NCBI GenBank assembly: GCA_903920005.1
Contig: CAIXKI010000156.1
Location: forward strand, 1,029-65,028
Source: an uncultured delta proteobacterium
GTDB lineage: Bacteria > Bdellovibrionota_C > UBA2361 > OMII01
Direction of reading: 5' to 3'
DNA length: 64,000 bases
Of the stretch, positions 1-64,000 are shown piece after piece. Numbering within the stretch: the first letter of the stretch is position 1; each line of letters begins with the position of its first letter. The notes under the pieces are model-generated. The model had not been told where the DNA came from. It was given only the letters and a program-made list of their open reading frames with translations, and did no database searches. The position numbers and the translations under genes are program-made.

Positions 1-241
1 GATAATTCAGCACCTCAATAAGGAGCGTGAACACCTGGTGTTCTTATTGTGGGGCGCGTATGCGCAAAAAAAAGCCGAGAGTGTGGATAGAACCAAGCAT
101 CTAGTTTTGATGGCACCACATCCGTCACCACTGTCAGCTCATCGAGGGTTCCTAGGATGCGGCCACTTTTCAAAGGCGAATGCGTATCTGATTCAAGAAG
201 CCCTCCCGCCGATTGAGTGGGCTCTTCCGCCAAATCCTTAA
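1..241 (+). CDS. ung: uracil-DNA glycosylase, C-terminal part (5' end lies outside the window)
   Basis: The reading frame is open from the window edge. [11 protein letters not shown]...[28 protein letters not shown] matches the conserved family-1 UDG C-terminal motifs (HPSPLSA, GF.GC.HFS). Confidence 0.85.
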
Positions 242-398
242 GTCACAAAGTGTATACGATGAATCGCTAGGGGCGGCCGCTGTATGCCCCTCTTTGCGAG
301 GGCCCGAACAACCTGCCCTTCCGCAGGTTTGGCGGACGCGGGGACACCTGGCACAGAGGGTGCATTAAGCATGTGTAAGGGAAAGGAAACCCACGCAC

Positions 399-1409
399 AT
401 GCGAATCAACTTTGGAGCTACATACCAAGAGGTTCAGAACCTCCTGAAGGCACCCTCGAAGGCGACCAAGTCTGCCGATTCGGCCGACTTTGATCAGAGT
501 CTCGGCTCTCTCCTGTCTCAACAGGCTGAAGTTGTTGATAAAGTAGACCTGAGACGGACTCAGGCTTCAGTCCCGGCCCTCCAAAAGACCCCGATGGAAG
601 AGGTTAAAGCTAGCTATCGTTTCGTTGACCCGAGCCTGGAGATGCCCGGTATGCAGCCTCTAGCTCCATCCGAGGTGGCGCCAATGGTGCCGGAAAACAG
701 TGGAATGACCGTCAAAACTCCGACGCTTTTGGAGGTACGCAAGGTCGATCTGGCAAGCCTTAATGCTCCAAGTGCACCGCGAACCGAGGCTCTCTTTACT
801 CCGGGAACGCCGAAGCTATCGCAGCCACAAATATCAAAGAGGGAGATGGTGGCCTTACAACCGAAGATCATCGCCGAGGTCCCTCCGCAGTTGGGCAAGC
901 AGGAGCTTCTTTCTCGCCTCTCGCAGGCTAGTGAAAAGGTCGGCCTTGATCCCGCGCTTACCAAGTCTCTTGTTAGAGCCGAGTCTGGCTTTAACGTGAA
1001 GGCGGTGAGTACCGATGGGCACTCCTCTAAGGGGCTGTTCCAGCTCCTCGACTCTACTGGCAAGGACCTCATGAGTAGGGCTGATAGCCAATCTCGCCAA
1101 TACGACCCCTTCGATCCTGACCTTAATATGGAGTTAGGTACTTCGTACCTTCGATATCTTCACGACATTTTTCGAACGCCGACTCAATTACCTAACGACC
1201 ATGTAACCAGGTCGGCCGCAAACGACAAATCCCTCGAGCAACTAGCAGTTGCGGCGTTCAACGCCGGAGAGGGACGGGTAGCTTCTGCCCAACGTAGAAC
1301 CGAGCAGTCAGGTAAAGATCCTGCTCACTACGAGAATGTCGCGCCGTTTCTTCCTCGCTCTACTCGAGAATATGTTGCCCGTGTAGTGGGGGGGAAGAAG
1401 TCGTACTAG
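399..1409 (+). CDS. lytic transglycosylase (SLT domain) protein, possibly flagellum-associated
   Basis: 336-aa ORF. The C-terminal half has SLT motifs (RAESGFN catalytic Glu-Ser, GLFQLL, AAFNAGEGRV). It sits directly upstream of the two flagellin genes. Confidence 0.7.
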   Translation: MRINFGATYQEVQNLLKAPSKATKSADSADFDQSLGSLLSQQAEVVDKVDLRRTQASVPALQKTPMEEVKASYRFVDPSLEMPGMQPLAPSEVAPMVPENSGMTVKTPTLLEVRKVDLASLNAPSAPRTEALFTPGTPKLSQPQISKREMVALQPKIIAEVPPQLGKQELLSRLSQASEKVGLDPALTKSLVRAESGFNVKAVSTDGHSSKGLFQLLDSTGKDLMSRADSQSRQYDPFDPDLNMELGTSYLRYLHDIFRTPTQLPNDHVTRSAANDKSLEQLAVAAFNAGEGRVASAQRRTEQSGKDPAHYENVAPFLPRSTREYVARVVGGKKSY

Positions 1410-1670
1410 TCACATTCTGTAGGCAATTTTGCACCATGGATGGGGATAGACGGGGGATGTTTCCCCGAAATTTGTAAGGAAACAAATAGTCTAAGAGGAT
1501 GTGTGTAAGGGCGAAGCCACTTGGCAAGCTCCTTGCTCAGTGTTGGTGAAGAAACAGTGAGACGGCAAACTCTGCCGAACCACTTTTTAAACAACTGAGA
1601 CCGCACGTCTAAGGGAGAATAACTGGTCATCCAGCTGTATTGGGGGTGATCCTGCCAAGGAGAATAAACA

Positions 1671-2534
1671 ATGGGCATAAATATTAGAACCAACCTACCA
1701 GCCCTCGGGGCACAACGTAACTTGGATGTCGCATCCAATAAGCTGAATAATTCGTACCAGCGCTTGTCGAGCGGTCTCAGAATTAACCGTGCGAGCGATG
1801 ACGCCGCAGGATTGGCGATTGCGGAGAACCTAAAGGCTGGTTCTTCAACCGCGACCGTCGCGATTCGAAACGCGAACGATGGTATCTCGGTTATCACGAT
1901 CGCTGACCAAGCTGTAGCGCAGATCGGAAACGTTCTTAACCGTATGGCTGAGCTTGCAACGCAGAGCTCAAACGGAGTAGTTGATAACGTTCAGCGTTCT
2001 GCTCTTCAGAATGAGTTCACAGCGCTTAGCTCTGAAATCGAGCGTATCGCGGTAACGACTAAGTTCAACGGACTTAACCTCCTTGATGGACAGAAGGACG
2101 TTACTTTCCAGATCGGTTTTGATGGGCAGTCGACATCTCAACTTACCTACGGAGCGGTGGATGTGCGCCTCGCGGGTATGGGTCTGGCCAACACTGGTGA
2201 GTCTGCGGCCGCGTACTCCATCATCGGAAACTCCGAGGTAGATGCTCAGTCGGCAGCTCGTGTAGCTCTCGACGCGATTCAGCTCGCTCTTACCTCTATT
2301 AACCAGAAGCGTGGTAGTCTTGGAGCGCTGGAGAGTCGACTTGAGGTTACGATCAACAACCTCACGGTTGCTCGAGAGAACTTCAAGGCTGCGGAAAGCC
2401 GCATCCGAGACGTAGACGTAGCGACAGAGGCAGCCGAGTTAACAAGACTCAACATCCTCCAACAGGCGGGTGCGTCAATCTTGGCTCAGGCTAACCAAGC
2501 TCCGCAGTTAGCTCTCCAGCTTCTCGGACGATAA
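1671..2534 (+). CDS. fliC: flagellin
   Basis: Conserved flagellin N-terminus (INIRTNLPALGAQRNL..LSSGLRINRASDDAAGLAI) and C-terminus (LTRLNILQQAGASILAQANQAPQLALQLL). AAGGAG lies 8 nt upstream of the ATG. Confidence 0.95.
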   Translation: MGINIRTNLPALGAQRNLDVASNKLNNSYQRLSSGLRINRASDDAAGLAIAENLKAGSSTATVAIRNANDGISVITIADQAVAQIGNVLNRMAELATQSSNGVVDNVQRSALQNEFTALSSEIERIAVTTKFNGLNLLDGQKDVTFQIGFDGQSTSQLTYGAVDVRLAGMGLANTGESAAAYSIIGNSEVDAQSAARVALDAIQLALTSINQKRGSLGALESRLEVTINNLTVARENFKAAESRIRDVDVATEAAELTRLNILQQAGASILAQANQAPQLALQLLGR

Positions 2535-2551
2535 TAGGAAGTAGGTAGGGT

Positions 2552-3418
2552 ATGGCTTTTGGTACGGGCATAAATGTTTCCGCTATCAAAACCCAACGCC
2601 AGATATCCGTAACGACGGGCCGGCTGAATCAAAGCTTTGAGCGTTTATCCAGTGGTTTAAGGATTAATCGCTCGGCTGATGATGCAGCCGGCCTTGCCGT
2701 TGCTGAGAAGCTTCGCTCTGATTCTCGCGTCGCTTCAGTTTCAATGCGCAACGCGAACGATGGAATCTCCATCATCGGCATCGCCGATATGGCCGTAAGC
2801 CAGATTAGTGATATCCTCATTCGTCTCGGCGAACTCGCTCAGCAATCAGCATCCGCCACTAATACGAACTCTCAACGTTCGGCGATGCAGATTGAATTCT
2901 CAAACCTCATGAGTGAGATTGAGCGAATCGCTCACTCAACCGAATTTAACGGACTCAATCTCTTAAGTTCGCCCAATGCGCTCACCTTTCAGGTTGGATT
3001 CGATGGAAGTTCCCTTTCAGGGATCGCTTTCTCGGGGATCGCGGCTACGCTCGGTTCGATGGATCTTGCTCCGCTCGGTTCTTCAGTTCCAACGTACTCA
3101 ATTATAGGCGCGACCGACGACGATTCCCGCTTCGCGGCCCTATCCGCGCTTGAGGCGATTCAAGGGGCTATCGGCTCGGTGACAAGAAGCCGCGGAACTC
3201 TTGGAGCGGCGGAGAGTCGTCTTCAGACGATGATTCGTCAGATTGCGACCTCTCGCGAGAGCTTCCAGTCGGCTGAAAGCGGTATCGCTGATGTTGATGT
3301 CGCCCAGGAGAGCGCCGAATTGATGCGCTTGAATGTCCTTCAACAGGCTGGTACGGCCATCCTTGCACAGGCCAATATGCAGCCTCAGCTCGCGTTGAAG
3401 CTCCTTAACGACTCGTAG
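2552..3418 (+). CDS. fliC: flagellin (tandem paralog)
   Basis: It has the same N- and C-terminal flagellin blocks (LSSGLRINRSADDAAGLAV; LMRLNVLQQAGTAILAQANMQPQLALKLL). It starts 17 nt after the first flagellin and its central domain is diverged. Confidence 0.95.
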   Translation: MAFGTGINVSAIKTQRQISVTTGRLNQSFERLSSGLRINRSADDAAGLAVAEKLRSDSRVASVSMRNANDGISIIGIADMAVSQISDILIRLGELAQQSASATNTNSQRSAMQIEFSNLMSEIERIAHSTEFNGLNLLSSPNALTFQVGFDGSSLSGIAFSGIAATLGSMDLAPLGSSVPTYSIIGATDDDSRFAALSALEAIQGAIGSVTRSRGTLGAAESRLQTMIRQIATSRESFQSAESGIADVDVAQESAELMRLNVLQQAGTAILAQANMQPQLALKLLNDS

Positions 3419-3551
3419 TTGAGCGGGAAATAGCTTTGGGCATCCCCTAAATCCGCTGAAATAATCGTCGTATCGGCCTGTTAGCTCGGCTCAGAGCTTG
3501 ATCCTAGGGCGTTAACCCTCTTATAGTTTCAACCTGATTAGGGAGAACTAT

Positions 3552-4622
3552 ATGAAGATTAGTCACATCGCAGAACTTCTTGGCTCAGAGGCAAAGTCTC
3601 TTCTTGAGCATACCTGCAACACCATTCCTGCTGGCGACCTTTGCGTGCCATCGGCAGACTATGTAGATCGAGTTTTTGCTCACACTGACAGAAATGTGCA
3701 GACGCTCCGCTCGCTTCAACAGATGTACGATACGGGTCGTCTCAAGGGGACGGGATACCTTTCTATCCTTCCAGTCGACCAAGGTATCGAGCACTCCGCG
3801 GGGGCTTCGTTCGCGAAGAACCCAGAGTACTTCAATCCTGAGAATATCGTTCGGTTGGCGATTGAGGGAGGTTGTAACGCTGTTGCGACGACCTACGGCG
3901 GGTTGGGCCTTGTGGCTCGTAAGTACGCTCATAAGATCCCGTTCATCCTCAAGATCAACCACAACGAGCTCCTTACGTACCCTAATAAGAGTGACGAGAT
4001 TATGTTTGCTCGGGTTCGAGACGCGTGGAATCAGGGATGCGCTGCCATTGGAGCAACCATTTACTTCGGCTCTGACCAGTCTGGTCGTCAGATTCAAGAG
4101 GTGTCCGCAGCTTTCTCTGAAGCGCACTCACTTGGAATGGCTACCATCCTGTGGTGCTACGTTCGTAACAATGCTTTCAAGGTTGCGGGTGTCAATCATG
4201 AGACCTCTGCTGACCTCACCGGTCAAGCCAATCACCTTGGTGTTACTATTGGGGCTGATATTATCAAGCAGAAGCTTCCCGAGACCAACGGCGGTTTCAA
4301 GGCTCTTAACACAGGCGGATCTTCCTACGGTAAGTTGGATGAGCGCATGTACACGCATCTTGCGAGCGATCATCCGATTGACCTTGCGCGTTACCAGGTA
4401 GCGAACTGCTATATGGGACGTATCGGTCTTATCAGCTCCGGCGGAGGATCGGGCTCAAACGACCTCGCTGACGCCGTTAAGACGGCGGTCATTAATAAGC
4501 GAGCTGGCGGTATGGGGCTTATCTCGGGACGTAAGGCGTTCCAGAAGTCTATGAAGGATGGCGTCGCTATCTTGAATGCGATTCAGGATGTATACCTCTG
4601 CAAAGACGTTACCGTCGCTTAA
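3552..4622 (+). CDS. fbaB: class I fructose-bisphosphate aldolase (FbaB/DhnA type)
   Basis: 356 aa, collinear by eye with E. coli FbaB along its whole length ([28 protein letters not shown]..., [39 protein letters not shown]). Confidence 0.93.
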
Positions 4623-4661
4623 TTCATATTTTTGCTAAGCCCGTGTTGTTTGAGGTGCACC

Positions 4662-5354
4662 GTGCGTGATCGTCATGTGGTTGTATTCTCCGGAGCCGGG
4701 ATCAGCGCTGAGAGCGGGCTTAATACCTTCCGTGGACCAGGCGGTCTGTGGGAGGGGGAGCCCGTTTCTCTTGTCGCTACTCCGGAAGGGTGGCGGAAAG
4801 ATCCAGAGCGAGTGCTCCGATTTTACAACGAGCGTCGCAAAGCGGTCCGAGCAGCTACGCCGAATTTAGCGCAGGTCGCGCTCGGCGAACTGGAGCAAAT
4901 CTTCAAAGTAACGATCATTACTCAGAACATAGATGACCTTCACGAGAGGGGAGGAAGCACCAACGTAATCCATCTCCACGGCGAGATCATGAAATCGAGA
5001 AGCTCTCGCGATCCTACGACACTCTTTGCGTGCGAGGGTGATATCGTACTCGGCCAAAAGGCGGACGATGGTTCGCAGATGAGGCCACATGTCGTGTGGT
5101 TCGGAGAATCCGTTCCCATGATGGACACTGCTATAGCTGTCGCTAAAACCGCTGATTTTCTGATCGTCGTGGGCACTTCACTTGAGGTGTATCCAGCCGC
5201 GAGTCTCGTCGACTACGTTCCGTATGAAGCGACGAGGTTTTTGGTCGACCCCATGCCCTCAGGATTGACCGATGAAGACTTCCACATCGTTGAGGCTAAG
5301 GCGTCAGAGGGAGTGCCGCGAATCGCAAACCAGCTCCGCGCTCTTATGGCCTAG
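4662..5354 (+). CDS. cobB: NAD-dependent protein deacylase (Sir2/CobB family)
   Basis: VVFSGAGISAESGLNTFRG, ITQNIDDLHERGG and HLHGE motifs. The track ORF starts at a TTG at 4632. I prefer the in-frame GTG at 4662, just before the GAGIS motif, but the start is uncertain. Confidence 0.85.
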   Translation: MRDRHVVVFSGAGISAESGLNTFRGPGGLWEGEPVSLVATPEGWRKDPERVLRFYNERRKAVRAATPNLAQVALGELEQIFKVTIITQNIDDLHERGGSTNVIHLHGEIMKSRSSRDPTTLFACEGDIVLGQKADDGSQMRPHVVWFGESVPMMDTAIAVAKTADFLIVVGTSLEVYPAASLVDYVPYEATRFLVDPMPSGLTDEDFHIVEAKASEGVPRIANQLRALMA

Positions 5355-5394
5355 CGCGTGTAATTCGCAGGGGGGACGCCCGTTGGCTGTCTCA

Positions 5395-6576
5395 CTAGAC
5401 GTCAACAAGTACAGCGCCTGATGCGAGTAATCCCGAGAGGAGCTGCTGGCATCCTTTGTCGTTCAGGTACGCCTCGATATCCGCTATTGGAAGGACGAGT
5501 CGATTTGAAAGCTCCCTCGCGAGAGCAGCCGCTTTGCCCGAGAGTTCGTGACGTTCCCCGTTCACGTAAAACGCTAAGGAAGATCCACGCGTGGATATGA
5601 ACGCCATCCGAGAGCCTTCAGTTCGCACGAGTGCCGTCGCGCCACGAAGCGTTTTTGCGATCGCCGCCGCCGATATTTTGTGCGCGTGATCGAGTAGTTT
5701 TACATCAGAGTATGGCTCCGTTGTAGATCGTCCCAGCCAATCGCTGAGGAACTCCTCTGAGAGAAGAGCTTTCTCCAAGAGTCCCTTAATTTTTTTGACC
5801 GCATCCGGCGAGATCTCCCCCGGCTCCTGAGCCTTAAGCTCCGGGTCAGAATAGCGCAGCGACTCGTCAGTGCGCGATAACGCGCTTGAGGCCACCTCGT
5901 TAATGATGTCATTGACTGAAGGGGCTCGACATCCCACCGAGATCGTCATACATCGGTCGCCCTGCGCTACTCCGTGATGGGGGAAGCGGGGAGGAAGATA
6001 GAGGATGTCTCCAGGCTCAAGAATCCAACGGTGAGTCGGGTTAAATTTCTTCAGAAGCCGAACGGGAAGGTCTGGGATAAAATCGTCCGTAGGTACGGGC
6101 CGATCCTCGATCATCCATTCGCGTTTGCCGGATGCCTGAACGAGGAACACATCGAAGTTGTCGACGTGAGCGCCCACGTTTCCTTGATCGACAGCGTAGC
6201 TGATCATGACGTCGTCCATTCGCCAAAACGGGATGAATGAGAACTCATCGAGAAACGCATGCACTGATGGAACAAAGCGATCGACGCCGTTTACGAGAAC
6301 TGTCCACTTCTTCTTGGGGAGCTTCTTAAAGGTCGATGCCTTAAACGGGCCCCGTTGAAGTTGCCACTTATTTTTACCTGGGCCCTGAATAATGAGGCGG
6401 GACTCGATCCGTTCGTCCAAGCTCATCCCCGCGATCTCCTCGGGTGTTATGAGGTCAGGGAACGGATGAATGGCTTGCTTCATAAGCAAAGGCCGTTTTT
6501 GCCAGTAACGGGCCAAGAACTCCTTTTGAGAAATTCGTCCGAGAAGGGGCCAGGTGATTGCAGCGCGATGTGCCAT
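5395..6576 (-). CDS. roxA: JmjC/cupin ribosomal oxygenase (RoxA/YcfD-like, 50S L16 arginine hydroxylase family)
   Basis: 393 aa, collinear with E. coli YcfD by eye: FLARYWQKRPLL, DDVMISYAVDQGNVGAHVDNFDVFLVQASGKREW, PGDILYLPPRFPHHG. Confidence 0.8.
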   Translation of the reverse strand: MAHRAAITWPLLGRISQKEFLARYWQKRPLLMKQAIHPFPDLITPEEIAGMSLDERIESRLIIQGPGKNKWQLQRGPFKASTFKKLPKKKWTVLVNGVDRFVPSVHAFLDEFSFIPFWRMDDVMISYAVDQGNVGAHVDNFDVFLVQASGKREWMIEDRPVPTDDFIPDLPVRLLKKFNPTHRWILEPGDILYLPPRFPHHGVAQGDRCMTISVGCRAPSVNDIINEVASSALSRTDESLRYSDPELKAQEPGEISPDAVKKIKGLLEKALLSEEFLSDWLGRSTTEPYSDVKLLDHAHKISAAAIAKTLRGATALVRTEGSRMAFISTRGSSLAFYVNGERHELSGKAAALARELSNRLVLPIADIEAYLNDKGCQQLLSGLLASGAVLVDV

Positions 6577-6729
6577 ACGTTTCGCAGTCCTTAAAGAATC
6601 GGACTCATGATGCCCCAGAACGCCCAGATAGGCTACTGTGCGTGGAGTCCCGCGGGCGCAATATTTCAGGGATTCCCCGAACAGCTCGTGTGTCGCCGGC
6701 TACAGGGTGTTGAGGTATAGTAACCCCCG

Positions 6730-7494
6730 ATGACTGATAAGCCCCAAAAGAAAGCCTTTGGAGATCTCCTGCTCGCGGATGAGTCCCTGCGTCTTATCGT
6801 CGTTCTTGTTGAGCCCAAAGATCCCCGAAATATCGGATCGGTCGCACGAGCGATGAGTAATTTGGACGTCGCCGATCTCCGTCTTGTAAAGCCGGAGGAG
6901 TTTAACGTCGAAATCGCAAAGGGGGTTTCGTGCTGGGGCGAGGGGATCGTGGCGAATGCTCGACGATTTTCGAACCTCGCGGAGGCGGTCGAGGACGCTC
7001 ATGAAGTAGTTGGCTTCGCGTCTGATAGTAGTGGTCACCGGATGTCTCAACGACTACTTGAGGAGTGGGTATCTACTCTTGGCGTCGGACGACAAAAAAA
7101 TGTGGCCCTCGTGTTTGGGTCGGAGGAACAAGGGCTTCGTCGTGAGCATTTTCCGCTCTGTCAAAACCTTATTCGTATTCCATCCTCCAGCGCGAACCCT
7201 TCATACAATCTGGCTCAGTCCGTGATTCTTGCCCTTTATGCCATTCGCCGTGCCCCTCAAAGCGCCGTTGGTGACGAATTAAAAGATCTTCCAACCAGTG
7301 GCCAGTTATCTCAATTCACGGAGATGGTCCTTCGCGCAGCGAAGGATGTTGGCTTTCTCAATGACAATTCACCCGAGCATATCTCAGATATGCTCGTTAA
7401 TATTACTCGGCGAGGCCGGATCTCCACGAGGGAGCTGAAGGTGCTTACCGGCCTCTTCGGAATGGTTCATAAGTCGGTAACGAGAAACTCGTAG
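6730..7494 (+). CDS. trmJ: SpoU/TrmH-class RNA 2'-O-methyltransferase (TrmJ-like)
   Basis: LRLIVVLVEPKDPRNIGSVARAMSNLDVADLRLVKP resembles the TrmJ N-terminus. VFGSEEQGL and IPSSSANPSYNLAQSV are the SPOUT knot motifs. Confidence 0.8.
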   Translation: MTDKPQKKAFGDLLLADESLRLIVVLVEPKDPRNIGSVARAMSNLDVADLRLVKPEEFNVEIAKGVSCWGEGIVANARRFSNLAEAVEDAHEVVGFASDSSGHRMSQRLLEEWVSTLGVGRQKNVALVFGSEEQGLRREHFPLCQNLIRIPSSSANPSYNLAQSVILALYAIRRAPQSAVGDELKDLPTSGQLSQFTEMVLRAAKDVGFLNDNSPEHISDMLVNITRRGRISTRELKVLTGLFGMVHKSVTRNS

Positions 7495-7541
7495 AAGGAA
7501 TCTACGTGTGTCGGAGATACACGTGGATTCATCTGGTGAAA

Positions 7542-7566
7542 ACAGGGCGGGGAAGTCCCGCCCTGT
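7542..7566. terminator. 10-bp GC-rich hairpin between convergent genes (possible bidirectional terminator)
   Basis: ACAGGGCGGG-GAAGT-CCCGCCCTGT is a perfect stem. On the minus strand it is followed by TTTTCACC. It lies between the trmJ stop (7494) and the stop of the minus-strand gene at 7603. Confidence 0.5.
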
Positions 7567-7602
7567 GAGTTCGATTTACGAACAGGCTCTTTGCAGAATG
7601 CA

Positions 7603-8076
7603 TTACAATTTGTCGCCAGAGTCGTCGTTAGACGGACCTGAGGCTATGATTCCATTAGGGTCGAATGTTCCTTGCCCCGGTTGGACATCCATCGGTGGCG
7701 GATGGGGCAATGGAATGGGTGGTGGTGCAAATGGTGAAGTGCCAAGTTCTTGTACGCCACAGTCGTCCACCTTGATATCGTTGATAATCCTATTTGGTAG
7801 AGTTCCGTGGCTTGGTCTTTTGAGCGTAACCGTGCAACAGACATAGAACCCCCAGTGCCAACGGCCCGTTGTGTCTTCATCAATGAAATCTGGCGCTGGC
7901 ATTAGTTGCCCGTCGTTCATACACCAGACTTCTTGATATAGTGGAGTTCCTTTTGGGGCAGCCTGGGCGTCGATTGGGCCAATGCCTACAGTTCCAATGA
8001 GGGCGAGAGCGCCTATCAGGGTGCTTAAGCCCGGCCGAGTTTTGTTTTGCAGTTCTCTCGTTTTCAAATGCATCAT
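7603..8076 (-). CDS. secreted hypothetical protein (Pro-rich C-terminal half)
   Basis: 157-aa ORF with a signal-peptide-like N-terminus (LSTLIGALALIGTVGIGPIDAQAA). AAGGGAGAA lies about 9 nt upstream of the ATG. The overlapping plus-strand ORF 7508..7846 looks like a shadow ORF. Confidence 0.55.
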   Translation of the reverse strand: MMHLKTRELQNKTRPGLSTLIGALALIGTVGIGPIDAQAAPKGTPLYQEVWCMNDGQLMPAPDFIDEDTTGRWHWGFYVCCTVTLKRPSHGTLPNRIINDIKVDDCGVQELGTSPFAPPPIPLPHPPPMDVQPGQGTFDPNGIIASGPSNDDSGDKL

Positions 8077-8185
8077 AACCGTTCTTCTCCCTTTCGTGGA
8101 TGTAGCACCATTCCTAGAAAGGATATGCCCCCCTATTGCCCCGGCGTGACATAGCCTTTTGACTATTCGATGAAAAACGGGTGAC

Positions 8186-8221
8186 GGAAATGTCTGTCAG
8201 TCATGACTGACAGACATTTCC
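8186..8221. repeat. perfect 36-bp palindrome in a divergent promoter region
   Basis: GGAAATGTCTGTCAGTCA|TGACTGACAGACATTTCC equals its own reverse complement. It lies between the 5' ends of the genes at 7603..8076 (-) and 8434..9267 (+). Confidence 0.9.
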
Positions 8222-8433
8222 ATGCCAAACAATGGGCTGTAAGCTCAGTGAAATTCGTGCATCCGGGACACAAGTAGATTCCTTTCTTGGTCTGCCGCTA
8301 GAGCCACCCGCACGGATGAAAAGGTGCCGGAGCGGGAGGTGTGGTCAGGAAGAAAGCCAACCTCCCGTTTTATTTACTTCCATCGCTGCTCGGTCGCTGC
8401 TAGCCTCCAGTGGACTATTGGGAAGGATAAAAG

Positions 8434-9267
8434 ATGACAAAATGTACACCAACAAAATTGATGTTCAGTGCATTTTTTGCGGCTGCTATAGGGTGTGGTG
8501 GCGGAAGCGATGGATCCTCAGGTGATAATGGGGCTGCCTGTAACTCTATCGGGTACAGCAAGTCGCTGAAGGTGGCCGCGGGTGAGCAGTGCCAGGTGGA
8601 AAGCAGTAGCGACACCTCCTCAGTGGTTAAATTGTTTATCTTCAGTGGTGGTAGCTTAGTTGGGTCCTGCACTGGCACCGTGATCTCAGCTACAGCGGTG
8701 TTAACAGCGGCGCACTGCTTCCAGGCGCCAGGGGTCGGAGTTGTCATAAGAGCGGTGACGAATGGGACAAAAGTTGACGTTGCCGGGTCTCGAATAGCGA
8801 TTCATCCGGATTATTTCATCTCCGATGCAGGGATATCCTTCAATGACGTAGCCATAGTTTCTACTTCGTCGCCGCTGCCAGTCCCGGCGATGCCGATACT
8901 GCTGTCACGTGCGCCGGAAGTTGGTGAGAAATCGATCGTAGCCGGTTACGGACAAACTAAACACGACGGTCCCGCGGTCGAGGATGTTGTTGCAGGTCGT
9001 GCGGTGGTTCGTATCGTCACCGACAATCACGTGCGAATAGACTTTCGGTTGGGGGAGAGTCATCCCTGTCAAGGCGATTCCGGTGGGGCGCTGTTTGTTG
9101 AAGACGAGAGTGGTTTAGCGATTGTCGGCGTTGTATCGCAGAGCGATCCAAGCGTGTTAGAGGAGCAGGTGTGCTTGAACGGCGATATGACGCTCTACAC
9201 AAACACGCAATCGACAGGGGTATACAATTTCATTACCTCGCAGGTCCCCGACGCTGCGGTTAAGTAG
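8434..9267 (+). CDS. trypsin-like (S1 family) serine protease, probable lipoprotein
   Basis: Catalytic triad motifs TAAHC, NDVAIV and GDSGGAL are present. The N-terminus FFAAAIGCGGGS looks like a lipobox. Confidence 0.85.
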   Translation: MTKCTPTKLMFSAFFAAAIGCGGGSDGSSGDNGAACNSIGYSKSLKVAAGEQCQVESSSDTSSVVKLFIFSGGSLVGSCTGTVISATAVLTAAHCFQAPGVGVVIRAVTNGTKVDVAGSRIAIHPDYFISDAGISFNDVAIVSTSSPLPVPAMPILLSRAPEVGEKSIVAGYGQTKHDGPAVEDVVAGRAVVRIVTDNHVRIDFRLGESHPCQGDSGGALFVEDESGLAIVGVVSQSDPSVLEEQVCLNGDMTLYTNTQSTGVYNFITSQVPDAAVK

Positions 9268-9373
9268 GCGGCGGTTACCAAGGCATTGTAAGCGCCGTTT
9301 CCCAGGAGGGTATTCGTCCGAGCGTTGACGGCTCCTCTGTTCATAACTTGTGACTTCGGGGCAGGCCGTCACT

Positions 9374-9404
9374 CACGCGGCGCGTTGAGTTAACGCGCTG
9401 CGTG
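9374..9404 (+). terminator. 13-bp hairpin downstream of the protease gene (weak terminator candidate)
   Basis: CACGCGGCGCGTT-GAGTT-AACGCGCTGCGTG with one mismatch in the stem. No U-tract follows it, so its function is uncertain. Confidence 0.3.
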
Positions 9405-9725
9405 TACATGCTGTTCGCCCTCATTCAGGATAGGGGGGCGAAGCCGATTCAGATCAGATTTCACTTCTTGTCATTGGGTTTGCGTTAGAAGAAGCCATTC
9501 CGCTACCTTCCGTGTACACAAATCTGGGAAACGTGGACTGCTAGATGGCCAATCGTTTTCGGATCACATACGGGTAGTTCTACGCTATTGAAGGTTTTTA
9601 CGGAAAGCTTGGCATTTCTATCCTTGGTCCCACGGTGCGTGAGGCGAGGGATCGAAATCCAAAGCTTTTCAAGCGATGTCGCTTGGCTTGGATGACGATG
9701 AAATCGTAGGTCAGGAGATGTTCCA

Positions 9726-10160
9726 ATGACTGCTCAATTGAAAACAGCTGATGGTGCTTCGGAATCCGACGTGATCTCCGTGCGGGACGGAGTGCGGTTT
9801 CTGGGGATCTTGGTGGTTGCTTTTTTGATCGTCTTTAAGATCTTGTTAAGCTTTGAGAGGGTCGACCTTCCGCGGGTCGAAGTGGATGATCCTTCCGCCC
9901 CTCTGGTGCTCAATGAGTCCACTCGAATGCAGACGAACGACCGTCACAATCCTTTCTTCAATCAGGTTGACTCGTCGTTCGCGCTCAAGATGTGCGATTC
10001 GTCGATCAACGATCTTAATGCCAAGAAAGCTGAATTGGAGACGAGAATGCGGAATCTTCCTGAGGGAGATTTGGAAGAATTGGAGTATGAGTTCCAGATC
10101 GGGTTTGTCAACGTTGAGCTTAGGAAACGATACGACGCCCTGCTTTCTCAGTATGACTAA
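9726..10160 (+). CDS. hypothetical membrane-anchored protein
   Basis: 144-aa ORF with AGGAGA 8 nt upstream of the ATG. It has one hydrophobic helix (FLGILVVAFLIVFKILL) and a charged, helical C-terminus. I recognise no family. Confidence 0.5.
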   Translation: MTAQLKTADGASESDVISVRDGVRFLGILVVAFLIVFKILLSFERVDLPRVEVDDPSAPLVLNESTRMQTNDRHNPFFNQVDSSFALKMCDSSINDLNAKKAELETRMRNLPEGDLEELEYEFQIGFVNVELRKRYDALLSQYD

Positions 10161-10485
10161 GCTAGGGCAAGCGGCGTTTTATGAAGGATTTTGATCTGCG
10201 TAGAACTGCCGCCCTTTTGTCACCAAGTTCGCGTAGCCGCTCTTTGGCTCAGTAGGTAAAAGGGGACGCTACCTTTTTACTCCGGAAGTAACCCGGCTAA
10301 ACAGGACCGGCTTACTGGTATACTCGAACTTCCGACCATATCGACTGGCCTCCCAAATCGTGCCGCTGACGGTTCTGGATAACTCTCCAAGAACCTTAAA
10401 TGCTGGAGCATTTTGTCATTCAACCTGGGCGACAGCTCTCATCCTGAGAGTTGTCCTGTGCCAGCGGCCAGCAATCCGAAAAAGA

Positions 10486-10515
10486 GGGAAAGTCATGACT
10501 GACAGGAATTTCCCC
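10486..10515. repeat. degenerate second copy of the 8186..8221 palindrome
   Basis: In GGGAAAGTCATGACTGACAGGAATTTCCCC the right arm TGACTGACAGGAATTTCC matches TGACTGACAGACATTTCC at 16 of 18 positions. The left arm lacks about 9 nt. Confidence 0.6.
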
Positions 10516-10678
10516 GATTTGAAAAGAGTGGCCCGGCTATGGCCGAAAGAAACCGGGCTTTGAAGGGAGTTAGTTTGACTAGCCCGCTGCAGACCGATAC
10601 CATTTTTCCAGGCCTGAACCCATCAGAGGACCGCACTCACAGTGAGTCGGACCAAGGTTATTTTAAGAGGTTTCGGCC

Positions 10679-11158
10679 ATGTTTAGTGTTGATTGCTTCA
10701 AGATTCCGGTTTTTCGCTACAACGACTACCAGTTTTTCTTTCGGGGCAAGAACCGAAAGAAATTCAAGACAGCGGTAGCTCCCAACCCCACCTTGGCGTT
10801 GGGGCTGCTGCTGGTGATGAACCGGGAGGAGATCTCGGAGCCGGGGTCGGAGCTTCGAAAGCTGCTCGATGCGGCGGCGGAGCTGGATATCCCGGGTCTC
10901 AACGCGATCGCGGACGGGATCTGGTCCCGCAGGGAATGGGCTAAGAAGCTCCTTCCCGAGTCGTCCTGGAGCTTCCCTGAGGAGTTCATGGTAAAGCTTG
11001 CTCCCTCGGAGGACAGCTTTATCATGAACAACTCCCTCGACACTCTAATCGCCGAAAGCGACCGGAGGAAAGACGAGGGGCGGAAGATGAAGGATAAAGA
11101 CGATCGAAAAAGTCGCAAGGCCTTGGCGCATTGGAAAAGGCTCGGTTTCCAGGTCTAG
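10679..11158 (+). CDS. hypothetical protein (weak call; an alternative start is the ATG at 10817)
   Basis: 159-aa ORF in a coding-poor stretch, with a lysine/aspartate-rich C-terminus. It has no recognisable domain and no convincing RBS. Confidence 0.3.
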   Translation: MFSVDCFKIPVFRYNDYQFFFRGKNRKKFKTAVAPNPTLALGLLLVMNREEISEPGSELRKLLDAAAELDIPGLNAIADGIWSRREWAKKLLPESSWSFPEEFMVKLAPSEDSFIMNNSLDTLIAESDRRKDEGRKMKDKDDRKSRKALAHWKRLGFQV

Positions 11159-11721
11159 CTCTGAGCGAGGCATCCCCTTCTCAGTCGTTGACCTGAATTT
11201 TTAGGGCGTGATCACTTCACAACGCACTCAATCGAGCGCGGCCCTCTGATGGGTATAGTTAATCACTGGTCGTTGACCTTAGCCCCACTATCTCTCTGCG
11301 ATTGCCCGGCGAGGCGTCACGCCACACCCTTTCCTTCCAGGGGGGCTACTTCCCGTAAATTCCCGAGCGCGGCTTCCCGCTTTGTCATCGATGCGGGTGG
11401 TAACGCATAGGTGGCGGAGCCTGAAAGTCAGGGATGCCTTGAGCCTTCATGATGTCCTTGATTGAGTGCGCGTCTTGGATGAAGGCGATGAGTGTTAGTG
11501 GAACCACCAGATGTTGGAAGGGGGCGGTAACGAGAAACTCATAAAAGATCTTCTTCAATGAGGGGAATCCGACATCTTCGAGCGATGACCTCTAGCCCCT
11601 GCCAGGCTGCTACCGAAATAGTCCACGGCGTCAGAAGGAATTAACGGATAGAGATTGCGCCGGTATTCAGAAATAGCCACTATTCGCTCAGTACTTTAGA
11701 AACACCGGGAGATAGCATCCC

Positions 11722-12633
11722 ATGACTGATGCTCCAGCCTCTTCTCTATCTGACACACTACAGGCGTTGTTCCATAAGGAGCTCATCCCCACTATCGCCC
11801 ATGCCGGTTACGAGACTCTGAAGAAGCGATATCTTGAAAATGGGCACAAAGATCGCCTTATTGAATCGTACAGTCGAATCATTCCGAGTCTCGCGAAGAC
11901 CGACTCGGTTTTACTCATGGGAGCGTCCCCTCTTGAAGGGTTTATCCTCCGCCGCACGGTCCCAGACATATCCCTCAAGATGATAGGCTCGCCGGAAAGC
12001 CTGCTGTACAGATCTCGAGACGAGTATGAGTTCTTTCGGCAGCATGATGTTCAGAGAGAAGGGGAGCTTTACTTGGTCGAAAGACATAACATTGAGACCT
12101 CGCTCCCCCTTCCTGACGCGTCCTTCGATACGATCGTTTGTCTTGAGGTGCTCGAGCATCTACGGAGGGATCCGCTCTTCACCCTGTGCGAGATGAGAAG
12201 GCTCCTCAACACTGGAGGTACCCTCTTCCTCAGTACGCCCAACATCAACTCCGCCCGATCCGTTCGCCGAGCGCTTCAGTGGGAAAACCCCATGTTCTTT
12301 CCCTCCTTCGGGCCACCACCGATGGGCATTCTTCATGCGCACGAGTATTCTGTGCGCGAAGTCCTTCTACTCCTTGATAGAGCTGGCTTTACGCCGCGAG
12401 AGCTATCTTCGTTTAATCACGTAACGCTAGATTCATTTGACCACGATGCGCGCTATAGATGCGGAGGATCCGTGCCGTTCCCAATCGTCGAGGAGGTAGA
12501 CGGCTCTTCGGAAGCGCTTTTTGAGAAGCTTAAGGATCACCCGCTCAGAGGAGACTACCTCTTCATACAAGCTGTTGGTGAGCATAGGTATAATCCTGAG
12601 CCGATCGATCCGATATACTGCTCACTTGAGTAA
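11722..12633 (+). CDS. class I SAM-dependent methyltransferase
   Basis: FDTIVCLEVLEHLRRDPLFTLCEMRRLLNTGGTLFLSTPN is a typical Methyltransf_11/23 post-I/II block. Confidence 0.8.
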   Translation: MTDAPASSLSDTLQALFHKELIPTIAHAGYETLKKRYLENGHKDRLIESYSRIIPSLAKTDSVLLMGASPLEGFILRRTVPDISLKMIGSPESLLYRSRDEYEFFRQHDVQREGELYLVERHNIETSLPLPDASFDTIVCLEVLEHLRRDPLFTLCEMRRLLNTGGTLFLSTPNINSARSVRRALQWENPMFFPSFGPPPMGILHAHEYSVREVLLLLDRAGFTPRELSSFNHVTLDSFDHDARYRCGGSVPFPIVEEVDGSSEALFEKLKDHPLRGDYLFIQAVGEHRYNPEPIDPIYCSLE

Positions 12634-12795
12634 TCGTCGCCTCATAAAAGGTTCTACGTATCTAGGACGGCGAACCAGCAAGTGCCCGTTGCAACCACAC
12701 TATGTCGATAGGAAATGAGCTTTCAGAGGGAGCGCTAGCTATATGGTGCGCTGGCGTTGGCACATGATACTGTTTGACAGTCATCAAGGCTCGAT

Positions 12796-13824
12796 ATGGA
12801 CCTATCCGTTATAATCATCACACGCAATGAAGCACCTCGGCTGCGGTTCTGTCTCGCCTCAGTGCAGGCAGCATGCGCTCGCGCCAAGAGTGAGATAGCT
12901 GCGGAGCTTGAAGTGATTGTGGTTGATGACGCCTCAATCGATGAAACTGCCCGACTGTGTGCGTCTTTAAGTTCTGCGATAACCATCCGTCACGAGCGGA
13001 ACGCGCGCTGCGAGGGACGAAGTGCTTCGCGAAATCGAGGGGCTAGAGAGGCCCGCGGGCGAACGATCCTGTTTCTTGACGGCGACACGGTCATAAGTCC
13101 TTCCTCAATCGTATCTCATCTCCAGTTTCACGGCGGTACTGAAGGCATCGCGCGGGGAGAGGTTTTTAACCTGCGGCAGGCCCGTTTTCTCCGTGACCCC
13201 GAGACGGGTGAGGCCTTCGAAGCATTCTCTACTCATAACGCTCGATCTGACGAGTTGCTCAAGCTCCAGTGGGTGACGGATGCCTTCCACGAGATAGAAC
13301 GGAGAGCTGAACCCGGAATATATCCAGGAGCCGTTTCGAGACGGCTTGCGGAGCTTGAATTACAGGCTTTGAGGGCTCCTGATCGCACGCACTCGTTATG
13401 GATGACCGCTAGTGCCCACAATATCTCCATTCCGAAAGAGGTGTTTCACGATGTAGGCGGTTTTACCGAGAGCCTCACCATGAATGAGCATCGAGAGCTA
13501 GCGCTAAAGGCGGATATAAAGCGCGGCTATTTGGTACACCTCCTCGATAACTCTAAAAGTTATCATCTGTGCCATTCCCATTCGTGGCGGGACCCTCTGG
13601 AGAACCTCTCCTTGTGGGAGCCTCTCTTTCGGGAATCCTATCCACGCAATGATGTCAGGCTCCTTCCCTTTTTCTGGTTAAGTGTCGCAGAGTCGAAGGA
13701 GCTTCCGAGGGACCTCTTCATTCCAACGCTATCCGATTTGCTCGAGCGGGCCCAGGGCGACATTACTCCATATGAGGAATATAGAGCCGTTTCCCCACTC
13801 TTTTCATCACAATCACATGCATAA
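12796..13824 (+). CDS. family 2 glycosyltransferase
   Basis: LSVIIITRNEAPRL..VIVVDDASIDET..RNRGAREARGRTILFLDGDT matches the GT-A / DxD pattern of GT2 enzymes. Confidence 0.85.
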   Translation: MDLSVIIITRNEAPRLRFCLASVQAACARAKSEIAAELEVIVVDDASIDETARLCASLSSAITIRHERNARCEGRSASRNRGAREARGRTILFLDGDTVISPSSIVSHLQFHGGTEGIARGEVFNLRQARFLRDPETGEAFEAFSTHNARSDELLKLQWVTDAFHEIERRAEPGIYPGAVSRRLAELELQALRAPDRTHSLWMTASAHNISIPKEVFHDVGGFTESLTMNEHRELALKADIKRGYLVHLLDNSKSYHLCHSHSWRDPLENLSLWEPLFRESYPRNDVRLLPFFWLSVAESKELPRDLFIPTLSDLLERAQGDITPYEEYRAVSPLFSSQSHA

Positions 13825-14968
13825 AGACGCCTCCCTAGTTGCCCCTGAAGGCCGCTTCCTGAACAGCTCCTATGAGGCTCTGGTTGACGACTGTGTGTAT
13901 ATGGGATGGCCAGATCAACCCGATCAGGGACGTAGAGTCGTCTCAGAGGTCCTCGCCGAGATAGGGATTACTCGCCACAATGCAGAGCGTCTCGATCTCT
14001 ACGCGACTTTAAATCGCATCAGGTGCCACAGCTGGACGGGTAATTCCGAGATTTGGAACAGATACGTAGCTATTCGTCGGGCTGAGGTTGTGTCTCACCA
14101 CAGCCCACGGCAAGTCCAAGTCTCTCTGACTCGAACGATACCAATTACTCCCCACTCTGAGGTGCAGAGACTGCGCCTGCCATTGCCTCTCGTTCACGCC
14201 GCTCATCCGAATCCTACGTGGAGAATCGAATCCGTTAGCGGAGAGATTCTTGAGAAGCGCGAATCCTCAGGGGCGCTCGATCTCTCAATTCATCCCAACA
14301 CTGAGGTCGTACAGGCGAAGATAGTGTATGAGGCTCACGTCACGCCTCAGAAAGAGCCGATTATCGAGGAGCTTCCCACTCCGTCCGATCTTCAGCGCGT
14401 AGCGCTGTTCCAATCTCCGCTCGCTTTACATCCCACAAAGATTGCCGATCTTGGTACCCGGTCTCCCATGGAGAGGGTACGCGCGTTGTGGGATATTTTT
14501 CACGATCAGCTAGCTTCGGGACACATCTATCATCATGAGCATCTACGGACTGCGACACCCGTAAGCGAGGAAGGCCTACGGTGGTTCGATTGTGTTGTGG
14601 GCACGTGGCTTTTTGCTGAGGCGGCGCAATCTCTTGGTATTCCGGCTCGGGTATTTTCCGGGCTGATACTTCAATCGTATGGGCCTTCGCAACACTATTG
14701 GTGTGAACTCTTCGTGGATGGTGGATGGCGGCCATTCGATCTGTATGCATGGGATCTTACGAACTCGCGGGATGAGTGGAGAGATTTATTTTTTGGGTCT
14801 CTCGAGAGTCGCCTCCGCTTTGAACGCCTTCCTGCGATTCACTCCCGTTTTCTCCCCAATCGCCCATGGTTTATCGAGCGCAGCATGTCGGATGAGGGCG
14901 CTGTGTTCACGTATCGCGGCATTGACTCGGCAGAACTTCTAGGAAAGGATGTATGGAGTATGGCGTAA
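13817..14968 (+). CDS. transglutaminase-like (Cys-His-Asp core) protein
   Basis: FDCVVGTWLFAEAAQSLGIPARVF...HYWCELFVDGGWRPFD matches the transglutaminase core C/H/D spacing. The start ATG at 13817 overlaps the GT2 stop (ATGCATAA). The track's N-terminal extension (13682..13816) runs inside the GT2 gene and was trimmed. Confidence 0.7.
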   Translation: MHKDASLVAPEGRFLNSSYEALVDDCVYMGWPDQPDQGRRVVSEVLAEIGITRHNAERLDLYATLNRIRCHSWTGNSEIWNRYVAIRRAEVVSHHSPRQVQVSLTRTIPITPHSEVQRLRLPLPLVHAAHPNPTWRIESVSGEILEKRESSGALDLSIHPNTEVVQAKIVYEAHVTPQKEPIIEELPTPSDLQRVALFQSPLALHPTKIADLGTRSPMERVRALWDIFHDQLASGHIYHHEHLRTATPVSEEGLRWFDCVVGTWLFAEAAQSLGIPARVFSGLILQSYGPSQHYWCELFVDGGWRPFDLYAWDLTNSRDEWRDLFFGSLESRLRFERLPAIHSRFLPNRPWFIERSMSDEGAVFTYRGIDSAELLGKDVWSMA

Positions 14969-15020
14969 CATATCGCTTCGCAAGCATCGCGCGACTGCCT
15001 GTCCTACGTATCACGCCCCT

Positions 15021-15527
15021 ATGACATCAACAGAAGTGAACATATATCTATGCAACGTACCGAGTGGTACGCGCATAGCTCAACATCTGGGTTCAAGGTG
15101 TTGTGTGCTCCGTTATGACTGGCCCCCGAGTGTGAGCGAGGTCGCTCCGGGTTCTTTAGTTATTGTGCGTCCAGAGCCGCATCATGTGACCGAACCCGGC
15201 GGTGAGCACCTCTTTTCGACGTTGGTGGAAGGGTGTGTACATTCTGGCTCGTTTCTCGCACTGTGCACCACGCCGCGACTCACAAGAGAGCAGGGTTTGG
15301 CCCGCTCCCTTGCTCGTTGCAACGCATCTTGCATGGAAAGGGCGGCGAGATGGAACCTAGGGCTGATAGATCTAGACCTTATTCTCGCGCACGGAGGGAC
15401 TGAATATCTCGACGAATCCTCTCTTGAGTTGTCTGACGCCGGGATTCGTGCGGTGGCAGATACTCTGGTGCTCGCGACTCAAGAGTTCTTGGGAAGAATA
15501 GCGAAAGATACCTCAACTGTGCTTTAG
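15021..15527 (+). CDS. hypothetical protein, paralogous to the C-terminal domain of the 15845..17170 product
   Basis: Its C-terminus LGLIDLDLILAHGGTEYLDESSLELSDAGIRAVADTLV aligns by eye with VLSVVDIDTLSASIGVKHIPDGAHGNGVFVRAVQELI. It lacks the DxxH histidine. The start was chosen at the ATG (M25 of the track ORF). Confidence 0.45.
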   Translation: MTSTEVNIYLCNVPSGTRIAQHLGSRCCVLRYDWPPSVSEVAPGSLVIVRPEPHHVTEPGGEHLFSTLVEGCVHSGSFLALCTTPRLTREQGLARSLARCNASCMERAARWNLGLIDLDLILAHGGTEYLDESSLELSDAGIRAVADTLVLATQEFLGRIAKDTSTVL

Positions 15528-15534
15528 AGGACCT

Positions 15535-15840
15535 ATGGTGTACCTAGTGACTCTCAAAGAGTCGATTAATACCAGTTCAGAGTTACGAGTTCTTGAGTGG
15601 CACGTCACGGAGGGAGGACTGTGTTCGCACGGACAGCTCCTGGTCGAACTAGAATCGTTTAAGGCTGTAATCGAGATCCATGCGGGGCAGGAGGCTTTTC
15701 TTAGGCGCATCCTTGTACAGGCTGGAAAGAATCAGGCTCTCGGGAAGCCGATTGCGGTGCTCTCAGATTCTCTCTCAGAGGTGATCCCTCACGACCTCGC
15801 CGCCTTGCCAGAGATGAGCGTCGACTATTCCTTCATGTAG
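15535..15840 (+). CDS. stand-alone lipoyl/biotinyl-carrier-like (single hybrid motif) domain protein
   Basis: 101 aa. LRVLEWHVTEGGLCSHGQLLVELESFKAVIEIHAGQEAFLRRILVQAGKNQALGKPIAVL follows the lipoyl-domain pattern (..W.V..GD.V..G..L.E.E.DKA..E..A...G....I.V..G......G..IA.I), with a Lys at the modification position. Confidence 0.5.
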   Translation: MVYLVTLKESINTSSELRVLEWHVTEGGLCSHGQLLVELESFKAVIEIHAGQEAFLRRILVQAGKNQALGKPIAVLSDSLSEVIPHDLAALPEMSVDYSFM

Positions 15841-15844
15841 AGAT

Positions 15845-17170
15845 TTAAAGCGCGATACTTCTCGCGATGAGCTCTTGGACTGCCCGCACAAACACCCCGT
15901 TTCCATGTGCGCCGTCAGGGATATGCTTCACCCCGATGGAGGCACTCAAAGTATCGATATCTACAACAGACAACACCCCTTCATCCTCAAGTTGATAGAG
16001 CATATCGTTGAGAACTCGAGCTCGGTGAGAGGATGCTTTGGAAATATTGTGTAACGTGCCTGGTAAAAAAAGTGGAGATCCCCGTTCGAGAGTGATCGTG
16101 TTGGTAATTAAGAGTCGGCCCCCCCGTTGAGCCAGCGCTTTAGATAGCTGTCGATAGGTTTGTGCAAGATCCTCAGGGGCCTGTTCTTTCTGGAGATAGA
16201 ACTGTTCGTCTAAGATGCGTTTAAAGTCGCTCCCACAGTCCGTGTAAATGTATTTCGGAAACGAAAGTGAAAAAGGCAGAGTCTGGTGCTGATAGGTATC
16301 AGCGGTTTCGCTATCGACGGAGAGGAGAACGCATGGGCCTCCTGTAAGGCGCTTAACCCCATCGAGTTGAAGAACGACCGGAGGCTCTTCTAAAGGACTA
16401 GGCCCACCAACCGTAGCCAAGAGGAAGGCAAGATGAGCGGCGCTTAAGGCGCGGTCCGATCCCCGCAGATCCCCAAACCAACTCTGAACTATGCTTGAAA
16501 TCTGTTCGCGCTCGCGTTCATCGCGCGAAAGCCCTTCTAGCATCGTGCGAGCGGTTGGAATGAGCAGCGTTTCGGGAAGATACGTTACGTGAAGGGGCCG
16601 AATGCTCTGAGTAAGAAGCTCGTGAAAAGAACGATAGTCTCCCATAATCGCCGGTCGTAACTGACACGTTGTCGCGATGACCAATACGGTTGAAATATCG
16701 TGAGGATTCCATGCTCGTACTCTTTCATACCACCCCGGAAGGATGCTTCCTCGAACATCTGAGGTTGGTACCATGCGTCTGCCAGAGCAGAGTATAATTC
16801 GACGATCCTCTGGAAGGAGCGGACCTCGATCTAATGCCGACACCGTCATTCGCCCGAGCGGAACAGAGTCGTTCCACCGAATGTTTGACCCTACTGCTAG
16901 CCAATCTCTCCAGCCGCCTTCCGAGATATCGCTGTTCCATGAAATTCGTCCAGCGCCAGGCGCGAGGATAACCACGTAGTGCTCGATCTGGTCGAAATAC
17001 GGCACCGATGCCGTAAAGTCACTGCGCGGATAAACCACCAAGGTGCAGAACGCGATGGGCTCGCCTCTCTCTACGCTATCACCATCTCGTCGAAGGAGCG
17101 TAAAGCTCGATCGCTCGACGGCCGTAGCGGACGATTTGAGCGGCGGAAGCGATATTTCAATTTCATTCAC
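15845..17170 (-). CDS. hypothetical multidomain protein (N-terminal lipoyl-like barrel lacking the Lys, C-terminal SGNH-hydrolase-like domain)
   Basis: 441 aa. The N-terminus reads TLLRRDGDSVERGEPIAFCTLVV. The C-terminus has LLSVDSE (GDS-like block I) and IPDGAHGNG (DxxH block V). It is convergent with 15535..15840, with a 4-nt gap between them. Confidence 0.55.
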   Translation of the reverse strand: MNEIEISLPPLKSSATAVERSSFTLLRRDGDSVERGEPIAFCTLVVYPRSDFTASVPYFDQIEHYVVILAPGAGRISWNSDISEGGWRDWLAVGSNIRWNDSVPLGRMTVSALDRGPLLPEDRRIILCSGRRMVPTSDVRGSILPGWYERVRAWNPHDISTVLVIATTCQLRPAIMGDYRSFHELLTQSIRPLHVTYLPETLLIPTARTMLEGLSRDEREREQISSIVQSWFGDLRGSDRALSAAHLAFLLATVGGPSPLEEPPVVLQLDGVKRLTGGPCVLLSVDSETADTYQHQTLPFSLSFPKYIYTDCGSDFKRILDEQFYLQKEQAPEDLAQTYRQLSKALAQRGGRLLITNTITLERGSPLFLPGTLHNISKASSHRARVLNDMLYQLEDEGVLSVVDIDTLSASIGVKHIPDGAHGNGVFVRAVQELIARSIAL

Positions 17171-17225
17171 GAGCGCTCTAGGCTCCTAATAACTTTTCAG
17201 TTCAGGGTGGTATGAACTATCAATT

Positions 17226-18767
17226 TCAAAGCTGCTTGGATTCCGGGCTCTGTCCAGTTCTCTTTACGTCCACGCAGTTCGGAAATCCATCAATGCTCGA
17301 GGAGCACACCGTTCCCGTTGGGCAACATCGTGGAGTTCCGTTTCCTAAGCATAAGGTTCCGCCCGTGTTGATGCACGAGGTTTCGTTTGCGGTGCACGTT
17401 TGAATGAGATACCCCAGGATCTCAATCGTAGTTTTACACTGCTCCGTATCGTTAGAGCAGCACATGGTTGCCTCAGAGCGCATGCCAGTGGCGGTCTTGC
17501 ACGCGGTTTGATTAGGGCCGCAGGCCGAGAAGCTACAGAAAGCGATTCCTCCTCCTTGAGCGCAGGAGGCCTCCGGAGTGGACGGGCAACAGGTTCGATC
17601 CCCTTTGCCGGATTTACACTCTTTTCCTTCAGGTTCCGTGCAAGCACCGCTTTTGGGAACGCAACGAGCGACCGGATGCCCCCACGTGGTGAATGTGATG
17701 CAGTCCTCTGTCTTAGGGTCGTAACAACATGCTGAGCCACCTCCCTTCGTCGATTGAGAGCAGCTCTTATAAGGAGCGGCGCATGTTGGGGGAGGCGCGC
17801 ACTCAGGCTTGGCTTTTGCGCTTTTCGCGAGGGGCTTCGGGGCTTGTTTCCCCGCTGTGGGGGCGGCGCATTGTATGGAACAGCTAACGCACGAGCTCCC
17901 CATGTTACTGACTCCTGGGTCGCACTCTTCTCCCGCTTGAATGATACCGTCTCCACAAACCGCTGTCGGTGGTGTGGCGGTTGGAGTTACCACAGGTGTT
18001 GTTGCTGGTGTTGCCTGAGACGCTGGTTCCCTCACAGAGGAACGCGCCGCCGAACGATTTTTGGCCGTTGTGGGCTTCTCCGCAAACTCAATACTCGCTT
18101 TCTCGAGGTCCACAAACGCTTCAGGCGGGCACCGAAGTCTTACAGAAGATAGTGACACCGAGTGATCTATCGTTATCACGATTGGACCGACAGGAAAGTC
18201 CGCACCAATTCGGCGAGAGCCTGTTTCGACCATCGTCGAGATCGGAATAGCTGTTTCAAGATCGCTAATCGCGCTTAAGAGTTGGAGCCTTCCTTCAAGA
18301 AAGCGATCTCCTTTGGAGAATGGATCGTAGAGCCGAGCCGAGATTGTGCCGGGGTCCTTGTGGTGTGTCGACGACTTCATAGTAATCAACAGAGCGTCGC
18401 ACCGAGGAACTGAGATCGACCCGTTCAGTATGTTTAAGGGGGAAAGGCCCGGTAACCCATCTCCATCCCATACAACGGTTAGGCGACCCTGAGCACCTTC
18501 CGATACCTGCGCCGCAAGGGTGTGATTCGCGATTGAGATCGTTGCGGAGCCGGTGGAGGCCTCCACGAGGGCAGTTACTGTACGGAATCCCCCAAGGGCT
18601 TCAACGGCTTTGGTGTTTTGGGTTACCACCCCAGCGGCAGAGGAGGTAACGCGTTGTTCGCTATAGAAGGAATCAACGGAGAGGTCTAAGGCTTTAACTT
18701 GTCGTGATGGCGCCAAGAGAAAACAACATGACAGAAGGAACCAAACGAATCGAAGCTCAAGTGACAT
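17226..18767 (-). CDS. secreted cysteine-rich repeat protein
   Basis: Signal peptide MSLELRFVWFLLSCCFLLAPS, with GGAG 9 nt upstream of this internal ATG. It has a Pro/Thr linker, a CGDGIIQAGEECDPG motif, and then four ~40-aa Cys-rich repeats. Confidence 0.7.
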   Translation of the reverse strand: MSLELRFVWFLLSCCFLLAPSRQVKALDLSVDSFYSEQRVTSSAAGVVTQNTKAVEALGGFRTVTALVEASTGSATISIANHTLAAQVSEGAQGRLTVVWDGDGLPGLSPLNILNGSISVPRCDALLITMKSSTHHKDPGTISARLYDPFSKGDRFLEGRLQLLSAISDLETAIPISTMVETGSRRIGADFPVGPIVITIDHSVSLSSVRLRCPPEAFVDLEKASIEFAEKPTTAKNRSAARSSVREPASQATPATTPVVTPTATPPTAVCGDGIIQAGEECDPGVSNMGSSCVSCSIQCAAPTAGKQAPKPLAKSAKAKPECAPPPTCAAPYKSCSQSTKGGGSACCYDPKTEDCITFTTWGHPVARCVPKSGACTEPEGKECKSGKGDRTCCPSTPEASCAQGGGIAFCSFSACGPNQTACKTATGMRSEATMCCSNDTEQCKTTIEILGYLIQTCTANETSCINTGGTLCLGNGTPRCCPTGTVCSSSIDGFPNCVDVKRTGQSPESKQL

Positions 18768-18925
18768 GAACCATACTCCTAGGCGCCCACTTTTTGAGCC
18801 CGAGAGCATTTTACCATGCGTCGATAGCGCTCACGACATATAAATTTCGGTCATGTTCCTGGAGGGCTGCCGGCCCGTCTCGCCGGCTAACCGCAACCCG
18901 CGACATCAATGTCATCGAAATATTT

Positions 18926-19035
18926 GTACCTGCGGCCGGCGAGGCCGCCGGCCCTCCAATTGTTCTCGCGATTATTATGCGAGTTACCATGTCTCGCGAC
19001 GATCGTCCCTGGAATACCGCCGGCCCTCACATTGA
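18926..19035. repeat. REP-like palindromic elements (same family as 55802..56096)
   Basis: GTACCTGCGGCCGGCGAGGCCGCCGGCCCTCCAATTG is the reverse complement of the unit at 55806..55843. A second partial unit contains CGACGATCGTCC...CCGCCGGCCCTCAC. Confidence 0.65.
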
Positions 19036-19065
19036 TCGACGCTCTCCTGTCCTGACCCAATATCC

Positions 19066-19968
19066 CTACGCCGCCGCTACGCTTAGCGGCATGTCTCGGT
19101 GCGCAAGCAGGTTACGATAGACCTCGATAAGAGCGGCTCGAATTGGAATCGCCTGCTCGGCGAGTCGCCTTTGCTCGCCAATGTACTCTTCTCGCCCCGC
19201 CGGAGTTTCAATGCAGATCGGCTCAAACCCTCGATTGCGCAGGTCATACGGGCTTGCTCGCATGTCAATTCGTCGGGCATCGGCCGCCAAAAGAAACGCG
19301 TCGGCGATTAATTCACTCGAACACCACGGGGCTATCTTGTGAGCGAATTTATAAAGGTCCATCGTGACGTGAATACAGGCGCGCTGATCGAAATTAACGG
19401 TTGTCTCGCGGTCTAAATGATTACGATTCAATGGCACGGCCTCCGGAGTGAAAAACCGAAAGGCATCGTAGTGTGTGCACCGAAGATCGGCGTTTTCAAC
19501 GATCGTATCTATCTCTTCCCGAGATAGCCGAAGCGGTTCTTTGCTGTGTCTCGGTTGATCGCTTCTATACACCATAGCCCATTCATGAAGACCGAAGCAG
19601 CTAAATAGAGGCGGACGCTCGGCTATCCTCGACAGGTATGTATGAGCCCACGAAAGGTATGGAGCGCGGCGCTCTGGAAATGAAGAGAGCGGAATCATAA
19701 GACCGTCCGCTACAGGAACGAAATGATCCGGCCAATCTAATTCCTCATGTGAACACGACTGTAGAAGGACACCAGCGCCAGGGCTCCACCGTTTCAGGTG
19801 TGAAGGGCGAAACGGGTAGTACTCGAAGAGAAAGTCGTACACTGGATCCGCGATGTCGCGAGATGAGCGATTAACGCGATCGTCCGCCAGGGCAGACACC
19901 CGTTCGATGTGAGCGGCCCGACGGGCGCTCCATTCGTGTCGCGAGAGCTTATCGAAATCCGAGAGCAT
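19066..19968 (-). CDS. conserved hypothetical protein (I recall this family being annotated as '3-methyladenine DNA glycosylase', without biochemical proof that I know of)
   Basis: FLFEYYPFRPSHL and GLHEWAMVYR blocks. The start was trimmed to the ATG at 19968 because the longer track ORF runs into trpS. Confidence 0.6.
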   Translation of the reverse strand: MLSDFDKLSRHEWSARRAAHIERVSALADDRVNRSSRDIADPVYDFLFEYYPFRPSHLKRWSPGAGVLLQSCSHEELDWPDHFVPVADGLMIPLSSFPERRAPYLSWAHTYLSRIAERPPLFSCFGLHEWAMVYRSDQPRHSKEPLRLSREEIDTIVENADLRCTHYDAFRFFTPEAVPLNRNHLDRETTVNFDQRACIHVTMDLYKFAHKIAPWCSSELIADAFLLAADARRIDMRASPYDLRNRGFEPICIETPAGREEYIGEQRRLAEQAIPIRAALIEVYRNLLAHRDMPLSVAAA

Positions 19969-20935
19969 GGCGGACTCGATTAAGGGTTGGATGGGCCAGG
20001 GCCTTCGCTTTCTCCGCACCTTTCTTAAGCTCATTCCGAAGAAGCGCTTCGTCCTTGCGGAATTCATTGTAACGATCACGCTTCTCTTTTATGTGCTCGT
20101 TTATGACCTGGAAGAGCTCCTCTTTTGCGTGCCCCCAACCTAATCCGCCCTTTTGAAGGCGTCCTGCGAGATCGTCAAACTGAGCTACCGAGCCGAAGTA
20201 CGTATAGAGATCGCCAACGAGTGATCCTTTGAGGGTTTTAGGCTCTTCAAGGCCGGTAGAATCGGTCTTGATTGACATTATCTTTTTGCGAAGGGTCTTT
20301 TCGTCACAGAATAGTGGGACTTCGTTGTTATAAGACTTCGACATCTTCTGTCCGTCTAGGCCAGGAATAATCATGACCCGCTCATCGATTAAAGCCTCCG
20401 GAAGTTTAAGGATCTCCCCGTAGAGAGCGTTCAGGGAGCCTGCCATGTCACGAGTGAATTCAATGTGCTGCTTCTGGTCCTTTCCAACAGGAACTACATC
20501 TGGCTCATACATAAGGATATCGGCGGCCATAAGGACTGGATACGCGAAGGTCCCGTGGTTTATCTCAAGGCCCTTTGCCAACGAATCCTTGTATGCGTGA
20601 GCCTTTTCAAGCAGACCGAGGCCCGTAACGCAACTTAAGTACCACGCGAACTCGGTGACTTCGGTAACGTCTGACTGCCTGAAGAGGGTGTGCTTATCGG
20701 TATCGAGCCCAAGAGCCAGCCATGTCGCGACCTGATCGAGGGTCTGAGTCGCGAGCGCGTTTCCGTCACGTTGCGTTGTAAGGGAGTGAAGATCTGCGAT
20801 GAAGTAGATGCAGTCGTAGGTCTTTGTGAGCTCGAGGGCAGGGAGGAGCGTTCCAAGGTAGTTACCGAGGTGCAGATTCCCAGTGACCTTAAGCCCCGTG
20901 AGCGATCGTTTCTTGTTCGTGGTCATGTGATTCAC
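19949..20935 (-). CDS. trpS: tryptophan--tRNA ligase
   Basis: Class I synthetase HIGH-type motif (TGNLHLGNYLG) and KMSKS motif (QKMSKS). The overall layout (YPVLMAADIL, VPVGKDQKQHIE) is TrpRS. Confidence 0.95.
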   Translation of the reverse strand: MNHMTTNKKRSLTGLKVTGNLHLGNYLGTLLPALELTKTYDCIYFIADLHSLTTQRDGNALATQTLDQVATWLALGLDTDKHTLFRQSDVTEVTEFAWYLSCVTGLGLLEKAHAYKDSLAKGLEINHGTFAYPVLMAADILMYEPDVVPVGKDQKQHIEFTRDMAGSLNALYGEILKLPEALIDERVMIIPGLDGQKMSKSYNNEVPLFCDEKTLRKKIMSIKTDSTGLEEPKTLKGSLVGDLYTYFGSVAQFDDLAGRLQKGGLGWGHAKEELFQVINEHIKEKRDRYNEFRKDEALLRNELKKGAEKAKALAHPTLNRVRHALGFR

Positions 20936-22073
20936 TTCTCCTTACGATATTGAACGAGCTGTCTCGCTGCAGCGGGGTGAAGCCCGCTTGTCTGATATGA
21001 ATCTCAAGCTCCTCAGGGCTCATCGACCACTTCGTTGCGGTCGGGGCGCCAGCTTGGGATACGACGTTTTCCTCCATCATGGTGCTTCCGATGTCGTCAC
21101 ACCCTGCATGAAGTCCTATCTCCGCGACATCAGGACCACACGTTGGCCAACTTGATTGATGGTGCTTGATGTTGTCTAGGAAGATCCGGCTAAACGCTAC
21201 ATTTTTGAGATACTCAACAGCGCCTGCTCCGTAGTTCGCCGCGTGTCGACTTCGACCCAGAGAGGTGCGCTCATTGAACTGGTGAGTCCATGAGATGAAG
21301 AGGTTAAATCCCGGATGACCTGCCGCGAGCGATCTGTCTTGGAGATCTCGAAGTCGTTGAAGGTGATTCACTCGGTGCTGTAATGTCTCTCCGAAACCGA
21401 TCACCATCGTCGCTGTCGTGACGAGGTCAAGTTTCTGAGCCTCCTCCATCACCTCAATCCACCGACCAGCGGAGATCTTCTTCGGACTGATTCGCTTGCG
21501 CACCTCATCGTCTAAGATCTCTCCCCCGCCGCCCGGCAATCCATGAAGTCCGACTGCTTTCAAGTCTCGAAGAACCTCACCAGCGGTGCGCCCAGAGACG
21601 AGTGTCATCTGATGTATCTCGGAGGGCGAAAACGCGTTGAGATCGATCGTGAAGGTGGTGTGTAACCAATCGATCATCTCGATGTAGAAGGAGTAGGGAA
21701 GCTCGTCGTTATGACCGCCCTGGAGAAGGATGCGAGTCGCCCCAAGTTCCTTCGCCTCAGCGACCTTTTCAGTCATCGTTTCGCGCGAGAGGACGTAGGC
21801 CTCAGGGTCTCGGGGATTGTGACGATAGAAAGCGCAGAATGAGCAGTCTGAGTTACAGACGTTCGTGTAGTTGATATTCCGGTCGATCAGGTAGGTAACA
21901 TTACGCTCCGGATTATTTCGGAAGCGCACTATTTGTGCGAGCGTCGCGAGCTCTGAAAACTCAAATAGTCTCCACATCTCAAGCGCTTCCTCTGCTGAAA
22001 TGCGCGCCCCGTTCTGAACTTTCTCGGTCAGGTATTGTTTTGTGATCACGCTTAGAACTCCCGTATTTCCCAC
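20889..22073 (-). CDS. radical SAM menaquinone (futalosine pathway) enzyme, MqnC/MqnE family
   Basis: The IDRNINYTNVCNSDCSFCAFYR CxxxCxxC cluster and the 394-aa length fit the CofH/MqnC/MqnE group. I cannot separate MqnC from MqnE by eye. Confidence 0.75.
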   Translation of the reverse strand: MGNTGVLSVITKQYLTEKVQNGARISAEEALEMWRLFEFSELATLAQIVRFRNNPERNVTYLIDRNINYTNVCNSDCSFCAFYRHNPRDPEAYVLSRETMTEKVAEAKELGATRILLQGGHNDELPYSFYIEMIDWLHTTFTIDLNAFSPSEIHQMTLVSGRTAGEVLRDLKAVGLHGLPGGGGEILDDEVRKRISPKKISAGRWIEVMEEAQKLDLVTTATMVIGFGETLQHRVNHLQRLRDLQDRSLAAGHPGFNLFISWTHQFNERTSLGRSRHAANYGAGAVEYLKNVAFSRIFLDNIKHHQSSWPTCGPDVAEIGLHAGCDDIGSTMMEENVVSQAGAPTATKWSMSPEELEIHIRQAGFTPLQRDSSFNIVRRSESHDHEQETIAHGA

Positions 22074-22241
22074 CCTATTGTTCGGTTAAATTCAAGAAAT
22101 GTAAAGTGTTGGGATGATTGGGATTTCTCGCAAAGAATACAATAACTTCGATTGCCCCTGGTTGGCGCGCGTGGGACAATTATGGAGAGGTGCGGGGTCG
22201 AGGCCGATAGCCTTCCACAATCCATTAAGAGGGACAGGGGG

Positions 22242-23726
22242 ATGGCGCCCAACATTTTGTACTTAGGGATAGACCAGGGGTCGAGCTCAACGAAGGGGGC
22301 GCTCCTTGATGACAGCGGCATGGCCCATGCAGAATTTGTTGTGGCGGTTCCTCCTCGGCTCGAGAACGATCGAGAAGTGGAGCAGGATCCGGAAGGTTTG
22401 TTATCCTCCGTTGTTGAGGTCTTCCTCAAAGCCAAGCAGTGGGCTCAGCAACACCAGTACGACATTGCGGCTGCTGGAATCGCCGCGCAGCGTTCGGGAG
22501 TTCTTGCCTGGAGGGCGCTCGACGGCACCGTTGTTCATCCCATGATCACATGGGCTGATACCCGTACCTATCCGATCATTCAGGATTTAGGAAAAGCTAC
22601 AGAGCGGATCTCTGAGCTCACCGGCCTACCGACGATTCCAAATTTCGCTGCCGGAAAGATTCACCTCCTGCAGATGCGGCATCTTGAGCCGTCAGTCAAG
22701 GTCGGAACGCTTGATAGCTTCATCCTCTATCGCCTTAGCGCTCGAGAGAAATTTGTAACCGAAGATACGATGGCGGCGCGTACCATGCTGTACGGTCTCA
22801 AAGACGCCTCTTGGAATGAGCGATTGTGCCGAGATTTTAGAGTTGATCGGAAGCGATTAGCCACAATTGTGCCCTCGTTACATCGTCACGCCGTTTTCGA
22901 GGAGATTCCGATTATGGCTCTCCTTGGAGATCAGCAGGCTGCTGTGCTAGGTCACGGCAGACATGAGGGGCACGCGCTCCTCAATCTCGGAACGATTGCG
23001 TCGCTGCTAAAAGAGACGGGCGCGCGGGCAATTCAGAAAACAGGACTCATGACGAGCGTGCTCTTGTCACGTGAGCTACCGGATAGCACTGACCGAGCAG
23101 CACGGTACCTCATAGAGACAACCTCTCCGATCACAGGAACGGTATCTATGGAGCCGGTGCGTCGCGGATGGTGTAATGACTCGACAACCATAAACTCGAT
23201 GTGTGAAGAGTCGCAGGCAGCCAATCCAGGAGGCGCTGCGATCGCGTATTTTGTGCACCATCGTCCCCATCCACCATACTTTCCAGTGAGGACACCTAAT
23301 GTCCTCGTGGCTCGTCCCGAAGCGACGATCGCGGATAAGACACGAGCGATCGTGGAAAACGTCGGGAATCTTATTGTCAGAATGATCGAGGAATTCTCGG
23401 AAAAAGGGATTCTTGAGTCTACGTCAGAGATCTTTACGGCCGGTGGCGGGTCCGATCTAGAGTATCTTCTTCGCTATATCTCCGATGTTTCCGGGAGGAC
23501 CCTCCATCGACTTGCTATGCGCGAGGCGACCGCCCGAGGAGCCGCATTCGCCGCTCGGGCGAGCCTACTTGGGCTTGAAGAACCCTACGGGCCAGCTCTA
23601 GAAGAGGTGACAGCAACCTATCACCCAACAAATCCCGATCGGCGCCGACGCTACCTTCAGTGGCAGCGTCTTGAGCAGGATGTGTTGAACAATAGCCTGC
23701 CTGCCCACGCCGAGATCGAGGAGTAA
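22242..23726 (+). CDS. FGGY-family carbohydrate kinase (glycerol/xylulose kinase-like)
   Basis: The N-terminal YLGIDQGSSSTKGALLD phosphate-1 motif and the later GDQQAAVLG and FTAGGGS motifs are present. The start was trimmed to the ATG at 22242. Confidence 0.75.
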   Translation: MAPNILYLGIDQGSSSTKGALLDDSGMAHAEFVVAVPPRLENDREVEQDPEGLLSSVVEVFLKAKQWAQQHQYDIAAAGIAAQRSGVLAWRALDGTVVHPMITWADTRTYPIIQDLGKATERISELTGLPTIPNFAAGKIHLLQMRHLEPSVKVGTLDSFILYRLSAREKFVTEDTMAARTMLYGLKDASWNERLCRDFRVDRKRLATIVPSLHRHAVFEEIPIMALLGDQQAAVLGHGRHEGHALLNLGTIASLLKETGARAIQKTGLMTSVLLSRELPDSTDRAARYLIETTSPITGTVSMEPVRRGWCNDSTTINSMCEESQAANPGGAAIAYFVHHRPHPPYFPVRTPNVLVARPEATIADKTRAIVENVGNLIVRMIEEFSEKGILESTSEIFTAGGGSDLEYLLRYISDVSGRTLHRLAMREATARGAAFAARASLLGLEEPYGPALEEVTATYHPTNPDRRRRYLQWQRLEQDVLNNSLPAHAEIEE

Positions 23727-23870
23727 ATTCACAACCTCAGGCGGGGCGGTATTTCGAATCCTCTTTACCTCTCGAGGACCAATCGTCGCGCCGCCATATT
23801 CGAGAATTCTACTTTGCAGCCCCGTTTGCGGCGTGTAGAACGTAATGACATCCTGCATCCAAGGTGATCT

Positions 23871-24299
23871 ATGGAATCGTGGCATTGGTTCGTTATCGGT
23901 ATTGCGGCGCTTGCCTTCGAAATATTTCTCTCTACGGGATTTTATCTCTTTATTCTCGGTATCGCCGCGCTCGTTGTGGGTATTATCGCCACACTCGGTA
24001 TAGTTTCGGGCTGGCAGACAGAAGCCATTGTCTTCGTTGTTTCGGCGGTTGTTTTGTGGACCTTCCTTGCCGAAAAGTTGCAAAAGCTAATTCGAAAGGG
24101 AGAGCAAGAGGTATCTGGGGTCGTGGGCCAGACGGTCAAGGCCACAGAGACCATCTTGCCCCGACAAAGGGGCGCCGGAGAGTTGTGGGGGTCGACGTGG
24201 CGATTGGAGAATATAGGTGAGAGTGAGGTCCCTTCAGGGGCTGAATGCAGCGTCGTTTCAAGTGACGGGATCACCCTTCAGGTAAAACTTAAAAAGTAA
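23871..24299 (+). CDS. NfeD-family membrane protein
   Basis: Three N-terminal TM helices plus a C-terminal OB-like tail (GQTVKATE...GELWGSTWRLEN...VVSSDGITLQV). It sits upstream of an SPFH gene, the classic NfeD-SPFH pairing. Confidence 0.8.
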   Translation: MESWHWFVIGIAALAFEIFLSTGFYLFILGIAALVVGIIATLGIVSGWQTEAIVFVVSAVVLWTFLAEKLQKLIRKGEQEVSGVVGQTVKATETILPRQRGAGELWGSTWRLENIGESEVPSGAECSVVSSDGITLQVKLKK

Positions 24300-24311
24300 G
24301 AGGTACGTGCT

Positions 24312-25283
24312 ATGTCAATAGTTCTCGGATTTTTCGTCTTTCTTACCTGCCTCACTATTTACAAGGGCGCGGTCGTCGTTCCGCAGCAGATGCGATACGT
24401 CGTTGAACGGCTTGGTAAGTTTCATGCGACACTCGACGCGGGGTTTCACATCCTCATCCCGTACCTAGATACCGTTCGCTACCGCCACTCAACCAAGGAG
24501 CATGTGATCGATATTCCTGAGCAGGTATGTATCACAAGTGATAACGTGCAGGTGGCTGTGGATGGAGTCGTATACGTTCGCGTCATTGACGCAAAGGCAG
24601 CATCGTACGGCATTGATGACTATCTGTTCGGGCTCACTCAACTTGCCCAGACAACTCTACGCAGTGAGATCGGTAAGATCGAGCTCGATAAGACCTTTGA
24701 GGCCAGGGCGCACATTAACTCCAACGTAGTGACAGAAGTAGATAAGGCCGCTGAGTCGTGGGGCGTAAAGGTTCTTCGCTACGAGATCAAGAACATCACA
24801 CCGCCAAGAGAGGTCATTACGGCGATGGAAAAACAGATGAAAGCAGAGCGTGAAAAGCGCGCGGCGATCCTAGCGTCTGAGGGTCAGCGTGATTCGGCGA
24901 TCAACTCAGCAGAGGGAGAGAAACAGCGCCAAATCAAGGACTCTGAGGCGAGTATGATGTCTCAGATTAATCGCGCGAAGGGAGAAGCCGAGGCGATCCT
25001 TGAGGTTGCTCGTGCTACTGCTGAGGGACTACGCCTCGTTGGGGAGTCTCTTCAATCCAATGGTGGTCAACGAGCTATGGAGTTGCGAATCGCTGAGCAG
25101 TACTTACCTCAGTTCGGTCGTATCGCCCAAAAGAGTAGTACGGTAGTTATACCGGCGAATCTTACTGACGTGGGTGGAATTATCGCCATGGCGAAGGGGA
25201 TACTCCAACCGCAGAGTGGCAACGCGACGGCTACCGAGACTACGAACGGAGCTCCTGGTGGAAACACAAGTCAGTGGTCATAG
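24312..25283 (+). CDS. SPFH/band-7 (stomatin/slipin-like) protein
   Basis: N-terminal TM helix, then the SPFH core (VVERLGKFHATLDAGFHILIPYLD..., LRSEIGKIELDKTFE, ITPPREVITAMEKQMKAEREKRA). Confidence 0.9.
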   Translation: MSIVLGFFVFLTCLTIYKGAVVVPQQMRYVVERLGKFHATLDAGFHILIPYLDTVRYRHSTKEHVIDIPEQVCITSDNVQVAVDGVVYVRVIDAKAASYGIDDYLFGLTQLAQTTLRSEIGKIELDKTFEARAHINSNVVTEVDKAAESWGVKVLRYEIKNITPPREVITAMEKQMKAEREKRAAILASEGQRDSAINSAEGEKQRQIKDSEASMMSQINRAKGEAEAILEVARATAEGLRLVGESLQSNGGQRAMELRIAEQYLPQFGRIAQKSSTVVIPANLTDVGGIIAMAKGILQPQSGNATATETTNGAPGGNTSQWS

Positions 25284-25337
25284 TCAGTTGTCTCAGTCAG
25301 TAGTATTAGTCAGTAATCTCCAAAGAGAGACCTTCCG

Positions 25338-25715
25338 ATGACACACAGTATTATTCACACTCGTTCAGTGCTCTCGACGTTCTCGGAGGCCTCCGCGCCG
25401 GGAACGGTAGAGGTGATAGAGTTTTGCCAGGGCGACCGCGTGAAGCGAGGCGTATCAACCGCGCTCAAGTGTCTCGGTGTTACGCTCGTTTGTTTATTCA
25501 TTCCCGGCGCGCACTTCATTTTGGTGCCCCTCGGGTTACTCCTTACCCCAGTGATTGTGTTCATGGTGGCGAGGATACCGACAAAGATCCTCTCATCAAA
25601 TGTCTCCTGTCCTAAATGTTGTGTGCCGCTCGCCATTCTCTCGACAAAAGAGAGATATCCACTCTATGAAAACTGCTCCACCTGTCATCGTGAGATCACG
25701 ATAGTTCCGACATAA
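25338..25715 (+). CDS. hypothetical membrane protein with a C-terminal CxxC...CxxC zinc-ribbon
   Basis: 125 aa with two TM helices, then CPKCC...CSTCH. It is on the same strand as NfeD-SPFH, 54 nt downstream. Confidence 0.5.
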   Translation: MTHSIIHTRSVLSTFSEASAPGTVEVIEFCQGDRVKRGVSTALKCLGVTLVCLFIPGAHFILVPLGLLLTPVIVFMVARIPTKILSSNVSCPKCCVPLAILSTKERYPLYENCSTCHREITIVPT

Positions 25716-25752
25716 TATGCTCTCGTGTTCACAGTGAGTTCCTCAGGGACTT

Positions 25753-25835
25753 AGCTCATTAAAGAGAGCGGTCGTTGGCCGGTACCTCTCTCGAGTCGGG
25801 AATATTCTCGTTCTACAAAGGAAGATGGCGGAGCC
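25753..25835 (+). promoter_or_regulatory. orphan copy of the hsp20 leader/promoter element
   Basis: About 83 nt, roughly 80% identical by eye to 28738..28820 (AGCTCATTAAAGAGAGCGGTC...GGTACCT.TCTCG...GGGAATATTC.CG...AAAGGAAGATGG.GGA). No hsp gene follows it. Confidence 0.6.
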
Positions 25836-26169
25836 CCCCAATATTTCTCTCAGAGACCGCGCGGTGAAAATTCGTTCGCCATATGATTTCAAATCATATC
25901 AGTAGGTCTAAAAAGTTCAGGCAGTTGCCTACATTCTCGTGTCGTAAATTCCCAGGCCACCTATCAGTGTATATGTTTTTAAAACATCTACATCGAGATT
26001 TCTGTTAAGCACTAGCAGTGGCGCAACGTTCGTAACCGGGCGGATTTCCCTAAGCGGGAAGATAATTTTAAATCATATTACACTCTGGTCCGTTTACGCG
26101 CTGTCTCTGAGAGAAAAAGCACAGGAAATAGTTATCAGCGGGAGAGGGGGGTCTTCGTTTGGGAGGGGG

Positions 26170-27012
26170 TTAATTAAATATCGCGATGAGCGCCCCAAAC
26201 AGGCAGAGTCCCGCAGATACGGCTCTGTGGAGATAGATCTCTTTGTTCCATCCATTCATGAGCACTTCAAGCGCAAAGACAACTGAGATTGTCATTTGAA
26301 ATACGATGTACGTTGTAGACATCTCTCCGATCGCAAGTGCGTTGATACCAAAGGCGTAGGACGATGCATTCAAGAGCGGCACTGAAAGAATGAGTCCGTT
26401 GCTCTTTCGAATAGTTGATGGAATGTCTTTGATGTCTCTCCAGCCGAGGACTGCGTATACAATTCCTGGTAAAATAAAACCGGAGAGGATGATGATTTCT
26501 GACGGGGTTGAGGCGGTGAGGTGTTTGGTGATGATCATCGCTGTTGCGATTAAGGCTGCACTCCCTAGTTTGCACATGAATCCGTGAGACGCATTAACGA
26601 TCGCGCGACGAGCTTCATAGACAATTCCTACCACGATGATGAGCGCTCCAAGGAACTTCAACGCCGAGCACTCCTCGTGGAACATCAGAAATCCTGCCGC
26701 CAAGGAGACGATGAACGTGAGGGTGTGGAATATCTCTCCCGCCGAAGCATCGATCTGCTTCATGGCGAGGATGTCGAGGAACGCGGCGAGGGAGAAGAGA
26801 GCGCCGGTCGCAAGAAGAAGTGAGATCTGGACCATCGATAGTTGCGAGAGGTCGGGAATGCCAAGGATTGGCAGCAGCACTAAAGCAGCACCGATGTGAT
26901 AGAGGATGAGAGTTGGCCATGCGCTCTCGCTTGCGACGACGCAGTGCTTGAGCGTAACGCGAAGAAGCGCTGTTGTGAGAACTGACAAAAGCGCAAATAG
27001 GAGCCCGTCCAT
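26170..27012 (-). CDS. EamA/DMT-superfamily transporter
   Basis: 280 aa with about 10 predicted TM helices in two EamA-like halves. Confidence 0.7.
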   Translation of the reverse strand: MDGLLFALLSVLTTALLRVTLKHCVVASESAWPTLILYHIGAALVLLPILGIPDLSQLSMVQISLLLATGALFSLAAFLDILAMKQIDASAGEIFHTLTFIVSLAAGFLMFHEECSALKFLGALIIVVGIVYEARRAIVNASHGFMCKLGSAALIATAMIITKHLTASTPSEIIILSGFILPGIVYAVLGWRDIKDIPSTIRKSNGLILSVPLLNASSYAFGINALAIGEMSTTYIVFQMTISVVFALEVLMNGWNKEIYLHRAVSAGLCLFGALIAIFN

Positions 27013-27411
27013 ACAACCCTACAACATATAACCTGTCCGGCAGCGGTGATTTGCCGCCGGAAGCTATCCTGTAATCTGGAGGTGTGTGGTGTTTGCTTCA
27101 TAATATGTCGGAATAGGGCGGTATGAGGCGTGGTTTTGAGGGAATTTCGTAGGGGGTAGGAGGGCTCTCGCAGTGGCGAAAAAAAGGGACGCTACCCTTG
27201 TGGAGTTTAAGGGTCTTGTTCTGGCGATGTCAGAAAATTCGGCGACGCTTCGCTACGATTTGATGGGGAATAAGGAGCGGCAGCCAAAGGCGGAGGAGGC
27301 TCCGACGGCGCAGGATTAGTTCGAGAAGGGGACGCCGAGTTGATACATACCAATGTGGCGTCTCGTCTCGGAGATAGAAACGCCCCCGTGGCACTCCGGC
27401 GGAGAGGTATA

Positions 27412-27457
27412 AGGGCGGCGCTCCACCTTCCGGAGGGAAAGGTGGGAGCGCCGCCCT
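27412..27457. other. long GC-rich hairpin in a gene-free region
   Basis: AGGGCGGCGCTCCACCTT - CCGGAGGGA - AAGGTGGGAGCGCCGCCCT forms an 18-19-bp stem with one bulged C. It lies 85 nt upstream of the TauE gene. Confidence 0.4.
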
Positions 27458-27541
27458 CTGCTTCACCCCTTTCGTTATTGCCTGAACCAAAGCGAAAAAA
27501 ACCTCCTACCCTTTCAAATTAAAATTGAAGAGGATGGGCTC

Positions 27542-28336
27542 ATGATCGAGTTCATCATTATTGTAGGAGCGGGATTCCTCTGCGGCTTCTTTAACACGGT
27601 TGCCTCAAGCGGTTCTGCCGTTACGTTACCGCTCCTGGTCTTCCTTGGACTCCCGCCGGCGATGGCCAACGGCACAAACCGTCTCCCAGTCGTGATCGGC
27701 TCGGTCATGGCAAGTATCACCTTCATCAGGGCTGGCCTCATCGACCGCGGGCTTGCTTTCAAAATAGTTGCGCCCAGCCTGTTCGGTGGCGTCGTGGGAG
27801 CGCTACTTGTTGATTACATCACCCCGAAGCATCTACAGGTTTTGATCGTAGGTGCCGTCGTCATGGCCTTGATTCTCCTCTTCACCAGCATCAAACAAGC
27901 TCTGCAGAAAACTTTTGAGGAACCCCACCGGTATCGCTACAGAGATGTCTTCTATCTCCTCCTTATCGGCATCTGGATGGGGCTGATCGTTCTCGACAGC
28001 GCTACATATCTGTTGATGTTGTTGGTTTTGTCCATGCGACTCCAGCTTCCCGTCGCCAACGGCTACAAGAATATTGTCATAGCAGTTGTCTCAACAATCT
28101 CACTGGTTATTCTGGCGATTGATAGGAGTATCGACTGGAAGACAGGTTCTATTCTCGCCGGAGGCAGTGTAATCGGTGGCTATGTCGGTGCGAAATTTGC
28201 GATGCACCCCCTAGCCAAAAAGTGGACGTACCGTTTACTGGTGGTGATTATCATCCTAGAGCTGGGCCATATATTGGTGAGATATGCTACGGGCACGCTG
28301 ATATCCACAGCGGCGATGAATATGCCAAAGCTCTAG
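27542..28336 (+). CDS. TauE/SafE-family (sulfite exporter-like) membrane protein
   Basis: 264 aa, polytopic. GFFNTVASSGSAVTLPLLVFLGLPP.MANGTNRL is the typical TauE N-terminal block. Confidence 0.75.
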   Translation: MIEFIIIVGAGFLCGFFNTVASSGSAVTLPLLVFLGLPPAMANGTNRLPVVIGSVMASITFIRAGLIDRGLAFKIVAPSLFGGVVGALLVDYITPKHLQVLIVGAVVMALILLFTSIKQALQKTFEEPHRYRYRDVFYLLLIGIWMGLIVLDSATYLLMLLVLSMRLQLPVANGYKNIVIAVVSTISLVILAIDRSIDWKTGSILAGGSVIGGYVGAKFAMHPLAKKWTYRLLVVIIILELGHILVRYATGTLISTAAMNMPKL

Positions 28337-28737
28337 CGGCCCCTCCCACTGGTACACCCTATTTTTCAAAAGCAGGTGAAGTGGTTGATATCGTCGGCTG
28401 GCTATACCTATTTCTGATTTGCGTTGCGGCTCTGAAGAGCTCGGGCGATCTCGACCAAGTAGCGTGTGCCAGCGGGAGAGCGGCAATCGGTGAATTTCAA
28501 GGAAGAGACTTATAATAACGGGGTCTTGAGAAGCGAAGGCCTTCAAGACTCAAGCGGAACGCCTCAGACCGCAGACTGGGAATTAAAATTATACGCCTCG
28601 TACAGAAGTGGGTGTTCCTCTTCTCTCGATAAAAGCGAGCTATCCGCTCGACGAAAGCTGTTCCACTTTTCATCGTGAGACCATGAAAGTGTTGGCGTAA
28701 GACTTTGAAGTATCTAACGCCATTTATACGGTGACTC

Positions 28738-28820
28738 AGCTCATTAAAGAGAGCGGTCTTTCGTCGGTACCTTTCTCGGGGTGGGAATATTCCCGCTCAA
28801 AAAAGGAAGATGGAGGAACT
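28738..28820 (+). promoter_or_regulatory. hsp20 leader/promoter element (contains a GG-N10-GC sigma-54-like core and a GGGAATATTCCC hairpin)
   Basis: Conserved with 25753..25835. TGGGAATATTCCCGCT (28782..28797) has GG and GC spaced as in TGGCAC-N5-TTGC. GGAGGA lies 5 nt before the hsp20 ATG. Confidence 0.55.
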
Positions 28821-29372
28821 ATGTTACGTAGCGAGTATCCCTTATTGCCACAAAGTTTTTTAGGAGAGGACGTTGCGCCCCTTTTCAGGTCGTTTCGTCG
28901 CGCGGTTGACTCGATGTTGAAAGAGCCATGGGAGCCTACTCCTGTGTGGAGCGCTCCTCGGGAGTTTTATCCGCAAGTATCTGTGTCAGAGGACGATAAG
29001 TTGATTCGAGTTCAAGCTGAATTGCCGGGGCTCAAAGAGAGCGATGTGGAGATCGTCTATGAACCCGGGTATCTCACGGTGCGTGGTGAAAAAAAGGAAG
29101 AGGAAAAACGCGAATCGGGTACCACGAGGTTCTCTGAGTGTCGTTATGGATCTTTTGAGCGGCGCATTCCACTAAGAAGCGAAGTTCAAGAGGGACAGAT
29201 TCAGGCCAACTTTGATCGGGGGGTGCTTACCATCTCCCTACCAAAAACGGAGGCGGCTCGTGCGCAAGCTCGACGAATTCCGATCAAGGCAGGCACGTCA
29301 CCGCAAATTGAGGCGGGATCCGGAAAAACGCGTATTCAACCTAGCTCTGAGGGAGCGCAGCCTGCTCACTAA
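28821..29372 (+). CDS. small heat-shock protein (Hsp20/alpha-crystallin family)
   Basis: Alpha-crystallin domain: VSVSEDDKLIRVQAELPGLKESDVEIVYEPGYLTVRGEKK...FERRIPLRSEV...ANFDRGVLTISLPK. The start was trimmed to the ATG that has a GGAGGA RBS. Confidence 0.9.
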   Translation: MLRSEYPLLPQSFLGEDVAPLFRSFRRAVDSMLKEPWEPTPVWSAPREFYPQVSVSEDDKLIRVQAELPGLKESDVEIVYEPGYLTVRGEKKEEEKRESGTTRFSECRYGSFERRIPLRSEVQEGQIQANFDRGVLTISLPKTEAARAQARRIPIKAGTSPQIEAGSGKTRIQPSSEGAQPAH

Positions 29373-30478
29373 TAACGAGTCCGCGCCGGCGGCGCATGAA
29401 TATCCGCCGGCGCTTCTTCATTCGTATTCTGAAAACGAAGATGCCATACCTCGAGTAGAGCGTGGGTGAGAGCAAGCATAATCGGCCCGATAATGACCCC
29501 CGCCGCGCCAAACGTGAAGAGTCCTCCCAGGAGAAAAAGAAAGATGACAAGGGTATGGAAATGCATCCGTTTCCCCACCATGATCGGATATAGAAGGTTG
29601 TCTGAGAGACCTATGACTATCGCCCCCCACACCACGAGCGTTACAGCGGCCTTCCAGTTTCCAGAGCTGGCGAGGATGGCTGCCGCCGGGATCCAAATAA
29701 TGAACGCACCGAGATAGGGGACTACGGCAAGAACGCCCATGACGATTCCCCAGATAGTTGGCTGTGGAAGGTTAAGGAACCAAAATATGAGCCCCCCAAG
29801 AAAACCTTGAAGAACCGCGACCATTAAAATTCCATAGATCGTTGCGTGAAGAGTATCCGCTATCCGCGAAAAGATGGTGTCTAGTTCCTTTCTTGAAAGT
29901 GGTAGTACTCGACGAAACTCCTCGAGCAGTCGCGTGCCGTCTCGGAGGAAGAAAAATGTGGTGAAAAACACAAGCGCGAGTCCAATAGCTCCGATGGCCG
30001 ACGAGCGCAGGAGGTGAGGAAGTGTTTGAGGAATCGATTGCAGTCGCGATAAAATGAACTCTCTGAAGTGAAAGGTTTTATCGAGCCATTCCTCTGCCGC
30101 TTTCAGTTGTGGCGGAAGTTTCGGCAGGTTGAGTCCGCCTCCATTTGCGCGCTCGATAAGGATCGATGCGCCTTCGAGGATGGTCGAGATAATGAGGTGA
30201 GCCATCCAAAGAAAGGGGCCCATAATGACGGCGATAGTGGTGAGAAGGGTGACTGATGCCGCAAAAGAAGCGTTTTTGAAGGTGTGCAAAAGTCGTTGAT
30301 ACCACGGATATATGGCGACTGAGAGCGCGAGAGACCAAGCGATCACCGCGCTAAACGGGCTTAGAATTACAAGTGAAAGAGTGATGCCACTAATTGTGAT
30401 GAGGCCTAAAGCGAGCGTTTGAGCGGTCTTCGGGCCATCTACTGGAGTAGTCTCGACCTCGGTGTTCTCATCGTTCAA
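29369..30478 (-). CDS. AI-2E family (PerM/YhhT-like) transporter
   Basis: 369 aa, about 8 TM helices, with a conserved C-terminal block (VPYLGAFIIWIPAAA...LSDNLLYPIMVGKRMHFHTLVIFLFLLGG..FG..G). The track start is a TTG with no clear RBS. Confidence 0.85.
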   Translation of the reverse strand: MNDENTEVETTPVDGPKTAQTLALGLITISGITLSLVILSPFSAVIAWSLALSVAIYPWYQRLLHTFKNASFAASVTLLTTIAVIMGPFLWMAHLIISTILEGASILIERANGGGLNLPKLPPQLKAAEEWLDKTFHFREFILSRLQSIPQTLPHLLRSSAIGAIGLALVFFTTFFFLRDGTRLLEEFRRVLPLSRKELDTIFSRIADTLHATIYGILMVAVLQGFLGGLIFWFLNLPQPTIWGIVMGVLAVVPYLGAFIIWIPAAAILASSGNWKAAVTLVVWGAIVIGLSDNLLYPIMVGKRMHFHTLVIFLFLLGGLFTFGAAGVIIGPIMLALTHALLEVWHLRFQNTNEEAPADIHAPPARTRY

Positions 30479-30500
30479 GGTGTGAAGATCCGAGGAGTAG

Positions 30501-30535
30501 AAAAGAAAAAAACCCGGCTACCAATAATAGCCGGG
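30501..30535 (-). terminator. strong Rho-independent terminator on the minus strand, 23 nt upstream of the AI-2E start codon
   Basis: On the minus strand it reads ACCCGGCTA-TTATTGG-TAGCCGGGT followed by TTTTTTTCTTTTC, a 9-bp perfect stem plus a 7-T run. Confidence 0.7.
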
Positions 30536-31012
30536 TCACGAAGCGCGGAGCTCATTAGAATGTCAGTATCTGTTGCCGCAGTAACGATCACAGATGGTCT
30601 GACTCAGGGCATTTACTGCAAGGTGGAGTCGGTTAAGATCCACCGTATTGGTACGCCGAGCTATATTCTTTTGGAATAAAGCAATCTAATCCTCCGCCTT
30701 GTAGGGTGAGCTACAAGACAGCAACCCCCGCGTTCTGTACCTACACCTTAACGGTAGTCCAAGAGTATCGCGATGATCCGGGTCACGTAGTAGGCGCTCG
30801 GAAGGAATCTAGAAATAACTGATACTTCACTGGCGCCTAATTGAAGTGCTTGAGCCCGAAAGCGATCGCGGTCGTTCCTGGATGTCAGGATCAACATGGA
30901 GGTACTTAAAAATATGCACGTGAAAAAATCACCGTATTGATCGCGGCTCATTGGGTTCCTGTTGCTTGTGACCAGGCGTGATGCGTTAGAATTTTATGAG
31001 CGTGGAAAATCG

Positions 31013-31048
31013 TAACAAAATCCTTACCAATCTCTAACGCACCCTAAC
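31013..31048 (+). promoter_or_regulatory. four phased T(T/A)AC direct repeats upstream of plcP-btaAB (candidate PhoB/OmpR-type box)
   Basis: TAAC at 31013, TTAC at 31024, TAAC at 31035 and TAAC at 31045 give spacings of 11, 11 and 10 bp. They lie 15-50 nt upstream of the GTG at 31063. Confidence 0.3.
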
Positions 31049-31062
31049 TATCCATTCTGTGC

Positions 31063-32265
31063 GTGCCAGGTCATATTCCGGCTATGGGAACGGTTACTGA
31101 GGCATCTTTTGATTCGCACTTCCATCAGGACGATCGTAATGGATCTGAAAATCAGCACCTCGCTCAATTGGTGAATTCAATTTCAGAGTTATCCTTACCT
31201 CGGTTAGACTTTAATCAGTTGCTCCATGAACAGTTGGAAAAAGCAAAAGAGTTAAAGTCTCGAATTTTGGCTCCCCCAACGTTTGGTGAGCGGTTCTTGA
31301 ATTTAATAGAGGGTCCATGGGCGCCAGCGGCGCGTGACCTACCCGATCGGCGCGACCTGGCTGTCTCGAGACAGGAACTCACACCATTTCGGAAGCCATG
31401 TAGGGATAAATTAGACGTATCAGCTCGAATCGCTGTCAAACAACAGGTAGCCGCTAGCGAGCATAGGTGGCCTCTTACTCGTTGGAGCTCGGTGTATGAG
31501 TACGATGTGCCAATTCAAAAGCTTCCAAGGGACCTTCATGGTTTCACCGTTCTTCATCTCTCCGATATTCATTTCTTAAAAGGGTGTGAACGGCCGTGTG
31601 AAGAGCTCGCTCAAGTCGCGAAGTTTTTAGAAACTGGTAGAAGAAAGGTCGATTTGATTCTGCTGTCTGGCGATGTGATTACTCGCTCGCCCGAGGACCT
31701 CAACAAAGAGGCGTTACGACAGCTCCACCGAATGAGCGATGTCTGTCCCCAATCGTTTATGGTGTATGGAAATCATGACTATCACGGACACATGCCGGCG
31801 ATTATAAGCAAAAAACTTGAGGAGGTTGGATTTCATGACATTAACAACCACCACATCAAGCTGAAAATTGGGCAAGCCTCACTGAATCTTATAGGGGTGG
31901 ATGACGCGTATTTTGGAGATCCGACGCCGCCGACAGTCCTCGACAAAGATGGGATTAACATCGTATTGACTCATAATTTGGACGCTATTCGCGGTAATTT
32001 TCCCGCCGATGTCGATCTAATTCTCTCGGGACATACTCATTGGGGCGAAGTCAAGATCTTCGACGGCTCAAGTCTCATGCGTATCTGGGGATATTGCGAC
32101 AATATAAATAGTCACACGAAGCAATGGGATGTCCTCAGTGATCGAACTCTCTCCTTTGTTCATCCCGGATTAGCCCGCTATTACGTTCCATTTAGGGGTC
32201 TTCGACATCCGCCGGGTGTCGCGATTCATTCGCTCTATGCAGCCTCTCCAATAACGGAACTCTAA
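31063..32265 (+). CDS. calcineurin-like metallophosphoesterase, candidate PlcP-type phospholipase C
   Basis: All metallophosphoesterase blocks are present: HLSDIHF, LSGDVITR, YGNHDY, LTHNLD, LSGHTHWG. It sits directly upstream of btaA/btaB-like genes. An alternative start is the ATG at 31084. Confidence 0.65.
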   Translation: MPGHIPAMGTVTEASFDSHFHQDDRNGSENQHLAQLVNSISELSLPRLDFNQLLHEQLEKAKELKSRILAPPTFGERFLNLIEGPWAPAARDLPDRRDLAVSRQELTPFRKPCRDKLDVSARIAVKQQVAASEHRWPLTRWSSVYEYDVPIQKLPRDLHGFTVLHLSDIHFLKGCERPCEELAQVAKFLETGRRKVDLILLSGDVITRSPEDLNKEALRQLHRMSDVCPQSFMVYGNHDYHGHMPAIISKKLEEVGFHDINNHHIKLKIGQASLNLIGVDDAYFGDPTPPTVLDKDGINIVLTHNLDAIRGNFPADVDLILSGHTHWGEVKIFDGSSLMRIWGYCDNINSHTKQWDVLSDRTLSFVHPGLARYYVPFRGLRHPPGVAIHSLYAASPITEL

Positions 32266-32275
32266 AAGGAGAGAA

Positions 32276-33484
32276 ATGGTTGGGATTCAACAGGTATCTG
32301 ACACGGTAGCGAACACGGTATTTTCCTGGGTTCATCGTCGCAACTTAATGTACAACACCTGTTGGGAAGACCCCGCAATCGATAGGTTAGCGTTAGAGCT
32401 ATCAGAAAAGGATCGACTACTCGTAATTAGCAGCGCCGGGTGTAATGCCCTGGACTACCTCCTGGCGGGTTGCGGTGAAGTGCACGCCGTCGACATGAAC
32501 TTCATTCAAAACGCCTTACTCGAATTAAAGCAGGCCGCAATACTTACTCTGGAGTATCGAGATTTTGAGAAGTTCTTTGGCCACGGGCGACATGAACAAG
32601 CGTCATCGGTATATCAGAGATCAATCCGCCCAATGTTAAGTCAAGGCGCTCGCGCATATTGGGATAAATACATTTATTTTTTCAGTGGAACCGGCTGGCG
32701 AGATTCTTTCTATTATAGAGGATGTTCGGGGTTTCTCGCGAAGTTCCTCTTAACAAACCTGTTTAGGGTCAAAGCTCTTCAAAAACCTCTTGAAGACCTT
32801 GTAAACGCCGACTCTTTAGAGCGCCAGTCCGAGATTTATTACGCTGAGATAAAGCCTCGACTGTGGACTCGATGGATGGAGTGGTTAATCAGCCGGGACC
32901 TTACCATGAACCTCATGGGAGTCCCGCGAGCGCAAAAAGAGCAGATGACTCAGCAATATCCGGGCGGTGTACCCAAGTACATTGAGCACAGTCTTGAAGA
33001 CGTTCTCACGAAACTTCGATTTAGGGATAACTACTTTTATCGGGTATATATTGAGGGTCGTTATCCTCACGATTGTCGACCCGAGTACGTTAAAGAGCAC
33101 AATTTTGATCGCCTTAGGCAGCGAATCTCGGACCTTCATATACACACCGGAACAGTCGCCAATATCCTTGAAGAAACGGACCTTCGGTTCTCTCGTTTTG
33201 TACTGCTTGATCATATGGATTGGATGAGTGTTCATAAACCTCAAGAGCTTGTTCGTGAGTGGAACGCTATACTATTTCAGGCTACCTCGAATGCGCGAGT
33301 AATCTATCGGAGTGCAGCGCTGAACGTGACATACCTCGATGATCTGATAGTCAACGTTTCAGGCGCGCGTTGCCCACTTGGGGCTGCGCTGACCCAGCGG
33401 CGCGACCTGGCGAACTCGCTTCACCCATCTGATCGTGTACACACCTACGCGAGTTTTTACATAGCGGATTTACCGGAACAATGA
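32276..33484 (+). CDS. btaA: DUF3419 / BtaA-like S-adenosylmethionine:diacylglycerol 3-amino-3-carboxypropyl transferase
   Basis: 402 aa. The N-terminal NTCWEDPAIDRLALEL..DRLLVISSAGCNALDYLL..EVHAVDMN..QNALLELK is the DUF3419/BtaA signature as I recall it. Confidence 0.75.
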   Translation: MVGIQQVSDTVANTVFSWVHRRNLMYNTCWEDPAIDRLALELSEKDRLLVISSAGCNALDYLLAGCGEVHAVDMNFIQNALLELKQAAILTLEYRDFEKFFGHGRHEQASSVYQRSIRPMLSQGARAYWDKYIYFFSGTGWRDSFYYRGCSGFLAKFLLTNLFRVKALQKPLEDLVNADSLERQSEIYYAEIKPRLWTRWMEWLISRDLTMNLMGVPRAQKEQMTQQYPGGVPKYIEHSLEDVLTKLRFRDNYFYRVYIEGRYPHDCRPEYVKEHNFDRLRQRISDLHIHTGTVANILEETDLRFSRFVLLDHMDWMSVHKPQELVREWNAILFQATSNARVIYRSAALNVTYLDDLIVNVSGARCPLGAALTQRRDLANSLHPSDRVHTYASFYIADLPEQ

Positions 33485-34227
33485 GCGCGCGCGCTTTCAT
33501 AGATGAGTTTAAAACTATAATGCACCTCACTCTTCCTAAACGATATGGCGATAGGCAGAGTGATAGGCTCGACGCTTTCTATGCCGAGCAGAGCTCGTCC
33601 TATGATTTATTTCGAGACCGACTCTTGCATGGCCGAGAGCAGTTGATGCGGGCCATTCCGGTGCCAACCGGTGGTAGTCTCGTTGATATGGGTGGAGGTA
33701 CTGGGCGAAACCTCGAGTGGCTTGGAGAGCGATTAGTCTCTGTCGCCTCTGTGACCGTCGTTGATTTATGCGCGTCACTGCTGCATATCGCGGACCAACG
33801 AATTAGGAGTAATGGATGGCAAAACGTAAGAACACGGCTCGCTGATGTAACAACGTACGCTCCGCCTGAAGGCCTTGTTGACGCCGTTACCTTTTCGTAC
33901 TCACTTACCATGATCCCGAATTGGTTTGATGCCGTCGAGAACGCCTACGCCATCCTGAAGCCAGGTGGTTATATTGGAGTCGTTGATTTCTATGTATCGG
34001 ACAAATGGCCTAACGAGGGCATGGTCCGGCATTCGGGATTTTACCGGAATTTTTGGCCTGCCTGGTTTGGGTACAGTAACGTCTTTCTCAATCCGGACCA
34101 CCTCACGTATCTCCGTCGGCTTTTTGAGATGATTAGACTCGATGAAAAGAAGGGCAAAGTGCCCTACCTTCCAGGATTAAAAGCCCCGTTTTACCTCTTT
34201 GTCGGGAGAAAGCCTTTCTCGGTTTGA
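33481..34227 (+). CDS. btaB: BtaB-like SAM-dependent N-methyltransferase
   Basis: Its ATGA start overlaps the btaA stop. LDAFYAEQSSSYDLFRDRLLHGREQLM...LVDMGGGTGRNLEWL resembles BtaB (YD.tR...L.GRd.L...GTGrNL). Confidence 0.7.
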   Translation: MSARAFIDEFKTIMHLTLPKRYGDRQSDRLDAFYAEQSSSYDLFRDRLLHGREQLMRAIPVPTGGSLVDMGGGTGRNLEWLGERLVSVASVTVVDLCASLLHIADQRIRSNGWQNVRTRLADVTTYAPPEGLVDAVTFSYSLTMIPNWFDAVENAYAILKPGGYIGVVDFYVSDKWPNEGMVRHSGFYRNFWPAWFGYSNVFLNPDHLTYLRRLFEMIRLDEKKGKVPYLPGLKAPFYLFVGRKPFSV

Positions 34228-34271
34228 AGAACGAAATGGGGGATGGTTGTTTACCGTTACTCCAGTCGTCC

Positions 34272-35159
34272 TTAGAACTTTCCAGCAGCCTCATACACAC
34301 GAGCTGGAGGCACTCGAAGGTTCCACACGATTCCAAACCATGAAAGTACGGTGAGGATATAATGCGAGATGTCGATCTCCCACCAATAGAAACCTTGGCG
34401 CTCAGAGCCAGGGTAGTAGTGGTGGTTGTTGTGCCAACCCTCACCGAGAGTAATAAGCGCGAGCAGGAGATTATTCCGGCTGTGATCCGTTGAAGGGAAT
34501 CGTCGCTTACCAATCAAGTGGGTGAAAGAGTTGATACAGAACGTTCCGTGATACAGAAGCACTGTGCTGATGAAGAAGCCCCACGTCAGCATCTGCAAGC
34601 CATTAGTTCCCAGAGTAGGGAACGCATGTTCAAGATAGACACCAAGGAAGAATGTTCCCACTGCAAGGAGGACCGGTGGGACCAAGTTGTACTTCTCGAG
34701 CCAACGAAGCTCAGGGAATCGAAGAAGGTCTTTTACCAACTCAAGGCGTGGTTCAACGAATTGAGAGCTTAATACCCATCCGATATGGGCGAAGTAAATC
34801 CCTTGCACGATTGGGGAGTGAATATCCTCCTCTGTATCGGAGTGTCGATGATGGTGTCGGTGGTGTGAGGCCCACCAGATTGGGCCCTTTTGAGCCGCGG
34901 TGGTTCCGAGTACAGCGAAGAGGAATTGAACTACACGGCTCGTCTCGTACGACCGGTGCGAGAAGTATCTGTGGTAGATGCCCGTAATGGCGAACATACG
35001 AATGACGTAGAGACTGAGGCAAACAACCACCGCTACCCAACTTACCCCAACCCACAACGCGAGGAGGCAGGCGAGGTGAACAGACCAGAACACTCCCTGC
35101 TTAACGAGATTAATCCACTCAAATTGTTCGTCAGTTGCTACTGCATCGCCGTGGTACAT
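34272..35159 (-). CDS. acyl-CoA/acyl-lipid delta-9 fatty acid desaturase
   Basis: Three His boxes (HRYFSHRS, HHRHHHRHSD, HNNHH) and four TM helices. The start was chosen at the ATG at 35159 (AGAGGA RBS); the track ORF extends to a TTG at 35222. Confidence 0.85.
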   Translation of the reverse strand: MYHGDAVATDEQFEWINLVKQGVFWSVHLACLLALWVGVSWVAVVVCLSLYVIRMFAITGIYHRYFSHRSYETSRVVQFLFAVLGTTAAQKGPIWWASHHRHHHRHSDTEEDIHSPIVQGIYFAHIGWVLSSQFVEPRLELVKDLLRFPELRWLEKYNLVPPVLLAVGTFFLGVYLEHAFPTLGTNGLQMLTWGFFISTVLLYHGTFCINSFTHLIGKRRFPSTDHSRNNLLLALITLGEGWHNNHHYYPGSERQGFYWWEIDISHYILTVLSWFGIVWNLRVPPARVYEAAGKF

Positions 35160-35618
35160 AACCCAAAAGTCCTCTTTCAAAATTCGACAGCGGATCGTTA
35201 CACGACGGTGAAACTTGAACAAGTCTTGGGGGCTTAAGAGGGTAGGGTTTGGGTGTTTTAAGTGTTGGTTAGTCGGTTCTATTACACATAAATGCCAGTT
35301 TCGTCCCAGGTATAATCGTAGAACCTGGTTTACCTAACGAAACCCTTCAATCCCTACCTCTTGAGTCTAGCTGGACCGCCATACCTCCGCAGGCCTCGCA
35401 TACTACTAACTAGGTATAGGCCCGATCCATGATCTTTGGCGGGTATGCGTGGCGTCGAGGACTCCTCGCTGGGCCGAGGCATCCCGGGAGCTAGATGAAA
35501 TTAAAGGCGTGAGATCTGCCGCTTTTGCTCAAGCGGTGAAGCATCTGCCCTCCCTGCTGACATGCATCAACACACTGCCAGAGGGAGGAGCTCGATACAT
35601 ATGTCGACGGAGCGAAGC

Positions 35619-36005
35619 CTAGGCTGCTTTCACCATCTCTAATCGACGAGCACGCATCCAGAGACTTTCCAGGTCGTATATCTCTCGCACTGGCTCGTAG
35701 AAAACGTGGACAACCACCTCACCGCAGTCGATGAGTACCCACTGTCCATCCTCGTACCCTTCGACGGAGAGTGGTCGAACGCCCGTGCGAGCGAGCTGTT
35801 CCATAACTCTATTGGTGATACCTTGAACTTGTCGGTCTGAGCGACCGCTCACAACTATGAAGAAGTCTGCGACATCCGATATCGAAGCGACATCAAGAAC
35901 AACGAGGTCCTTCCCTTTTACGTCCTCGCACGCCTGAACTATGCCTTTTGCTACAGCCATTGTTTCGGCGCTGCTCGATCCAATCAAAGCGAGGTTTTCT
36001 TTCAT
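35619..36005 (-). CDS. rsfS: ribosome silencing factor RsfS (iojap family)
   Basis: 128 aa. KGKDLVVLDVASISDVADFFIVVSGRSDRQVQGI...GYEDGQWVLIDCGEVVVHVF matches RsfS. Confidence 0.9.
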   Translation of the reverse strand: MKENLALIGSSSAETMAVAKGIVQACEDVKGKDLVVLDVASISDVADFFIVVSGRSDRQVQGITNRVMEQLARTGVRPLSVEGYEDGQWVLIDCGEVVVHVFYEPVREIYDLESLWMRARRLEMVKAA

Positions 36006-36557
36006 AGTGTATTAGGTCCTCCATTAGACAAAGGTAAATAGTAACGTACAAATGAACGAGAAAATGTGCACACGGTCGTGCGGACTTTAATAATTAATTC
36101 AATCTGATTTGGGCGCAGAAGATGCCCTGAGGGTGCTGGAAGTATCGAGGTGTGATTGACGTTTGGGACCGTGGGGCCTCCTTACACGATTTATAGCTTT
36201 AGTATATCAGGCCATTATCCTAATCACCAAGTACTATTTTTCTGGCCCGATTCAAGAGTTCTAATGTTATGGGTTGGTTAGCGTGGGAGTCGCTCGGTTG
36301 GGCGTCGCGACAGGTGCTCGTTATTCGGGCATTCCGGTCACGGGTGGGAAGCTCATTGGCGAGCCCCCCAGAGCGCGATGACCTGATTCAGGTTCTCTGT
36401 TTGCTGGATCAGGGGGTGCAAAAGGTTTCTGCCCTCTATAGCGCAAGACTTGGACCTTCTTTGATGTGTTAGAAGACGAGAAGATAAAGCAGTTGGAGCT
36501 GTCCGCCCCCTAAAGCGGTCGATACCTTTGCCCGTGTATATGGTGACATTGAAAAAG

Positions 36558-36633
36558 TGGAGCCGCCCATGGGAGTCGAACCCACGACCCCATCATTACG
36601 AATGATGTGCTCTACCAACTGAGCTAGGGCGGC
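36558..36633 (-). tRNA. tRNA-Thr (anticodon CGU), CCA encoded
   Basis: The reverse complement is GCCGCCCTAGCTCAGTTGGTAGAGCACATCATTCGTAATGATGGGGTCGTGGGTTCGACTCCCATGGGCGGCTCCA. It has a 7-bp acceptor stem, D arm GCTC/GAGC, anticodon stem CATCA/TGATG with loop TTCGTAA, and a GTTCGA T-loop. Confidence 0.92.
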
Positions 36634-36745
36634 GTCGTTTGCGGACCGATCTTTTATATAGACGCTTGGACGGCATCGATCGATCCGCGAAAAGTGACCA
36701 TCGCTGGTCACTGTGCCGATTGTATACCTAGTATTAAACACGTTT

Positions 36746-37819
36746 TCAATTGGCCGTTTGACCCTTCGGATGGGGCACTACGCCCAAAATGAGCGAGTAC
36801 ATACGGCACATGACGAAGATAACGATGTATGGCCCGGTTATTTCGGGAACAATGTCTCCGTCGAGGAAGCACCGTATCGCGCAGGTTGCTAAGCACGCTG
36901 AGGCAATGATCTGAGAACAGGCCAGCTTCCTAAGGGGTAGCAGGTTATCTGCAAGTCGATGCGAGGAGGGGATTGATATCGCGAAGCTAAAAATCTGAGG
37001 AACTAGTGTTGGGTCGCTGTCCATACCCCGACCCTTCAACACGAAGTGAGAGCCCTTGAAAAGGTGACGTATCTTTAGGATGAGTCGATACTCAAATGGC
37101 AGGGTCTCAAGGAACGTAGGGTAAAGGTTTATTCGGATTTTATATCGTCCGATATCGCCGGTTACACGAATCTCGGAGATGTGTGCGAGGGAGACGCTTC
37201 CGAATTCGATAATATGCAGAGAGTTTTGAGACACCACGAGAATGGGGCGATGGAGGAAGAATAAGGCGCTGTTTCGAAGTATTTCAGAGGCGCCTCGGCT
37301 GGCGAGCAAAATTGCGATGATGAGATGAATGGGCGGTGTGGCCTCTATGTACGAGTAGATGAGGTACGAAAGAGCGATCGCGAGACATCCCTTCAGCGTG
37401 CGTAGGACCGCAAATGCGCCGGTTTGAAAAAAGCTCTTTTGAAAGGTGACGTTCTCGGCCGTAAACGGGTGTGTGAAATGAGCGCGGGAGCCCTCCTCCT
37501 CATAATCGTCTTCGTCCCAATCGTCGCGATAATCTTGATAGCTGTTTGGTTGTGACGACGGACGAGAGTTCCCGGAGGAGCGCTCTAAAGCTTCCAGAGA
37601 GGAGCCTGCCGGAATGTTTTTAAAGATTTTCCGCAGATGACTTACCGCCTCGTTGATCTTACGGGTACTCTCCTCTGCCTTTTGTTTGAGATTTTGATCG
37701 GACTGAAAGCGATCCGGGTGCCAGACCCTTACCAGGTCCTTATAGGCCTGGTTAGCGTCCTCAAGGGTCGCTCTGGGGGAGAGCCCTAAAACTCGTAAGC
37801 TTTCAGCGGTCGTTGTCAT
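36746..37819 (-). CDS. J-domain (DnaJ-like) membrane protein
   Basis: N-terminal J domain with HPD (AYKDLVRVWHPDRF), an acidic linker (DDWDEDDYEEE), then TM helices and a C-terminal domain of unknown function. Confidence 0.75.
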   Translation of the reverse strand: MTTTAESLRVLGLSPRATLEDANQAYKDLVRVWHPDRFQSDQNLKQKAEESTRKINEAVSHLRKIFKNIPAGSSLEALERSSGNSRPSSQPNSYQDYRDDWDEDDYEEEGSRAHFTHPFTAENVTFQKSFFQTGAFAVLRTLKGCLAIALSYLIYSYIEATPPIHLIIAILLASRGASEILRNSALFFLHRPILVVSQNSLHIIEFGSVSLAHISEIRVTGDIGRYKIRINLYPTFLETLPFEYRLILKIRHLFKGSHFVLKGRGMDSDPTLVPQIFSFAISIPSSHRLADNLLPLRKLACSQIIASACLATCAIRCFLDGDIVPEITGPYIVIFVMCRMYSLILGVVPHPKGQTAN

Positions 37820-37995
37820 GCTACTCTGGTATTGCCCAGTATTTGTGCGGCGTTACCTCAAATAGCTTCGTTTTACCGAGGGGTGTGAAACCACACAGGT
37901 TTGTTTACTTTGTTCTACCATTTAGTGCTCTCTGGTGTGTTTACACCTCACGTGGTACCATGATGTTACATTAAAGCGATACGTAAGGGCATTTT

Positions 37996-38880
37996 GTGGG
38001 AAATGAAATACTTTCTAAGTTGAGACATTCCTATGCGGATGCTGTCTTAAGCGGTAGTTCTGAGGAAGCTTCTCGCATAATCGACCAAGGGCTCGCAGGC
38101 GGTGTCATTCCATCGAAGATCTATCTTGAGGTGTTGATGCCCGTGCAGATAGAGCTTGGGGCTAAATGGCATCGGGGCGAGATATCAATTCCGCAGGAGC
38201 ACATCGCGACGCAAATTACGCTTCGTCAGATGGCACGGCTCAAATCACTCTTAAAGACTCGGCTTCGTTTGGGTCTTAAGGCGGTCGTAAGTTCAGTCGA
38301 GGGAGACCAACACTTCATCGGCGCGCAGGCCGTTGCTGATTTTCTTTCCGTTGATGGATGGGAGGTCGATTTCCTCGGCGCGGATGTTCCAACCGACCAC
38401 CTGGTGCCATACACGAAGGCGCGTCAATCGCACCTTGTGTGTGTATCGGTGTCGCTCACCTCTCTTATTCCCGTAGCCGAGAAGTTGATTCAGGAGCTCA
38501 AGAAGATCGATCCAGCCCCAAAGATACTGATTGGTGGAGCCGCGTTTGTGTTGAATCCAGCTCTTGCTGAAAAGGTGGGAGCAGATGCTTATACACCAGA
38601 TCCGCAGCAGGCCGTTGTCACCGCTCGGCAGGTATGTGGCCTTATGAATGCTGAAAATCAGCTCGGTGTTTTTCTTCGTAAGCTCGGACACTCAGTTCAC
38701 GAATATCGAAAGATTCGGGGGTTTAGTCAGCAGGAGCTCGCGACTACCTCAGACCTTGATCGCGCCTACATCAGCGCGGTGGAACACGGTAAGCAAAACA
38801 TCAGCATCGGCGCTATTTCAAAACTCGCGAAGGCGCTCCACGTCTCGATCGAAGAGCTGTTGATAGGGGCGGAGTATTAG
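37996..38880 (+). CDS. cobalamin-binding (CarH-like light-sensor module) protein with a C-terminal XRE-family HTH
   Basis: ELGAKWHRGEISIPQEH gives W-x9-EH in the helical B12-binding_2 region. VEGDQHFIG gives the DxHxxG lower-ligand motif. The C-terminal IRGFSQQELATTSDLDRAYISAVEHGKQNISIGAISKLAKAL is a Cro/C1 HTH. GTG start with AAGGG upstream. Confidence 0.8.
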   Translation: MGNEILSKLRHSYADAVLSGSSEEASRIIDQGLAGGVIPSKIYLEVLMPVQIELGAKWHRGEISIPQEHIATQITLRQMARLKSLLKTRLRLGLKAVVSSVEGDQHFIGAQAVADFLSVDGWEVDFLGADVPTDHLVPYTKARQSHLVCVSVSLTSLIPVAEKLIQELKKIDPAPKILIGGAAFVLNPALAEKVGADAYTPDPQQAVVTARQVCGLMNAENQLGVFLRKLGHSVHEYRKIRGFSQQELATTSDLDRAYISAVEHGKQNISIGAISKLAKALHVSIEELLIGAEY

Positions 38881-38882
38881 CA

Positions 38883-39182
38883 ATGGTTTCGATTCAACGC
38901 TTTATCACACTCGGTCGCTGGGAAGGAACTTCTCTCCTTTTGCTGATGGGCGTGGCCATGCCGCTCAAGTATATGTTTGATTACCCAGCGGCTGTGCGCG
39001 TTGTTGGTATGGTGCACGGTATACTGTTTCTTGCCTATTGCGCGGCGGCTTTACTTGTCGCTCGTAAAGAACAGTGGGGAATATCGAAGCTTGCGCGCTG
39101 TTTAATAGCGTCGTGTCTTCCCTTCGGCACGTTTGTCTTTGAGCGCGAGTTGCGAGCTCAATCTCACATCACTCCTCGGTAG
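38883..39182 (+). CDS. DUF3817-family small membrane protein
   Basis: 99 aa. LGRWEGTSLLLLMGVAMPLKYMF...GMVHGILFLAY...SCLPFGTF fits the DUF3817 pattern. It starts 2 nt after the upstream stop codon. Confidence 0.65.
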   Translation: MVSIQRFITLGRWEGTSLLLLMGVAMPLKYMFDYPAAVRVVGMVHGILFLAYCAAALLVARKEQWGISKLARCLIASCLPFGTFVFERELRAQSHITPR

Positions 39183-39204
39183 ATGGGCCTTTTGAGAAGC
39201 GTGG

Positions 39205-40179
39205 CTAGGGCTTCGTTCCAACCACGGCAGCCGTATGAGGCGCCGGGTGGCCCTCGACCGTCTTGCTCGGATCGCTGGGATCCAGAAAGTCCGCGAGGCT
39301 CTCATACGGGGAGAGTGGCGTTCGTCGCTGCTCTGTAGTGCTTAAGGGGCCGAATGTATGAAGCCTAACGTCCTTGAAGCCGACCTGGTGGAATAGGTCC
39401 TCCATGGATGAGGGGCTCGGTATCGTCCAAGCGTTACGCATCTTTGCGTACCTATCCGGGGCGATGATTTTTAGTGGCTCTGGTTGATTGACCACAAGGC
39501 TCTCAAGGACCACCGTGCCTCCTGGACGCACAGAGTCATAGAGCTGCTTCACCGCGGCGAGGTGGTCGCGTTGGTGATACAGCACTCCCATGCAGAGCAC
39601 TAGATCGAAGAACTGCGGGAAGGCGGTAAGCGACAAGAGCCCCATGGGCAGGAACGCGGTATTTCGAATTCCCAACAGCTTGTGAAGGAACGCGAACTGT
39701 AACCAGCAACGCTCAATTGGATCAAATCCAACCGCGATTTCAGGTTCGAGTTTTGACAGTTTGAAGAGGAAGTAGCCGTTACTACAGCCGACATCCGCGA
39801 TGCGCATACCCTCGCGTTTTGGGAGAAGCGCAGAGATGCGCGACCATTTCATGAAGGATTGCCACTCGGAATCGATGCAGTACGAACCGATCTGATAAGG
39901 TCCTGTGCGCCACGGAAGCAGCGCGCTACAGAGCTGGTCTACATGAGAAAGACCGCATGCTGGGACCGTAATGACATCTCCGGCAGTATCCGCCGGGCCT
40001 TGTGGTATATAGAAGCCAATTGAGCGTTGAAGCTCTTTTCGGATCTCATTCCAATGGCGCGAGCCTCGGAGTAAGCGCCACGCTCTCTTTGTTTCTTGAA
40101 TGACGCTTGCGAGATCGCATTCCCCCTTATACGGATGGAGAGGGTCTATCGTTGACAGAAGTAGAGAAGAGTTCGCCAC
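39205..40179 (-). CDS. cmoB: tRNA U34 carboxymethyltransferase
   Basis: Collinear with E. coli CmoB by eye: LLPWRTGPY, IDSEWQS..KW, IADVGCSNGY, MGVLYHQRD, PDRYAKMRNAWTIPS, TTEQRRT...ESLADFLDPSDPSKTVEGHPAP. GTG start. Confidence 0.92.
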   Translation of the reverse strand: MANSSLLLSTIDPLHPYKGECDLASVIQETKRAWRLLRGSRHWNEIRKELQRSIGFYIPQGPADTAGDVITVPACGLSHVDQLCSALLPWRTGPYQIGSYCIDSEWQSFMKWSRISALLPKREGMRIADVGCSNGYFLFKLSKLEPEIAVGFDPIERCWLQFAFLHKLLGIRNTAFLPMGLLSLTAFPQFFDLVLCMGVLYHQRDHLAAVKQLYDSVRPGGTVVLESLVVNQPEPLKIIAPDRYAKMRNAWTIPSPSSMEDLFHQVGFKDVRLHTFGPLSTTEQRRTPLSPYESLADFLDPSDPSKTVEGHPAPHTAAVVGTKP

Positions 40180-40356
40180 ACAGATCAGGTACCACGGAGC
40201 CCGGGTCTAATCTAGTGCGTGCTTGATTCTTATCCTTTGGCTCGTAAGATATATCTATTTGAGTGATCGCATCGGAATATTCACCGAGACAACAGTGCGA
40301 GTAACTGTTTAAGTTGGACCATTTCCTATTCCTGAGGAGTTAGGACCCGATGAAGG
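40082..40356. repeat. direct repeat copy A (cmoB 5' end + intergenic region + pseudo-apaG 5' end)
   Basis: It aligns base-for-base with 42674..42947 (offset about 2592). The first 29 nt are identical and overall identity is roughly three-quarters by eye. Confidence 0.85.
40259..40356 (+). pseudogene. apaG 5' fragment (pseudo-copy)
   Basis: It translates to LSDRIGIFTETTVRVTV*VGPFPIPEELGPDEG, compared with the intact ApaG MSDRMGTFTETTASVTVSVEPFPILEESRPDEG. There is an in-frame stop and homology ends at 40356. Confidence 0.75.
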
Positions 40357-40413
40357 TATGTGCCAGTGGATGAATCAGGTTGATAATCATGGTGAGAGCC
40401 GTCAACGGCATCT

Positions 40414-42054
40414 CTAAGCCCTCTCTCGCTTCTCCGGTTGTTGTATGCGCTTGTCGGGCAATACCGGCGAGACAATTGCGTTGAGCCAAAACTCCCCGCG
40501 GCGACCCAGTGGATGAATGGCTACTTGAGATTGAATATCGAAGCGCATGTACGAAGGGGTTGTACAAGTGTACGGGGGCCACTCAGAGGTGGCGTTTGTG
40601 TTTGGGTTGCCCGTATGCGCAAACGCAATCAAGACATCTTGCATAAGGTGAGAGAGTCTTTCTCGCTCTTGGATAACGCTCTCGGATTGAGGTGCTCCGA
40701 TGAGCGCCTTGCCGCCTGGCGAGTTCCATGTCCCGAGGAAAAAGGTAACGTCGGATGCGTGCAACGCTCCCCGTCGAGGGTCATTGCAGGGGTAATCAAA
40801 TCGGTACATCCAGCATCGATCGTTGCTCTTCGAAACTCGGTCAGCGAAGATAAGGCTCGGCGCGCCGAACATAGCGTCGCTCAAAAGATGCATTCCCTGA
40901 ACCCCCGCAGGTTCGTGTCCAAGTTCCTCTTGATAGAGCTTTGCAATCTCCCTCTGAAGGTGCTTAGGGATGAAAGGGCATGTGGTCGCCGCCCACTCGG
41001 AGGAGTGGCGGTCCAGCTCTTCATCCCACGTCAGCCACAGTCCGAGCTCGTACTGGGTGAATCCGATGAGGATATCAAATCCATCGGCGGCGCCTTTCGT
41101 TGCGGCAATAAAGGGATCCTGTGTGGTAAATGAGGGGTCTATGCGCGGATAGAAGAGTGTATCCATATCGAAAAGGATGTCACTGTTCTGCACCTTCTTT
41201 GCGCATCGTGTCATTATCTGCTGAGTGGAGAGTGCCTTGAGTTCGCTAAATGTTGAGATTCCTATCTCCTTAAGAAAAGCTCGGGCGCGGGCCTGCCCCT
41301 CTTCGAGTGAGTGCGCGGATCGCTCATGATCGTCACCAAAGCCCGTAACGGAGGCAACGCCGCTCATCATGACGAGGCGCTTAACGCGACCTTTCAGCGC
41401 ACCGGAAGCTACCATCCAACTGATGTCCATACTTCCAGCCGATTCGCCGACTAGGGTAATATTTTCCGGATCGCCCCCGAAAAACGCGATGTTCTGCCTG
41501 ACCCAATCAATTGCGCAGAGCTGATCGCGCACGCAATGTGCGTGAGCCCCTTTTGGGGCATCCTCCCCCAATACGGATAGATCGAGAGCGCCGAAAATTC
41601 CCAAACGATAATTGAATGAAACGGCGACCACATCACCGCGCTGGACCAGAGAATCCATGTGATAGAGGCTTACGCGACTCGACTCAAGCCAATTGGCCCC
41701 GCCATGAATGTACACGACGACAGGGCGTCGTTTCTCGTCAGCGGCGGGGGTGATTACGTTAAGGGTAAGGGAGTCTTCTTCCCCGACAAATAGTGGGTCG
41801 ACCTCTGGCACTATATCCTGAAACTCAAGCACCTTTGATTCTTTTGGATCGAACACTTGAGCCGACGCTGCGCTAAAGGAGAATGCAACGATTGTTTCAG
41901 TCCACGGGGCTTTGGGGATGGGAGGTTGAAAGCGACGCTCTCCAATCGGTGGCTCGGCGTAGGGAATTCCTAAAAATCTGAAAACGTCTCCGTGAACGGA
42001 TTTGACGCCCTTAATCGGACCGCAATGTGGGTTTACTATCAGTTCTTGTACCAT
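40414..42054 (-). CDS. type B carboxylesterase/lipase (para-nitrobenzyl esterase-like)
   Basis: 546 aa. FLGIPYAEPP, VYIHGGANW, nucleophile elbow GESAGS, and the overall length fit the COesterase family. Confidence 0.9.
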   Translation of the reverse strand: MVQELIVNPHCGPIKGVKSVHGDVFRFLGIPYAEPPIGERRFQPPIPKAPWTETIVAFSFSAASAQVFDPKESKVLEFQDIVPEVDPLFVGEEDSLTLNVITPAADEKRRPVVVYIHGGANWLESSRVSLYHMDSLVQRGDVVAVSFNYRLGIFGALDLSVLGEDAPKGAHAHCVRDQLCAIDWVRQNIAFFGGDPENITLVGESAGSMDISWMVASGALKGRVKRLVMMSGVASVTGFGDDHERSAHSLEEGQARARAFLKEIGISTFSELKALSTQQIMTRCAKKVQNSDILFDMDTLFYPRIDPSFTTQDPFIAATKGAADGFDILIGFTQYELGLWLTWDEELDRHSSEWAATTCPFIPKHLQREIAKLYQEELGHEPAGVQGMHLLSDAMFGAPSLIFADRVSKSNDRCWMYRFDYPCNDPRRGALHASDVTFFLGTWNSPGGKALIGAPQSESVIQERERLSHLMQDVLIAFAHTGNPNTNATSEWPPYTCTTPSYMRFDIQSQVAIHPLGRRGEFWLNAIVSPVLPDKRIQQPEKRERA

Positions 42055-42258
42055 CTAGTTTCCCGCTTCAAGTCGAGGCCTGCCTATCTTAACTCTCTCG
42101 CGACGGCGTGCAGAATCACTCTGTCATCTCGGGAAGAGTTAGGCAAAGTTTTCGCTTTATGGCGGCGGAACAAAGCTTGTATTCAAGTTCTGCCTGCCTT
42201 AGCATCTTCCTCGCCGACGTGGAGGAAGGTTATAGAGGGTTTTGCTTAGAAAGGCAGA

Positions 42259-42453
42259 ATGATGAATAACGCACGTACAGTTGTTGTGGGGCAGTTTTGC
42301 CTCCTGCTTCTTTTAACGGGCTCTTTCTTGGCGGTTGTGGCGTACCTTGGTCGTCCTTCCCTGTGGTCTAAAATGAGACAAGAAGCGCCGCAGAACTACC
42401 AGCAACGCATGCAGCTTCAGGCGATATATCTTCGAACCCTTAGCCGTATGTGA
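42259..42453 (+). CDS. possible small membrane protein (weak call)
   Basis: 64-aa ORF with one hydrophobic helix (VVVGQFCLLLLLTGSFLAVVAYL). No recognisable family. Confidence 0.25.
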   Translation: MMNNARTVVVGQFCLLLLLTGSFLAVVAYLGRPSLWSKMRQEAPQNYQQRMQLQAIYLRTLSRM

Positions 42454-42673
42454 TGGAGGTGCCGACTCTCAAGGACTCTATCGGTTTTTGAGGCCCCGTC
42501 GGCATTTTACTATCTTCAGAAAACTAGTAAAGAATTCACTTTCGCAGGCCGTTGGGCAAAACATCGTACTCCTGGTACAAAAGTGATCGGAAGCCGCGTG
42601 CGCTCCAAGTAGTACGGGGATTAGATATGGGCAGTTGGCGACTCCTTGCAGGTGAACTCAGCGCAAGGGCAAA

Positions 42674-42768
42674 GCTCTCTTTGTTTCTTGAATGACGCTT
42701 GCTAGATCGCACTCCCCCTGTAAGGATTGAGGGGCTGTATCGTTGACAAGAGAAGTGGGGGGGGCATC
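42674..42768 (-). pseudogene. cmoB 5' fragment (pseudo-copy)
   Basis: The minus-strand translation MPPPLLLSTIQPLNPYRGECDLASVIQETKRA compares with the intact CmoB MANSSLLLSTIDPLHPYKGECDLASVIQETKRA. It then reads LPLR-stop. Confidence 0.75.
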
Positions 42769-42947
42769 ACCCCGATTTGGGACCACGGAGCCCCGGCCTA
42801 ATCCAGTGCGTGACGAATTCTAATCAGTTGGCTTACAGGAAATCTCTACATGAGCGATCGTATGGGTACATTCACCGAAACAACAGCCAGCGTGACCGTT
42901 TCCGTTGAGCCATTTCCTATCCTTGAGGAATCACGACCCGATGAAGG
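42674..42947. repeat. direct repeat copy B (pseudo-cmoB 5' end + intergenic region + intact apaG 5' end)
   Basis: Partner of 40082..40356, in the same orientation. The two copies bracket the esterase gene. Confidence 0.85.
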
Positions 42948-43251
42948 GGTGTTCGTATTCGCCTATTCAGTGCGGATCGAGAACAATTCAAGCGAAACCA
43001 TTCAATTGGTAGAGCGACATTGGCTTATTGAATCAGCGGGTGAACAGACCGGGGAGGTTTCAGGTCCCGGAGTTGTGGGCTTGCAACCAACACTCTCTCC
43101 CGGAGAGCATTTTGAGTACACCAGCAGCACCGTTATTAAGGATCCGGTTGGTTCGATGCGAGGGTCCTACATCTTTAAACGCAAGAGTGGAGGGTTTTTC
43201 ACGGCCCAGATACCTCGCTTTAAGCTCCTCTATCCATCCTGTTTAAACTAA
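42850..43251 (+). CDS. apaG: ApaG (DUF525) protein
   Basis: 133 aa. FVFAYSVRIENNSSETIQLVERHWLI..G....V.G.GVVGLQP.L.PGE.FEYTS matches E. coli ApaG. Confidence 0.9.
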   Translation: MSDRMGTFTETTASVTVSVEPFPILEESRPDEGVFVFAYSVRIENNSSETIQLVERHWLIESAGEQTGEVSGPGVVGLQPTLSPGEHFEYTSSTVIKDPVGSMRGSYIFKRKSGGFFTAQIPRFKLLYPSCLN

Positions 43252-43440
43252 TGAGGCCCTAAACGACCAAAGTATCGTCGAAGAGCAGCCGAAGCATAAA
43301 GCCTTCCCTACAAAGATCGGATCTTTAAAGCGCGGGGGAGGGTCTAGCCCTCCATAATGAGTATACGAGTTTTGCGTAGTACGCTCCGGCTGTCCCATCC
43401 TCGCAGTGGTCACGCCGTTCACGTGACGTAGAGAAGGCAT

Positions 43441-43608
43441 GATTGGCTTGAAGGAGATGAGCTGAAGGGGCTCGCCCTATGGTTTTATTTCAATGGGGAC
43501 GGCATCTCCGATACTGAAGAGGTGAAGAAGCTGTCTGATGTCGGAGTGCTGGTCATCGGGACCAAGAGCTCCCACGAAGATCCAAAAAACCAGGAATATC
43601 TTCGCTGA
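43441..43608 (+). pseudogene. fragment of a paralog of the 48110..50860 C-terminal calcium-binding-like region
   Basis: DWLEGDELKGLALWFYFNGDGISDTEEVKKLSDVGVLVIG aligns with SGEELEPLALWFDRGADAVVGVGEVRRLSEVGVTRLFL. A stop codon lies immediately upstream and the open stretch is only about 55 codons. Confidence 0.45.
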
Positions 43609-44281
43609 TAAGGGCTACAAATGAAAGGTCGGCGATAGGGTGATCGAGAGCAGCTCTCAGATCTCTGCGCGCTGTTTCAACGATTCCTAGATCGCCTTCA
43701 TAAGAAAGTGATTATTATAATGACTACAACCTGGGTGGCTCACTGTGCGCCAATACTAGTGTAGGATTCGGATGTGCCCCACCTTCTTCAATAAGCGGTA
43801 TGCAGGGCCGGGCTGGAAAGAAAAAAGCACGCACGTACGCCCTGCAAACAATATCAGCCGCGACGCCGGGGGGCGTATATTCACCAACTCAATCGAATGC
43901 TTAACCATAATAATCTTACTATGACTGAGGTGTCGGGAACTCCGGATACCAATCTGAAAGATTTTTTACAAAGTCTCCTCAAGAATAACGGGATACCCCT
44001 CGAGGTCTCTCACGAGGCGCCGGCGCTTTTGATGAAGAGGAAAGATAAGGATACCGAAGGAGTCAGTCAGTTGGGCTGAGTCCTTGGAGACCTGGTCATA
44101 GATCGGGTTGAAAAAGCAACGTCGGGGGTAATCTCACCCCAGGGTTTGGTATTTAGGCTGACACCCACCGGATACTCGATCTCTAAAGATAGTAACTCGC
44201 GGAAATCTACGTGCTCATTCTAGGTTACGGCGCTTTTGAGGTAACGGAGTGGGGGTGAAGGAGAGGATGGTGGGACTTAAG

Positions 44282-44325
44282 AATCAAAAGAAGCCGCGAG
44301 AGAGACGAGGGCTCTCTCTCGCGGC
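44282..44325 (-). terminator. Rho-independent terminator of the 106-aa gene
   Basis: GCCGCGAGAGAG-(7-nt loop)-CTCTCTCGCGGC is a 12-bp perfect stem, followed on the minus strand by TTCTTTTGATTCTT. It lies 18 nt after the stop at 44343. Confidence 0.7.
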
Positions 44326-44342
44326 AGTCTTGGCGGCAACCT

Positions 44343-44663
44343 CTAAGTTTTTTTCTTTCGGATCTGATTGAAGGTGGCAATGAGCGCCATTTTCAAATTC
44401 AGGCTCACATGTTTGCTTTCGGGTTGAGTAAAATCGACAGGCAGACTTGCCTCTCGCCTGAACTCGACCCATTTCTTCAGGAGCGTGTCGAAGCTCCCCT
44501 TACTGGACTTAACAAAGCGCGCAAAGGCGTCTATGAGGTCCTGGTTTGACACATCTAGCCTGACGAAGTTCCCGCTTTCGACGGCGTCCTTCCTCGTTGA
44601 TGAGTCGTCTTCAACCGCCTCAATGTAGATCTCAGGAATCTCCCGTACCATGGAGAACTCCAT
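44343..44663 (-). CDS. hypothetical protein (ORFan)
   Basis: 106-aa ORF followed by its own strong terminator. I recognise no family. Confidence 0.55.
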   Translation of the reverse strand: MEFSMVREIPEIYIEAVEDDSSTRKDAVESGNFVRLDVSNQDLIDAFARFVKSSKGSFDTLLKKWVEFRREASLPVDFTQPESKHVSLNLKMALIATFNQIRKKKT

Positions 44664-45149
44664 TTCATGAAAAACCTTACACTCTTGGTGAAAAACCGTT
44701 TCCCACCATCCAGCTCTTCATCGAGGGTATGCGCCGGAGAACTAACAAGCTCTCTCTACGCGGTGAAGAGATGGATGGTGTTTTCAGAGCGGTGCTTTAC
44801 TTCCTTTTTTTGTTGTAGGCGCAAAGTAACGACACTGAAGAGCGCGACTACTCTTATGGTGCAGATAAAAGAACAACTGCGGGACGGAGAGAAACTACTA
44901 CATAATCGGTGTCGATGGAATAAATTCAGAGTTAGGCACGGCCTCTCTCGAGCCTCTTCCCACCTACTTAGCTGATCGGCGCTCCTCATTGAATGGAGTC
45001 CAGCACGTCCCTAGAGCGTGCTCGAGTCACCTCGGAAGGAGGCGCGTTGACCGCCGTCATCCAGACAAGAGAATGCAGATGGTTAATTGGACGGGGCTTT
45101 CGGAAGCACAATGGTTTCGTGTTCGAAGCTACAACTTTGTAAGCGCCTT

Positions 45150-46706
45150 CTATTTTGGTACGTGTGGATTAGAACTCCTTTCGATACGGAATAGTCCAAA
45201 AGGGCCTAGGTAGTTGGGCATCGTTAGCATAAGGTCCCGTGCAGCAGTTCTGACCTCTGGATCAGGATGTGGGCTGACGCTCCAGGGAAGGCAGAAAACC
45301 CCAAATGGCCCGAAACTAATAGCAGGAACACCCAACAGGCGCATGATACTAGGGATGGCCATCTTCGCGGCGGCGGGGCTCTCGAGCAGAAGCTCTAAGG
45401 TGTTGCGAGCGAGCGAGCTTCTCTTGGGGTTTTTATGTTCGGTATGCAGAAGTCTTTCAGCGAGTCGTCCTATATTTTCTAGCTGACGGGTAGCTTTTCG
45501 ATCGCCCTTGCGCACTCGTTTAAACACCTCCTCCTTAAGTGCTAATAGATTTTCACCTGATGATAAAGCATGCCCGAGAACGTGTTCACACACATCGAGT
45601 AACTCGACATCGTTTGGGCTCGGAGAAGCGCAAAGGTTCCAGAGTAGGGTAATATCTGATTCCCATGGTTGCTGAAGGATCTCTCTCGCTGCAAATGCTA
45701 GCTCTTTGCACTCTGTGGGATCCCGTGTGTCAAGCGCTCCGATAACCGCTCTTTGGAGGGATGAAATACACCACTGAAGAAAGTCGCTTTCAAGGTAGAC
45801 GAAATATTCCGGTATCAGCTCGTAAAGCTGGCATAATCGCGTGTGGTCCCCCGGCTCCGGGAGAGCGATCGAAAGTTTTCGAATCGTCTGCCTGATAAAC
45901 CCGAATTCCGCTATCGGGTGGCTACGGAGGATCTGTCGCGCGTCGCAAGAGCCAGTATCGAAAGTATCCGCGACCGCGTGACCGAGCAGGAAAAAGTTGA
46001 ACAAGTCATCTTTACAGTCGATATCCGCGCACAATCTCAAGCTCTCAACGGCCTTATGCACCATAGGGGCTGGCACATGTCCCTGGTTGACTACTCTCAT
46101 TATGAGATTGGTATCCGGGAGAATTTGTCTGACGTAGAGTGTGGTTAAGACCTCGAGGAGGTTTCCGGCGGTCTGTGCCTGAGTAATATGTGTCGAGCCT
46201 ATCAGTTCAAGGAAGAAAGGCAGATGCGTGTGCAAAAGTGTGGTTCGCAGCGAGGCCTGCACCTCTTCCAGGAATAGCGGCGCGTTTTGGCTGAATAATT
46301 CGTTACGAAGCGTTAGCATGCCTTTTGGAAATTCCGTCTTTCGACAAAAGGTATGAAAGTCAGCCAACGTTCGAGGGGAGTCAAGGAACGAGAATAGGGA
46401 CTCCTGATATCTTTGAAACTCGTGATATGTTTCGAATCCTCTCTTCTCAACATCACGGACGATGTCTCTATATTCGCCTAAGATATGGAGGAGCGACTGA
46501 CGCTCCACATCGTCCCCTTTGCGCTCGCACGGTCCGTGTAATTGCTGTAAACGCTCCAGGGCAGTTTGAACCCTGGACGGTACAAACCTAGCTTTGCCGG
46601 TTGCCTGAAAGCTCAACTCATCGACAAGTTTCACCAAAGGAGTTGGCGGAACGATGCTCGAAGGGCGTCTATGTGGGTGATGTTCCATCATGGGAGCCGA
46701 AACCAC
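45150..46706 (-). CDS. hypothetical all-alpha protein (ORFan, 518 aa)
   Basis: A long uninterrupted ORF with a helical-repeat-like composition and a HEAT-like tail (PDPEVRTAARDLM). It is divergent from 46885..47739. Confidence 0.65.
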   Translation of the reverse strand: MVSAPMMEHHPHRRPSSIVPPTPLVKLVDELSFQATGKARFVPSRVQTALERLQQLHGPCERKGDDVERQSLLHILGEYRDIVRDVEKRGFETYHEFQRYQESLFSFLDSPRTLADFHTFCRKTEFPKGMLTLRNELFSQNAPLFLEEVQASLRTTLLHTHLPFFLELIGSTHITQAQTAGNLLEVLTTLYVRQILPDTNLIMRVVNQGHVPAPMVHKAVESLRLCADIDCKDDLFNFFLLGHAVADTFDTGSCDARQILRSHPIAEFGFIRQTIRKLSIALPEPGDHTRLCQLYELIPEYFVYLESDFLQWCISSLQRAVIGALDTRDPTECKELAFAAREILQQPWESDITLLWNLCASPSPNDVELLDVCEHVLGHALSSGENLLALKEEVFKRVRKGDRKATRQLENIGRLAERLLHTEHKNPKRSSLARNTLELLLESPAAAKMAIPSIMRLLGVPAISFGPFGVFCLPWSVSPHPDPEVRTAARDLMLTMPNYLGPFGLFRIERSSNPHVPK

Positions 46707-46884
46707 CTACTACCGGATAATCTAGCGAAGCTGTGCCCTCGTGGCGGGCCTTATGGCCCGCCGAAACGCACCGCCTCGCCTTGCGACGCATGGTAGCAAA
46801 AACGTAAACGTCTTGGGCAATTACTCTAGTTGTGGCGTAGAGTATTCCACCTATAGTAGAATACAGAGGTTGTAAGACTGTGAG

Positions 46885-47739
46885 ATGCCAATGCTAATAC
46901 CATCCACCGAGCCTTCCCTTGAGCAGATCGTCTTGAGGCTGCTTGCGCGAAAACCACATCTGAGTGCGGAGCGAATTCGAGTTCTCGCGTCGCAGGGGAG
47001 GAGCTCCTACAGTCCCGCTGCGGTATACAAGGTTTTGAGCCGGCTCCTCTCAAGTGGCGTTGCTGTAAGGTCGGGATCCCAATACAGCCTTAGCCTGGCA
47101 TGGGTATTTGAGCTTCTCACCTTTGCTGGCGATATCTCAAAAACCTACTTCTCCGACGAGTATGTAGGAACGCTTCTCCCGGCGATTGATAAAAAGATGA
47201 CATGGAAGTTTGCAAATTTGGCACGGTGTAACGAATTTTGGAATCAACTTCTGCTGGCGCTTCTCAAGGGAACTCGGGCTGAAAATATCTTTTCATGGGT
47301 TCCGTATCCTTGGTTCGCTCTTTTGCAAGACGGCGCAGAGTCGAGGTTACACCAGGCATTTAAGATGAGCGGGCGGACCTTCTACACGAGCTTTGGGCCG
47401 AGCGGAGCTCTCGAACCGGTAGTCAAAAAACTCTACAGCCACAAAAACCAGATAATATCCTTCGCAAAAGGGCCGCTCCATGAGCTGAAGAATTCATATA
47501 TCGACGTCGTAGGCGACTATGTTCTTACAGTGACTCTTGCTCCGGACTCCGCCCGAAGTATAAATGGACTCTTTTCAGAGCTCCGTACCCGACACGCGGT
47601 CAATCTTGGCAAACATCTGGCTGTGTTATCTGAGCGGTGCAAGGTTACGGTAACAATTGAATGCAACCAGAAGAAAGCTGCGAAGTTAAGACAGCCGCTG
47701 CAAGTATTTTTCGGCTTAGACCAGGGCGACGAGGAATAA
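46885..47739 (+). CDS. hypothetical protein with a probable N-terminal winged-helix DNA-binding domain
   Basis: SLEQIVLRLLARKPHLSAERIRVLASQGRSSYSPAAVYKVLSRLLSSGVAVRSGSQYSLS has a MarR/PadR-like wHTH pattern. The remaining ~200 aa are unassigned. Confidence 0.6.
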   Translation: MPMLIPSTEPSLEQIVLRLLARKPHLSAERIRVLASQGRSSYSPAAVYKVLSRLLSSGVAVRSGSQYSLSLAWVFELLTFAGDISKTYFSDEYVGTLLPAIDKKMTWKFANLARCNEFWNQLLLALLKGTRAENIFSWVPYPWFALLQDGAESRLHQAFKMSGRTFYTSFGPSGALEPVVKKLYSHKNQIISFAKGPLHELKNSYIDVVGDYVLTVTLAPDSARSINGLFSELRTRHAVNLGKHLAVLSERCKVTVTIECNQKKAAKLRQPLQVFFGLDQGDEE

Positions 47740-48109
47740 GCTCTGTTTGCGCGGTGGCAGACTCCGTTGACGACTGCTCGTAGCAGACGATTGGGTCTAG
47801 GGAGTTTGGTGGCCTCCGGGCGAGGCTTTTAAACCACGGCACCGTTCCCAGCGGCTAGACTAGGACGGTGCAAGCACTGACAGATCCTTCCAGGGATGAA
47901 AGGAGCACAAGCTCCGCCCCTAGCAGTATGCTTTGAGAATTAGGGCAAAAAGGTCTGAGGCCTATCTGTAATCAATAGGTTGTACAGGGCCGTGGGCTGA
48001 ACGCGTCGGATTTAGGTCGTTCAGACGAAAAAAGCCGAGCTGATATATTAACTCTTTCGATACTTCTGTCGTCTACCCGAAGAGCAGGTGCTGAGTAAGG
48101 AGCGATCCG

Positions 48110-50860
48110 TTGGGAAACGTCAAAAAGTCGAGCGGAAATCGGATCTCTCAGAGACGCGGGCGCACAATCGCCTCTAGCGCCAGCCTGTCGATCTTTTATC
48201 TCCTCCGCCTATTCATAGTCGCCTTTTTGTTAGGGTCACATGACCTCCTTGCTCAATCCGGCGGACCGGGAATTCAGCTTAGCAGTCCAGAGAGTAGTCA
48301 CGGCGGTGCTCCCCTATGCGATGGGATGCCCGTCGGCTACCAAACAAACCCGCTACCGGCAGCTGGTGTCTGCCTAGACTCTATTAAAGAGTGCGTTCTT
48401 AAAGGCGGGCAAGCCTCTTGGCAGACAAAAACCTTCTTCACGGGATTCTCCCGCTCCTGCGTTCCGTCAGCTCAAGTTGACGCCTGCCAGCCATACACAT
48501 GTGTCGCTGGCGCTGGAAGCTGTTCTCCCAGTGGCACCCCAGTAAAATGTGATCCCTCCGCCGACGGTTGCACGGCCTATGCCTGCGACCCGCAGAAGCC
48601 GGGAACTTGCATAATCACCGAGAAAAAAGATCCGAACCAATGCGTGGTCACTTGGCAGGATCAAGAGACGCCGTGTGGTGGCGCTACTATCTACCACAAG
48701 GTAGTCACCATTTCAGATCCGTGTTGTAAATATAAGGTTGGATATACCGAGCCGACATCACGAGTCTCTCCGGCTTGTAATCCTACGCCTCAGTGTACTG
48801 ATGGTGTGTTCGAGGTTGAATTTACGGGGAGCGTAAACAATGGAATCGTACCCGTCGGCGAGGCGTGGGCGATGAAGACCTCGACGGCTAAGGGTAAGGT
48901 AACTCTTGCGCATCAAGCTGGTAAGCGCGTTGTCGTCGCTGGTGCTGCGACGCTTGAAGGAAAAGCTACTGGGTCTTTGGGGGGCTGGGGGTATCTCGCC
49001 AAACTAGTCGTGTCATGGAGTGGCACCGATAGCCCCTCCGCAACGGTTCAGCTGCGCCGTGATGGGGGAATCTATAGCGACGGCGAAGTGCAGTATGTTT
49101 CCATAGCGACACGCGAGGACTCCGCAGGTACCAGTATCGTAACGATCTCGGGCGAAGCGAGAGTGCGGAGCACTACGGGCTGGCACGCTTGGAGCAACTT
49201 CTCAGTCACCGCTCAGGTTGAGTGTCGTCCATGTGAACTCTTCGTTGGGGAAGTAAAGGCAGAGGAGATTGCGAAAGATACCGGAGATTTTGGCAAATAC
49301 TCTTTCGACCGAGTATTTCCCCCGGTTCAGGATGGGGCTCCAAGCTGCCTGGCGCAGTGGCGCGAGAAGATCTCGAAAATGAGCATCAATACGGCCAAGG
49401 ACCCGACATTCTGGACCGATCAGAAACATTATAGAGACGACTACTGGGCGCTCTGGTTCATAGATGACATGGCAAAGGTTCGTAACGGCGTGTTTTACAA
49501 TCCAGCAAAGGATTTCTCGCCTGTGTGTAGCGTCCCGTGCACCAAAGCTAATACCCCTATGACCCCAAAGTGCTGGTGTAATAAAGAAGCCGAGGTATGG
49601 GCTTATGGAAAGGATTGGAAGGATGTGCCGGCCAAAATCGAGTGCGTCAAACGTGCTCCGGTTGGTGTGCCTGGCTACGTCCATTGGGAGGGGGCATGCA
49701 TAGACACTAAGATATATTTAGACTCTTCGTGCAATGTAGTGCCAGCGACTGACCTTGCAGGAAAGAAGGTCTGCGGGGGCGCGAAGATCACCTTCTATCC
49801 CTCCTCTCCAATATCACTACTATGGAACACTTCGAAGCCCATTACGGCGCATGGATCAGTTGTCAATTTTCCGCTGGATAAGAGTCGGCCCGATAGCTGG
49901 TACGTTTGGTACGGCTCAGAGGAGACCCCGCTGCTAGTATACGATCCAGGCCATAGAGGAACGGTCTCGTCGGTCGAGCAGCTTTTCGGCAACTGGACCT
50001 TCGGCGGACAGCGCAGCGCTGCTCTATCCCTTGACGCATCGACGGCCCCAAGGCCGTGGCGCGATGGATACGCTGCTCTTGAGACCCTTGATCATAACGG
50101 AGATGGCGAGATCTCTGGCGAAGAGCTTGAGCCGCTCGCCCTTTGGTTCGACCGGGGAGCCGATGCGGTGGTGGGAGTAGGGGAGGTGCGTCGGCTGAGT
50201 GAAGTGGGGGTCACGCGCCTATTCCTGAGCCCACGTTCGCAAGATGAGATGAGCAGAAATGTGCACGTCAAGCGAGGTTATACGGCGATCTCGAACGGAA
50301 TAGAGCACGTTGGAGAAACCGTGGACTGGTATAGCCAGGGAGCCCGCACACAGGCGCAGCTGATTGCGCTGCAGCAGTTTGGTGGTGCGCTTAGCGTCAA
50401 TCGGGGGGAGAGTTCCGAGGCGAAAAGAGCCGGCATTTCATCGCCCTCACCGGCGCCCGTTGGTATAGCCGCTTCTATCTTGCATGATCCTCGCATCAAC
50501 GGCGCGTGGTACTGGAAAGCAAAAGAGGATCAAGGCAGCTCTCCTCGCGGAATGCTCCTCATAACTGCGCGTCAGGATAGCTCGATCTCGGGGATCTCCG
50601 TAACCGAGATTCCAATTCGTGACCCGGCAGGTAAGGTAAGTGTGATCGAGATGATGAAACCGTTCGCCGGAACGATAATCTCTAAAACAGAGGAGCATTA
50701 CCGCATAACCTTTCAGACGCTAGGGGGAGACCCTCAAGACGAGAGCGCCTCAATCTCGGAGGCGGAGGTGGATCTACAACGAGGCATCCTCTCCGGAAAG
50801 ACTACTGAGCCTATAGGAGAAGACAAGAGGCTCACCTATCGATGGGCAGCTACACGATGA
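48110..50860 (+). CDS. large secreted protein (916 aa): Cys-rich N-terminal region, EF-hand-like DxNxDG calcium motif near the C-terminus
   Basis: TTG start with AAGGAG 8 nt upstream. It has a signal-like helix (IFYLLRLFIVAFLLGSHDLLAQS), about 25 Cys in residues 70-230, and LDHNGDGEISGEELEPLALWFDRGAD. Confidence 0.75.
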   Translation: MGNVKKSSGNRISQRRGRTIASSASLSIFYLLRLFIVAFLLGSHDLLAQSGGPGIQLSSPESSHGGAPLCDGMPVGYQTNPLPAAGVCLDSIKECVLKGGQASWQTKTFFTGFSRSCVPSAQVDACQPYTCVAGAGSCSPSGTPVKCDPSADGCTAYACDPQKPGTCIITEKKDPNQCVVTWQDQETPCGGATIYHKVVTISDPCCKYKVGYTEPTSRVSPACNPTPQCTDGVFEVEFTGSVNNGIVPVGEAWAMKTSTAKGKVTLAHQAGKRVVVAGAATLEGKATGSLGGWGYLAKLVVSWSGTDSPSATVQLRRDGGIYSDGEVQYVSIATREDSAGTSIVTISGEARVRSTTGWHAWSNFSVTAQVECRPCELFVGEVKAEEIAKDTGDFGKYSFDRVFPPVQDGAPSCLAQWREKISKMSINTAKDPTFWTDQKHYRDDYWALWFIDDMAKVRNGVFYNPAKDFSPVCSVPCTKANTPMTPKCWCNKEAEVWAYGKDWKDVPAKIECVKRAPVGVPGYVHWEGACIDTKIYLDSSCNVVPATDLAGKKVCGGAKITFYPSSPISLLWNTSKPITAHGSVVNFPLDKSRPDSWYVWYGSEETPLLVYDPGHRGTVSSVEQLFGNWTFGGQRSAALSLDASTAPRPWRDGYAALETLDHNGDGEISGEELEPLALWFDRGADAVVGVGEVRRLSEVGVTRLFLSPRSQDEMSRNVHVKRGYTAISNGIEHVGETVDWYSQGARTQAQLIALQQFGGALSVNRGESSEAKRAGISSPSPAPVGIAASILHDPRINGAWYWKAKEDQGSSPRGMLLITARQDSSISGISVTEIPIRDPAGKVSVIEMMKPFAGTIISKTEEHYRITFQTLGGDPQDESASISEAEVDLQRGILSGKTTEPIGEDKRLTYRWAATR

Positions 50861-51083
50861 CTCACGGATCCGTTCGGTAGCTTCGCGACATTGGCACTCG
50901 TAGTGTTGCGGGGCTTTCCCCGTTCTTCTGGACTGCTCCGGGGGGATACCTCTCGCTGCCGACTACAGTGGGAGAGCTTTATGGGCCGGGGTAAAAAGCA
51001 CAGGTCCGGTATAGGTGGGTTCTCAGTGCGCGAGGTAAGAACCCTAAGAGGAAATGGAAGTGCTACGCGATGCACCTTTATAA

Positions 51084-51626
51084 TCAGGTTGAATTCGGAC
51101 GCCGGTTCCTACCCAAATCGCCCGAAGGTGATGAGGTAGGCGCTATCGGAGTCGTACTCACCTGTTGCACCTCAACCCACTGTGTTACCTGTACCCACGT
51201 TGTGGTGGGAACAGTTTCAGTTCGGGTGCAGAGCCAAGTTACAAACAGCCCTTGATGAGGCCGTGTAACATTGGCGAGACCCGTGCTGGGTTGATGGATA
51301 CCCTGCGGAGCGAATCGGTAGACTCGCCCGCCGTGACGGACAAAAAGTTGTCCGCCACTGATCATCGTCTCTGTAGGAACGCCGAGTTCCCAAGAAACTA
51401 GCCGGTGTTCGATCAGCTGCCCGCCCTGGTCTACCCAGACCGTCTTGGGGCCCTGCCCCAGATTAACGACGGTCCACTGACCCTTAGGGGCCTCAAAGCT
51501 TACACCGGCAAACCCGACAGCCTCCATCCGCAGAGGCGGAAAAGCGGGTTGCTCCTGCCCTGGAGCAATTCCCGCCAAGAGGACTGTCATCAGCATCCCT
51601 GCAGCAACGTGTGCTGCAGTGTTCAT
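51084..51626 (-). CDS. secreted hypothetical protein
   Basis: 180-aa ORF with a signal peptide (AAGMLMTVLLAGIAPGQE). No recognisable family. Confidence 0.5.
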   Translation of the reverse strand: MNTAAHVAAGMLMTVLLAGIAPGQEQPAFPPLRMEAVGFAGVSFEAPKGQWTVVNLGQGPKTVWVDQGGQLIEHRLVSWELGVPTETMISGGQLFVRHGGRVYRFAPQGIHQPSTGLANVTRPHQGLFVTWLCTRTETVPTTTWVQVTQWVEVQQVSTTPIAPTSSPSGDLGRNRRPNST

Positions 51627-52006
51627 CGCGATATCTCCTGTGTAACAAAAACCGAAACAACCTCAGTGCGCACTGAGATTCCCAGATGTGCTTGAAGACC
51701 TATACCTGGCCTCTGCAGGCTTGTCATATGCTAGCCGCTGTTCTGGCTAGAAGAAGACTGTTAGGCACTGGAGGTCTCTGCTGTAAAAATAAGAGACGAG
51801 AGTCTCTCCCGCTCTGCGACGTCGCCTATCTATTTAGTTATAAAAGGCTTTAACGAGGAGTTGTGATGAGGTCCACGGCTTCAGGGTATAGTATTCTACT
51901 TAAAGTGGACTGTAGCCATTTGGAGGGATAGGAGCAGCGGAAAAGGCGTCGGTAGGTCGATGTTTTTCGGTCAAGGTAAACTCGGGGAAAGCGCCTGCTG
52001 CCGATG

Positions 52007-52045
52007 AAAAAAATCCCCGCCACGGCTCTCACCGGGGCGGGGATT
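52007..52045 (-). terminator. Rho-independent terminator of ahcY
   Basis: On the minus strand AATCCCCGCC-(14-nt loop)-GGCGGGGATT is followed by TTTTTTTCATC. It lies about 35 nt after the ahcY stop. Confidence 0.85.
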
Positions 52046-52078
52046 AGAGGTAACTCGCTCTCGCGAGTTTGACGCGCT

Positions 52079-53407
<1,329 letters not shown>

Positions 53408-53662
53408 TTAAGATGCACCTCGCCGGTGAGGTGGCTTTTGACTTCGTGATACTAGACCAGGATATGGCGGCCTACAAGCAAGGTAGGTAGATACTTCCGG
53501 CTCGTTGCTGAAATGCCGCAAGGGGCTAATTTTTGGACCGTTTTTGGCTCAGGACGCCGGAATAAGGTTGCGGAGAAAAGGGCCTAAAAGAGAACCTTCG
53601 CGAATGCGAAACAAGGGCCGAGAGCGCGTTATGCAATCCCTCGACCCAAGTTATCATCGTCG

Positions 53663-53848
53663 TTAGGACCCAGTCTTACGTTCGGGCCTGTCTAGGTGTT
53701 TCCTTGAAATCTCCTCTCTCATGATCTCGACGATCTTGGGAGCTTCGAATCCGAGTCGAACACCAGTAGGGCCGATGTCGAGAACCGTGACCACCACGTC
53801 CTCACCGATGACGATCCGTTGCCCGATCCGACGTGTCAATACCAGCAT
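53663..53848 (-). CDS. csrA: carbon storage regulator CsrA
   Basis: MLVLTRRIGQRIVIGEDVVVTVLDIGPTGVRLGFEAPKIVEIMREEI. AGGAGG lies 7 nt upstream of this ATG. The track's 13-codon GTG extension was rejected. Confidence 0.9.
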   Translation of the reverse strand: MLVLTRRIGQRIVIGEDVVVTVLDIGPTGVRLGFEAPKIVEIMREEISRKHLDRPERKTGS

Positions 53849-54000
53849 TATGATGCCTCCTAGGTGCTGGCCGAAAAGAATCCTCACATCCTGGACTACG
53901 CTAGTTCAGATAATGTCAAGACTCAGCAGAAAACCTTAGCTTCTTAAAGCCCTTCTCCGCCAAAAGAAGTGAGGACTTAGAATACCCCAAATTCATGAGC

Positions 54001-54864
54001 TTAAGAAACTTTTGAGGTCTGATTTTTAGCCTTTTGCCAAAGAGCCTCCAGCTGCTCCACTGTGAGAGTATTGAGCGAGGTGTTCGGGTGTTCTTGAGTC
54101 GCAATCTGTTCGAGAGCCTTAAAACGCCCTAGGAACTTAGCGTTAGCGGCGACAAGGGCCTCCTCGGCGTTAAATCCCAGGTGGCGACTCTCCTGTGCGA
54201 GGGTGAAAAGCAGGTCTCCGAACTCCTCAAATACAAGCTCCTTGTTGAAAGGTTTTCCGCCCCGATTAAGGCCACTTCCTGTTGTATCTGGAAGCTCCAG
54301 AAGAAATTCTTGAAGCTCCTCTTGTACCTTCTCGGCCACACCATCGGTCGTTTTCCAGTCGAATCCGACGCGAGCGCAGCGTACCCCGATCTCATGAGAT
54401 TTATGGAGCGCGGGCATAGACCGAGGAAGTCCATCGAGGAGTCCCTTACCTTTTCCGGGATCTCCAGCGCGCTCCTGATGCTTAATCGTTTCCCAGTTTT
54501 TTAGGACCTCTTCCTCGCCGCTTACCTCTACATCGGCGAATACATGGGGATGGCGACGGATTAATTTTGCGGTAATTCCCTCGAGGATCGAGGCGAACGT
54601 AAATCGATTCCCCTCTTCGGCGATGCGCGCGTAGAGCGCAACGATCGACAAGAGATCTCCCAGCTCCTCGCACACAGCAACATCACCAGTCCCCACAGCG
54701 TCAGAGACTTCGTAGGACTCTTCAATGAGACATGAGCGGAGTGATTCAAAGGTCTGTTTGAGGTCCCAGGGGCATCCACCGCTCGGGCTTCGTAGTTGGG
54801 CAATGACATCGAGAAACTTAGAGAGGGCCTCTGCCGCGCTCTGATTGGATGGGCTTTGTGACAT
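54001..54864 (-). CDS. mazG: nucleoside triphosphate pyrophosphohydrolase MazG
   Basis: Tandem MazG domains: CPWDLKQTFESLRSCLIEESYEVSDA and ELGDLL (first), EEFGDLLFTLA (second). Confidence 0.9.
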   Translation of the reverse strand: MSQSPSNQSAAEALSKFLDVIAQLRSPSGGCPWDLKQTFESLRSCLIEESYEVSDAVGTGDVAVCEELGDLLSIVALYARIAEEGNRFTFASILEGITAKLIRRHPHVFADVEVSGEEEVLKNWETIKHQERAGDPGKGKGLLDGLPRSMPALHKSHEIGVRCARVGFDWKTTDGVAEKVQEELQEFLLELPDTTGSGLNRGGKPFNKELVFEEFGDLLFTLAQESRHLGFNAEEALVAANAKFLGRFKALEQIATQEHPNTSLNTLTVEQLEALWQKAKNQTSKVS

Positions 54865-54923
54865 GGGCTCACGCTAGCACTTGAGGGTAGGGGCTTCAAT
54901 CAAAACGTGATGCCGTCCGTCGC

Positions 54924-55712
54924 TCAAGCGTTTTCAAAGATTCGATAGAGTCGGAGTCGAAAGCGAGCCCACACCCGGGCTTGAGCAAGCGCCACAACAT
55001 CAACGCGAGCCGCTCCGGCTTTGTTGAGCGCGTGCGCTGCGGCAGCGATCGTGGCTCCGGTGGTAATCACATCTTCAACGAGTAGTATTCGTTTGCCCAT
55101 AATCGCATGTGGACGGGGGACCACGAAAAAGTGCCGAAGGCCTCGCAAACGCTCTTCGTGAGAGAGGGTCGCTTGGGGAGCTTTCCTCTGGTTGTGCCTG
55201 AGCGCAGGAAAAATAGGCGGTGACCCGACACCAGGAGCGAGGGCCTTCGCGATCTCATGGCAGGGATGAAAGAGGCGTTTACGGAGGGTGTGTGGTGATG
55301 ACGGGATAGGCACGATCAGGTCCCATTGATCATCGTCAAACAGCAGGGGCAGCGCGTCGCGCACAAACGCTCCGCTCATTCGTGTCAGCGTCATACTTGG
55401 TTGATACTTCATCGACCGGATGAGATCTCGCGCGAGCCCTTCGTATTCCCAGAGGTACCTCATTCGAAAGGTTGGCGGTGGCAATGTCAGGCAGGTGTGG
55501 CAGGTCGATACAGCCTCGCTCGACGCGAGCAACGCACCGAAGCATCTAAAACATCTGCTAACAAGTTGATTCGGAGCTCTGTCAGGGGTGCATCGAAAGC
55601 AGAGGGAACGGCCCCGAAGTGGTCGCGTACAGACGAGACACTCTCGTGGGAAGAGTATCTCAAGGGAGCCGTCCAGCCAGGCGAGAGCTCGCTCCCGCAA
55701 CCCTACGTCCAT
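54924..55712 (-). CDS. comF: ComF-family phosphoribosyltransferase-like protein
   Basis: N-terminal Cys-rich zinc-finger region (CLVC...CFRC...CFRC...CHTC) and a C-terminal PRTase motif (ILLVEDVITTGAT). Confidence 0.8.
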   Translation of the reverse strand: MDVGLRERALAWLDGSLEILFPRECLVCTRPLRGRSLCFRCTPDRAPNQLVSRCFRCFGALLASSEAVSTCHTCLTLPPPTFRMRYLWEYEGLARDLIRSMKYQPSMTLTRMSGAFVRDALPLLFDDDQWDLIVPIPSSPHTLRKRLFHPCHEIAKALAPGVGSPPIFPALRHNQRKAPQATLSHEERLRGLRHFFVVPRPHAIMGKRILLVEDVITTGATIAAAAHALNKAGAARVDVVALAQARVWARFRLRLYRIFENA

Positions 55713-55801
55713 CGTGAAGGCTCCTCGTACGCGCCACGGAGTTCATTCCCGTGCTTTCAATGCAACGAGGGCTTGTTCGGCGGATTGATGGGGAAGTTGC
55801 G

Positions 55802-56096
55802 TGGAATTCAACTGGAGGGCCGGCGGCCTCGCCGGCCGCAGGTACGAATGTTTGATGCAATTCAATTGGAGGGGCACCGTCCTCGGTGCCCACGGGTATG
55901 AATGTTTGATGTGTTTGATGTCGCGGGTTGCAACAGGGGCACCGAGGCCGGTGCCCCTTCACGATCGTCCGAGGGTTGCAACAAGCCGGCGAGGCCGCCG
56001 GCCCTCCAGGCACGATCGTCGCGGGTTCAAACCAATCCCCTAATTACCTCGGGCGCAATTGGAAGGCCGGCGGCCTCAGGCATAAATGTACCGTGG
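55802..56096. repeat. array of at least 5 REP-like hairpin units in both orientations
   Basis: Units: CAAyTGGAG-[GGCCGGCG GCCT CGCCGGCC or GGGCACCG TCCT CGGTGCCC]-..GGTAyGAATGTTTGATG (two copies), inverted-type units GGGTTGCAACA-[hairpin]-..CACGATCGTC (two copies), and one truncated unit at 56053..56096. Confidence 0.8.
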
Positions 56097-56378
56097 CATG
56101 AATTTTGGCGACCATCGGCCCTCCACGCATCTTTACCTACCCGACCACCGAGTGTCCGGGTATCATCTGTAGCAGGGTGGTAACAAATGATTTCCTGTAG
56201 AGCATTTCGATAGTTTGACTGCGACTTCATTGGAGCCAACGAAAAAATCCTCAACGTATCTCAGAGAATACGCTTCCGTTTTTTCGTCGTCTCCGCCTTG
56301 TTTCGTCACAACTCTCAAAATGCTCACGACGGAACTATTTTTCATCCCCCTGCCAAGGCGTACAAGCGAAAACGATCA

Positions 56379-58334
56379 ATGAAGCTCCGCATACGATCCT
56401 ATTATTTTAGTTCCGCGCTCCTCCTTGGATTCTCGGCGCTCAGCATCCCAATCCTGGCACTCGTGGTCTGCGTCGCCTACATAAAAAACTCGTCTTCAGC
56501 GCGAGAACTTCTCAAAAACGACATTGCCGACTCAGAGCGGATCACTAGTCATTCTATAACAAAACTCTTTACTCAGGCAGGTGCAGCAGCAAAGGGCCTT
56601 GCTGAGATCGCCGCGAGCCATCCCAACTTCTTCTCGGAGCCGGAAAGCCAGTCCGTCCTCCACTCGACGCTAGCAGTCGTTAACCATCTAGGAGGCATCT
56701 ACCTCACCCTTGAAGATGGCTCCGTGCGAGCTGCAACCCGCATCGACAACACACGTAGGTCGGAGCAGCCCGAGATCCCACAAAACGCGCTGTGGCAAAC
56801 CTATTTCACAGACCCGGTTGTCGAGGGGGCCCCACAGATGCGCCACCAAACCTTCTTCGCGGATTGGCCCACTCCCTTATCCACTCTTACGAGCACATCC
56901 CCCTTCGACGCGAGGCTTCACACCAGCTACGTCGAGGCGAAGAAGAGGCATAAGCTTTTCATTTCGGATCCAACCATTAACGCCCTCGGAGGCTCAAGCG
57001 TCATCACTCTTGCGGCCCCGATTCTTCAGGGGGAAGAATTCCTCGGCGCGATCTCTGCCAACTTTGCAATTGACGAGGTCTCTAAATTCCTAGCTGACAA
57101 CAGGGTAAGTCCAAATAGCGTCACTGTAATCATCGATCACGCTAACCAGCTCATCGCACCACCTCTTGTTGGTGAAACCGCTATGGATCCTACCCTGCGA
57201 AAGAAATTAGATGGAGTTATACTTCATGCCGAAATCCTCACTCGAGAGGCTCAAGGAAGCTCCGAGAACTCAAGCGAGGGGGCCGTTACCTTCCTCGCGG
57301 ATATCGATAACGTCGCCAGTTCCGTATCTATCATACGACTTCCAAGCAGCTTAGGACTACGGTGGCGCGCCGTAACCATCGTCCCAGAGGATGATTATAT
57401 TGGGCCTCTTCGCTCAACGAATACACTCCTTCTTTGGCTTCTCTCCGTTATTCTCCCCCTTGAGTGGCTGATGATACGCTGGCTATCGCAAAAACTATCG
57501 CGAGGAATCACCTGTATCTCTTCTGAGTTAGACAGAGTCCGGAAGATGGACTTCAACCCGACATCGCTGTCGCAAAAGGAACACCCTATTCATGAGGTCG
57601 CAGAGCTTCACCGTGGCGTGGATCTCCTTGAGAGCGCGCTCCGTTCCTTTGCCCAATACATCCCGATGGGAATCGTTCGCCAGTTGGCCGAGAGCGGGAG
57701 GCCTCTTGCTCTCGGCGTTGAACGGCGAGAGCTCTCGGTGATGTTTACCGATCTTGAGAACTTCTCCACACTGGCTGAGAAGCTCCCTCCTGATGAGCTG
57801 CTGTCGCTCCTCTCGCAGTTCTTCTCGGCCGCCACAGAGGTTATCGCCGAGGAGCGAGGCACCGTTGATAAATTTATCGGTGATGCCGTGATGGCGTTCT
57901 GGGGCGCCCCTATCGAAGTGGGAGAACACGAACTCAGGGCTTGCAGGGCGGCCCTGAGGCTCTCCCATCGAATTCAAGTACTCAACGCACAACGAGCCAA
58001 AGAGCGTAGAAGCCCTATTCACATCAGGATTGGATTGAACTCAGCAGAGGTCCTCGTTGGCAATATCGGTTCAACAGAGCGTCTGAGCTACACCGCTATC
58101 GGCGATGGAGTCAATGTTGCTTCACGGCTCGAGGGTATTAACAAACAATTCGGAACCATCATCTGCATTAGCGACAGCATCTACGCCCGAGTAGCGGATA
58201 AGATCGTAGCCCGCCCCCTCGAAGAGATCTCCGTCAAAGGTCGTCGGGGTTCGTTTATGGTGTATGAACTTTTAGGAGTTCGCGGTAGCGAAGATGTCGA
58301 ACTCGCCCCACCAAATATACCGGTGAATGCCTAG
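56379..58334 (+). CDS. class III adenylate/guanylate cyclase with an extracytoplasmic Cache-like sensor and HAMP linker
   Basis: TM1, then a ~300-aa periplasmic domain, TM2, a HAMP-like segment, and the catalytic domain (LSVMFTDLENFSTLAE...VDKFIGDAVMAFWGAP...IRIGLNSAEVLVGNIGS..RLSYTAIGDGVNVASRLE). The start was trimmed to MKLRIRS. Confidence 0.85.
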   Translation: MKLRIRSYYFSSALLLGFSALSIPILALVVCVAYIKNSSSARELLKNDIADSERITSHSITKLFTQAGAAAKGLAEIAASHPNFFSEPESQSVLHSTLAVVNHLGGIYLTLEDGSVRAATRIDNTRRSEQPEIPQNALWQTYFTDPVVEGAPQMRHQTFFADWPTPLSTLTSTSPFDARLHTSYVEAKKRHKLFISDPTINALGGSSVITLAAPILQGEEFLGAISANFAIDEVSKFLADNRVSPNSVTVIIDHANQLIAPPLVGETAMDPTLRKKLDGVILHAEILTREAQGSSENSSEGAVTFLADIDNVASSVSIIRLPSSLGLRWRAVTIVPEDDYIGPLRSTNTLLLWLLSVILPLEWLMIRWLSQKLSRGITCISSELDRVRKMDFNPTSLSQKEHPIHEVAELHRGVDLLESALRSFAQYIPMGIVRQLAESGRPLALGVERRELSVMFTDLENFSTLAEKLPPDELLSLLSQFFSAATEVIAEERGTVDKFIGDAVMAFWGAPIEVGEHELRACRAALRLSHRIQVLNAQRAKERRSPIHIRIGLNSAEVLVGNIGSTERLSYTAIGDGVNVASRLEGINKQFGTIICISDSIYARVADKIVARPLEEISVKGRRGSFMVYELLGVRGSEDVELAPPNIPVNA

Positions 58335-58511
58335 GAGCAATCTCAGCTCCCTCACCATCCGCTCGCGGCACTATGCGATAGGATCGCATTTCAGGTGTTT
58401 TTGAGAACACACCTAGCAACGCATCAAAGTTTGGGAAAACTACCCTTCGTACTCATCTGCTACCTTTTCATATTTGCGGACCACCTCCTTACACTTTATA
58501 GTGTTTAATCA

Positions 58512-59978
58512 ATGAAAGAACACCTCATAGCTCTCGGCATCATGACTGGAAACTCCCTCGACGGGGTCGACATCGTCATTACCGATTTTGCTCGCGGTGG
58601 AGCTATCATTGATCTGGCTTCCGGATTCACGCCATTTCCTTCCAACCTTGCAGATGGTGTCCGAACGCTCCGAGAACTGCTGCGAATACACAACGGCGAC
58701 GTCACTAAGGCAGATACCGCCTTCGGCGAAGCTCAGAACGATAGAGCCGCCCTCTCTCGACTTCACTCGGAGTATCTGGAACTGATCGCGCAGGCGTGCA
58801 GATCAACAATCGACAGAGCGATTCAAGATGGCATCCTTGCGAATCGAAATCTCATCGATGTCATCGGTTTTCACGGCCAAACGTGCGCTCACCTTCCCCC
58901 ATCCCTCACAAAGGCGAGTGCTTCATCGTACACAATTCAACTTGGAGATGGTCAAGCGCTCGCCAACATGTTGGGCATTCCTGTCATTTACGATTTCCGT
59001 TCAGATGACATCATGCACGGGGGCGAAGGCGCTCCTCTCGCTCCGCTGCACCACCTGCACTTAGCTGAGGTCGCTAAGTCACATGGAGTATTTCCGATCG
59101 CGTTCGCAAACGCCGGAAATACGGGGAACCTGAGCATCATTACGAATCGCGTCGGGCACAAGGCGGCCCTAACGCTTGGATGGGACACGGGCCCCTTCAA
59201 TCACTTCTCTGACATGCTCGCTCGGGAGGAGTGCCACAAGAGTCACGACGTTGATGGGGCAGTAGGAGCGAATGGCACGGTCAACAAAACACTTCTGCAG
59301 CTCCTCTTCGAGAAGAGCGCTATTACGAGCGACGGTTCAAACTTTCTGACCAAACAACCACCACGTTCATCCGATCCTCAGTGGTATCGGGCCCTCCCGG
59401 AGCTTCTCGGAAAAGCGCCCGTGGACGGAGCGCCCCTCTCTCTTCCCGACCGTATGCGTACGGCGGAGTACTTTGCGGCGTACTGCGTTATGCATTCACT
59501 TACACTTGTGCCAGGGGATTGTGAGATTCCCAGCCATTACGGACTGTGCGGAGGCGGATGGAAGAATCCGGTCGTTCTCAGCGCATTCAGGGAGCTTCTG
59601 AACCCTACGGCACCTCCTGTTATTCTCGATGCCCACCGGGCCGCATACAAACAACTCCTGATGCGACTGGCCAACAAAACCGTCATGGTGGAGCTTACAT
59701 CCGCATATGGATTCGACCCGCAGGCGATGGAAGCTCGGATATTTGGAGATGCCGCAGTTCACCGGGTATGGAACCAACCGTTCACACTTCCTCAAACAAC
59801 GGGCGTGAAAGCCCCGTGCGTATGCGGAGTGGTTAAGTTCCCAAAGGATAGCGAGCCCAAGACTTTCCGTATCGGAGCTATTATGGACGCGGCCGGCACT
59901 CTGTACGAGGCAGTCCACGCGCTACCGGCGAAGGACCCGCGCTTTAGTCGAGCACTTCCAGGTTGGCAGTCGGCATAG
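58512..59978 (+). CDS. anmK: anhydro-N-acetylmuramic acid kinase (long form)
   Basis: GIMTGNSLDGVDIV, IGFHGQTCAH, IQLGDGQALA, DFRSDDIMHGGEGAPLAP, DTGPFN and LCGGGWKNP are collinear with E. coli AnmK. At 488 aa it is longer than the ~370-aa E. coli protein. Confidence 0.85.
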   Translation: MKEHLIALGIMTGNSLDGVDIVITDFARGGAIIDLASGFTPFPSNLADGVRTLRELLRIHNGDVTKADTAFGEAQNDRAALSRLHSEYLELIAQACRSTIDRAIQDGILANRNLIDVIGFHGQTCAHLPPSLTKASASSYTIQLGDGQALANMLGIPVIYDFRSDDIMHGGEGAPLAPLHHLHLAEVAKSHGVFPIAFANAGNTGNLSIITNRVGHKAALTLGWDTGPFNHFSDMLAREECHKSHDVDGAVGANGTVNKTLLQLLFEKSAITSDGSNFLTKQPPRSSDPQWYRALPELLGKAPVDGAPLSLPDRMRTAEYFAAYCVMHSLTLVPGDCEIPSHYGLCGGGWKNPVVLSAFRELLNPTAPPVILDAHRAAYKQLLMRLANKTVMVELTSAYGFDPQAMEARIFGDAAVHRVWNQPFTLPQTTGVKAPCVCGVVKFPKDSEPKTFRIGAIMDAAGTLYEAVHALPAKDPRFSRALPGWQSA

Positions 59979-60570
59979 CATCTAGAAACGCCGGCACCGA
60001 TGTCGGCACAACGCCTCCACGCAACGCTTGCAACTCTGCCTCACGCTCGAGAATTTCGCGCTCAAGTTCTTTCATTCGGGCACCAGGATCCGGCGTAGCG
60101 CTTGCGGCAGGTGGAGCGACTAACGGGCGCTCAGGAACCTTGTCAGGAGAGTTCTCATCATCGAATGTTTCGAGAGCAGACGAAGCAGCCACAGTGCTCA
60201 CTGGCGTTGAAGTAGCCGCCCCTTCCATTAAGAGATCGACTGTGGGGGTCGAGGCACGCTTGCCGTCCTCCCCAAAGGGGCGGTCGTTCGCGACCAGCTC
60301 AACGGGTATCTTGATGGTATCCCCAACACGAAGCTCTCGCTGCAGGACGACGGGATTGTGACGGGCGACCATCTGCTGAGACAGCGTCGTTCCAGTATAC
60401 CACGTAAGCACCTTCGGAAAGCTCTCATCCTGGGAACGCACCCTGTGAATTAGAAAGGCTCCCTCGCTTTCCGGCGCAGGCGGCGACACGAAGTGTTCAA
60501 CACACCCCACAAAGGAAATGGCGATAACGGTTAACACGAAGCGCTTCACGGCCCTCCCATGGGTTCGCAT
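59944..60570 (-). CDS. LysM-domain lipoprotein
   Basis: Lipobox-like ISFVGC. The LysM-like segment reads HRVRSQDESFPKVLTWYTG...MVARHNP..RELRVGDTIKIP. Its 3' end overlaps anmK by 35 nt (convergent). Confidence 0.55.
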   Translation of the reverse strand: MRTHGRAVKRFVLTVIAISFVGCVEHFVSPPAPESEGAFLIHRVRSQDESFPKVLTWYTGTTLSQQMVARHNPVVLQRELRVGDTIKIPVELVANDRPFGEDGKRASTPTVDLLMEGAATSTPVSTVAASSALETFDDENSPDKVPERPLVAPPAASATPDPGARMKELEREILEREAELQALRGGVVPTSVPAFLDAMPTANLEVLD

Positions 60571-60651
60571 GGAACCCCATGGGGAGTATCGACGAGGAGT
60601 TATAGAGGGTTTAGGTTAATCAGCACGGGCCTAGACGACTATGCCGCCTAC

Positions 60652-60999
60652 TTACTCAACTCGCTTAATCGACGTTACGAATTCAGAAAACGTCGGTTTA
60701 AGATGTTGCTCGACCTTCATCTCTATAGGATCACCCGCCTTGAAGTCCTTTAAGGACACTCCCTCACCAACATAAAAAGGCATCGTCATCGCCATCATTC
60801 CGGTAATCGTGCCGGTGTCATCGCGGTAGTCGGGGATCGGCTGGTGCTTCACTAGGATCTCATTCGCCGCGCGTCCATCACCTGGGAGGCCTTTAATAAT
60901 TCCCTTCACGGTAAAAACATAGGCGTCATCGGCATACGCCATAGTTACGGTCGCTATACATGAAAGAACGACTGCCGAAACACGAAGATACCATTTCAT
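60652..60999 (-). CDS. periplasmic CusF-like metal (Cu/Ag)-binding protein
   Basis: Signal peptide, then VKGIIKGLP...ILVKHQPIPD...MMAMTMPFYV...LKDFKAGDPIEMKVEQ, which resembles the CusF OB-fold pattern (H..I......M.M.F......L..GD.V.F). Confidence 0.5.
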   Translation of the reverse strand: MKWYLRVSAVVLSCIATVTMAYADDAYVFTVKGIIKGLPGDGRAANEILVKHQPIPDYRDDTGTITGMMAMTMPFYVGEGVSLKDFKAGDPIEMKVEQHLKPTFSEFVTSIKRVE

Positions 61000-61002
61000 A
61001 CG

Positions 61003-61434
61003 CTATTCTCCTCCCCCACGAAGTTCCCAAATCTTCATACCAATAAACATTGAATACATAGCACTCACTGGGATACCGAGCGCTATTAGGAAGAACAGCG
61101 TCACGTCGAGCTTATTCTTTACGGTCTGAATTGAGGCGAACAGACCCGAGGAGAGGATGATCGCCATTACGAGAATCGTCGCGATAATCACGAACGAACG
61201 GCGATAGAACAGATAGAGGACTGTGAGCAACGCGGCAAACCCAACCGTGACCTGCCCCATCATTGGGATGCAGAAAAACGTCGTGAAGAAGAAAGGCGCC
61301 GTGATGCACGACACGAGCGCCGTACCCAAGACCTCTTTGACCGTTACACGAGGAGGGGGTCTTCTCATGCTCGGAGCATGAAACTTTTCAAATTGATCGA
61401 GCGTAATTTTCGCCATCGGTGCCGTTAGTGCCAT
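61003..61434 (-). CDS. hypothetical membrane protein
   Basis: 143 aa with four hydrophobic helices. Its stop is 3 nt upstream of the CusF-like gene start. Confidence 0.5.
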   Translation of the reverse strand: MALTAPMAKITLDQFEKFHAPSMRRPPPRVTVKEVLGTALVSCITAPFFFTTFFCIPMMGQVTVGFAALLTVLYLFYRRSFVIIATILVMAIILSSGLFASIQTVKNKLDVTLFFLIALGIPVSAMYSMFIGMKIWELRGGGE

Positions 61435-61570
61435 GTGACAACCTCCACATACGAGTAAGGAAAAGTCTACTGCAGAGGCCCCGGGACCTCAATGTGTAGC
61501 GAGAAAAGAACCTCAACTATCTAAAAGCACACGGACAGCCCTGGCGCTCCGCACCATTCGGGCTTGAAAA

Positions 61571-62887
61571 CTAGGTGTCTTGTCCCTCTTGCGGGATAAT
61601 TTTTAAGAGCACGCTATCAACACTACCTCGAGAGGTCTTGAGCACCTTAAATGAATATTGCCCGTCCCGACACGATTGCCCAACCTCAGGAATGCCACCA
61701 AAGAGCACGTTTAGAAGTCCAGCCACTGTCGAATACTCCGCCGATTCGGGAAGGGCTACTGGAAGATGGGAGTTTACATCAAGGACCGACGCGTGCGCGT
61801 TGACGATATAGTCACCCTCTTTTCGCTTCTCTACAACGGGGCGCTCATCATCGTACTCATCCTGAATCTCCCCTACGAGCTCCTCGACGATATCCTCAAG
61901 GGTCACTAAGCCAGACGCGACTCCAAATTCATCCACCACGATCGCCATGTGGTTTCGCTTGACTTGGAGCTCTCGCAAGAGGGAGCCAATCTTCTTGGTC
62001 TCAGGGACAAATATAGCCGGCCTCATGATGTCAGCTATCTTCGTCGGCTGCTTATCTAACATCCGCCGAAGGAGCTCCTTGGCGTGCACAATTCCGACGA
62101 CCATATCCTTAGAGCCAGAATAGACAGGTATGCGCGAATACCCTTCCTTGGAAACCGTCTCTAAAGCTTGCTCAAGGGACATATCAACATCTATCCCCGC
62201 CATCTGAGGACGAGGAACCATGATCTGACGAACAAGCCGCTCATCGAACTTAAAAACTTTTTCGATCAGTTCGTGCTCGGTCTTTTGAATGGCTCCGACC
62301 TCTCCACTCCGAGCACTTTCAGCGAGCAGGAGACGCAACTCCTCTTCCGTATGCGTTTCCGTTTCCGATTCTACTTTGATACCGAACGGCGCGAGGATTA
62401 ACCACGTGCCGCCATTGACGATCGACACAAGCGGCGCGGTAATCACGGCAAAGATCCGAAGAGGAATCGCGCACGCGTACGTGAACTCTTGCGGATAGTA
62501 AATGGCGGCGTACTTGGGAACGGCTTCACCAAAGATAAGGTGCAACACCGTGACGATAACAAAGCCGACAGGGAGGGCGATCTTATGGGCAAGGTCTTCG
62601 GAGATAGGAAGAGCCAGTGTCGAGGCTCCATGAACTAATATCTCGGCGATAACAGGCTCTCCGATCCAACCAAGCGCGAGGCTTGCGAGGGTGATACCAA
62701 TCTGAGCTGCGGAGAGATATTTATCGAGCTTGTCGAGAACTTGTTGAGCGGATTGGGCGATGGTGCTTCCGGAGGCGACATCGGTCTCAACCGCAGAGTA
62801 GCGCACTTTAATGATGGCAAACTCAGCTGCCACAAAGAACGCATTCAAAGCTATTAAAAGAACCAACAAGGCGACGCCGAGAACCAT
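61571..62887 (-). CDS. CNNM/HlyC/CorC-family transporter (DUF21-CBS pair-CorC_HlyC)
   Basis: N-terminal DUF21 membrane domain (LLIALNAFFVAAEFAIIKVR), a CBS pair (VRQIMVPR...SRIPVY) and a C-terminal transporter-associated domain. Confidence 0.9.
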   Translation of the reverse strand: MVLGVALLVLLIALNAFFVAAEFAIIKVRYSAVETDVASGSTIAQSAQQVLDKLDKYLSAAQIGITLASLALGWIGEPVIAEILVHGASTLALPISEDLAHKIALPVGFVIVTVLHLIFGEAVPKYAAIYYPQEFTYACAIPLRIFAVITAPLVSIVNGGTWLILAPFGIKVESETETHTEEELRLLLAESARSGEVGAIQKTEHELIEKVFKFDERLVRQIMVPRPQMAGIDVDMSLEQALETVSKEGYSRIPVYSGSKDMVVGIVHAKELLRRMLDKQPTKIADIMRPAIFVPETKKIGSLLRELQVKRNHMAIVVDEFGVASGLVTLEDIVEELVGEIQDEYDDERPVVEKRKEGDYIVNAHASVLDVNSHLPVALPESAEYSTVAGLLNVLFGGIPEVGQSCRDGQYSFKVLKTSRGSVDSVLLKIIPQEGQDT

Positions 62888-63054
62888 ACTGTCGGGAGAC
62901 TATAGCGTATTTGAGAATTCTTACTACTGGGAAGCTTGAGAACGGCGCCGAAACCGGCCTAACCGTCCGAAAACTCTGATAGCGCTCACCAAACGGGGCC
63001 TTTCTTGATCGCCCCTGTCAGCCTAGCGGTCCAAGACTGTAATGGCCCGAGTTC

Positions 63055-64000
63055 TTAACCGATTCCGAGAACTTCACCGACCTCTTGAAGAGCGATTAGC
63101 TGCTCTCTCCAATATCTTTCTGTGCCGTAGTCGACGAATATCAGCTTGAAAGCCGGGTCCTCAAACCGTTTTGCTATCCAGGTGGTGAAGTGAATCATGC
63201 GGAGCGCCCGAAGCGGCTCAATAAGCCGCAACGAAGTTCTATCGAACGGGCGCATCATCTCGTATCCCTCAAGGAATTGGTCACGCCTGCGAACCGCGTC
63301 CTCGTCTCGACCGGGGGTCAGCAGCCAAAGGTCCTGTACGCACGGTCCCTCGAGGCTGTCGTCAAAGTCGACGATAAAGCAGCCCTGCCCGTGCCAAAGG
63401 ATATTTCCAATATGACAATCGCCGTGGATACGCTGCGTAGCGACCTCCTTAAACCACGGCTCACTCGCGCGAAGGATTCGCTCCGCAACGTTGCAGTAAT
63501 GAGCTTCGACAGAAGCGGGAAGGAGTTTGTTCTCTCTTAGAAAGGTCAGATTGGAGAATCCGTAACTTTCAGGGGTAAGTTTGATGCGGTGGTTGAAGCG
63601 CGAGGAGACTCCGACTCCGTGCATACGCGCAATTAATCGTCCGATCTGCCGCAACTCGCTGTCGGACATCTCATCAAGGATGCGCCCCCCAACCTTCGGG
63701 AATATAGCGTACCAGATACCGGCCCCAGGAACCTCCGCTATCGTCTCACCATTCGGAAACGGAAGTGGCGTCACGACGGGGATCTCGGCGGCCTTGCAAT
63801 CAGCGAGGAACTGGTGCTCCTCCTGGATCTGCTCCTTGGACCATCGACCGGGTCGATAGAATTTCACCACTCGAAAGGCATCCCATCGACCTGCGCCCTC
63901 GGGGAGATCGATATCGAGTTCAGCCTCGTACACCCGATTCTCAAGGCTGTTCAGCGCCAACACCCTTCCGGTACATCGAATACCGAGCGCCTCTACGGCG
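63055..64000 (-). CDS. srkA: stress-response Ser/Thr kinase SrkA/YihE (N-terminus runs past the window end)
   Basis: LNSLENRVYEA, VVKFYRPGRWSKEQIQEEHQF, RIHGDCHIGNILW, FDDSLEGPCVQDLWLL and EPLRALRMIHFTTWIAKR are collinear with E. coli SrkA. The frame stays open to position 64000. Confidence 0.85.
   Translation of the reverse strand, partial: AVEALGIRCTGRVLALNSLENRVYEAELDIDLPEGAGRWDAFRVVKFYRPGRWSKEQIQEEHQFLADCKAAEIPVVTPLPFPNGETIAEVPGAGIWYAIFPKVGGRILDEMSDSELRQIGRLIARMHGVGVSSRFNHRIKLTPESYGFSNLTFLRENKLLPASVEAHYCNVAERILRASEPWFKEVATQRIHGDCHIGNILWHGQGCFIVDFDDSLEGPCVQDLWLLTPGRDEDAVRRRDQFLEGYEMMRPFDRTSLRLIEPLRALRMIHFTTWIAKRFEDPAFKLIFVDYGTERYWREQLIALQEVGEVLGIG

Follow-up and report, generated by a model that had tools for sequence, protein, structure and literature searches.

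A predicted B12-dependent, light-sensitive regulator of Bdellovibrionota that joins a CarH-type cobalamin module to a C-terminal XRE helix-turn-helix

The regulator gene described here probably encodes an AdoCbl-dependent, light-sensitive transcriptional repressor, in which a dark oligomer would repress and light would release the promoter. It was identified in a 64-kb stretch of DNA, referred to as the window, and its product carries a CarH-type cobalamin-binding domain (CBD) and a C-terminal XRE helix-turn-helix (HTH). The identity of the domains, the register of the motifs, the fold, the breadth of the family and the operator arrays with their positions are supported by sequence, structure prediction and comparison. 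An initial annotation of the same DNA had proposed a CarH-type light-sensing AdoCbl module that is fused to an XRE HTH at the C-terminus and has no MerR domain at the N-terminus, and this assignment is upheld by alignment, signature and fold.

Domain architecture and the cobalamin module

The range 37996-39182 given in the initial annotation comprises two genes, the regulator gene (to 38880) and a DUF3817 gene (38883..39182). The regulator gene, which was found in a freshwater Bdellovibrionota genome, starts with GTG and is preceded by a Shine-Dalgarno sequence, AAGGG, at 37985-89. Its features are as follows.

37996..38880, + strand: CBD-XRE regulator gene, 294 aa, with B12-binding_2, B12-binding and HTH_3 domains
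38023..38244, + strand: four-helix-bundle B12-binding_2 domain, residues 10-83 (Pfam, TtCarH alignment)
38158-38172, + strand: G55-x-x-W58-H59, first part of the adenosyl-pocket motif W-x9-EH
38197-38202, + strand: E68-H69, second part of the adenosyl-pocket motif W-x9-EH
38278..38592, + strand: Rossmann-type B12-binding domain, residues 95-199 (Pfam, Foldseek)
38311-38313, + strand: predicted lower axial His106 in G-D-Q-H-F-I-G, aligned to TtCarH H177
38650..38859, + strand: long linker helix and Cro/C1-type HTH_3 (helix, residues 219-240; Pfam, residues 235-288; recognition region LDRAYISAVEHGKQNIS)

The translation of 37996..38880 carries ELGAKWHRGEISIPQEH (residues 53-69), VEGDQHFIGAQ (101-111), GADVP, LVCVSVS, LIGG and the HTH string, so that every protein string quoted in the initial annotation was recovered. 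The three domains that it had named for profile searching were all matched by Pfam with scores far over the gathering score, namely B12-binding_2 (residues 10-83, E 1.5e-15), B12-binding (residues 95-199, E 1.9e-20) and HTH_3 (residues 235-288, E 3.8e-13). No MerR domain was matched by Pfam in the regulator, and HTH_3 is its sole DNA-binding domain.

The top PDB matches of the regulator were the photocobilin SasPcob (8J2W/X) and CtMerR (8JBS), with E values of 8e-22 to 5e-16. An alignment of the W, E and H positions with CarH had been put forward as a check on the assignment, and in the phmmer alignment with TtCarH (5C8A) the stretch LMPVQIELGAKWHRGEISIPQEHIATQI pairs gap-free with a 28-residue stretch of TtCarH, while D104-Q-H106-F-I-G109 pairs with ERHEIG. 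The register of the chromophore pocket with Thermus CarH is thus W58-H59 = W131-H132, E68-H69 = E141-H142 and H106 = H177, with no gaps. The pocket residues are likewise in register in phmmer alignments with the validated photoreceptors SasPcob (8J2W/X) and CtMerR (8JBS).

A light-CBD signature derived with SignatureFinder consists of GxxW, EH, GxxH and GxxxP, and its W-x9-EH/GxxW component distinguishes photoreceptor CBDs from those of enzymes and corrinoid carriers (PMC11796333). All four motifs are present in the regulator as G55AKW58, E68H69, G103DQH106 and G128ADVP132, the last of which sits in the Rossmann-type domain (residues 95-199). Across 65 diverse homologs with 37-86% identity, G55, W58, H69, H106 and P132 were invariant and E68 was more than 90% conserved. 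His59 was not conserved in homologs beyond the Bdellovibrionota clade, and light-state chemistry may for this reason differ among family members.

The AF2 model of the regulator (pLDDT 91) can be superposed on CarH, CtMerR and a photocobilin at their cobalamin-binding domains. The Foldseek comparison with CarH suggested in the initial annotation gave a CBD fold matching that of photoreceptor CBDs, with TM-target values of 0.80-0.86 and rmsd of 2.4-3.0 A against the CtMerR and TtCarH CBDs. The best NCBIfam match of the CBD was CarH (TransRegCarH), at 70.6 bits against a cut-off of 400; this alignment covers model positions 83-265 of 274 and leaves out the DNA-binding part of the CarH model.

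In the same model the HTH is a five-helix Cro/C1-type domain (helices at 219-240, 245-252, 256-263, 271-281 and 285-290), in which the linker helix (residues 219-240) includes helix 1 of the HTH according to DSSP, and the protein stops 4-6 residues past this domain. Further Pfam matches of the HTH were HTH_31, HTH_19 and HTH_26. The best PDB sequence matches of residues 226-290 were the restriction-modification controllers C.AhdI, C.BclI and C.Esp1396I (E 2e-9 to 1e-6), and the recognition region is nearly invariant across phyla.

Approximately 290 close and at least 449 distant homologs have the same architecture as the regulator. This CBD-XRE architecture of ~290 aa recurs in Chloroflexota, Planctomycetota, Fraserbacteria and other groups, forming ~190 clusters at 50% identity. 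The automatic JGI name for regulators of this type is 'methanogenic corrinoid protein MtbC1 / XRE regulator'. Literature searches found no characterised CBD-XRE protein, and among the B12-dependent light-responsive transcription factors characterised so far (CarH/LitR, CtMerR) none was found without an N-terminal MerR domain. PhrR we take to be of MerR type as well. Fusions of HTH domains at either end of light-type CBDs have already been flagged by database mining as uncharacterised proteins (PMC11796333).

Predicted operators and neighbouring genes in Bdellovibrionota

From the aligned promoters of the clade we infer an operator in the form of an 18-bp TGT-N12-ACA pseudo-palindrome, arranged in arrays phased 31-32 bp over the promoter. 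The predicted elements and the neighbouring genes are the following.

37902..37919, + strand: predicted operator O0 (TGTTTACTTTGTTCTACC), from 31-bp autocorrelation with O1 in 25 loci; PWM 10.0-10.3 bits depending on background
37933..37950, + strand: predicted operator O1 (TGGTGTGTTTACACCTCA), pseudo-palindrome between a -35-like TGGTGT and the -10
37953..37961, + strand: promoter-like extended -10 (TGg TACCAT) of the regulator gene, a candidate proposed purely from conservation of a TGnTAnnnT block in 25 loci
37964..37981, + strand: predicted operator O2 (TGTTACATTAAAGCGATA), over the predicted transcription start
36746..37819, - strand: divergent J-domain membrane protein gene (HPD motif, Pfam DnaJ, hydrophobic segments)
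37829..37857, - strand: J-gene promoter-like element (reverse complement, GGTAAC-N17-CAATAC), compared over 26 upstream regions and lying 9 nt before the ATG
38883..39182, + strand: DUF3817 small membrane protein gene, 99 aa (E 1e-27; Pfam and NCBIfam)

With the -10 as anchor for 25 loci, dyad symmetry was highest at two centres, -14.5 and +16.5. The strongest corresponds to O1, which is also the best PWM match in the 64-kb window (16.2 bits), and the second-strongest, 31 bp away, to O2, the second-best match (14.2 bits). The 18-mers at exactly +31 and -31 from O1 agreed with it at 8.5-8.7 of 18 positions, against a background of 4.58 +/- 0.76. Pairs of operators 30-32 bp apart and scoring at least 7 bits occurred only 5' of the regulator, both in the window and in the other Bdellovibrionota loci scanned, and the arrays were also recovered by PWM scan in loci L003 and L027, which had been left out of PWM construction. 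In the window itself O0 and O2 are weak palindromes, with O2 pairing at 5/9 positions. Both the -10 and the -35 were assigned by conservation, and some of the conserved signal may come from the promoter and not from an operator; a consensus promoter scan of 36600-39400, extended -10 included, called no sigma-70 promoter.

Several other candidate sites were rejected. At locus L019 a long inverted repeat, GTATTTATACA-N19-TGTATAAATAC, was considered as the operator, but the 31-bp periodicity in both directions is fitted better by two or three separate pseudo-palindromic 18-mers. The terminator-like palindrome GTGTGAAACCACAC at 37883-96 was discounted as a fourth site because it is not conserved in the closest relative (L001). 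Single PWM matches at 40001, 44422, 21202 and 34627 lie within genes and lack a phased partner, and were therefore attributed to chance and not to further members of a regulon.

Because the only array within reach (O0-O2, 37902-37981) sits at the regulator's own promoter, the predicted target in this Bdellovibrionota genome is the regulator itself together with the DUF3817 gene. The latter begins 2 nt after the regulator stop, as the initial annotation stated, and in the window it is probably co-transcribed with the regulator. Its occurrence is confined to the species of the window, the closest relative (L001), where ~120-140 nt separate it from the regulator, and the identical contigs L036-38, and it was absent from ~25 other Bdellovibrionota loci. 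Given this restriction it was dismissed as a conserved output and is regarded as a lineage-specific passenger.

The J-domain gene is divergent across an intergenic region of 176 bp (37820..37995), again as first annotated, and is syntenic in 24 of the 25 loci, at an identity of only 24-30% except in L001. The reading of this intergenic region as a shared control region is weakened, since the J gene has its own conserved promoter-like element, 43 bp from the nearest predicted operator, and the J-domain gene is only a possible target of the regulator. With 9 nt between its promoter-like element and the ATG, the J-gene mRNA may be leaderless. CmoB and ApaG (DUF525), which lie convergent or downstream, were likewise weighed as partners in function and set aside as synteny only.

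In those parts of the window that were annotated, neither a cobalamin riboswitch nor any carotenoid, photolyase or CFA-synthase gene was found, in agreement with the earlier remark that carotenoid genes are missing nearby. Within the Bdellovibrionota clade no photoprotective genes were found near the regulator, and the sole operator array found is autoregulatory.

Predicted operators in distant phyla, proposed mechanism and alternatives

At loci L028, L029, L033, L040 and L041, two 18-mers of the approximate form TGTAGAATA|TATTCTACA, 32 bp apart, overlap the TTGACA/-10 boxes. At three of these loci (L040, L041 and L028) the same operator cassette was found at 2-3 promoters of one gene cluster, which encodes RudS / SRPBCC / DUF1365-CMAS / amine oxidase / DUF2878 / SDR / epimerase-DUF1731. 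Matches to the cassette with at most 3 mismatches numbered 3-4 per locus, compared with 0.005-0.02 in shuffles. It has been observed that RudS genes occur in light-responsive operons under LitR (PMC11417400) and that V. cholerae induces CFA synthase in response to blue light (PMC5241685). In these other phyla the cassette is predicted to control a known photo-oxidative-stress cluster (RudS, CFA synthase/DUF1365, SRPBCC and others). The expectation that the light-controlled output would be new thus fails for the family, as its predicted operators front a familiar cluster.

In the mechanism that we favour, the N-terminal 210 residues would form a CarH-type photoreceptor cobalamin-binding module with His106 as lower axial ligand, Trp58, Glu68 and His69 capping the 5'-deoxyadenosyl group, and His59 placed for a bis-His light-state adduct like H132 of TtCarH. 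A helix of ~20 residues joins this module to the C-terminal Cro/C1 (XRE) HTH. In the dark, AdoCbl would drive oligomerisation, most likely into a CarH-like dimer of head-to-tail dimers, and the oligomer would pair the HTHs such that each pair reads one 18-bp TGT-N12-ACA pseudo-palindrome. Two or three sites phased 31-32 bp, which is three helical turns and would place them on one face of the DNA, would be bound cooperatively, and occupancy spanning -35/-10/+1 would block transcription. In the light, cleavage of the Co-C bond would dissociate the oligomer, cooperative binding would be lost and the promoter would fire. For cofactor binding, photolysis, oligomerisation and the state that binds DNA, this scheme argues by analogy.

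CarH-type repressors need B12 to repress, so such members report B12 status in the dark. The regulator could be a sensor of cobalamin availability, repressing at high AdoCbl and derepressing at low B12 as the protein counterpart of a cobalamin riboswitch, with light sensitivity being incidental. The lack of photoprotective genes near the regulator gene in the window is in keeping with this, as is the Dehalococcoidia locus L033, where cobT (DBI_PRT) and cobS directly follow the regulator on the same strand, 3' of the operator pair, an arrangement that fits B12 homeostasis as well as light sensing. This association was seen in one locus only, however, whereas the predicted operators of three distant loci stand before the photo-oxidative-stress cluster and not before B12 genes, and the photoreceptor-distinguishing W-x9-EH/GxxW signature (PMC11796333) is conserved across the family, and we consider B12 sensing of this kind rather unlikely. 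A corrinoid-carrier or otherwise non-photoreceptive domain (MtbC/MtgC-like) recruited for ligand binding, for which the JGI name would be nearer the truth, appears highly improbable. In NCBIfam, MtbC (67.5 bits), pyl_corrinoid (64.4) and MtgC (62.7) score close to CarH (70.6), and Foldseek also returned the MtmC and MetH cobalamin domains at similar E-values. All of these NCBIfam scores, that of CarH included, are nevertheless far under the family cut-offs of 215-400 bits (62-68 bits against 215-370 for the MtbC/MtmC/MttC/MtgC-type families, to which the regulator is not assigned), the best sequence matches are photoreceptor CBDs, and in the adenosyl pocket W, E and H keep their register and vary little or not at all. 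No partner methyltransferases of corrinoid type were found near the regulator in any locus examined.

The stoichiometry or the logic could also be other than proposed, with HTHs that self-dimerise and bind DNA in both states, and a B12 module that modulates cooperativity or serves as an activator switch, for example in light-dependent activation of the J gene from O0. The closest solved relatives of the HTH (C.AhdI, C.BclI and C.Esp1396I) are constitutive dimers on paired operators, able to activate and to repress. O0 does not lie over the J-gene promoter-like element but upstream of it, and in the L020-L024 subclade its position is that of the J gene's -35. We nonetheless judge such a scheme quite unlikely. 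The predicted sites lie where those of a repressor would, O1 and O2 bracketing the -10 with the start site and those of the distant loci covering both -10 and -35 boxes; the 4-6 residues past the HTH leave no extra dimerisation module, and the strict phasing of 31-32 bp speaks for a pre-assembled multimer.

Relation to known systems and implications

Among known systems, the CarH/LitR class I proteins (Thermus, Myxococcus, Bacillus; PDB 5C8A/D/E/F, 8C31) have the same two-domain sensor, with W-x9-EH, a His after the Trp and the lower axial His in identical register, and a CBD fold that agrees with that of the regulator (TM ~0.85). The logic is probably shared as well, namely repression by an AdoCbl-dependent dark oligomer and release by light, and CBD-XRE members resemble CarH/LitR in controlling, by their predicted operators, photoprotective genes and themselves. 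They differ in DNA binding, with an N-terminal MerR winged helix in CarH/LitR and a C-terminal Cro/C1 (XRE) HTH in the regulator. Jost et al. 2015 reportedly described the CarH operator as three tandem 11-bp direct repeats. The contrast between such tandem 11-bp repeats and predicted 18-bp pseudo-palindromes phased 31-32 bp lends indirect support to the suggestion, made initially, of a different geometry of coupling to DNA.

The regulator CBD finds its best matches, by sequence and by structure, in CtMerR of Chloracidobacterium thermophilum (8JBS/8JBT) and the photocobilins SasPcob/AbDPcob (8J2W-Y). Unlike the regulator, CtMerR retains an N-terminal MerR domain, and the photocobilins have a biliverdin-binding globin and enzyme outputs without a DNA-binding domain. 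Both have a residue other than His after the Trp, whereas the regulator has His59, like TtCarH. Their CBDs are experimentally light-responsive and carry the same GxxW/EH/GxxH/GxxxP signature (PMC11796333, PMC10979010).

The HTH has its RTYIS..E.G recognition region in common with C.AhdI, C.BclI and C.Esp1396I and with small XRE repressors (SinR, DdrO, HipB). C proteins act via two adjacent palindromic sites, cooperatively bound over the promoter. These proteins are without a sensor domain, and their sites are contiguous within ~35 bp, not three turns apart. The AerR/PpaA antirepressors use a cobalamin module of the same superfamily in light-dependent gene control; lacking a DNA-binding domain themselves, they work through CrtJ/PpsR, whereas the regulator has an HTH and predicted cognate operators.

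A broader reading, which we regard as evenly balanced, is that CBD-XRE proteins form a separate, phylum-spanning lineage of B12 photoreceptor repressors, in which a CarH-type sensor is fused at the opposite end to a controller-protein-like HTH. This lineage would recognise 18-bp palindromes set out in arrays at intervals of three helical turns, among them compact bidirectional promoter cassettes and, at +410 in the distant cassette, a predicted operator within its own coding sequence, and in predatory Bdellovibrionota it would be stripped to an autoregulated module beside a membrane J-domain co-chaperone. If true, this would be a second, independent coupling of AdoCbl photochemistry to DNA binding, by a different DNA-binding fold, at the opposite terminus and with a different operator grammar, and would point to portability of the AdoCbl switch. 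The comparative work names specific DNA sites as targets, predicts a regulon across several uncultured phyla and gives 31-32 bp as a phasing rule, and the regulator would offer optogenetics a repressor of small size (294 aa) that responds to green light, is orthogonal to CarH and comes with a predicted operator. For the organism, the findings suggest that freshwater Bdellovibrionota sense light, and the stripped-down module would speak for a light response whose output differs from the induction of carotenoids or photolyase.

Domain architecture of the regulator and type of its B12 module

The regulator, in which a cobalamin-binding domain (CBD) is joined to an XRE helix-turn-helix (HTH), and its adjacent genes were placed as follows.

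37996..38880, + strand: regulator ORF, GTG start with AAGGG just before it, 294 aa
regulator residues 10-83: B12-binding_2
regulator residues 95-199: B12-binding
regulator residues 235-288: HTH_3
38883..39182, + strand: DUF3817 membrane protein, 99 aa, beginning 2 nt past the regulator's stop codon
36746..37819, - strand: J-domain protein gene (J gene), HPD motif and several hydrophobic segments, divergent from the regulator

All three domains were well over the Pfam gathering score and no MerR domain was present in the Pfam search, confirming the B12 module with C-terminal XRE HTH proposed in the initial annotation. The peptide strings quoted there were all found in the translation of 37996..38880, although the range assigned to them (37996-39182) covers two genes, the regulator and DUF3817. 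Its placement of DUF3817 2 nt after the stop and of the J gene across a 176-bp divergent spacer was correct, as was the reported lack of carotenoid genes: neither a cobalamin riboswitch nor any gene for carotenoids, photolyase or CFA synthase was found in the annotated parts of the window.

The top solved-structure sequence matches of the CBD were the photocobilins 8J2W/8J2X/8J2Y and CtMerR of Chloracidobacterium thermophilum (8JBS), followed by Thermus CarH (TtCarH, 5C8A), all of them experimentally light-responsive. In the phmmer alignment against 5C8A, LMPVQIELGAKWHRGEISIPQEHIATQI of the regulator paired gap-free with a 28-residue TtCarH stretch, with W58-H59, E68-H69 and H106 corresponding to W131-H132, E141-H142 and H177, and GADVP to GPDTP; the W, E and H residues on which a CarH-type sensor had been proposed are thus in register. 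The regulator carries all four motifs GxxW, EH, GxxH and GxxxP, a signature derived and validated by Yu et al. for photoreceptor versus enzymatic CBDs (PMC11796333). An AF2 model (mean pLDDT 91, input of 65 diverse homologs) was compared with CarH by Foldseek as had been suggested, and its CBD superposed on those of CtMerR and TtCarH with a TM-target of 0.80-0.86 and an rmsd of 2.4-3.0 Å. His59 matches the TtCarH histidine forming the bis-His light state, whereas CtMerR and the photocobilins are without an equivalent. Sequence comparison and structure prediction show a CarH-type AdoCbl pocket in the sensor.

The regulator reached 70.6 of the 400 bits set as cut-off for the NCBIfam CarH model and aligned over model positions 83-265 only; the MtbC, MtgC and pyl_corrinoid models gave similarly low scores, far under their cut-offs. 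The regulator is outside the CarH family in the strict sense. Its C-terminal domain was modelled as a five-helix Cro/C1 HTH with helix 1 lengthened into a ~20-residue connector, the closest solved relatives being the restriction-modification controller proteins C.AhdI, C.BclI and C.Esp1396I.

Distribution of the architecture and gene neighbourhood

The nearest genomic relatives were freshwater Bdellovibrionota MAGs, with regulator proteins at 66–94 % identity in ~27 species-level genomes, the closest (L001, 94 %) from Lake Mendota. A large protein collection gave 294 matches; among the 120 listed, identity was 72–100 %, almost all were ~294 aa and most were unnamed. The proposed database search for the same architecture showed that it recurs across several phyla: members of equal architecture and length, 36–50 % identical, came from a Fraserbacteria and a Caldilineaceae MAG, another MAG labelled Thermotogae, Candidatus Uabimicrobium amorphum (Planctomycetota), and Dehalococcoidia. 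A profile from distant members recovered 449 further 90%-identity clusters, all of ~285-330 aa with the same domains, and exhaustive phmmer against 1.84 billion 50%-identity representatives gave 194 matches at E<=1e-30, aligned end to end in ~140 of the best 150. G55, W58, H69, H106 and P132 were invariant over 65 diverse members, in which E68 was >90 % conserved and the recognition region largely invariant (R256, Y258, E263, G265, Q267, N268). Source annotations were generic ('cobalamin-dependent protein', 'helix-turn-helix domain-containing protein', JGI 'MtbC1/XRE regulator'). The CBD-XRE architecture is real, conserved and widespread.

According to Yu et al., signature-positive CBDs occur with HTH domains fused at either terminus, only MerR-type proteins and photocobilins being characterised (PMC11796333), and Zhang et al. 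describe functional characterisation as wanting for complex CBD architectures. The literature search turned up no publication dealing with a CBD-XRE protein, its operator or its regulon, an absence that is not proof given the many subscription papers outside its coverage; the operator and regulon prediction below appears to be new.

Of the 25 Bdellovibrionota loci having upstream sequence, 24 (all but L003) have the J-domain membrane protein as divergent neighbour on the upstream side, at only 24–30 % identity between subclades. DUF3817 was rejected as a conserved output and is considered a recent passenger, because it was found only in the window, in L036-38 (contigs with a 100% identical regulator) and in L001, at ~120-140 nt from the regulator, while convergent cmoB directly follows the regulator in most other loci.

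Strain-level variation was observed beyond the J gene: in the metagenome contigs with the identical regulator, an insertion of ~7.7 kb separates rsfS from the J gene (L036:1647-8026, with FG-GAP, DHOR and three periplasmic-binding-protein genes) where window 36006-36745 holds only tRNA-Thr(CGU), 36558-36633. Unrelated to the regulator are the grouped metallophosphoesterase, DUF3419, class I methyltransferase and convergent fatty-acid desaturase genes at 31063-35222, in which DUF3419 and the methyltransferase resemble BtaA/BtaB betaine-lipid synthesis, and a 678-aa dCache-domain adenylate/guanylate cyclase, a signalling protein, at 56298-58334.

Predicted operators in the Bdellovibrionota clade

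Alignment of 25 upstream regions on the conserved extended -10 TGnTAnnnT (window 37953-37961) revealed a conserved core, in which the two strongest dyad-symmetry centres of the interval -35 to +35 were at -14.5 and +16.5, 31 bp apart. The 18-mer at -23..-6 (O1) has like 18-mers exactly 31 bp upstream and downstream (8.5-8.7/18 positions; background 4.58 ± 0.76 over 412 other offsets). The consensus of the three predicted sites is TGTtG.aTTtAt.CAaCA, a TGT-N12-ACA pseudo-palindrome.

37902-37919: predicted operator O0, by 31-bp likeness to O1
37933-37950: predicted operator O1, by dyad centre -14.5 and PWM
37964-37981: predicted operator O2, by dyad centre +16.5 and PWM
37829-37857, - strand: J-gene promoter-like element, reverse complement GGTAAC-N17-CAATAC, by comparison of upstream regions

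O1 and O2 were the two best PWM matches in the whole 64 kb, and a scan of the window and further Bdellovibrionota loci gave site pairs 30-32 bp apart at >=7 bits upstream of the regulator only. Phased arrays were also present in loci outside the matrix-building set (three sites in L003, four in L027). The conserved upstream signal may be partly promoter rather than operator; O0 and O2 of the window are weak palindromes, and a generic consensus scan called no sigma-70 promoter near the regulator. Going by the predicted sites, the promoter of the regulator itself is the target demonstrable in this genome, and with it DUF3817, which is probably co-transcribed.

The conserved element G(G/T)NAAC-N17-CA(A/T)TA(C/T) precedes the J gene at equivalent positions in about 20 loci, its -10-like box ending only 8-9 nt ahead of the ATG (9 nt in the window). 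Such an arrangement points to a leaderless mRNA, perhaps with an alternative sigma factor involved. Because the J gene has its own promoter-like element, 43 bp from O0, its control by the regulator is regarded as no more than possible. The divergent spacer also contains a perfect palindrome, GTGTG-AAAC-CACAC (37883-37896), followed by a T-rich stretch and called terminator-like, whose position in L001 is occupied by another inverted repeat, of 8 nt (TGTAGGAC...GTCCTACA).

Predicted regulon in distant phyla and mode of action

Since the recognition region is nearly invariant, the upstream regions of distant homologs were examined. The cassette TTGACA-N4-[CGTAGAATATGTATAACA]-N14-[TGTCAAATATATTCTACA] was common to L028, L029, L033, L040 and L041, its two 18-mers approximating the palindrome TGTAGAATA|TATTCTACA and centred 32 bp from each other (33 bp for the same 18-mers in Ca. 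Uabimicrobium). The -10 of a rightward promoter is covered by the first 18-mer, and TGTCAA within the other one forms the -35 for a TTGACA-N17-TATA(T/C)A promoter directed leftward; the cassette would therefore be a compact bidirectional promoter under two predicted operators. The distant half-site TGTAGAATA is similar to the Bdellovibrionota half-site TGTtG.aTT, with a single-residue difference in the recognition helix (RTY vs RAY). Scanning distant loci with the perfect palindrome gave 3-4 matches per locus at <=3 mismatches, compared to 0.005-0.02 in shuffles; L041 and L028 had matches at other promoters equivalent to those of L040.

L040 1661/1693/1725: sites between DUF2878 and DUF1475-SDR
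L040 5603/5635: sites between RudS and a 283-aa gene
L040 7886/7917/7949: sites between a 230-aa gene and the regulator
L040:8411-8428 and L041:8411-8428: intragenic sites, ~410 nt past the start codon, within the regulator coding sequence
L028:6387-6404, L029:6393-6410 and L033:6411-6428: intragenic counterparts at the same place

The intragenic site is the best operator-like palindrome of L040 and L041 (TGTAGAATATGTTCAACA, 2 mismatches from perfect) and resembles lac O2 inside lacZ. In L029 it is still palindromic (TGTCGAATTTATACGACA) despite an altered peptide (LVEFIRQ vs LVEYVQQ); no counterpart was among the top PWM matches in the window's regulator gene. Small membrane proteins recur beside family members, the window's DUF3817 being one example and another a ~70-aa protein (MEIIQIIAIVLAAVGALNWG...), which may be DUF378-like, upstream and divergent in the Dehalococcoidia loci L032 (~5700-5900) and L033 (~5600-5900).

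The distant clusters encode RudS (2-thiouracil desulfidase + DUF1722), an SRPBCC protein, DUF1365-CFA synthase, amine oxidase, DUF2878, SDR and epimerase/DUF1731. RudS genes are reported from operons that respond to light under LitR control (PMC11417400), and blue light induces CFA synthase in Vibrio cholerae (PMC5241685). Because cluster genes are light-linked elsewhere, CBD-XRE proteins would take the regulatory position of MerR-type LitR/CarH in those lineages, and this photo-oxidative context is the strongest independent argument for light sensing by the family.

The comparisons show arrays of 18-bp pseudo-palindromes, phased at 31-32 bp, over core promoter elements. In darkness, the regulator with AdoCbl bound would oligomerise, probably as a CarH-like tetramer, with each HTH pair reading a single 18-mer and cooperative binding at two or three sites along the same face of the DNA, blocking RNA polymerase. 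Light would photolyse the Co-C bond, probably followed here by His59 ligation, and the oligomer would dissociate, giving derepression. Reversed or activator logic, with HTHs intrinsically dimeric as in controller proteins, is disfavoured by the site positions, which favour repression.

A sensor of B12 status is a further reading, as B12 availability, too, is reported by every repressor of the CarH kind, and in one locus (L033:6956-8742, Dehalococcoidia) cobT (DBI_PRT) and cobS directly follow the regulator on the same strand, which suggests that some members may control B12 lower-ligand assembly. The photoreceptor signature and the predicted photo-oxidative regulon nevertheless favour light sensing, while the motif register and the finding of no methyltransferase partners in the loci examined argue against a non-photoreceptive corrinoid carrier domain. 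A light-sensing repressor of this kind would share its sensor chemistry with CarH. It differs from CarH in the head that reads the DNA, in where this head is attached and in the predicted operator grammar, the last because CarH uses tandem 11-bp direct repeats.

Follow-up and report, generated by a model that had tools for sequence, protein, structure and literature searches.

Several described systems offer comparisons for DNA inserted next to housekeeping genes. The SXT/R391 ICE, which enters prfC at its 5' end, and phage 21 and e14, which enter icd, depend on an integrase and recombine at a fixed att core; they replace the end of the housekeeping gene with their own diverged but functional version (with a promoter as well in the case of prfC), and the native end that they displace survives beyond the element as a pseudo-fragment. 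Campbell integration, as in the lambda model and in suicide-plasmid integrants, leaves an insert bracketed by direct repeats of the homologous segment, each of which changes from resident to incoming sequence, or the reverse, at the crossover. Homology-facilitated illegitimate recombination (HFIR), known for E. coli (PMC3240628) and earlier for naturally competent species, pairs one homologous with one illegitimate joint and usually leaves no long direct repeat. In MGE-free hotspots (PMC5635113), accessory genes lie between two core genes without a recombinase, are present or absent within a species, are transferred among close relatives and have their breakpoints in flanking core DNA.

The locus described here lies in a window of 64,000 nucleotides (the whole stretch of DNA analyzed) from an uncultured delta proteobacterium, genome G000, and all of the hotspot features just listed recur in it. 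It has the traits of a hotspot islet: empty/occupied polymorphism (flanks 94.5-97.5% identical for G045 and X, 96% for L100 and G000), varied breakpoints and an insert younger than its surroundings. Unlike the hotspot model, which has no duplication, the insertion is inside a divergent 5'/promoter junction of about 290 bp, of which the module has two copies; part of the homology arms moves together with the cargo, and neither flanking gene lacks a complete 5' end. As with SXT/R391 and phage 21/e14, foreign DNA has swapped the end of a housekeeping gene and the native end persists as a pseudo-fragment, but there is no recombinase gene, the crossover points vary, and, the target being a divergent junction, 'restoration' extends to two genes rather than one. 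Like HFIR, entry would have used a short homologous anchor, a likeness relevant to the first joining of cargo to junction, although the later transfers would have had homology on both sides.

A duplicated junction around an esterase gene

The two repeats, copy A (40082..40356) and copy B (42674..42947), lie in direct orientation and had been judged by eye, in a preliminary description, to be about 75% identical. A formal global alignment gives 211 identical positions of 274 (77%) with one gap, and upholds both the coordinates and an identical lead of 29 nt. By blastn the pair matches at 76% over 292 nt (E=1.5e-53), and no third copy exists in the whole genome. Weak homology may begin slightly further left, at 40065 and 42657 (11/17 identical over 17 nt). 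The left end of each copy is an anchor of 38 nt (40082..40119, cmoB codons 21-33, in copy A; 42674..42711 in copy B), 95% identical between the copies and their last high-identity stretch. Anchor identity is 0.92-0.97 among all copies except A_X, the left arm of the occupied allele in a second species, X (L092/L093, arms A_X and B_X).

The flanking genes are both intact. The tRNA U34 carboxymethyltransferase gene cmoB (39205..40179, minus strand, 324 aa; PF08003, E=3e-68), intact in every allele, starts at a GTG at 40179 in copy A; its product scores above the NCBIfam equivalog cut-off of NF011650 (270.7 versus 209) and slightly below that of TIGR00452 (265.8 versus 275), with residues 1-78 outside the model. 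The gene apaG (DUF525; 42850..43251, plus strand, 133 aa; NF003967 135.3 versus a cut-off of 106) has its live start in copy B, and L100 and species E encode an identical ApaG protein. Each copy also holds a dead start of the other gene, much as first described. In copy A this is an apaG 5' fragment (40259..40356, plus strand) with a TTG start at 40259 and a TAA at 40310-40312, a stop position common to G000 and species X (TAG). In copy B it is a cmoB 5' fragment of codons ~1-33 (42674..42767, minus strand; ATG at 42767-42765). The peptide originally written for the latter has to be amended: its parts 'MPPPLLLSTIQPLNPYRG' and 'ECDLASVIQETKRA' belong to different frames and conceal a 1-nt deletion in a C-run.

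Between the repeats, the cargo (40357..42656) consists of a 57-nt 3' flank, the esterase gene and about 600 bp of upstream DNA. The type-B (PnbA-like) carboxylesterase (40414..42054, minus strand, 546 aa) matches PF00135 over its full length (residues 4-523, E=2e-91; 307.7 bits versus a cut-off of 27) and shows a GESAG nucleophile motif. The closest solved structure is Bacillus subtilis PnbA (1QE3; residues 6-508, E=2e-65), with which it shares the full-length family match and the nucleophile elbow; the kinship is remote and the match one of family level only. No NCBIfam model reaches its cut-off on the esterase, and identity to its nearest relatives beyond the genus is only 47-50%. An omega of 0.16 relative to species X indicates purifying selection. 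Upstream, orf64 (42259..42453, plus strand) has no Pfam match, is 0.89 identical to X at the DNA level and evolves with an omega of ~0.9; judging by these values it is probably not a protein gene, and the region is possibly upstream regulatory DNA of the esterase.

The ~2.3 kb between the repeats had been credited with the esterase and about 620 bp of non-coding DNA; the esterase stands, and some 90 nt of the remainder prove to be a degenerate 3'-terminal relic of a MITE-like element (42563..42656, plus strand, ~75% identity) that runs up to the border of copy B. Its parent element is ~440 nt long and non-coding, with terminal inverted repeats; it has no Rfam match, occurs at least 15 times in G000, as copies or fragments, and is dispersed across the genus. 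Esterase, orf64 and relic are all that the cargo holds, with no self-mobility genes. Neither an integrase, a transposase, a tRNA nor an Rfam element was found in it, and no integrase, excisionase or remnant of these, nor any tyrosine or serine recombinase, in the 11 occupied alleles or cargo ORFs, as expected from the initial statement that integrase and IS are absent. Hallmarks of an IS or composite transposon are likewise missing: there is no transposase, the single degenerate MITE end has no partner end, and the flanking repeat is ~290 bp rather than a target-site duplication of a few base pairs.

The same arm-cargo-arm structure is found in nine further conspecific assemblies (98.5-99.3% nucleotide identity). 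This bears on whether the locus could be an assembly artefact, in which the 29-nt word caused a false join between an empty site and either a free-standing 2.6-kb circle or a strain assembled along with it. The window does come from a MAG of 257 contigs, the de Bruijn graph has an alternative resolution through the anchor, the L094 scaffold has a gap at the anchor, and the L084 contig stops some 200 bp short of copy B. However, the nine assemblies were produced by different assemblers (ENA scaffolds, Logan contigs) and are colinear across both anchors, and two further runs show the structure in a second species, so that an artefact is effectively refuted and its probability negligible.

Native and foreign parts of the arms

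Relatives bear out the original proposal that the ancestral state was an uninterrupted cmoB-apaG junction and that the esterase was inserted into it. The divergent cmoB-apaG arrangement is otherwise universal; some 25 congeners and several lineages from metagenomes have the empty junction, and the cargo is not present in G045, L100, species E, L106, L107 or the approximately 25 congeners. L100, a sister lineage at 96%, has the empty site, whereas G000 is occupied. By segment, copy B matches L100 at 0.95, 0.92, 0.92 and 0.97, and for copy B together with apaG most 60-nt windows between 42674 and 43153 reach 0.95-0.98; a reconstructed empty site of G000 aligns smoothly to that of G045. For copy A, identity to L100 is 0.96 as far as the anchor but drops to 0.66-0.77 beyond it, which locates the native-to-foreign switch of copy A within 40082..40119. 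The rest of copy A (40120..40356) comprises the first 20 codons of cmoB, the dead apaG start and the intergenic region with the promoter that cmoB uses. It is 0.66-0.77 identical to all native junctions and 0.81-0.87 to A_X, and is here called D-type. At the level of sequence similarity, these comparisons show that copy B right of the anchor is the native junction and copy A right of the anchor is foreign. The proposal that the second copy evolved in a related genome therefore holds for the right ~240 bp of copy A and fails for copy B. Between species the native junction varies surprisingly little (G045 and L100 are 0.98-0.99 identical in it), and part of this 'native' similarity may stem from later inter-species sweeps rather than vertical descent. 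When G000 is compared with L100, the empty site of L100 could equally be a later loss by anchor-by-anchor recombination.

The two cmoB starts of G000 differ accordingly in their substitutions. Apart from the frame-shifting deletion, the dead cmoB of copy B is near-unchanged relative to the live gene of relatives, with zero copy-B-specific substitutions in codons 6-20 and 0.95 identity to L100; on this evidence it is the native 5' end of G000, orphaned not long ago, and not a diverged import. The live N-terminus in copy A has 10 substitutions of its own in the same codons (6 synonymous, 4 non-synonymous), and the copy-A branch has an omega of 0.24 (p=0.025, purifying selection), in tests on short segments (45-100 nt) whose significance is only marginal (p 0.02-0.05). 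The earlier view that the repeats had not decayed in place in G000 agrees with these counts. The argument once drawn from mostly conservative substitutions in the pseudo-fragments is weak, since copy-A-specific changes in the dead apaG fragment number 7.5 synonymous and 10.5 non-synonymous, with an omega of ~0.44, versus 0.03 for live apaG. This pattern points to a mixed history of purifying and neutral change.

Might the junction have been duplicated in situ when the esterase was inserted, by a staggered break or tandem duplication, and the copies then have diverged to 77%? Direct repeats around an insert are the expected product of target duplication, and the dead apaG fragment has acquired a stop codon and lost conserved residues. 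Yet it is the live N-terminus in copy A that has 28% copy-specific change, against the near-unchanged dead cmoB of copy B; the 96% sister L100 is native-type throughout, whereas copy A switches type abruptly; and copy A clusters with the arms of another species rather than with copy B. For G000, in-situ divergence is contradicted by a foreign-type copy A next to a native copy B, and we regard it as highly improbable.

A single species holds both an empty allele (G045) and the occupied allele X: the flanks of L092/L093 are 97.5% and 94.5% identical to those of G045, yet the cassette is present. A_X is identical to G045 up to alignment column ~52 and D-type thereafter; in B_X the D-type stretch comes first, as far as column ~245, and identity to G045 follows. 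Within B_X, the anchor stands out as 40 nt identical to native between flanks of 0.65-0.73. The two X arms are both D-type, differ from each other and have foreign parts that overlap in columns 52-245 (~200 bp); in G000, by contrast, the foreign parts are reciprocal around one crossover point and do not overlap. Nor is the junction of G045 a hybrid of A_X and B_X. The left arm of G000, A_X and B_X form one clade (99% bootstrap), with 15 sites at which both A copies agree with B_X and differ from native, versus 4 A-only sites. Because the D-type arms are one clade, the duplication appears to have arisen once, from one sequence. By this phylogeny, the original duplication would have been of one lineage's own junction rather than the product of two lineages meeting, and a two-armed donor would have predated the transfers.

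Strains of the same species as G000 differ in a patch inside cmoB (39876..40096) that lies left of the anchor and runs into it. A native, L100-like haplotype is found in the window and in L084; seven of the nine conspecific strains instead have a haplotype like those of G045, X and E, with about 53 SNPs confined to the patch. In these seven, foreign-type sequence thus lies outside the repeat, ends in the anchor and reaches 240 bp past the repeat into the cmoB body. Breakpoints fall in the anchor (window strain), at 39876 (seven strains) and at columns ~52 and ~245 (X), with crossover positions differing among alleles by up to ~450 bp. The aligned haplotypes show the left edge of the foreign DNA to vary between strains, although the patch could be a separate recombination event outside the original import.

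The geometry had initially been attributed to a circle with one related junction and the esterase, integrated by a single Campbell-type crossover, which would lie in the 38-nt anchor. Taken alone, G000 fits: such a crossover predicts a copy A that is native on the left and foreign on the right and a copy B with a foreign left end and native right part, and the 17-nt stretch to the left of the copy-B anchor shares just 65% identity with cmoB, as would be expected of an end that was carried on an element and had long been dead. The 29 identical nucleotides are also about the minimal length for a RecA crossover. The X allele and the strain haplotypes do not fit. One junction copy cannot yield two different D-type arms that overlap by ~200 bp, the sister relationship of D-type A and B arms implies a two-armed donor before the transfers, and a circle with only the junction could not deliver 240 bp of cmoB body. 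No plasmid or circle with this esterase was found in contig searches. We consider this circle unlikely, and Campbell-type integration possible for the primordial duplication only. Since the X allele and the strain haplotypes carry both arms and adjacent chromosome, they suggest a two-armed linear donor fragment, in which respect the transfers would differ from Campbell integration.

The same breakpoints weigh on a fossil site-specific element with the anchor as its att core, which would have brought a cmoB 5' end and promoter and later lost its integrase and most of its length. Consistent with such an element, the left arm gives cmoB a new functional N-terminus (the omega of 0.24 in codons 6-20) and promoter, the anchor is a conserved island between decayed DNA in dead copies (as in B_X), and a degenerate mobile-element relic adjoins copy B. 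That relic, however, is a MITE and not the end of an integrative element; no recombination genes or remnants survive in any occupied allele; and crossovers that vary between the anchor, columns ~52 and ~245 and position 39876 are what homologous, not site-specific, recombination would be expected to give. This makes a fossil integrative element very unlikely.

Origin and spread of the module

Synonymous divergence between G000 and X is 0.37 for the esterase versus 0.96 for cmoB and 0.74 for apaG. The cargo as a whole is 0.77-0.89 identical between the two, and dead or non-coding module DNA 0.77-0.85, versus 0.59 for neutral native DNA. Measured by these divergences, the cargo is shown to be younger than the species split.

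The history that we think probable is that the module was born by a single duplication in an unsampled relative, lineage D, and was then introgressed by double homologous recombination. The module would consist of a left arm, which provides the cmoB promoter and first ~20-39 codons, the cargo, and a right arm, which provides the apaG promoter and start; by carrying the ~290-bp junction twice it would keep both housekeeping genes intact around the inserted gene. The duplication would have arisen once, from lineage D's own junction. On a linear chromosomal fragment, the module would then have entered other species by RecA-type double homologous recombination, at least twice and at differing crossover points, the left-hand crossover lying within cmoB or the left arm and the right-hand one within the right arm or apaG. 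In the G000 lineage, the right crossover would have fallen at the left end of copy B, leaving copy B native, and the left foreign boundary in the 38-nt anchor, making copy A foreign to the right of it; the copies are only 77% identical in G000 for this reason. We infer the RecA double crossover, the route of DNA entry and the nature of the primordial duplication, and also the donor, since the genome of lineage D was not found in contig searches. The mechanism matches that proposed for MGE-free hotspots (PMC5635113).

A more active role for the module, as an integrase-free, self-targeting mobile unit with portable homology, seems doubtful. Recombination between the arms would free a ~2.6-kb circle with one hybrid arm, and this circle, or a two-armed linear fragment, would re-enter the empty junctions of relatives through the ultra-conserved anchor. 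If this were true, both disrupted gene starts would be restored wherever the module lands, and repeated cycles of gain and loss would partly account for how unusually uniform the native junction is across species. Under the introgression that we favor, the locus would be a tidy, rather than revolutionary, case of related uncultured Bdellovibrionota species trading an accessory gene without mobile-element enzymes, by ordinary homologous recombination.

An esterase gene between cmoB and apaG

The region belongs to contig C156 of a 257-contig MAG (G000) from an uncultured Bdellovibrionota genus. Intact genes for CmoB (39205-40179, minus strand) and ApaG (42850-43251, plus strand) lie on either side of a cargo that encodes a full-length type-B carboxylesterase closest to B. 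subtilis PnbA (40414-42054, minus strand), in agreement with the gene identities of the preliminary description. Because cmoB and apaG are adjacent, divergent neighbours in about 25 congeners, usually with 91-125 bp between them, and the esterase is present in only three of 25 genus genomes, the esterase is an insertion into an ancestral cmoB-apaG pair, as had been supposed. The esterase's 90%-identity cluster has 11 members. In the congeners G010 and G015 the gene occupies an unrelated locus, and both were rejected as donors on a different context (kinase, esterase, AAT/C45-like gene), the lack of flanks in common with the window and a saturated dS (2.3); these loci are neither donor nor informative on mechanism. 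Nine more assemblies of this species (98.5-99.3% nucleotide identity over about 10 kb; ENA and Logan) have arm, cargo and arm in the same colinear arrangement, which is thus not an assembly artefact. An apparent 221-bp deletion in cmoB at locus L094 is a run of N, hence a scaffold gap.

The two arms are direct repeats, copy A (40082-40356) and copy B (42674-42947). Global alignment gave 211 identical bases of 274 aligned (77%), with one gap and an identical lead of 29 nt, which bears out a likeness first judged by eye, and whole-genome blastn found these to be the sole two copies in the 3.3-Mb assembly (E=1.5e-53). The live start of cmoB lies in copy A, together with a dead one of apaG that meets TAA at codon 18, and the live start of apaG lies in copy B, together with a dead one of cmoB. 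These reciprocal dead starts are present as described, except that the dead cmoB peptide as then written hides a 1-nt frameshift. By tblastn the cmoB frame is intact in every allele, and short calls (215-217 aa) in some contigs are start choices of the gene caller. About the first 78 residues of CmoB in the genus are not covered by the CmoB models of NCBIfam and Pfam and differ greatly from one species to another, which is probably the reason that a swap of the first 20 codons is tolerated. A promoter and terminator scan gave no signal above shuffled expectation.

The cargo consists of a 57-nt 3' flank, the esterase and about 600 bp of upstream DNA. A candidate reading frame, orf64, has an omega of 0.91 and no family match, and is probably not a gene. 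Within the cargo, positions 42563-42656 are a relic (about 75% identity) of the 3' end of a non-coding element of about 440 nt with terminal inverted repeats of about 35 nt. This element belongs to a MITE-like family of about 410-440 nt with terminal inverted repeats of about 35-55 nt and no ORF. The family is represented in this genome by 15 or more copies or fragments and is found in most congeners, often at contig ends. Members include two others in the window (28482-28610 and 7495-7522) and copies on G000 contigs C169, C92, C102, C126 and others (loci L064-L077); Rfam gave no match in the window region or in full-length copies. The dispersal of this family in the genus and an unremarkable base composition (GC 0.51-0.54 in the cargo, 0.526 in the window) point to an origin of the cargo within the genus. 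No integrase, transposase, tRNA, tmRNA or Rfam family was found at the locus, and the earlier statement that the cargo lacks an integrase or IS stands.

Some other congeners also have enlarged junctions. G005 (L032, 688-1209) and G021 (L033) carry a small ORF between cmoB and apaG with a C-terminus that is CsrA-like by eye, and in G001 (L029, 189-1532) the place of cmoB, immediately upstream of apaG, is taken by a multi-pass membrane protein of 448 aa. These are unrelated small genes with neither repeats nor a MITE, and the cmoB-apaG junction may be a recurrent insertion spot.

Native and foreign arms in the window genome

To compare the arms with uninterrupted junctions, we used G045, a congener with an empty site (about 78-85% nucleotide identity to G000, dS about 1), and the many empty-site contigs found by exact ApaG protein look-up. 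One of the latter, L100, has 95.9% identity to the window over 36257-40356 and hence represents its sister lineage; another species, E, reaches 85-89%. The empty junctions of G045, L100 and E have one type in common, here called native. An empty site reconstructed from the cmoB body and copy B aligns to G045 as a smooth conserved island (0.87-0.97 identity), the neutral DNA downstream of apaG reaching just 0.55-0.67. To the right of a 38-nt anchor conserved at the left end of each copy (40082-40119 and 42674-42711), copy B is of native type (0.95, 0.92, 0.92 and 0.97 against L100 by segment). Copy A matches L100 at 0.96 as far as the anchor and is foreign beyond it, in a sequence that we attribute to a lineage D and that has only 0.66-0.77 identity to every native junction.

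Two other readings of these arms were considered. The lowest dS, that of apaG, had raised the possibility that a G045-like species supplied copy B and apaG; this was rejected, as the native type is common to all empty sites and, in 60-nt windows as far as 43153, copy B with apaG mostly shows 0.95-0.98 identity to L100. The other is duplication in situ followed by decay. Polarised with G045, and over segments that are short, copy B's dead cmoB fragment carries just the frameshift and none of its own substitutions in codons 6-20, whereas six synonymous and four non-synonymous changes fall in copy A's live cmoB N-terminus (omega about 0.24). For copy A's dead apaG fragment the counts are 7.5 synonymous and 10.5 non-synonymous (omega about 0.44), against an omega of 0.03 in live apaG. 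On these counts duplication followed by decay in place is excluded for this genome, in line with the earlier view that the second copy did not simply decay in place.

The native junction itself (cmoB codons 1-20, spacer and apaG start; window 42712-42947) is 0.98-0.99 identical between G045 and L100, their flanks only about 0.76-0.78. Species E has two junction alleles, that of L095 resembling L100 and G045, and that of L096 and L104 distinct. Strong regulatory constraint may account for this uniformity across species, as may sweeps between species.

To the right of apaG, the window carries about 8.7 kb of differing genes (43154-52008) where L100 has an SPM-domain gene and a 228-aa gene (about 2.9 kb); a relic of the SPM gene, 86% identical, remains in G000 at 43439-43647, and synteny resumes at 52008 (97.3%, AdoHcyase). 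With the cargo on its left and differing genes on its right, apaG forms a native island of about 0.5 kb between two variable regions.

Occupied and empty alleles in a second species

Two mutually identical contigs from separate Logan runs (L092 and L093, here X) carry the esterase between the same two genes, at 88.8% amino acid identity. The flanks of X are 97.5% and 94.5% identical to G045, most mismatches falling in the junction copies, so X and G045 are the occupied and empty alleles of one species. The left arm of X (A_X) is identical to G045 until alignment column ~52 and D-type beyond, and has its dead-apaG stop position and cargo boundary in common with the window. The right arm (B_X) is of the diverged type until column ~245 and identical to G045 from about apaG codon 9 onward; in segment matrices, apaG codons 1-8 are D-like and codons 9-33 equal G045. 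In the alignment the G045 junction does not combine parts of A_X and B_X, and G045 therefore did not come from X by deletion. Directly downstream of the esterase stop, X has about 385 bp of extra DNA (L092 reverse complement, 3944-4329), in which the gene caller places an 80-aa ORF; the window has just 7 bp there.

The preliminary description had proposed single-crossover (Campbell-type) integration of a circle carrying one copy of the junction. The two foreign arms of X overlap by about 200 bp and differ in sequence, which means that both arms were present in the donor beforehand and that a circle bearing a single copy of the junction could not have given rise to this allele. The left boundary among strains conspecific with the window does not fit such a circle either. 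About 53 SNPs, all within 39876-40096, separate seven of the nine strains from the window and L084, the count elsewhere being mostly 0-4 per 200 nt; the window's haplotype is L100-like, and the other resembles the group of G045, X and E. In most strains, foreign-type DNA extends about 240 bp past the repeat into the cmoB body, ending in the anchor. These haplotypes fit entry on a linear piece of donor chromosome, after which the window's strain acquired a native patch, or the same two steps in the opposite order.

Origin and spread of the module

In an arm tree that takes the empty junction of L106 (CmoB 72% identical) as its outgroup, copy A of the window, A_X and B_X form one clade with 99% bootstrap and a long stem. 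At 15 sites both A copies agree with B_X and not with the native type, against four A-only sites. The founding event thus duplicated one lineage's own junction, and most of the divergence behind the window's 77% repeat identity separates lineage D from the native type. Candidates for the founding duplication are Campbell integration of a circle from the same lineage, insertion at a staggered break and an integrative element that has since decayed. No lineage-D genome was found among the genus genomes, GTDB genome contigs, JGI metagenome contigs or a 5.8-billion-protein collection, and we infer lineage D as the donor.

Between G000 and X, identity is 0.79-0.81 in native coding DNA and 0.59 in neutral DNA downstream of apaG; in the dead apaG arm it is 0.85, in the intergenic part of copy A 0.81, in non-coding cargo 0.77-0.83 and in the esterase 0.89. 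The esterase has a dS of 0.37 (omega 0.16), with 0.96 for cmoB and 0.74 for apaG. By these divergences the module is younger than the species.

The best-supported explanation is a single-origin module of arm, cargo and arm, spread by homologous recombination. It would have arisen once, in an unsampled relative, and undergone two or more introgressions, one giving the G000 lineage its module and another giving it to strain X of the G045 species, by double homologous recombination in conserved DNA on either side. Recombination of this kind in flanking DNA has been put forward to explain MGE-free hotspots (PMC5635113). Boundaries pile up in the 38-nt anchor because it is the last high-identity stretch beside sequence that is about 25-30% diverged. 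The empty site of L100 may instead reflect later loss by anchor-by-anchor recombination rather than gain in G000.

The locus, with introgression by flanking recombination as the favoured reading, is a natural example, in an uncultured Bdellovibrionota genus, of an accessory enzyme gene placed inside a compact divergent promoter region with neither neighbour damaged, in a package that would cross species borders using housekeeping recombination alone. As empty and occupied alleles in one species, differing breakpoints and a cargo younger than its hosts are seen together, the model of MGE-free transfer by double recombination at flanking core genes becomes visible at base resolution. In annotation, direct repeats of 77% identity on either side of an insert are not necessarily a sign of old decay in place or of a Campbell event in the genome concerned; here the divergence reflects two lineages' versions of one junction brought together.
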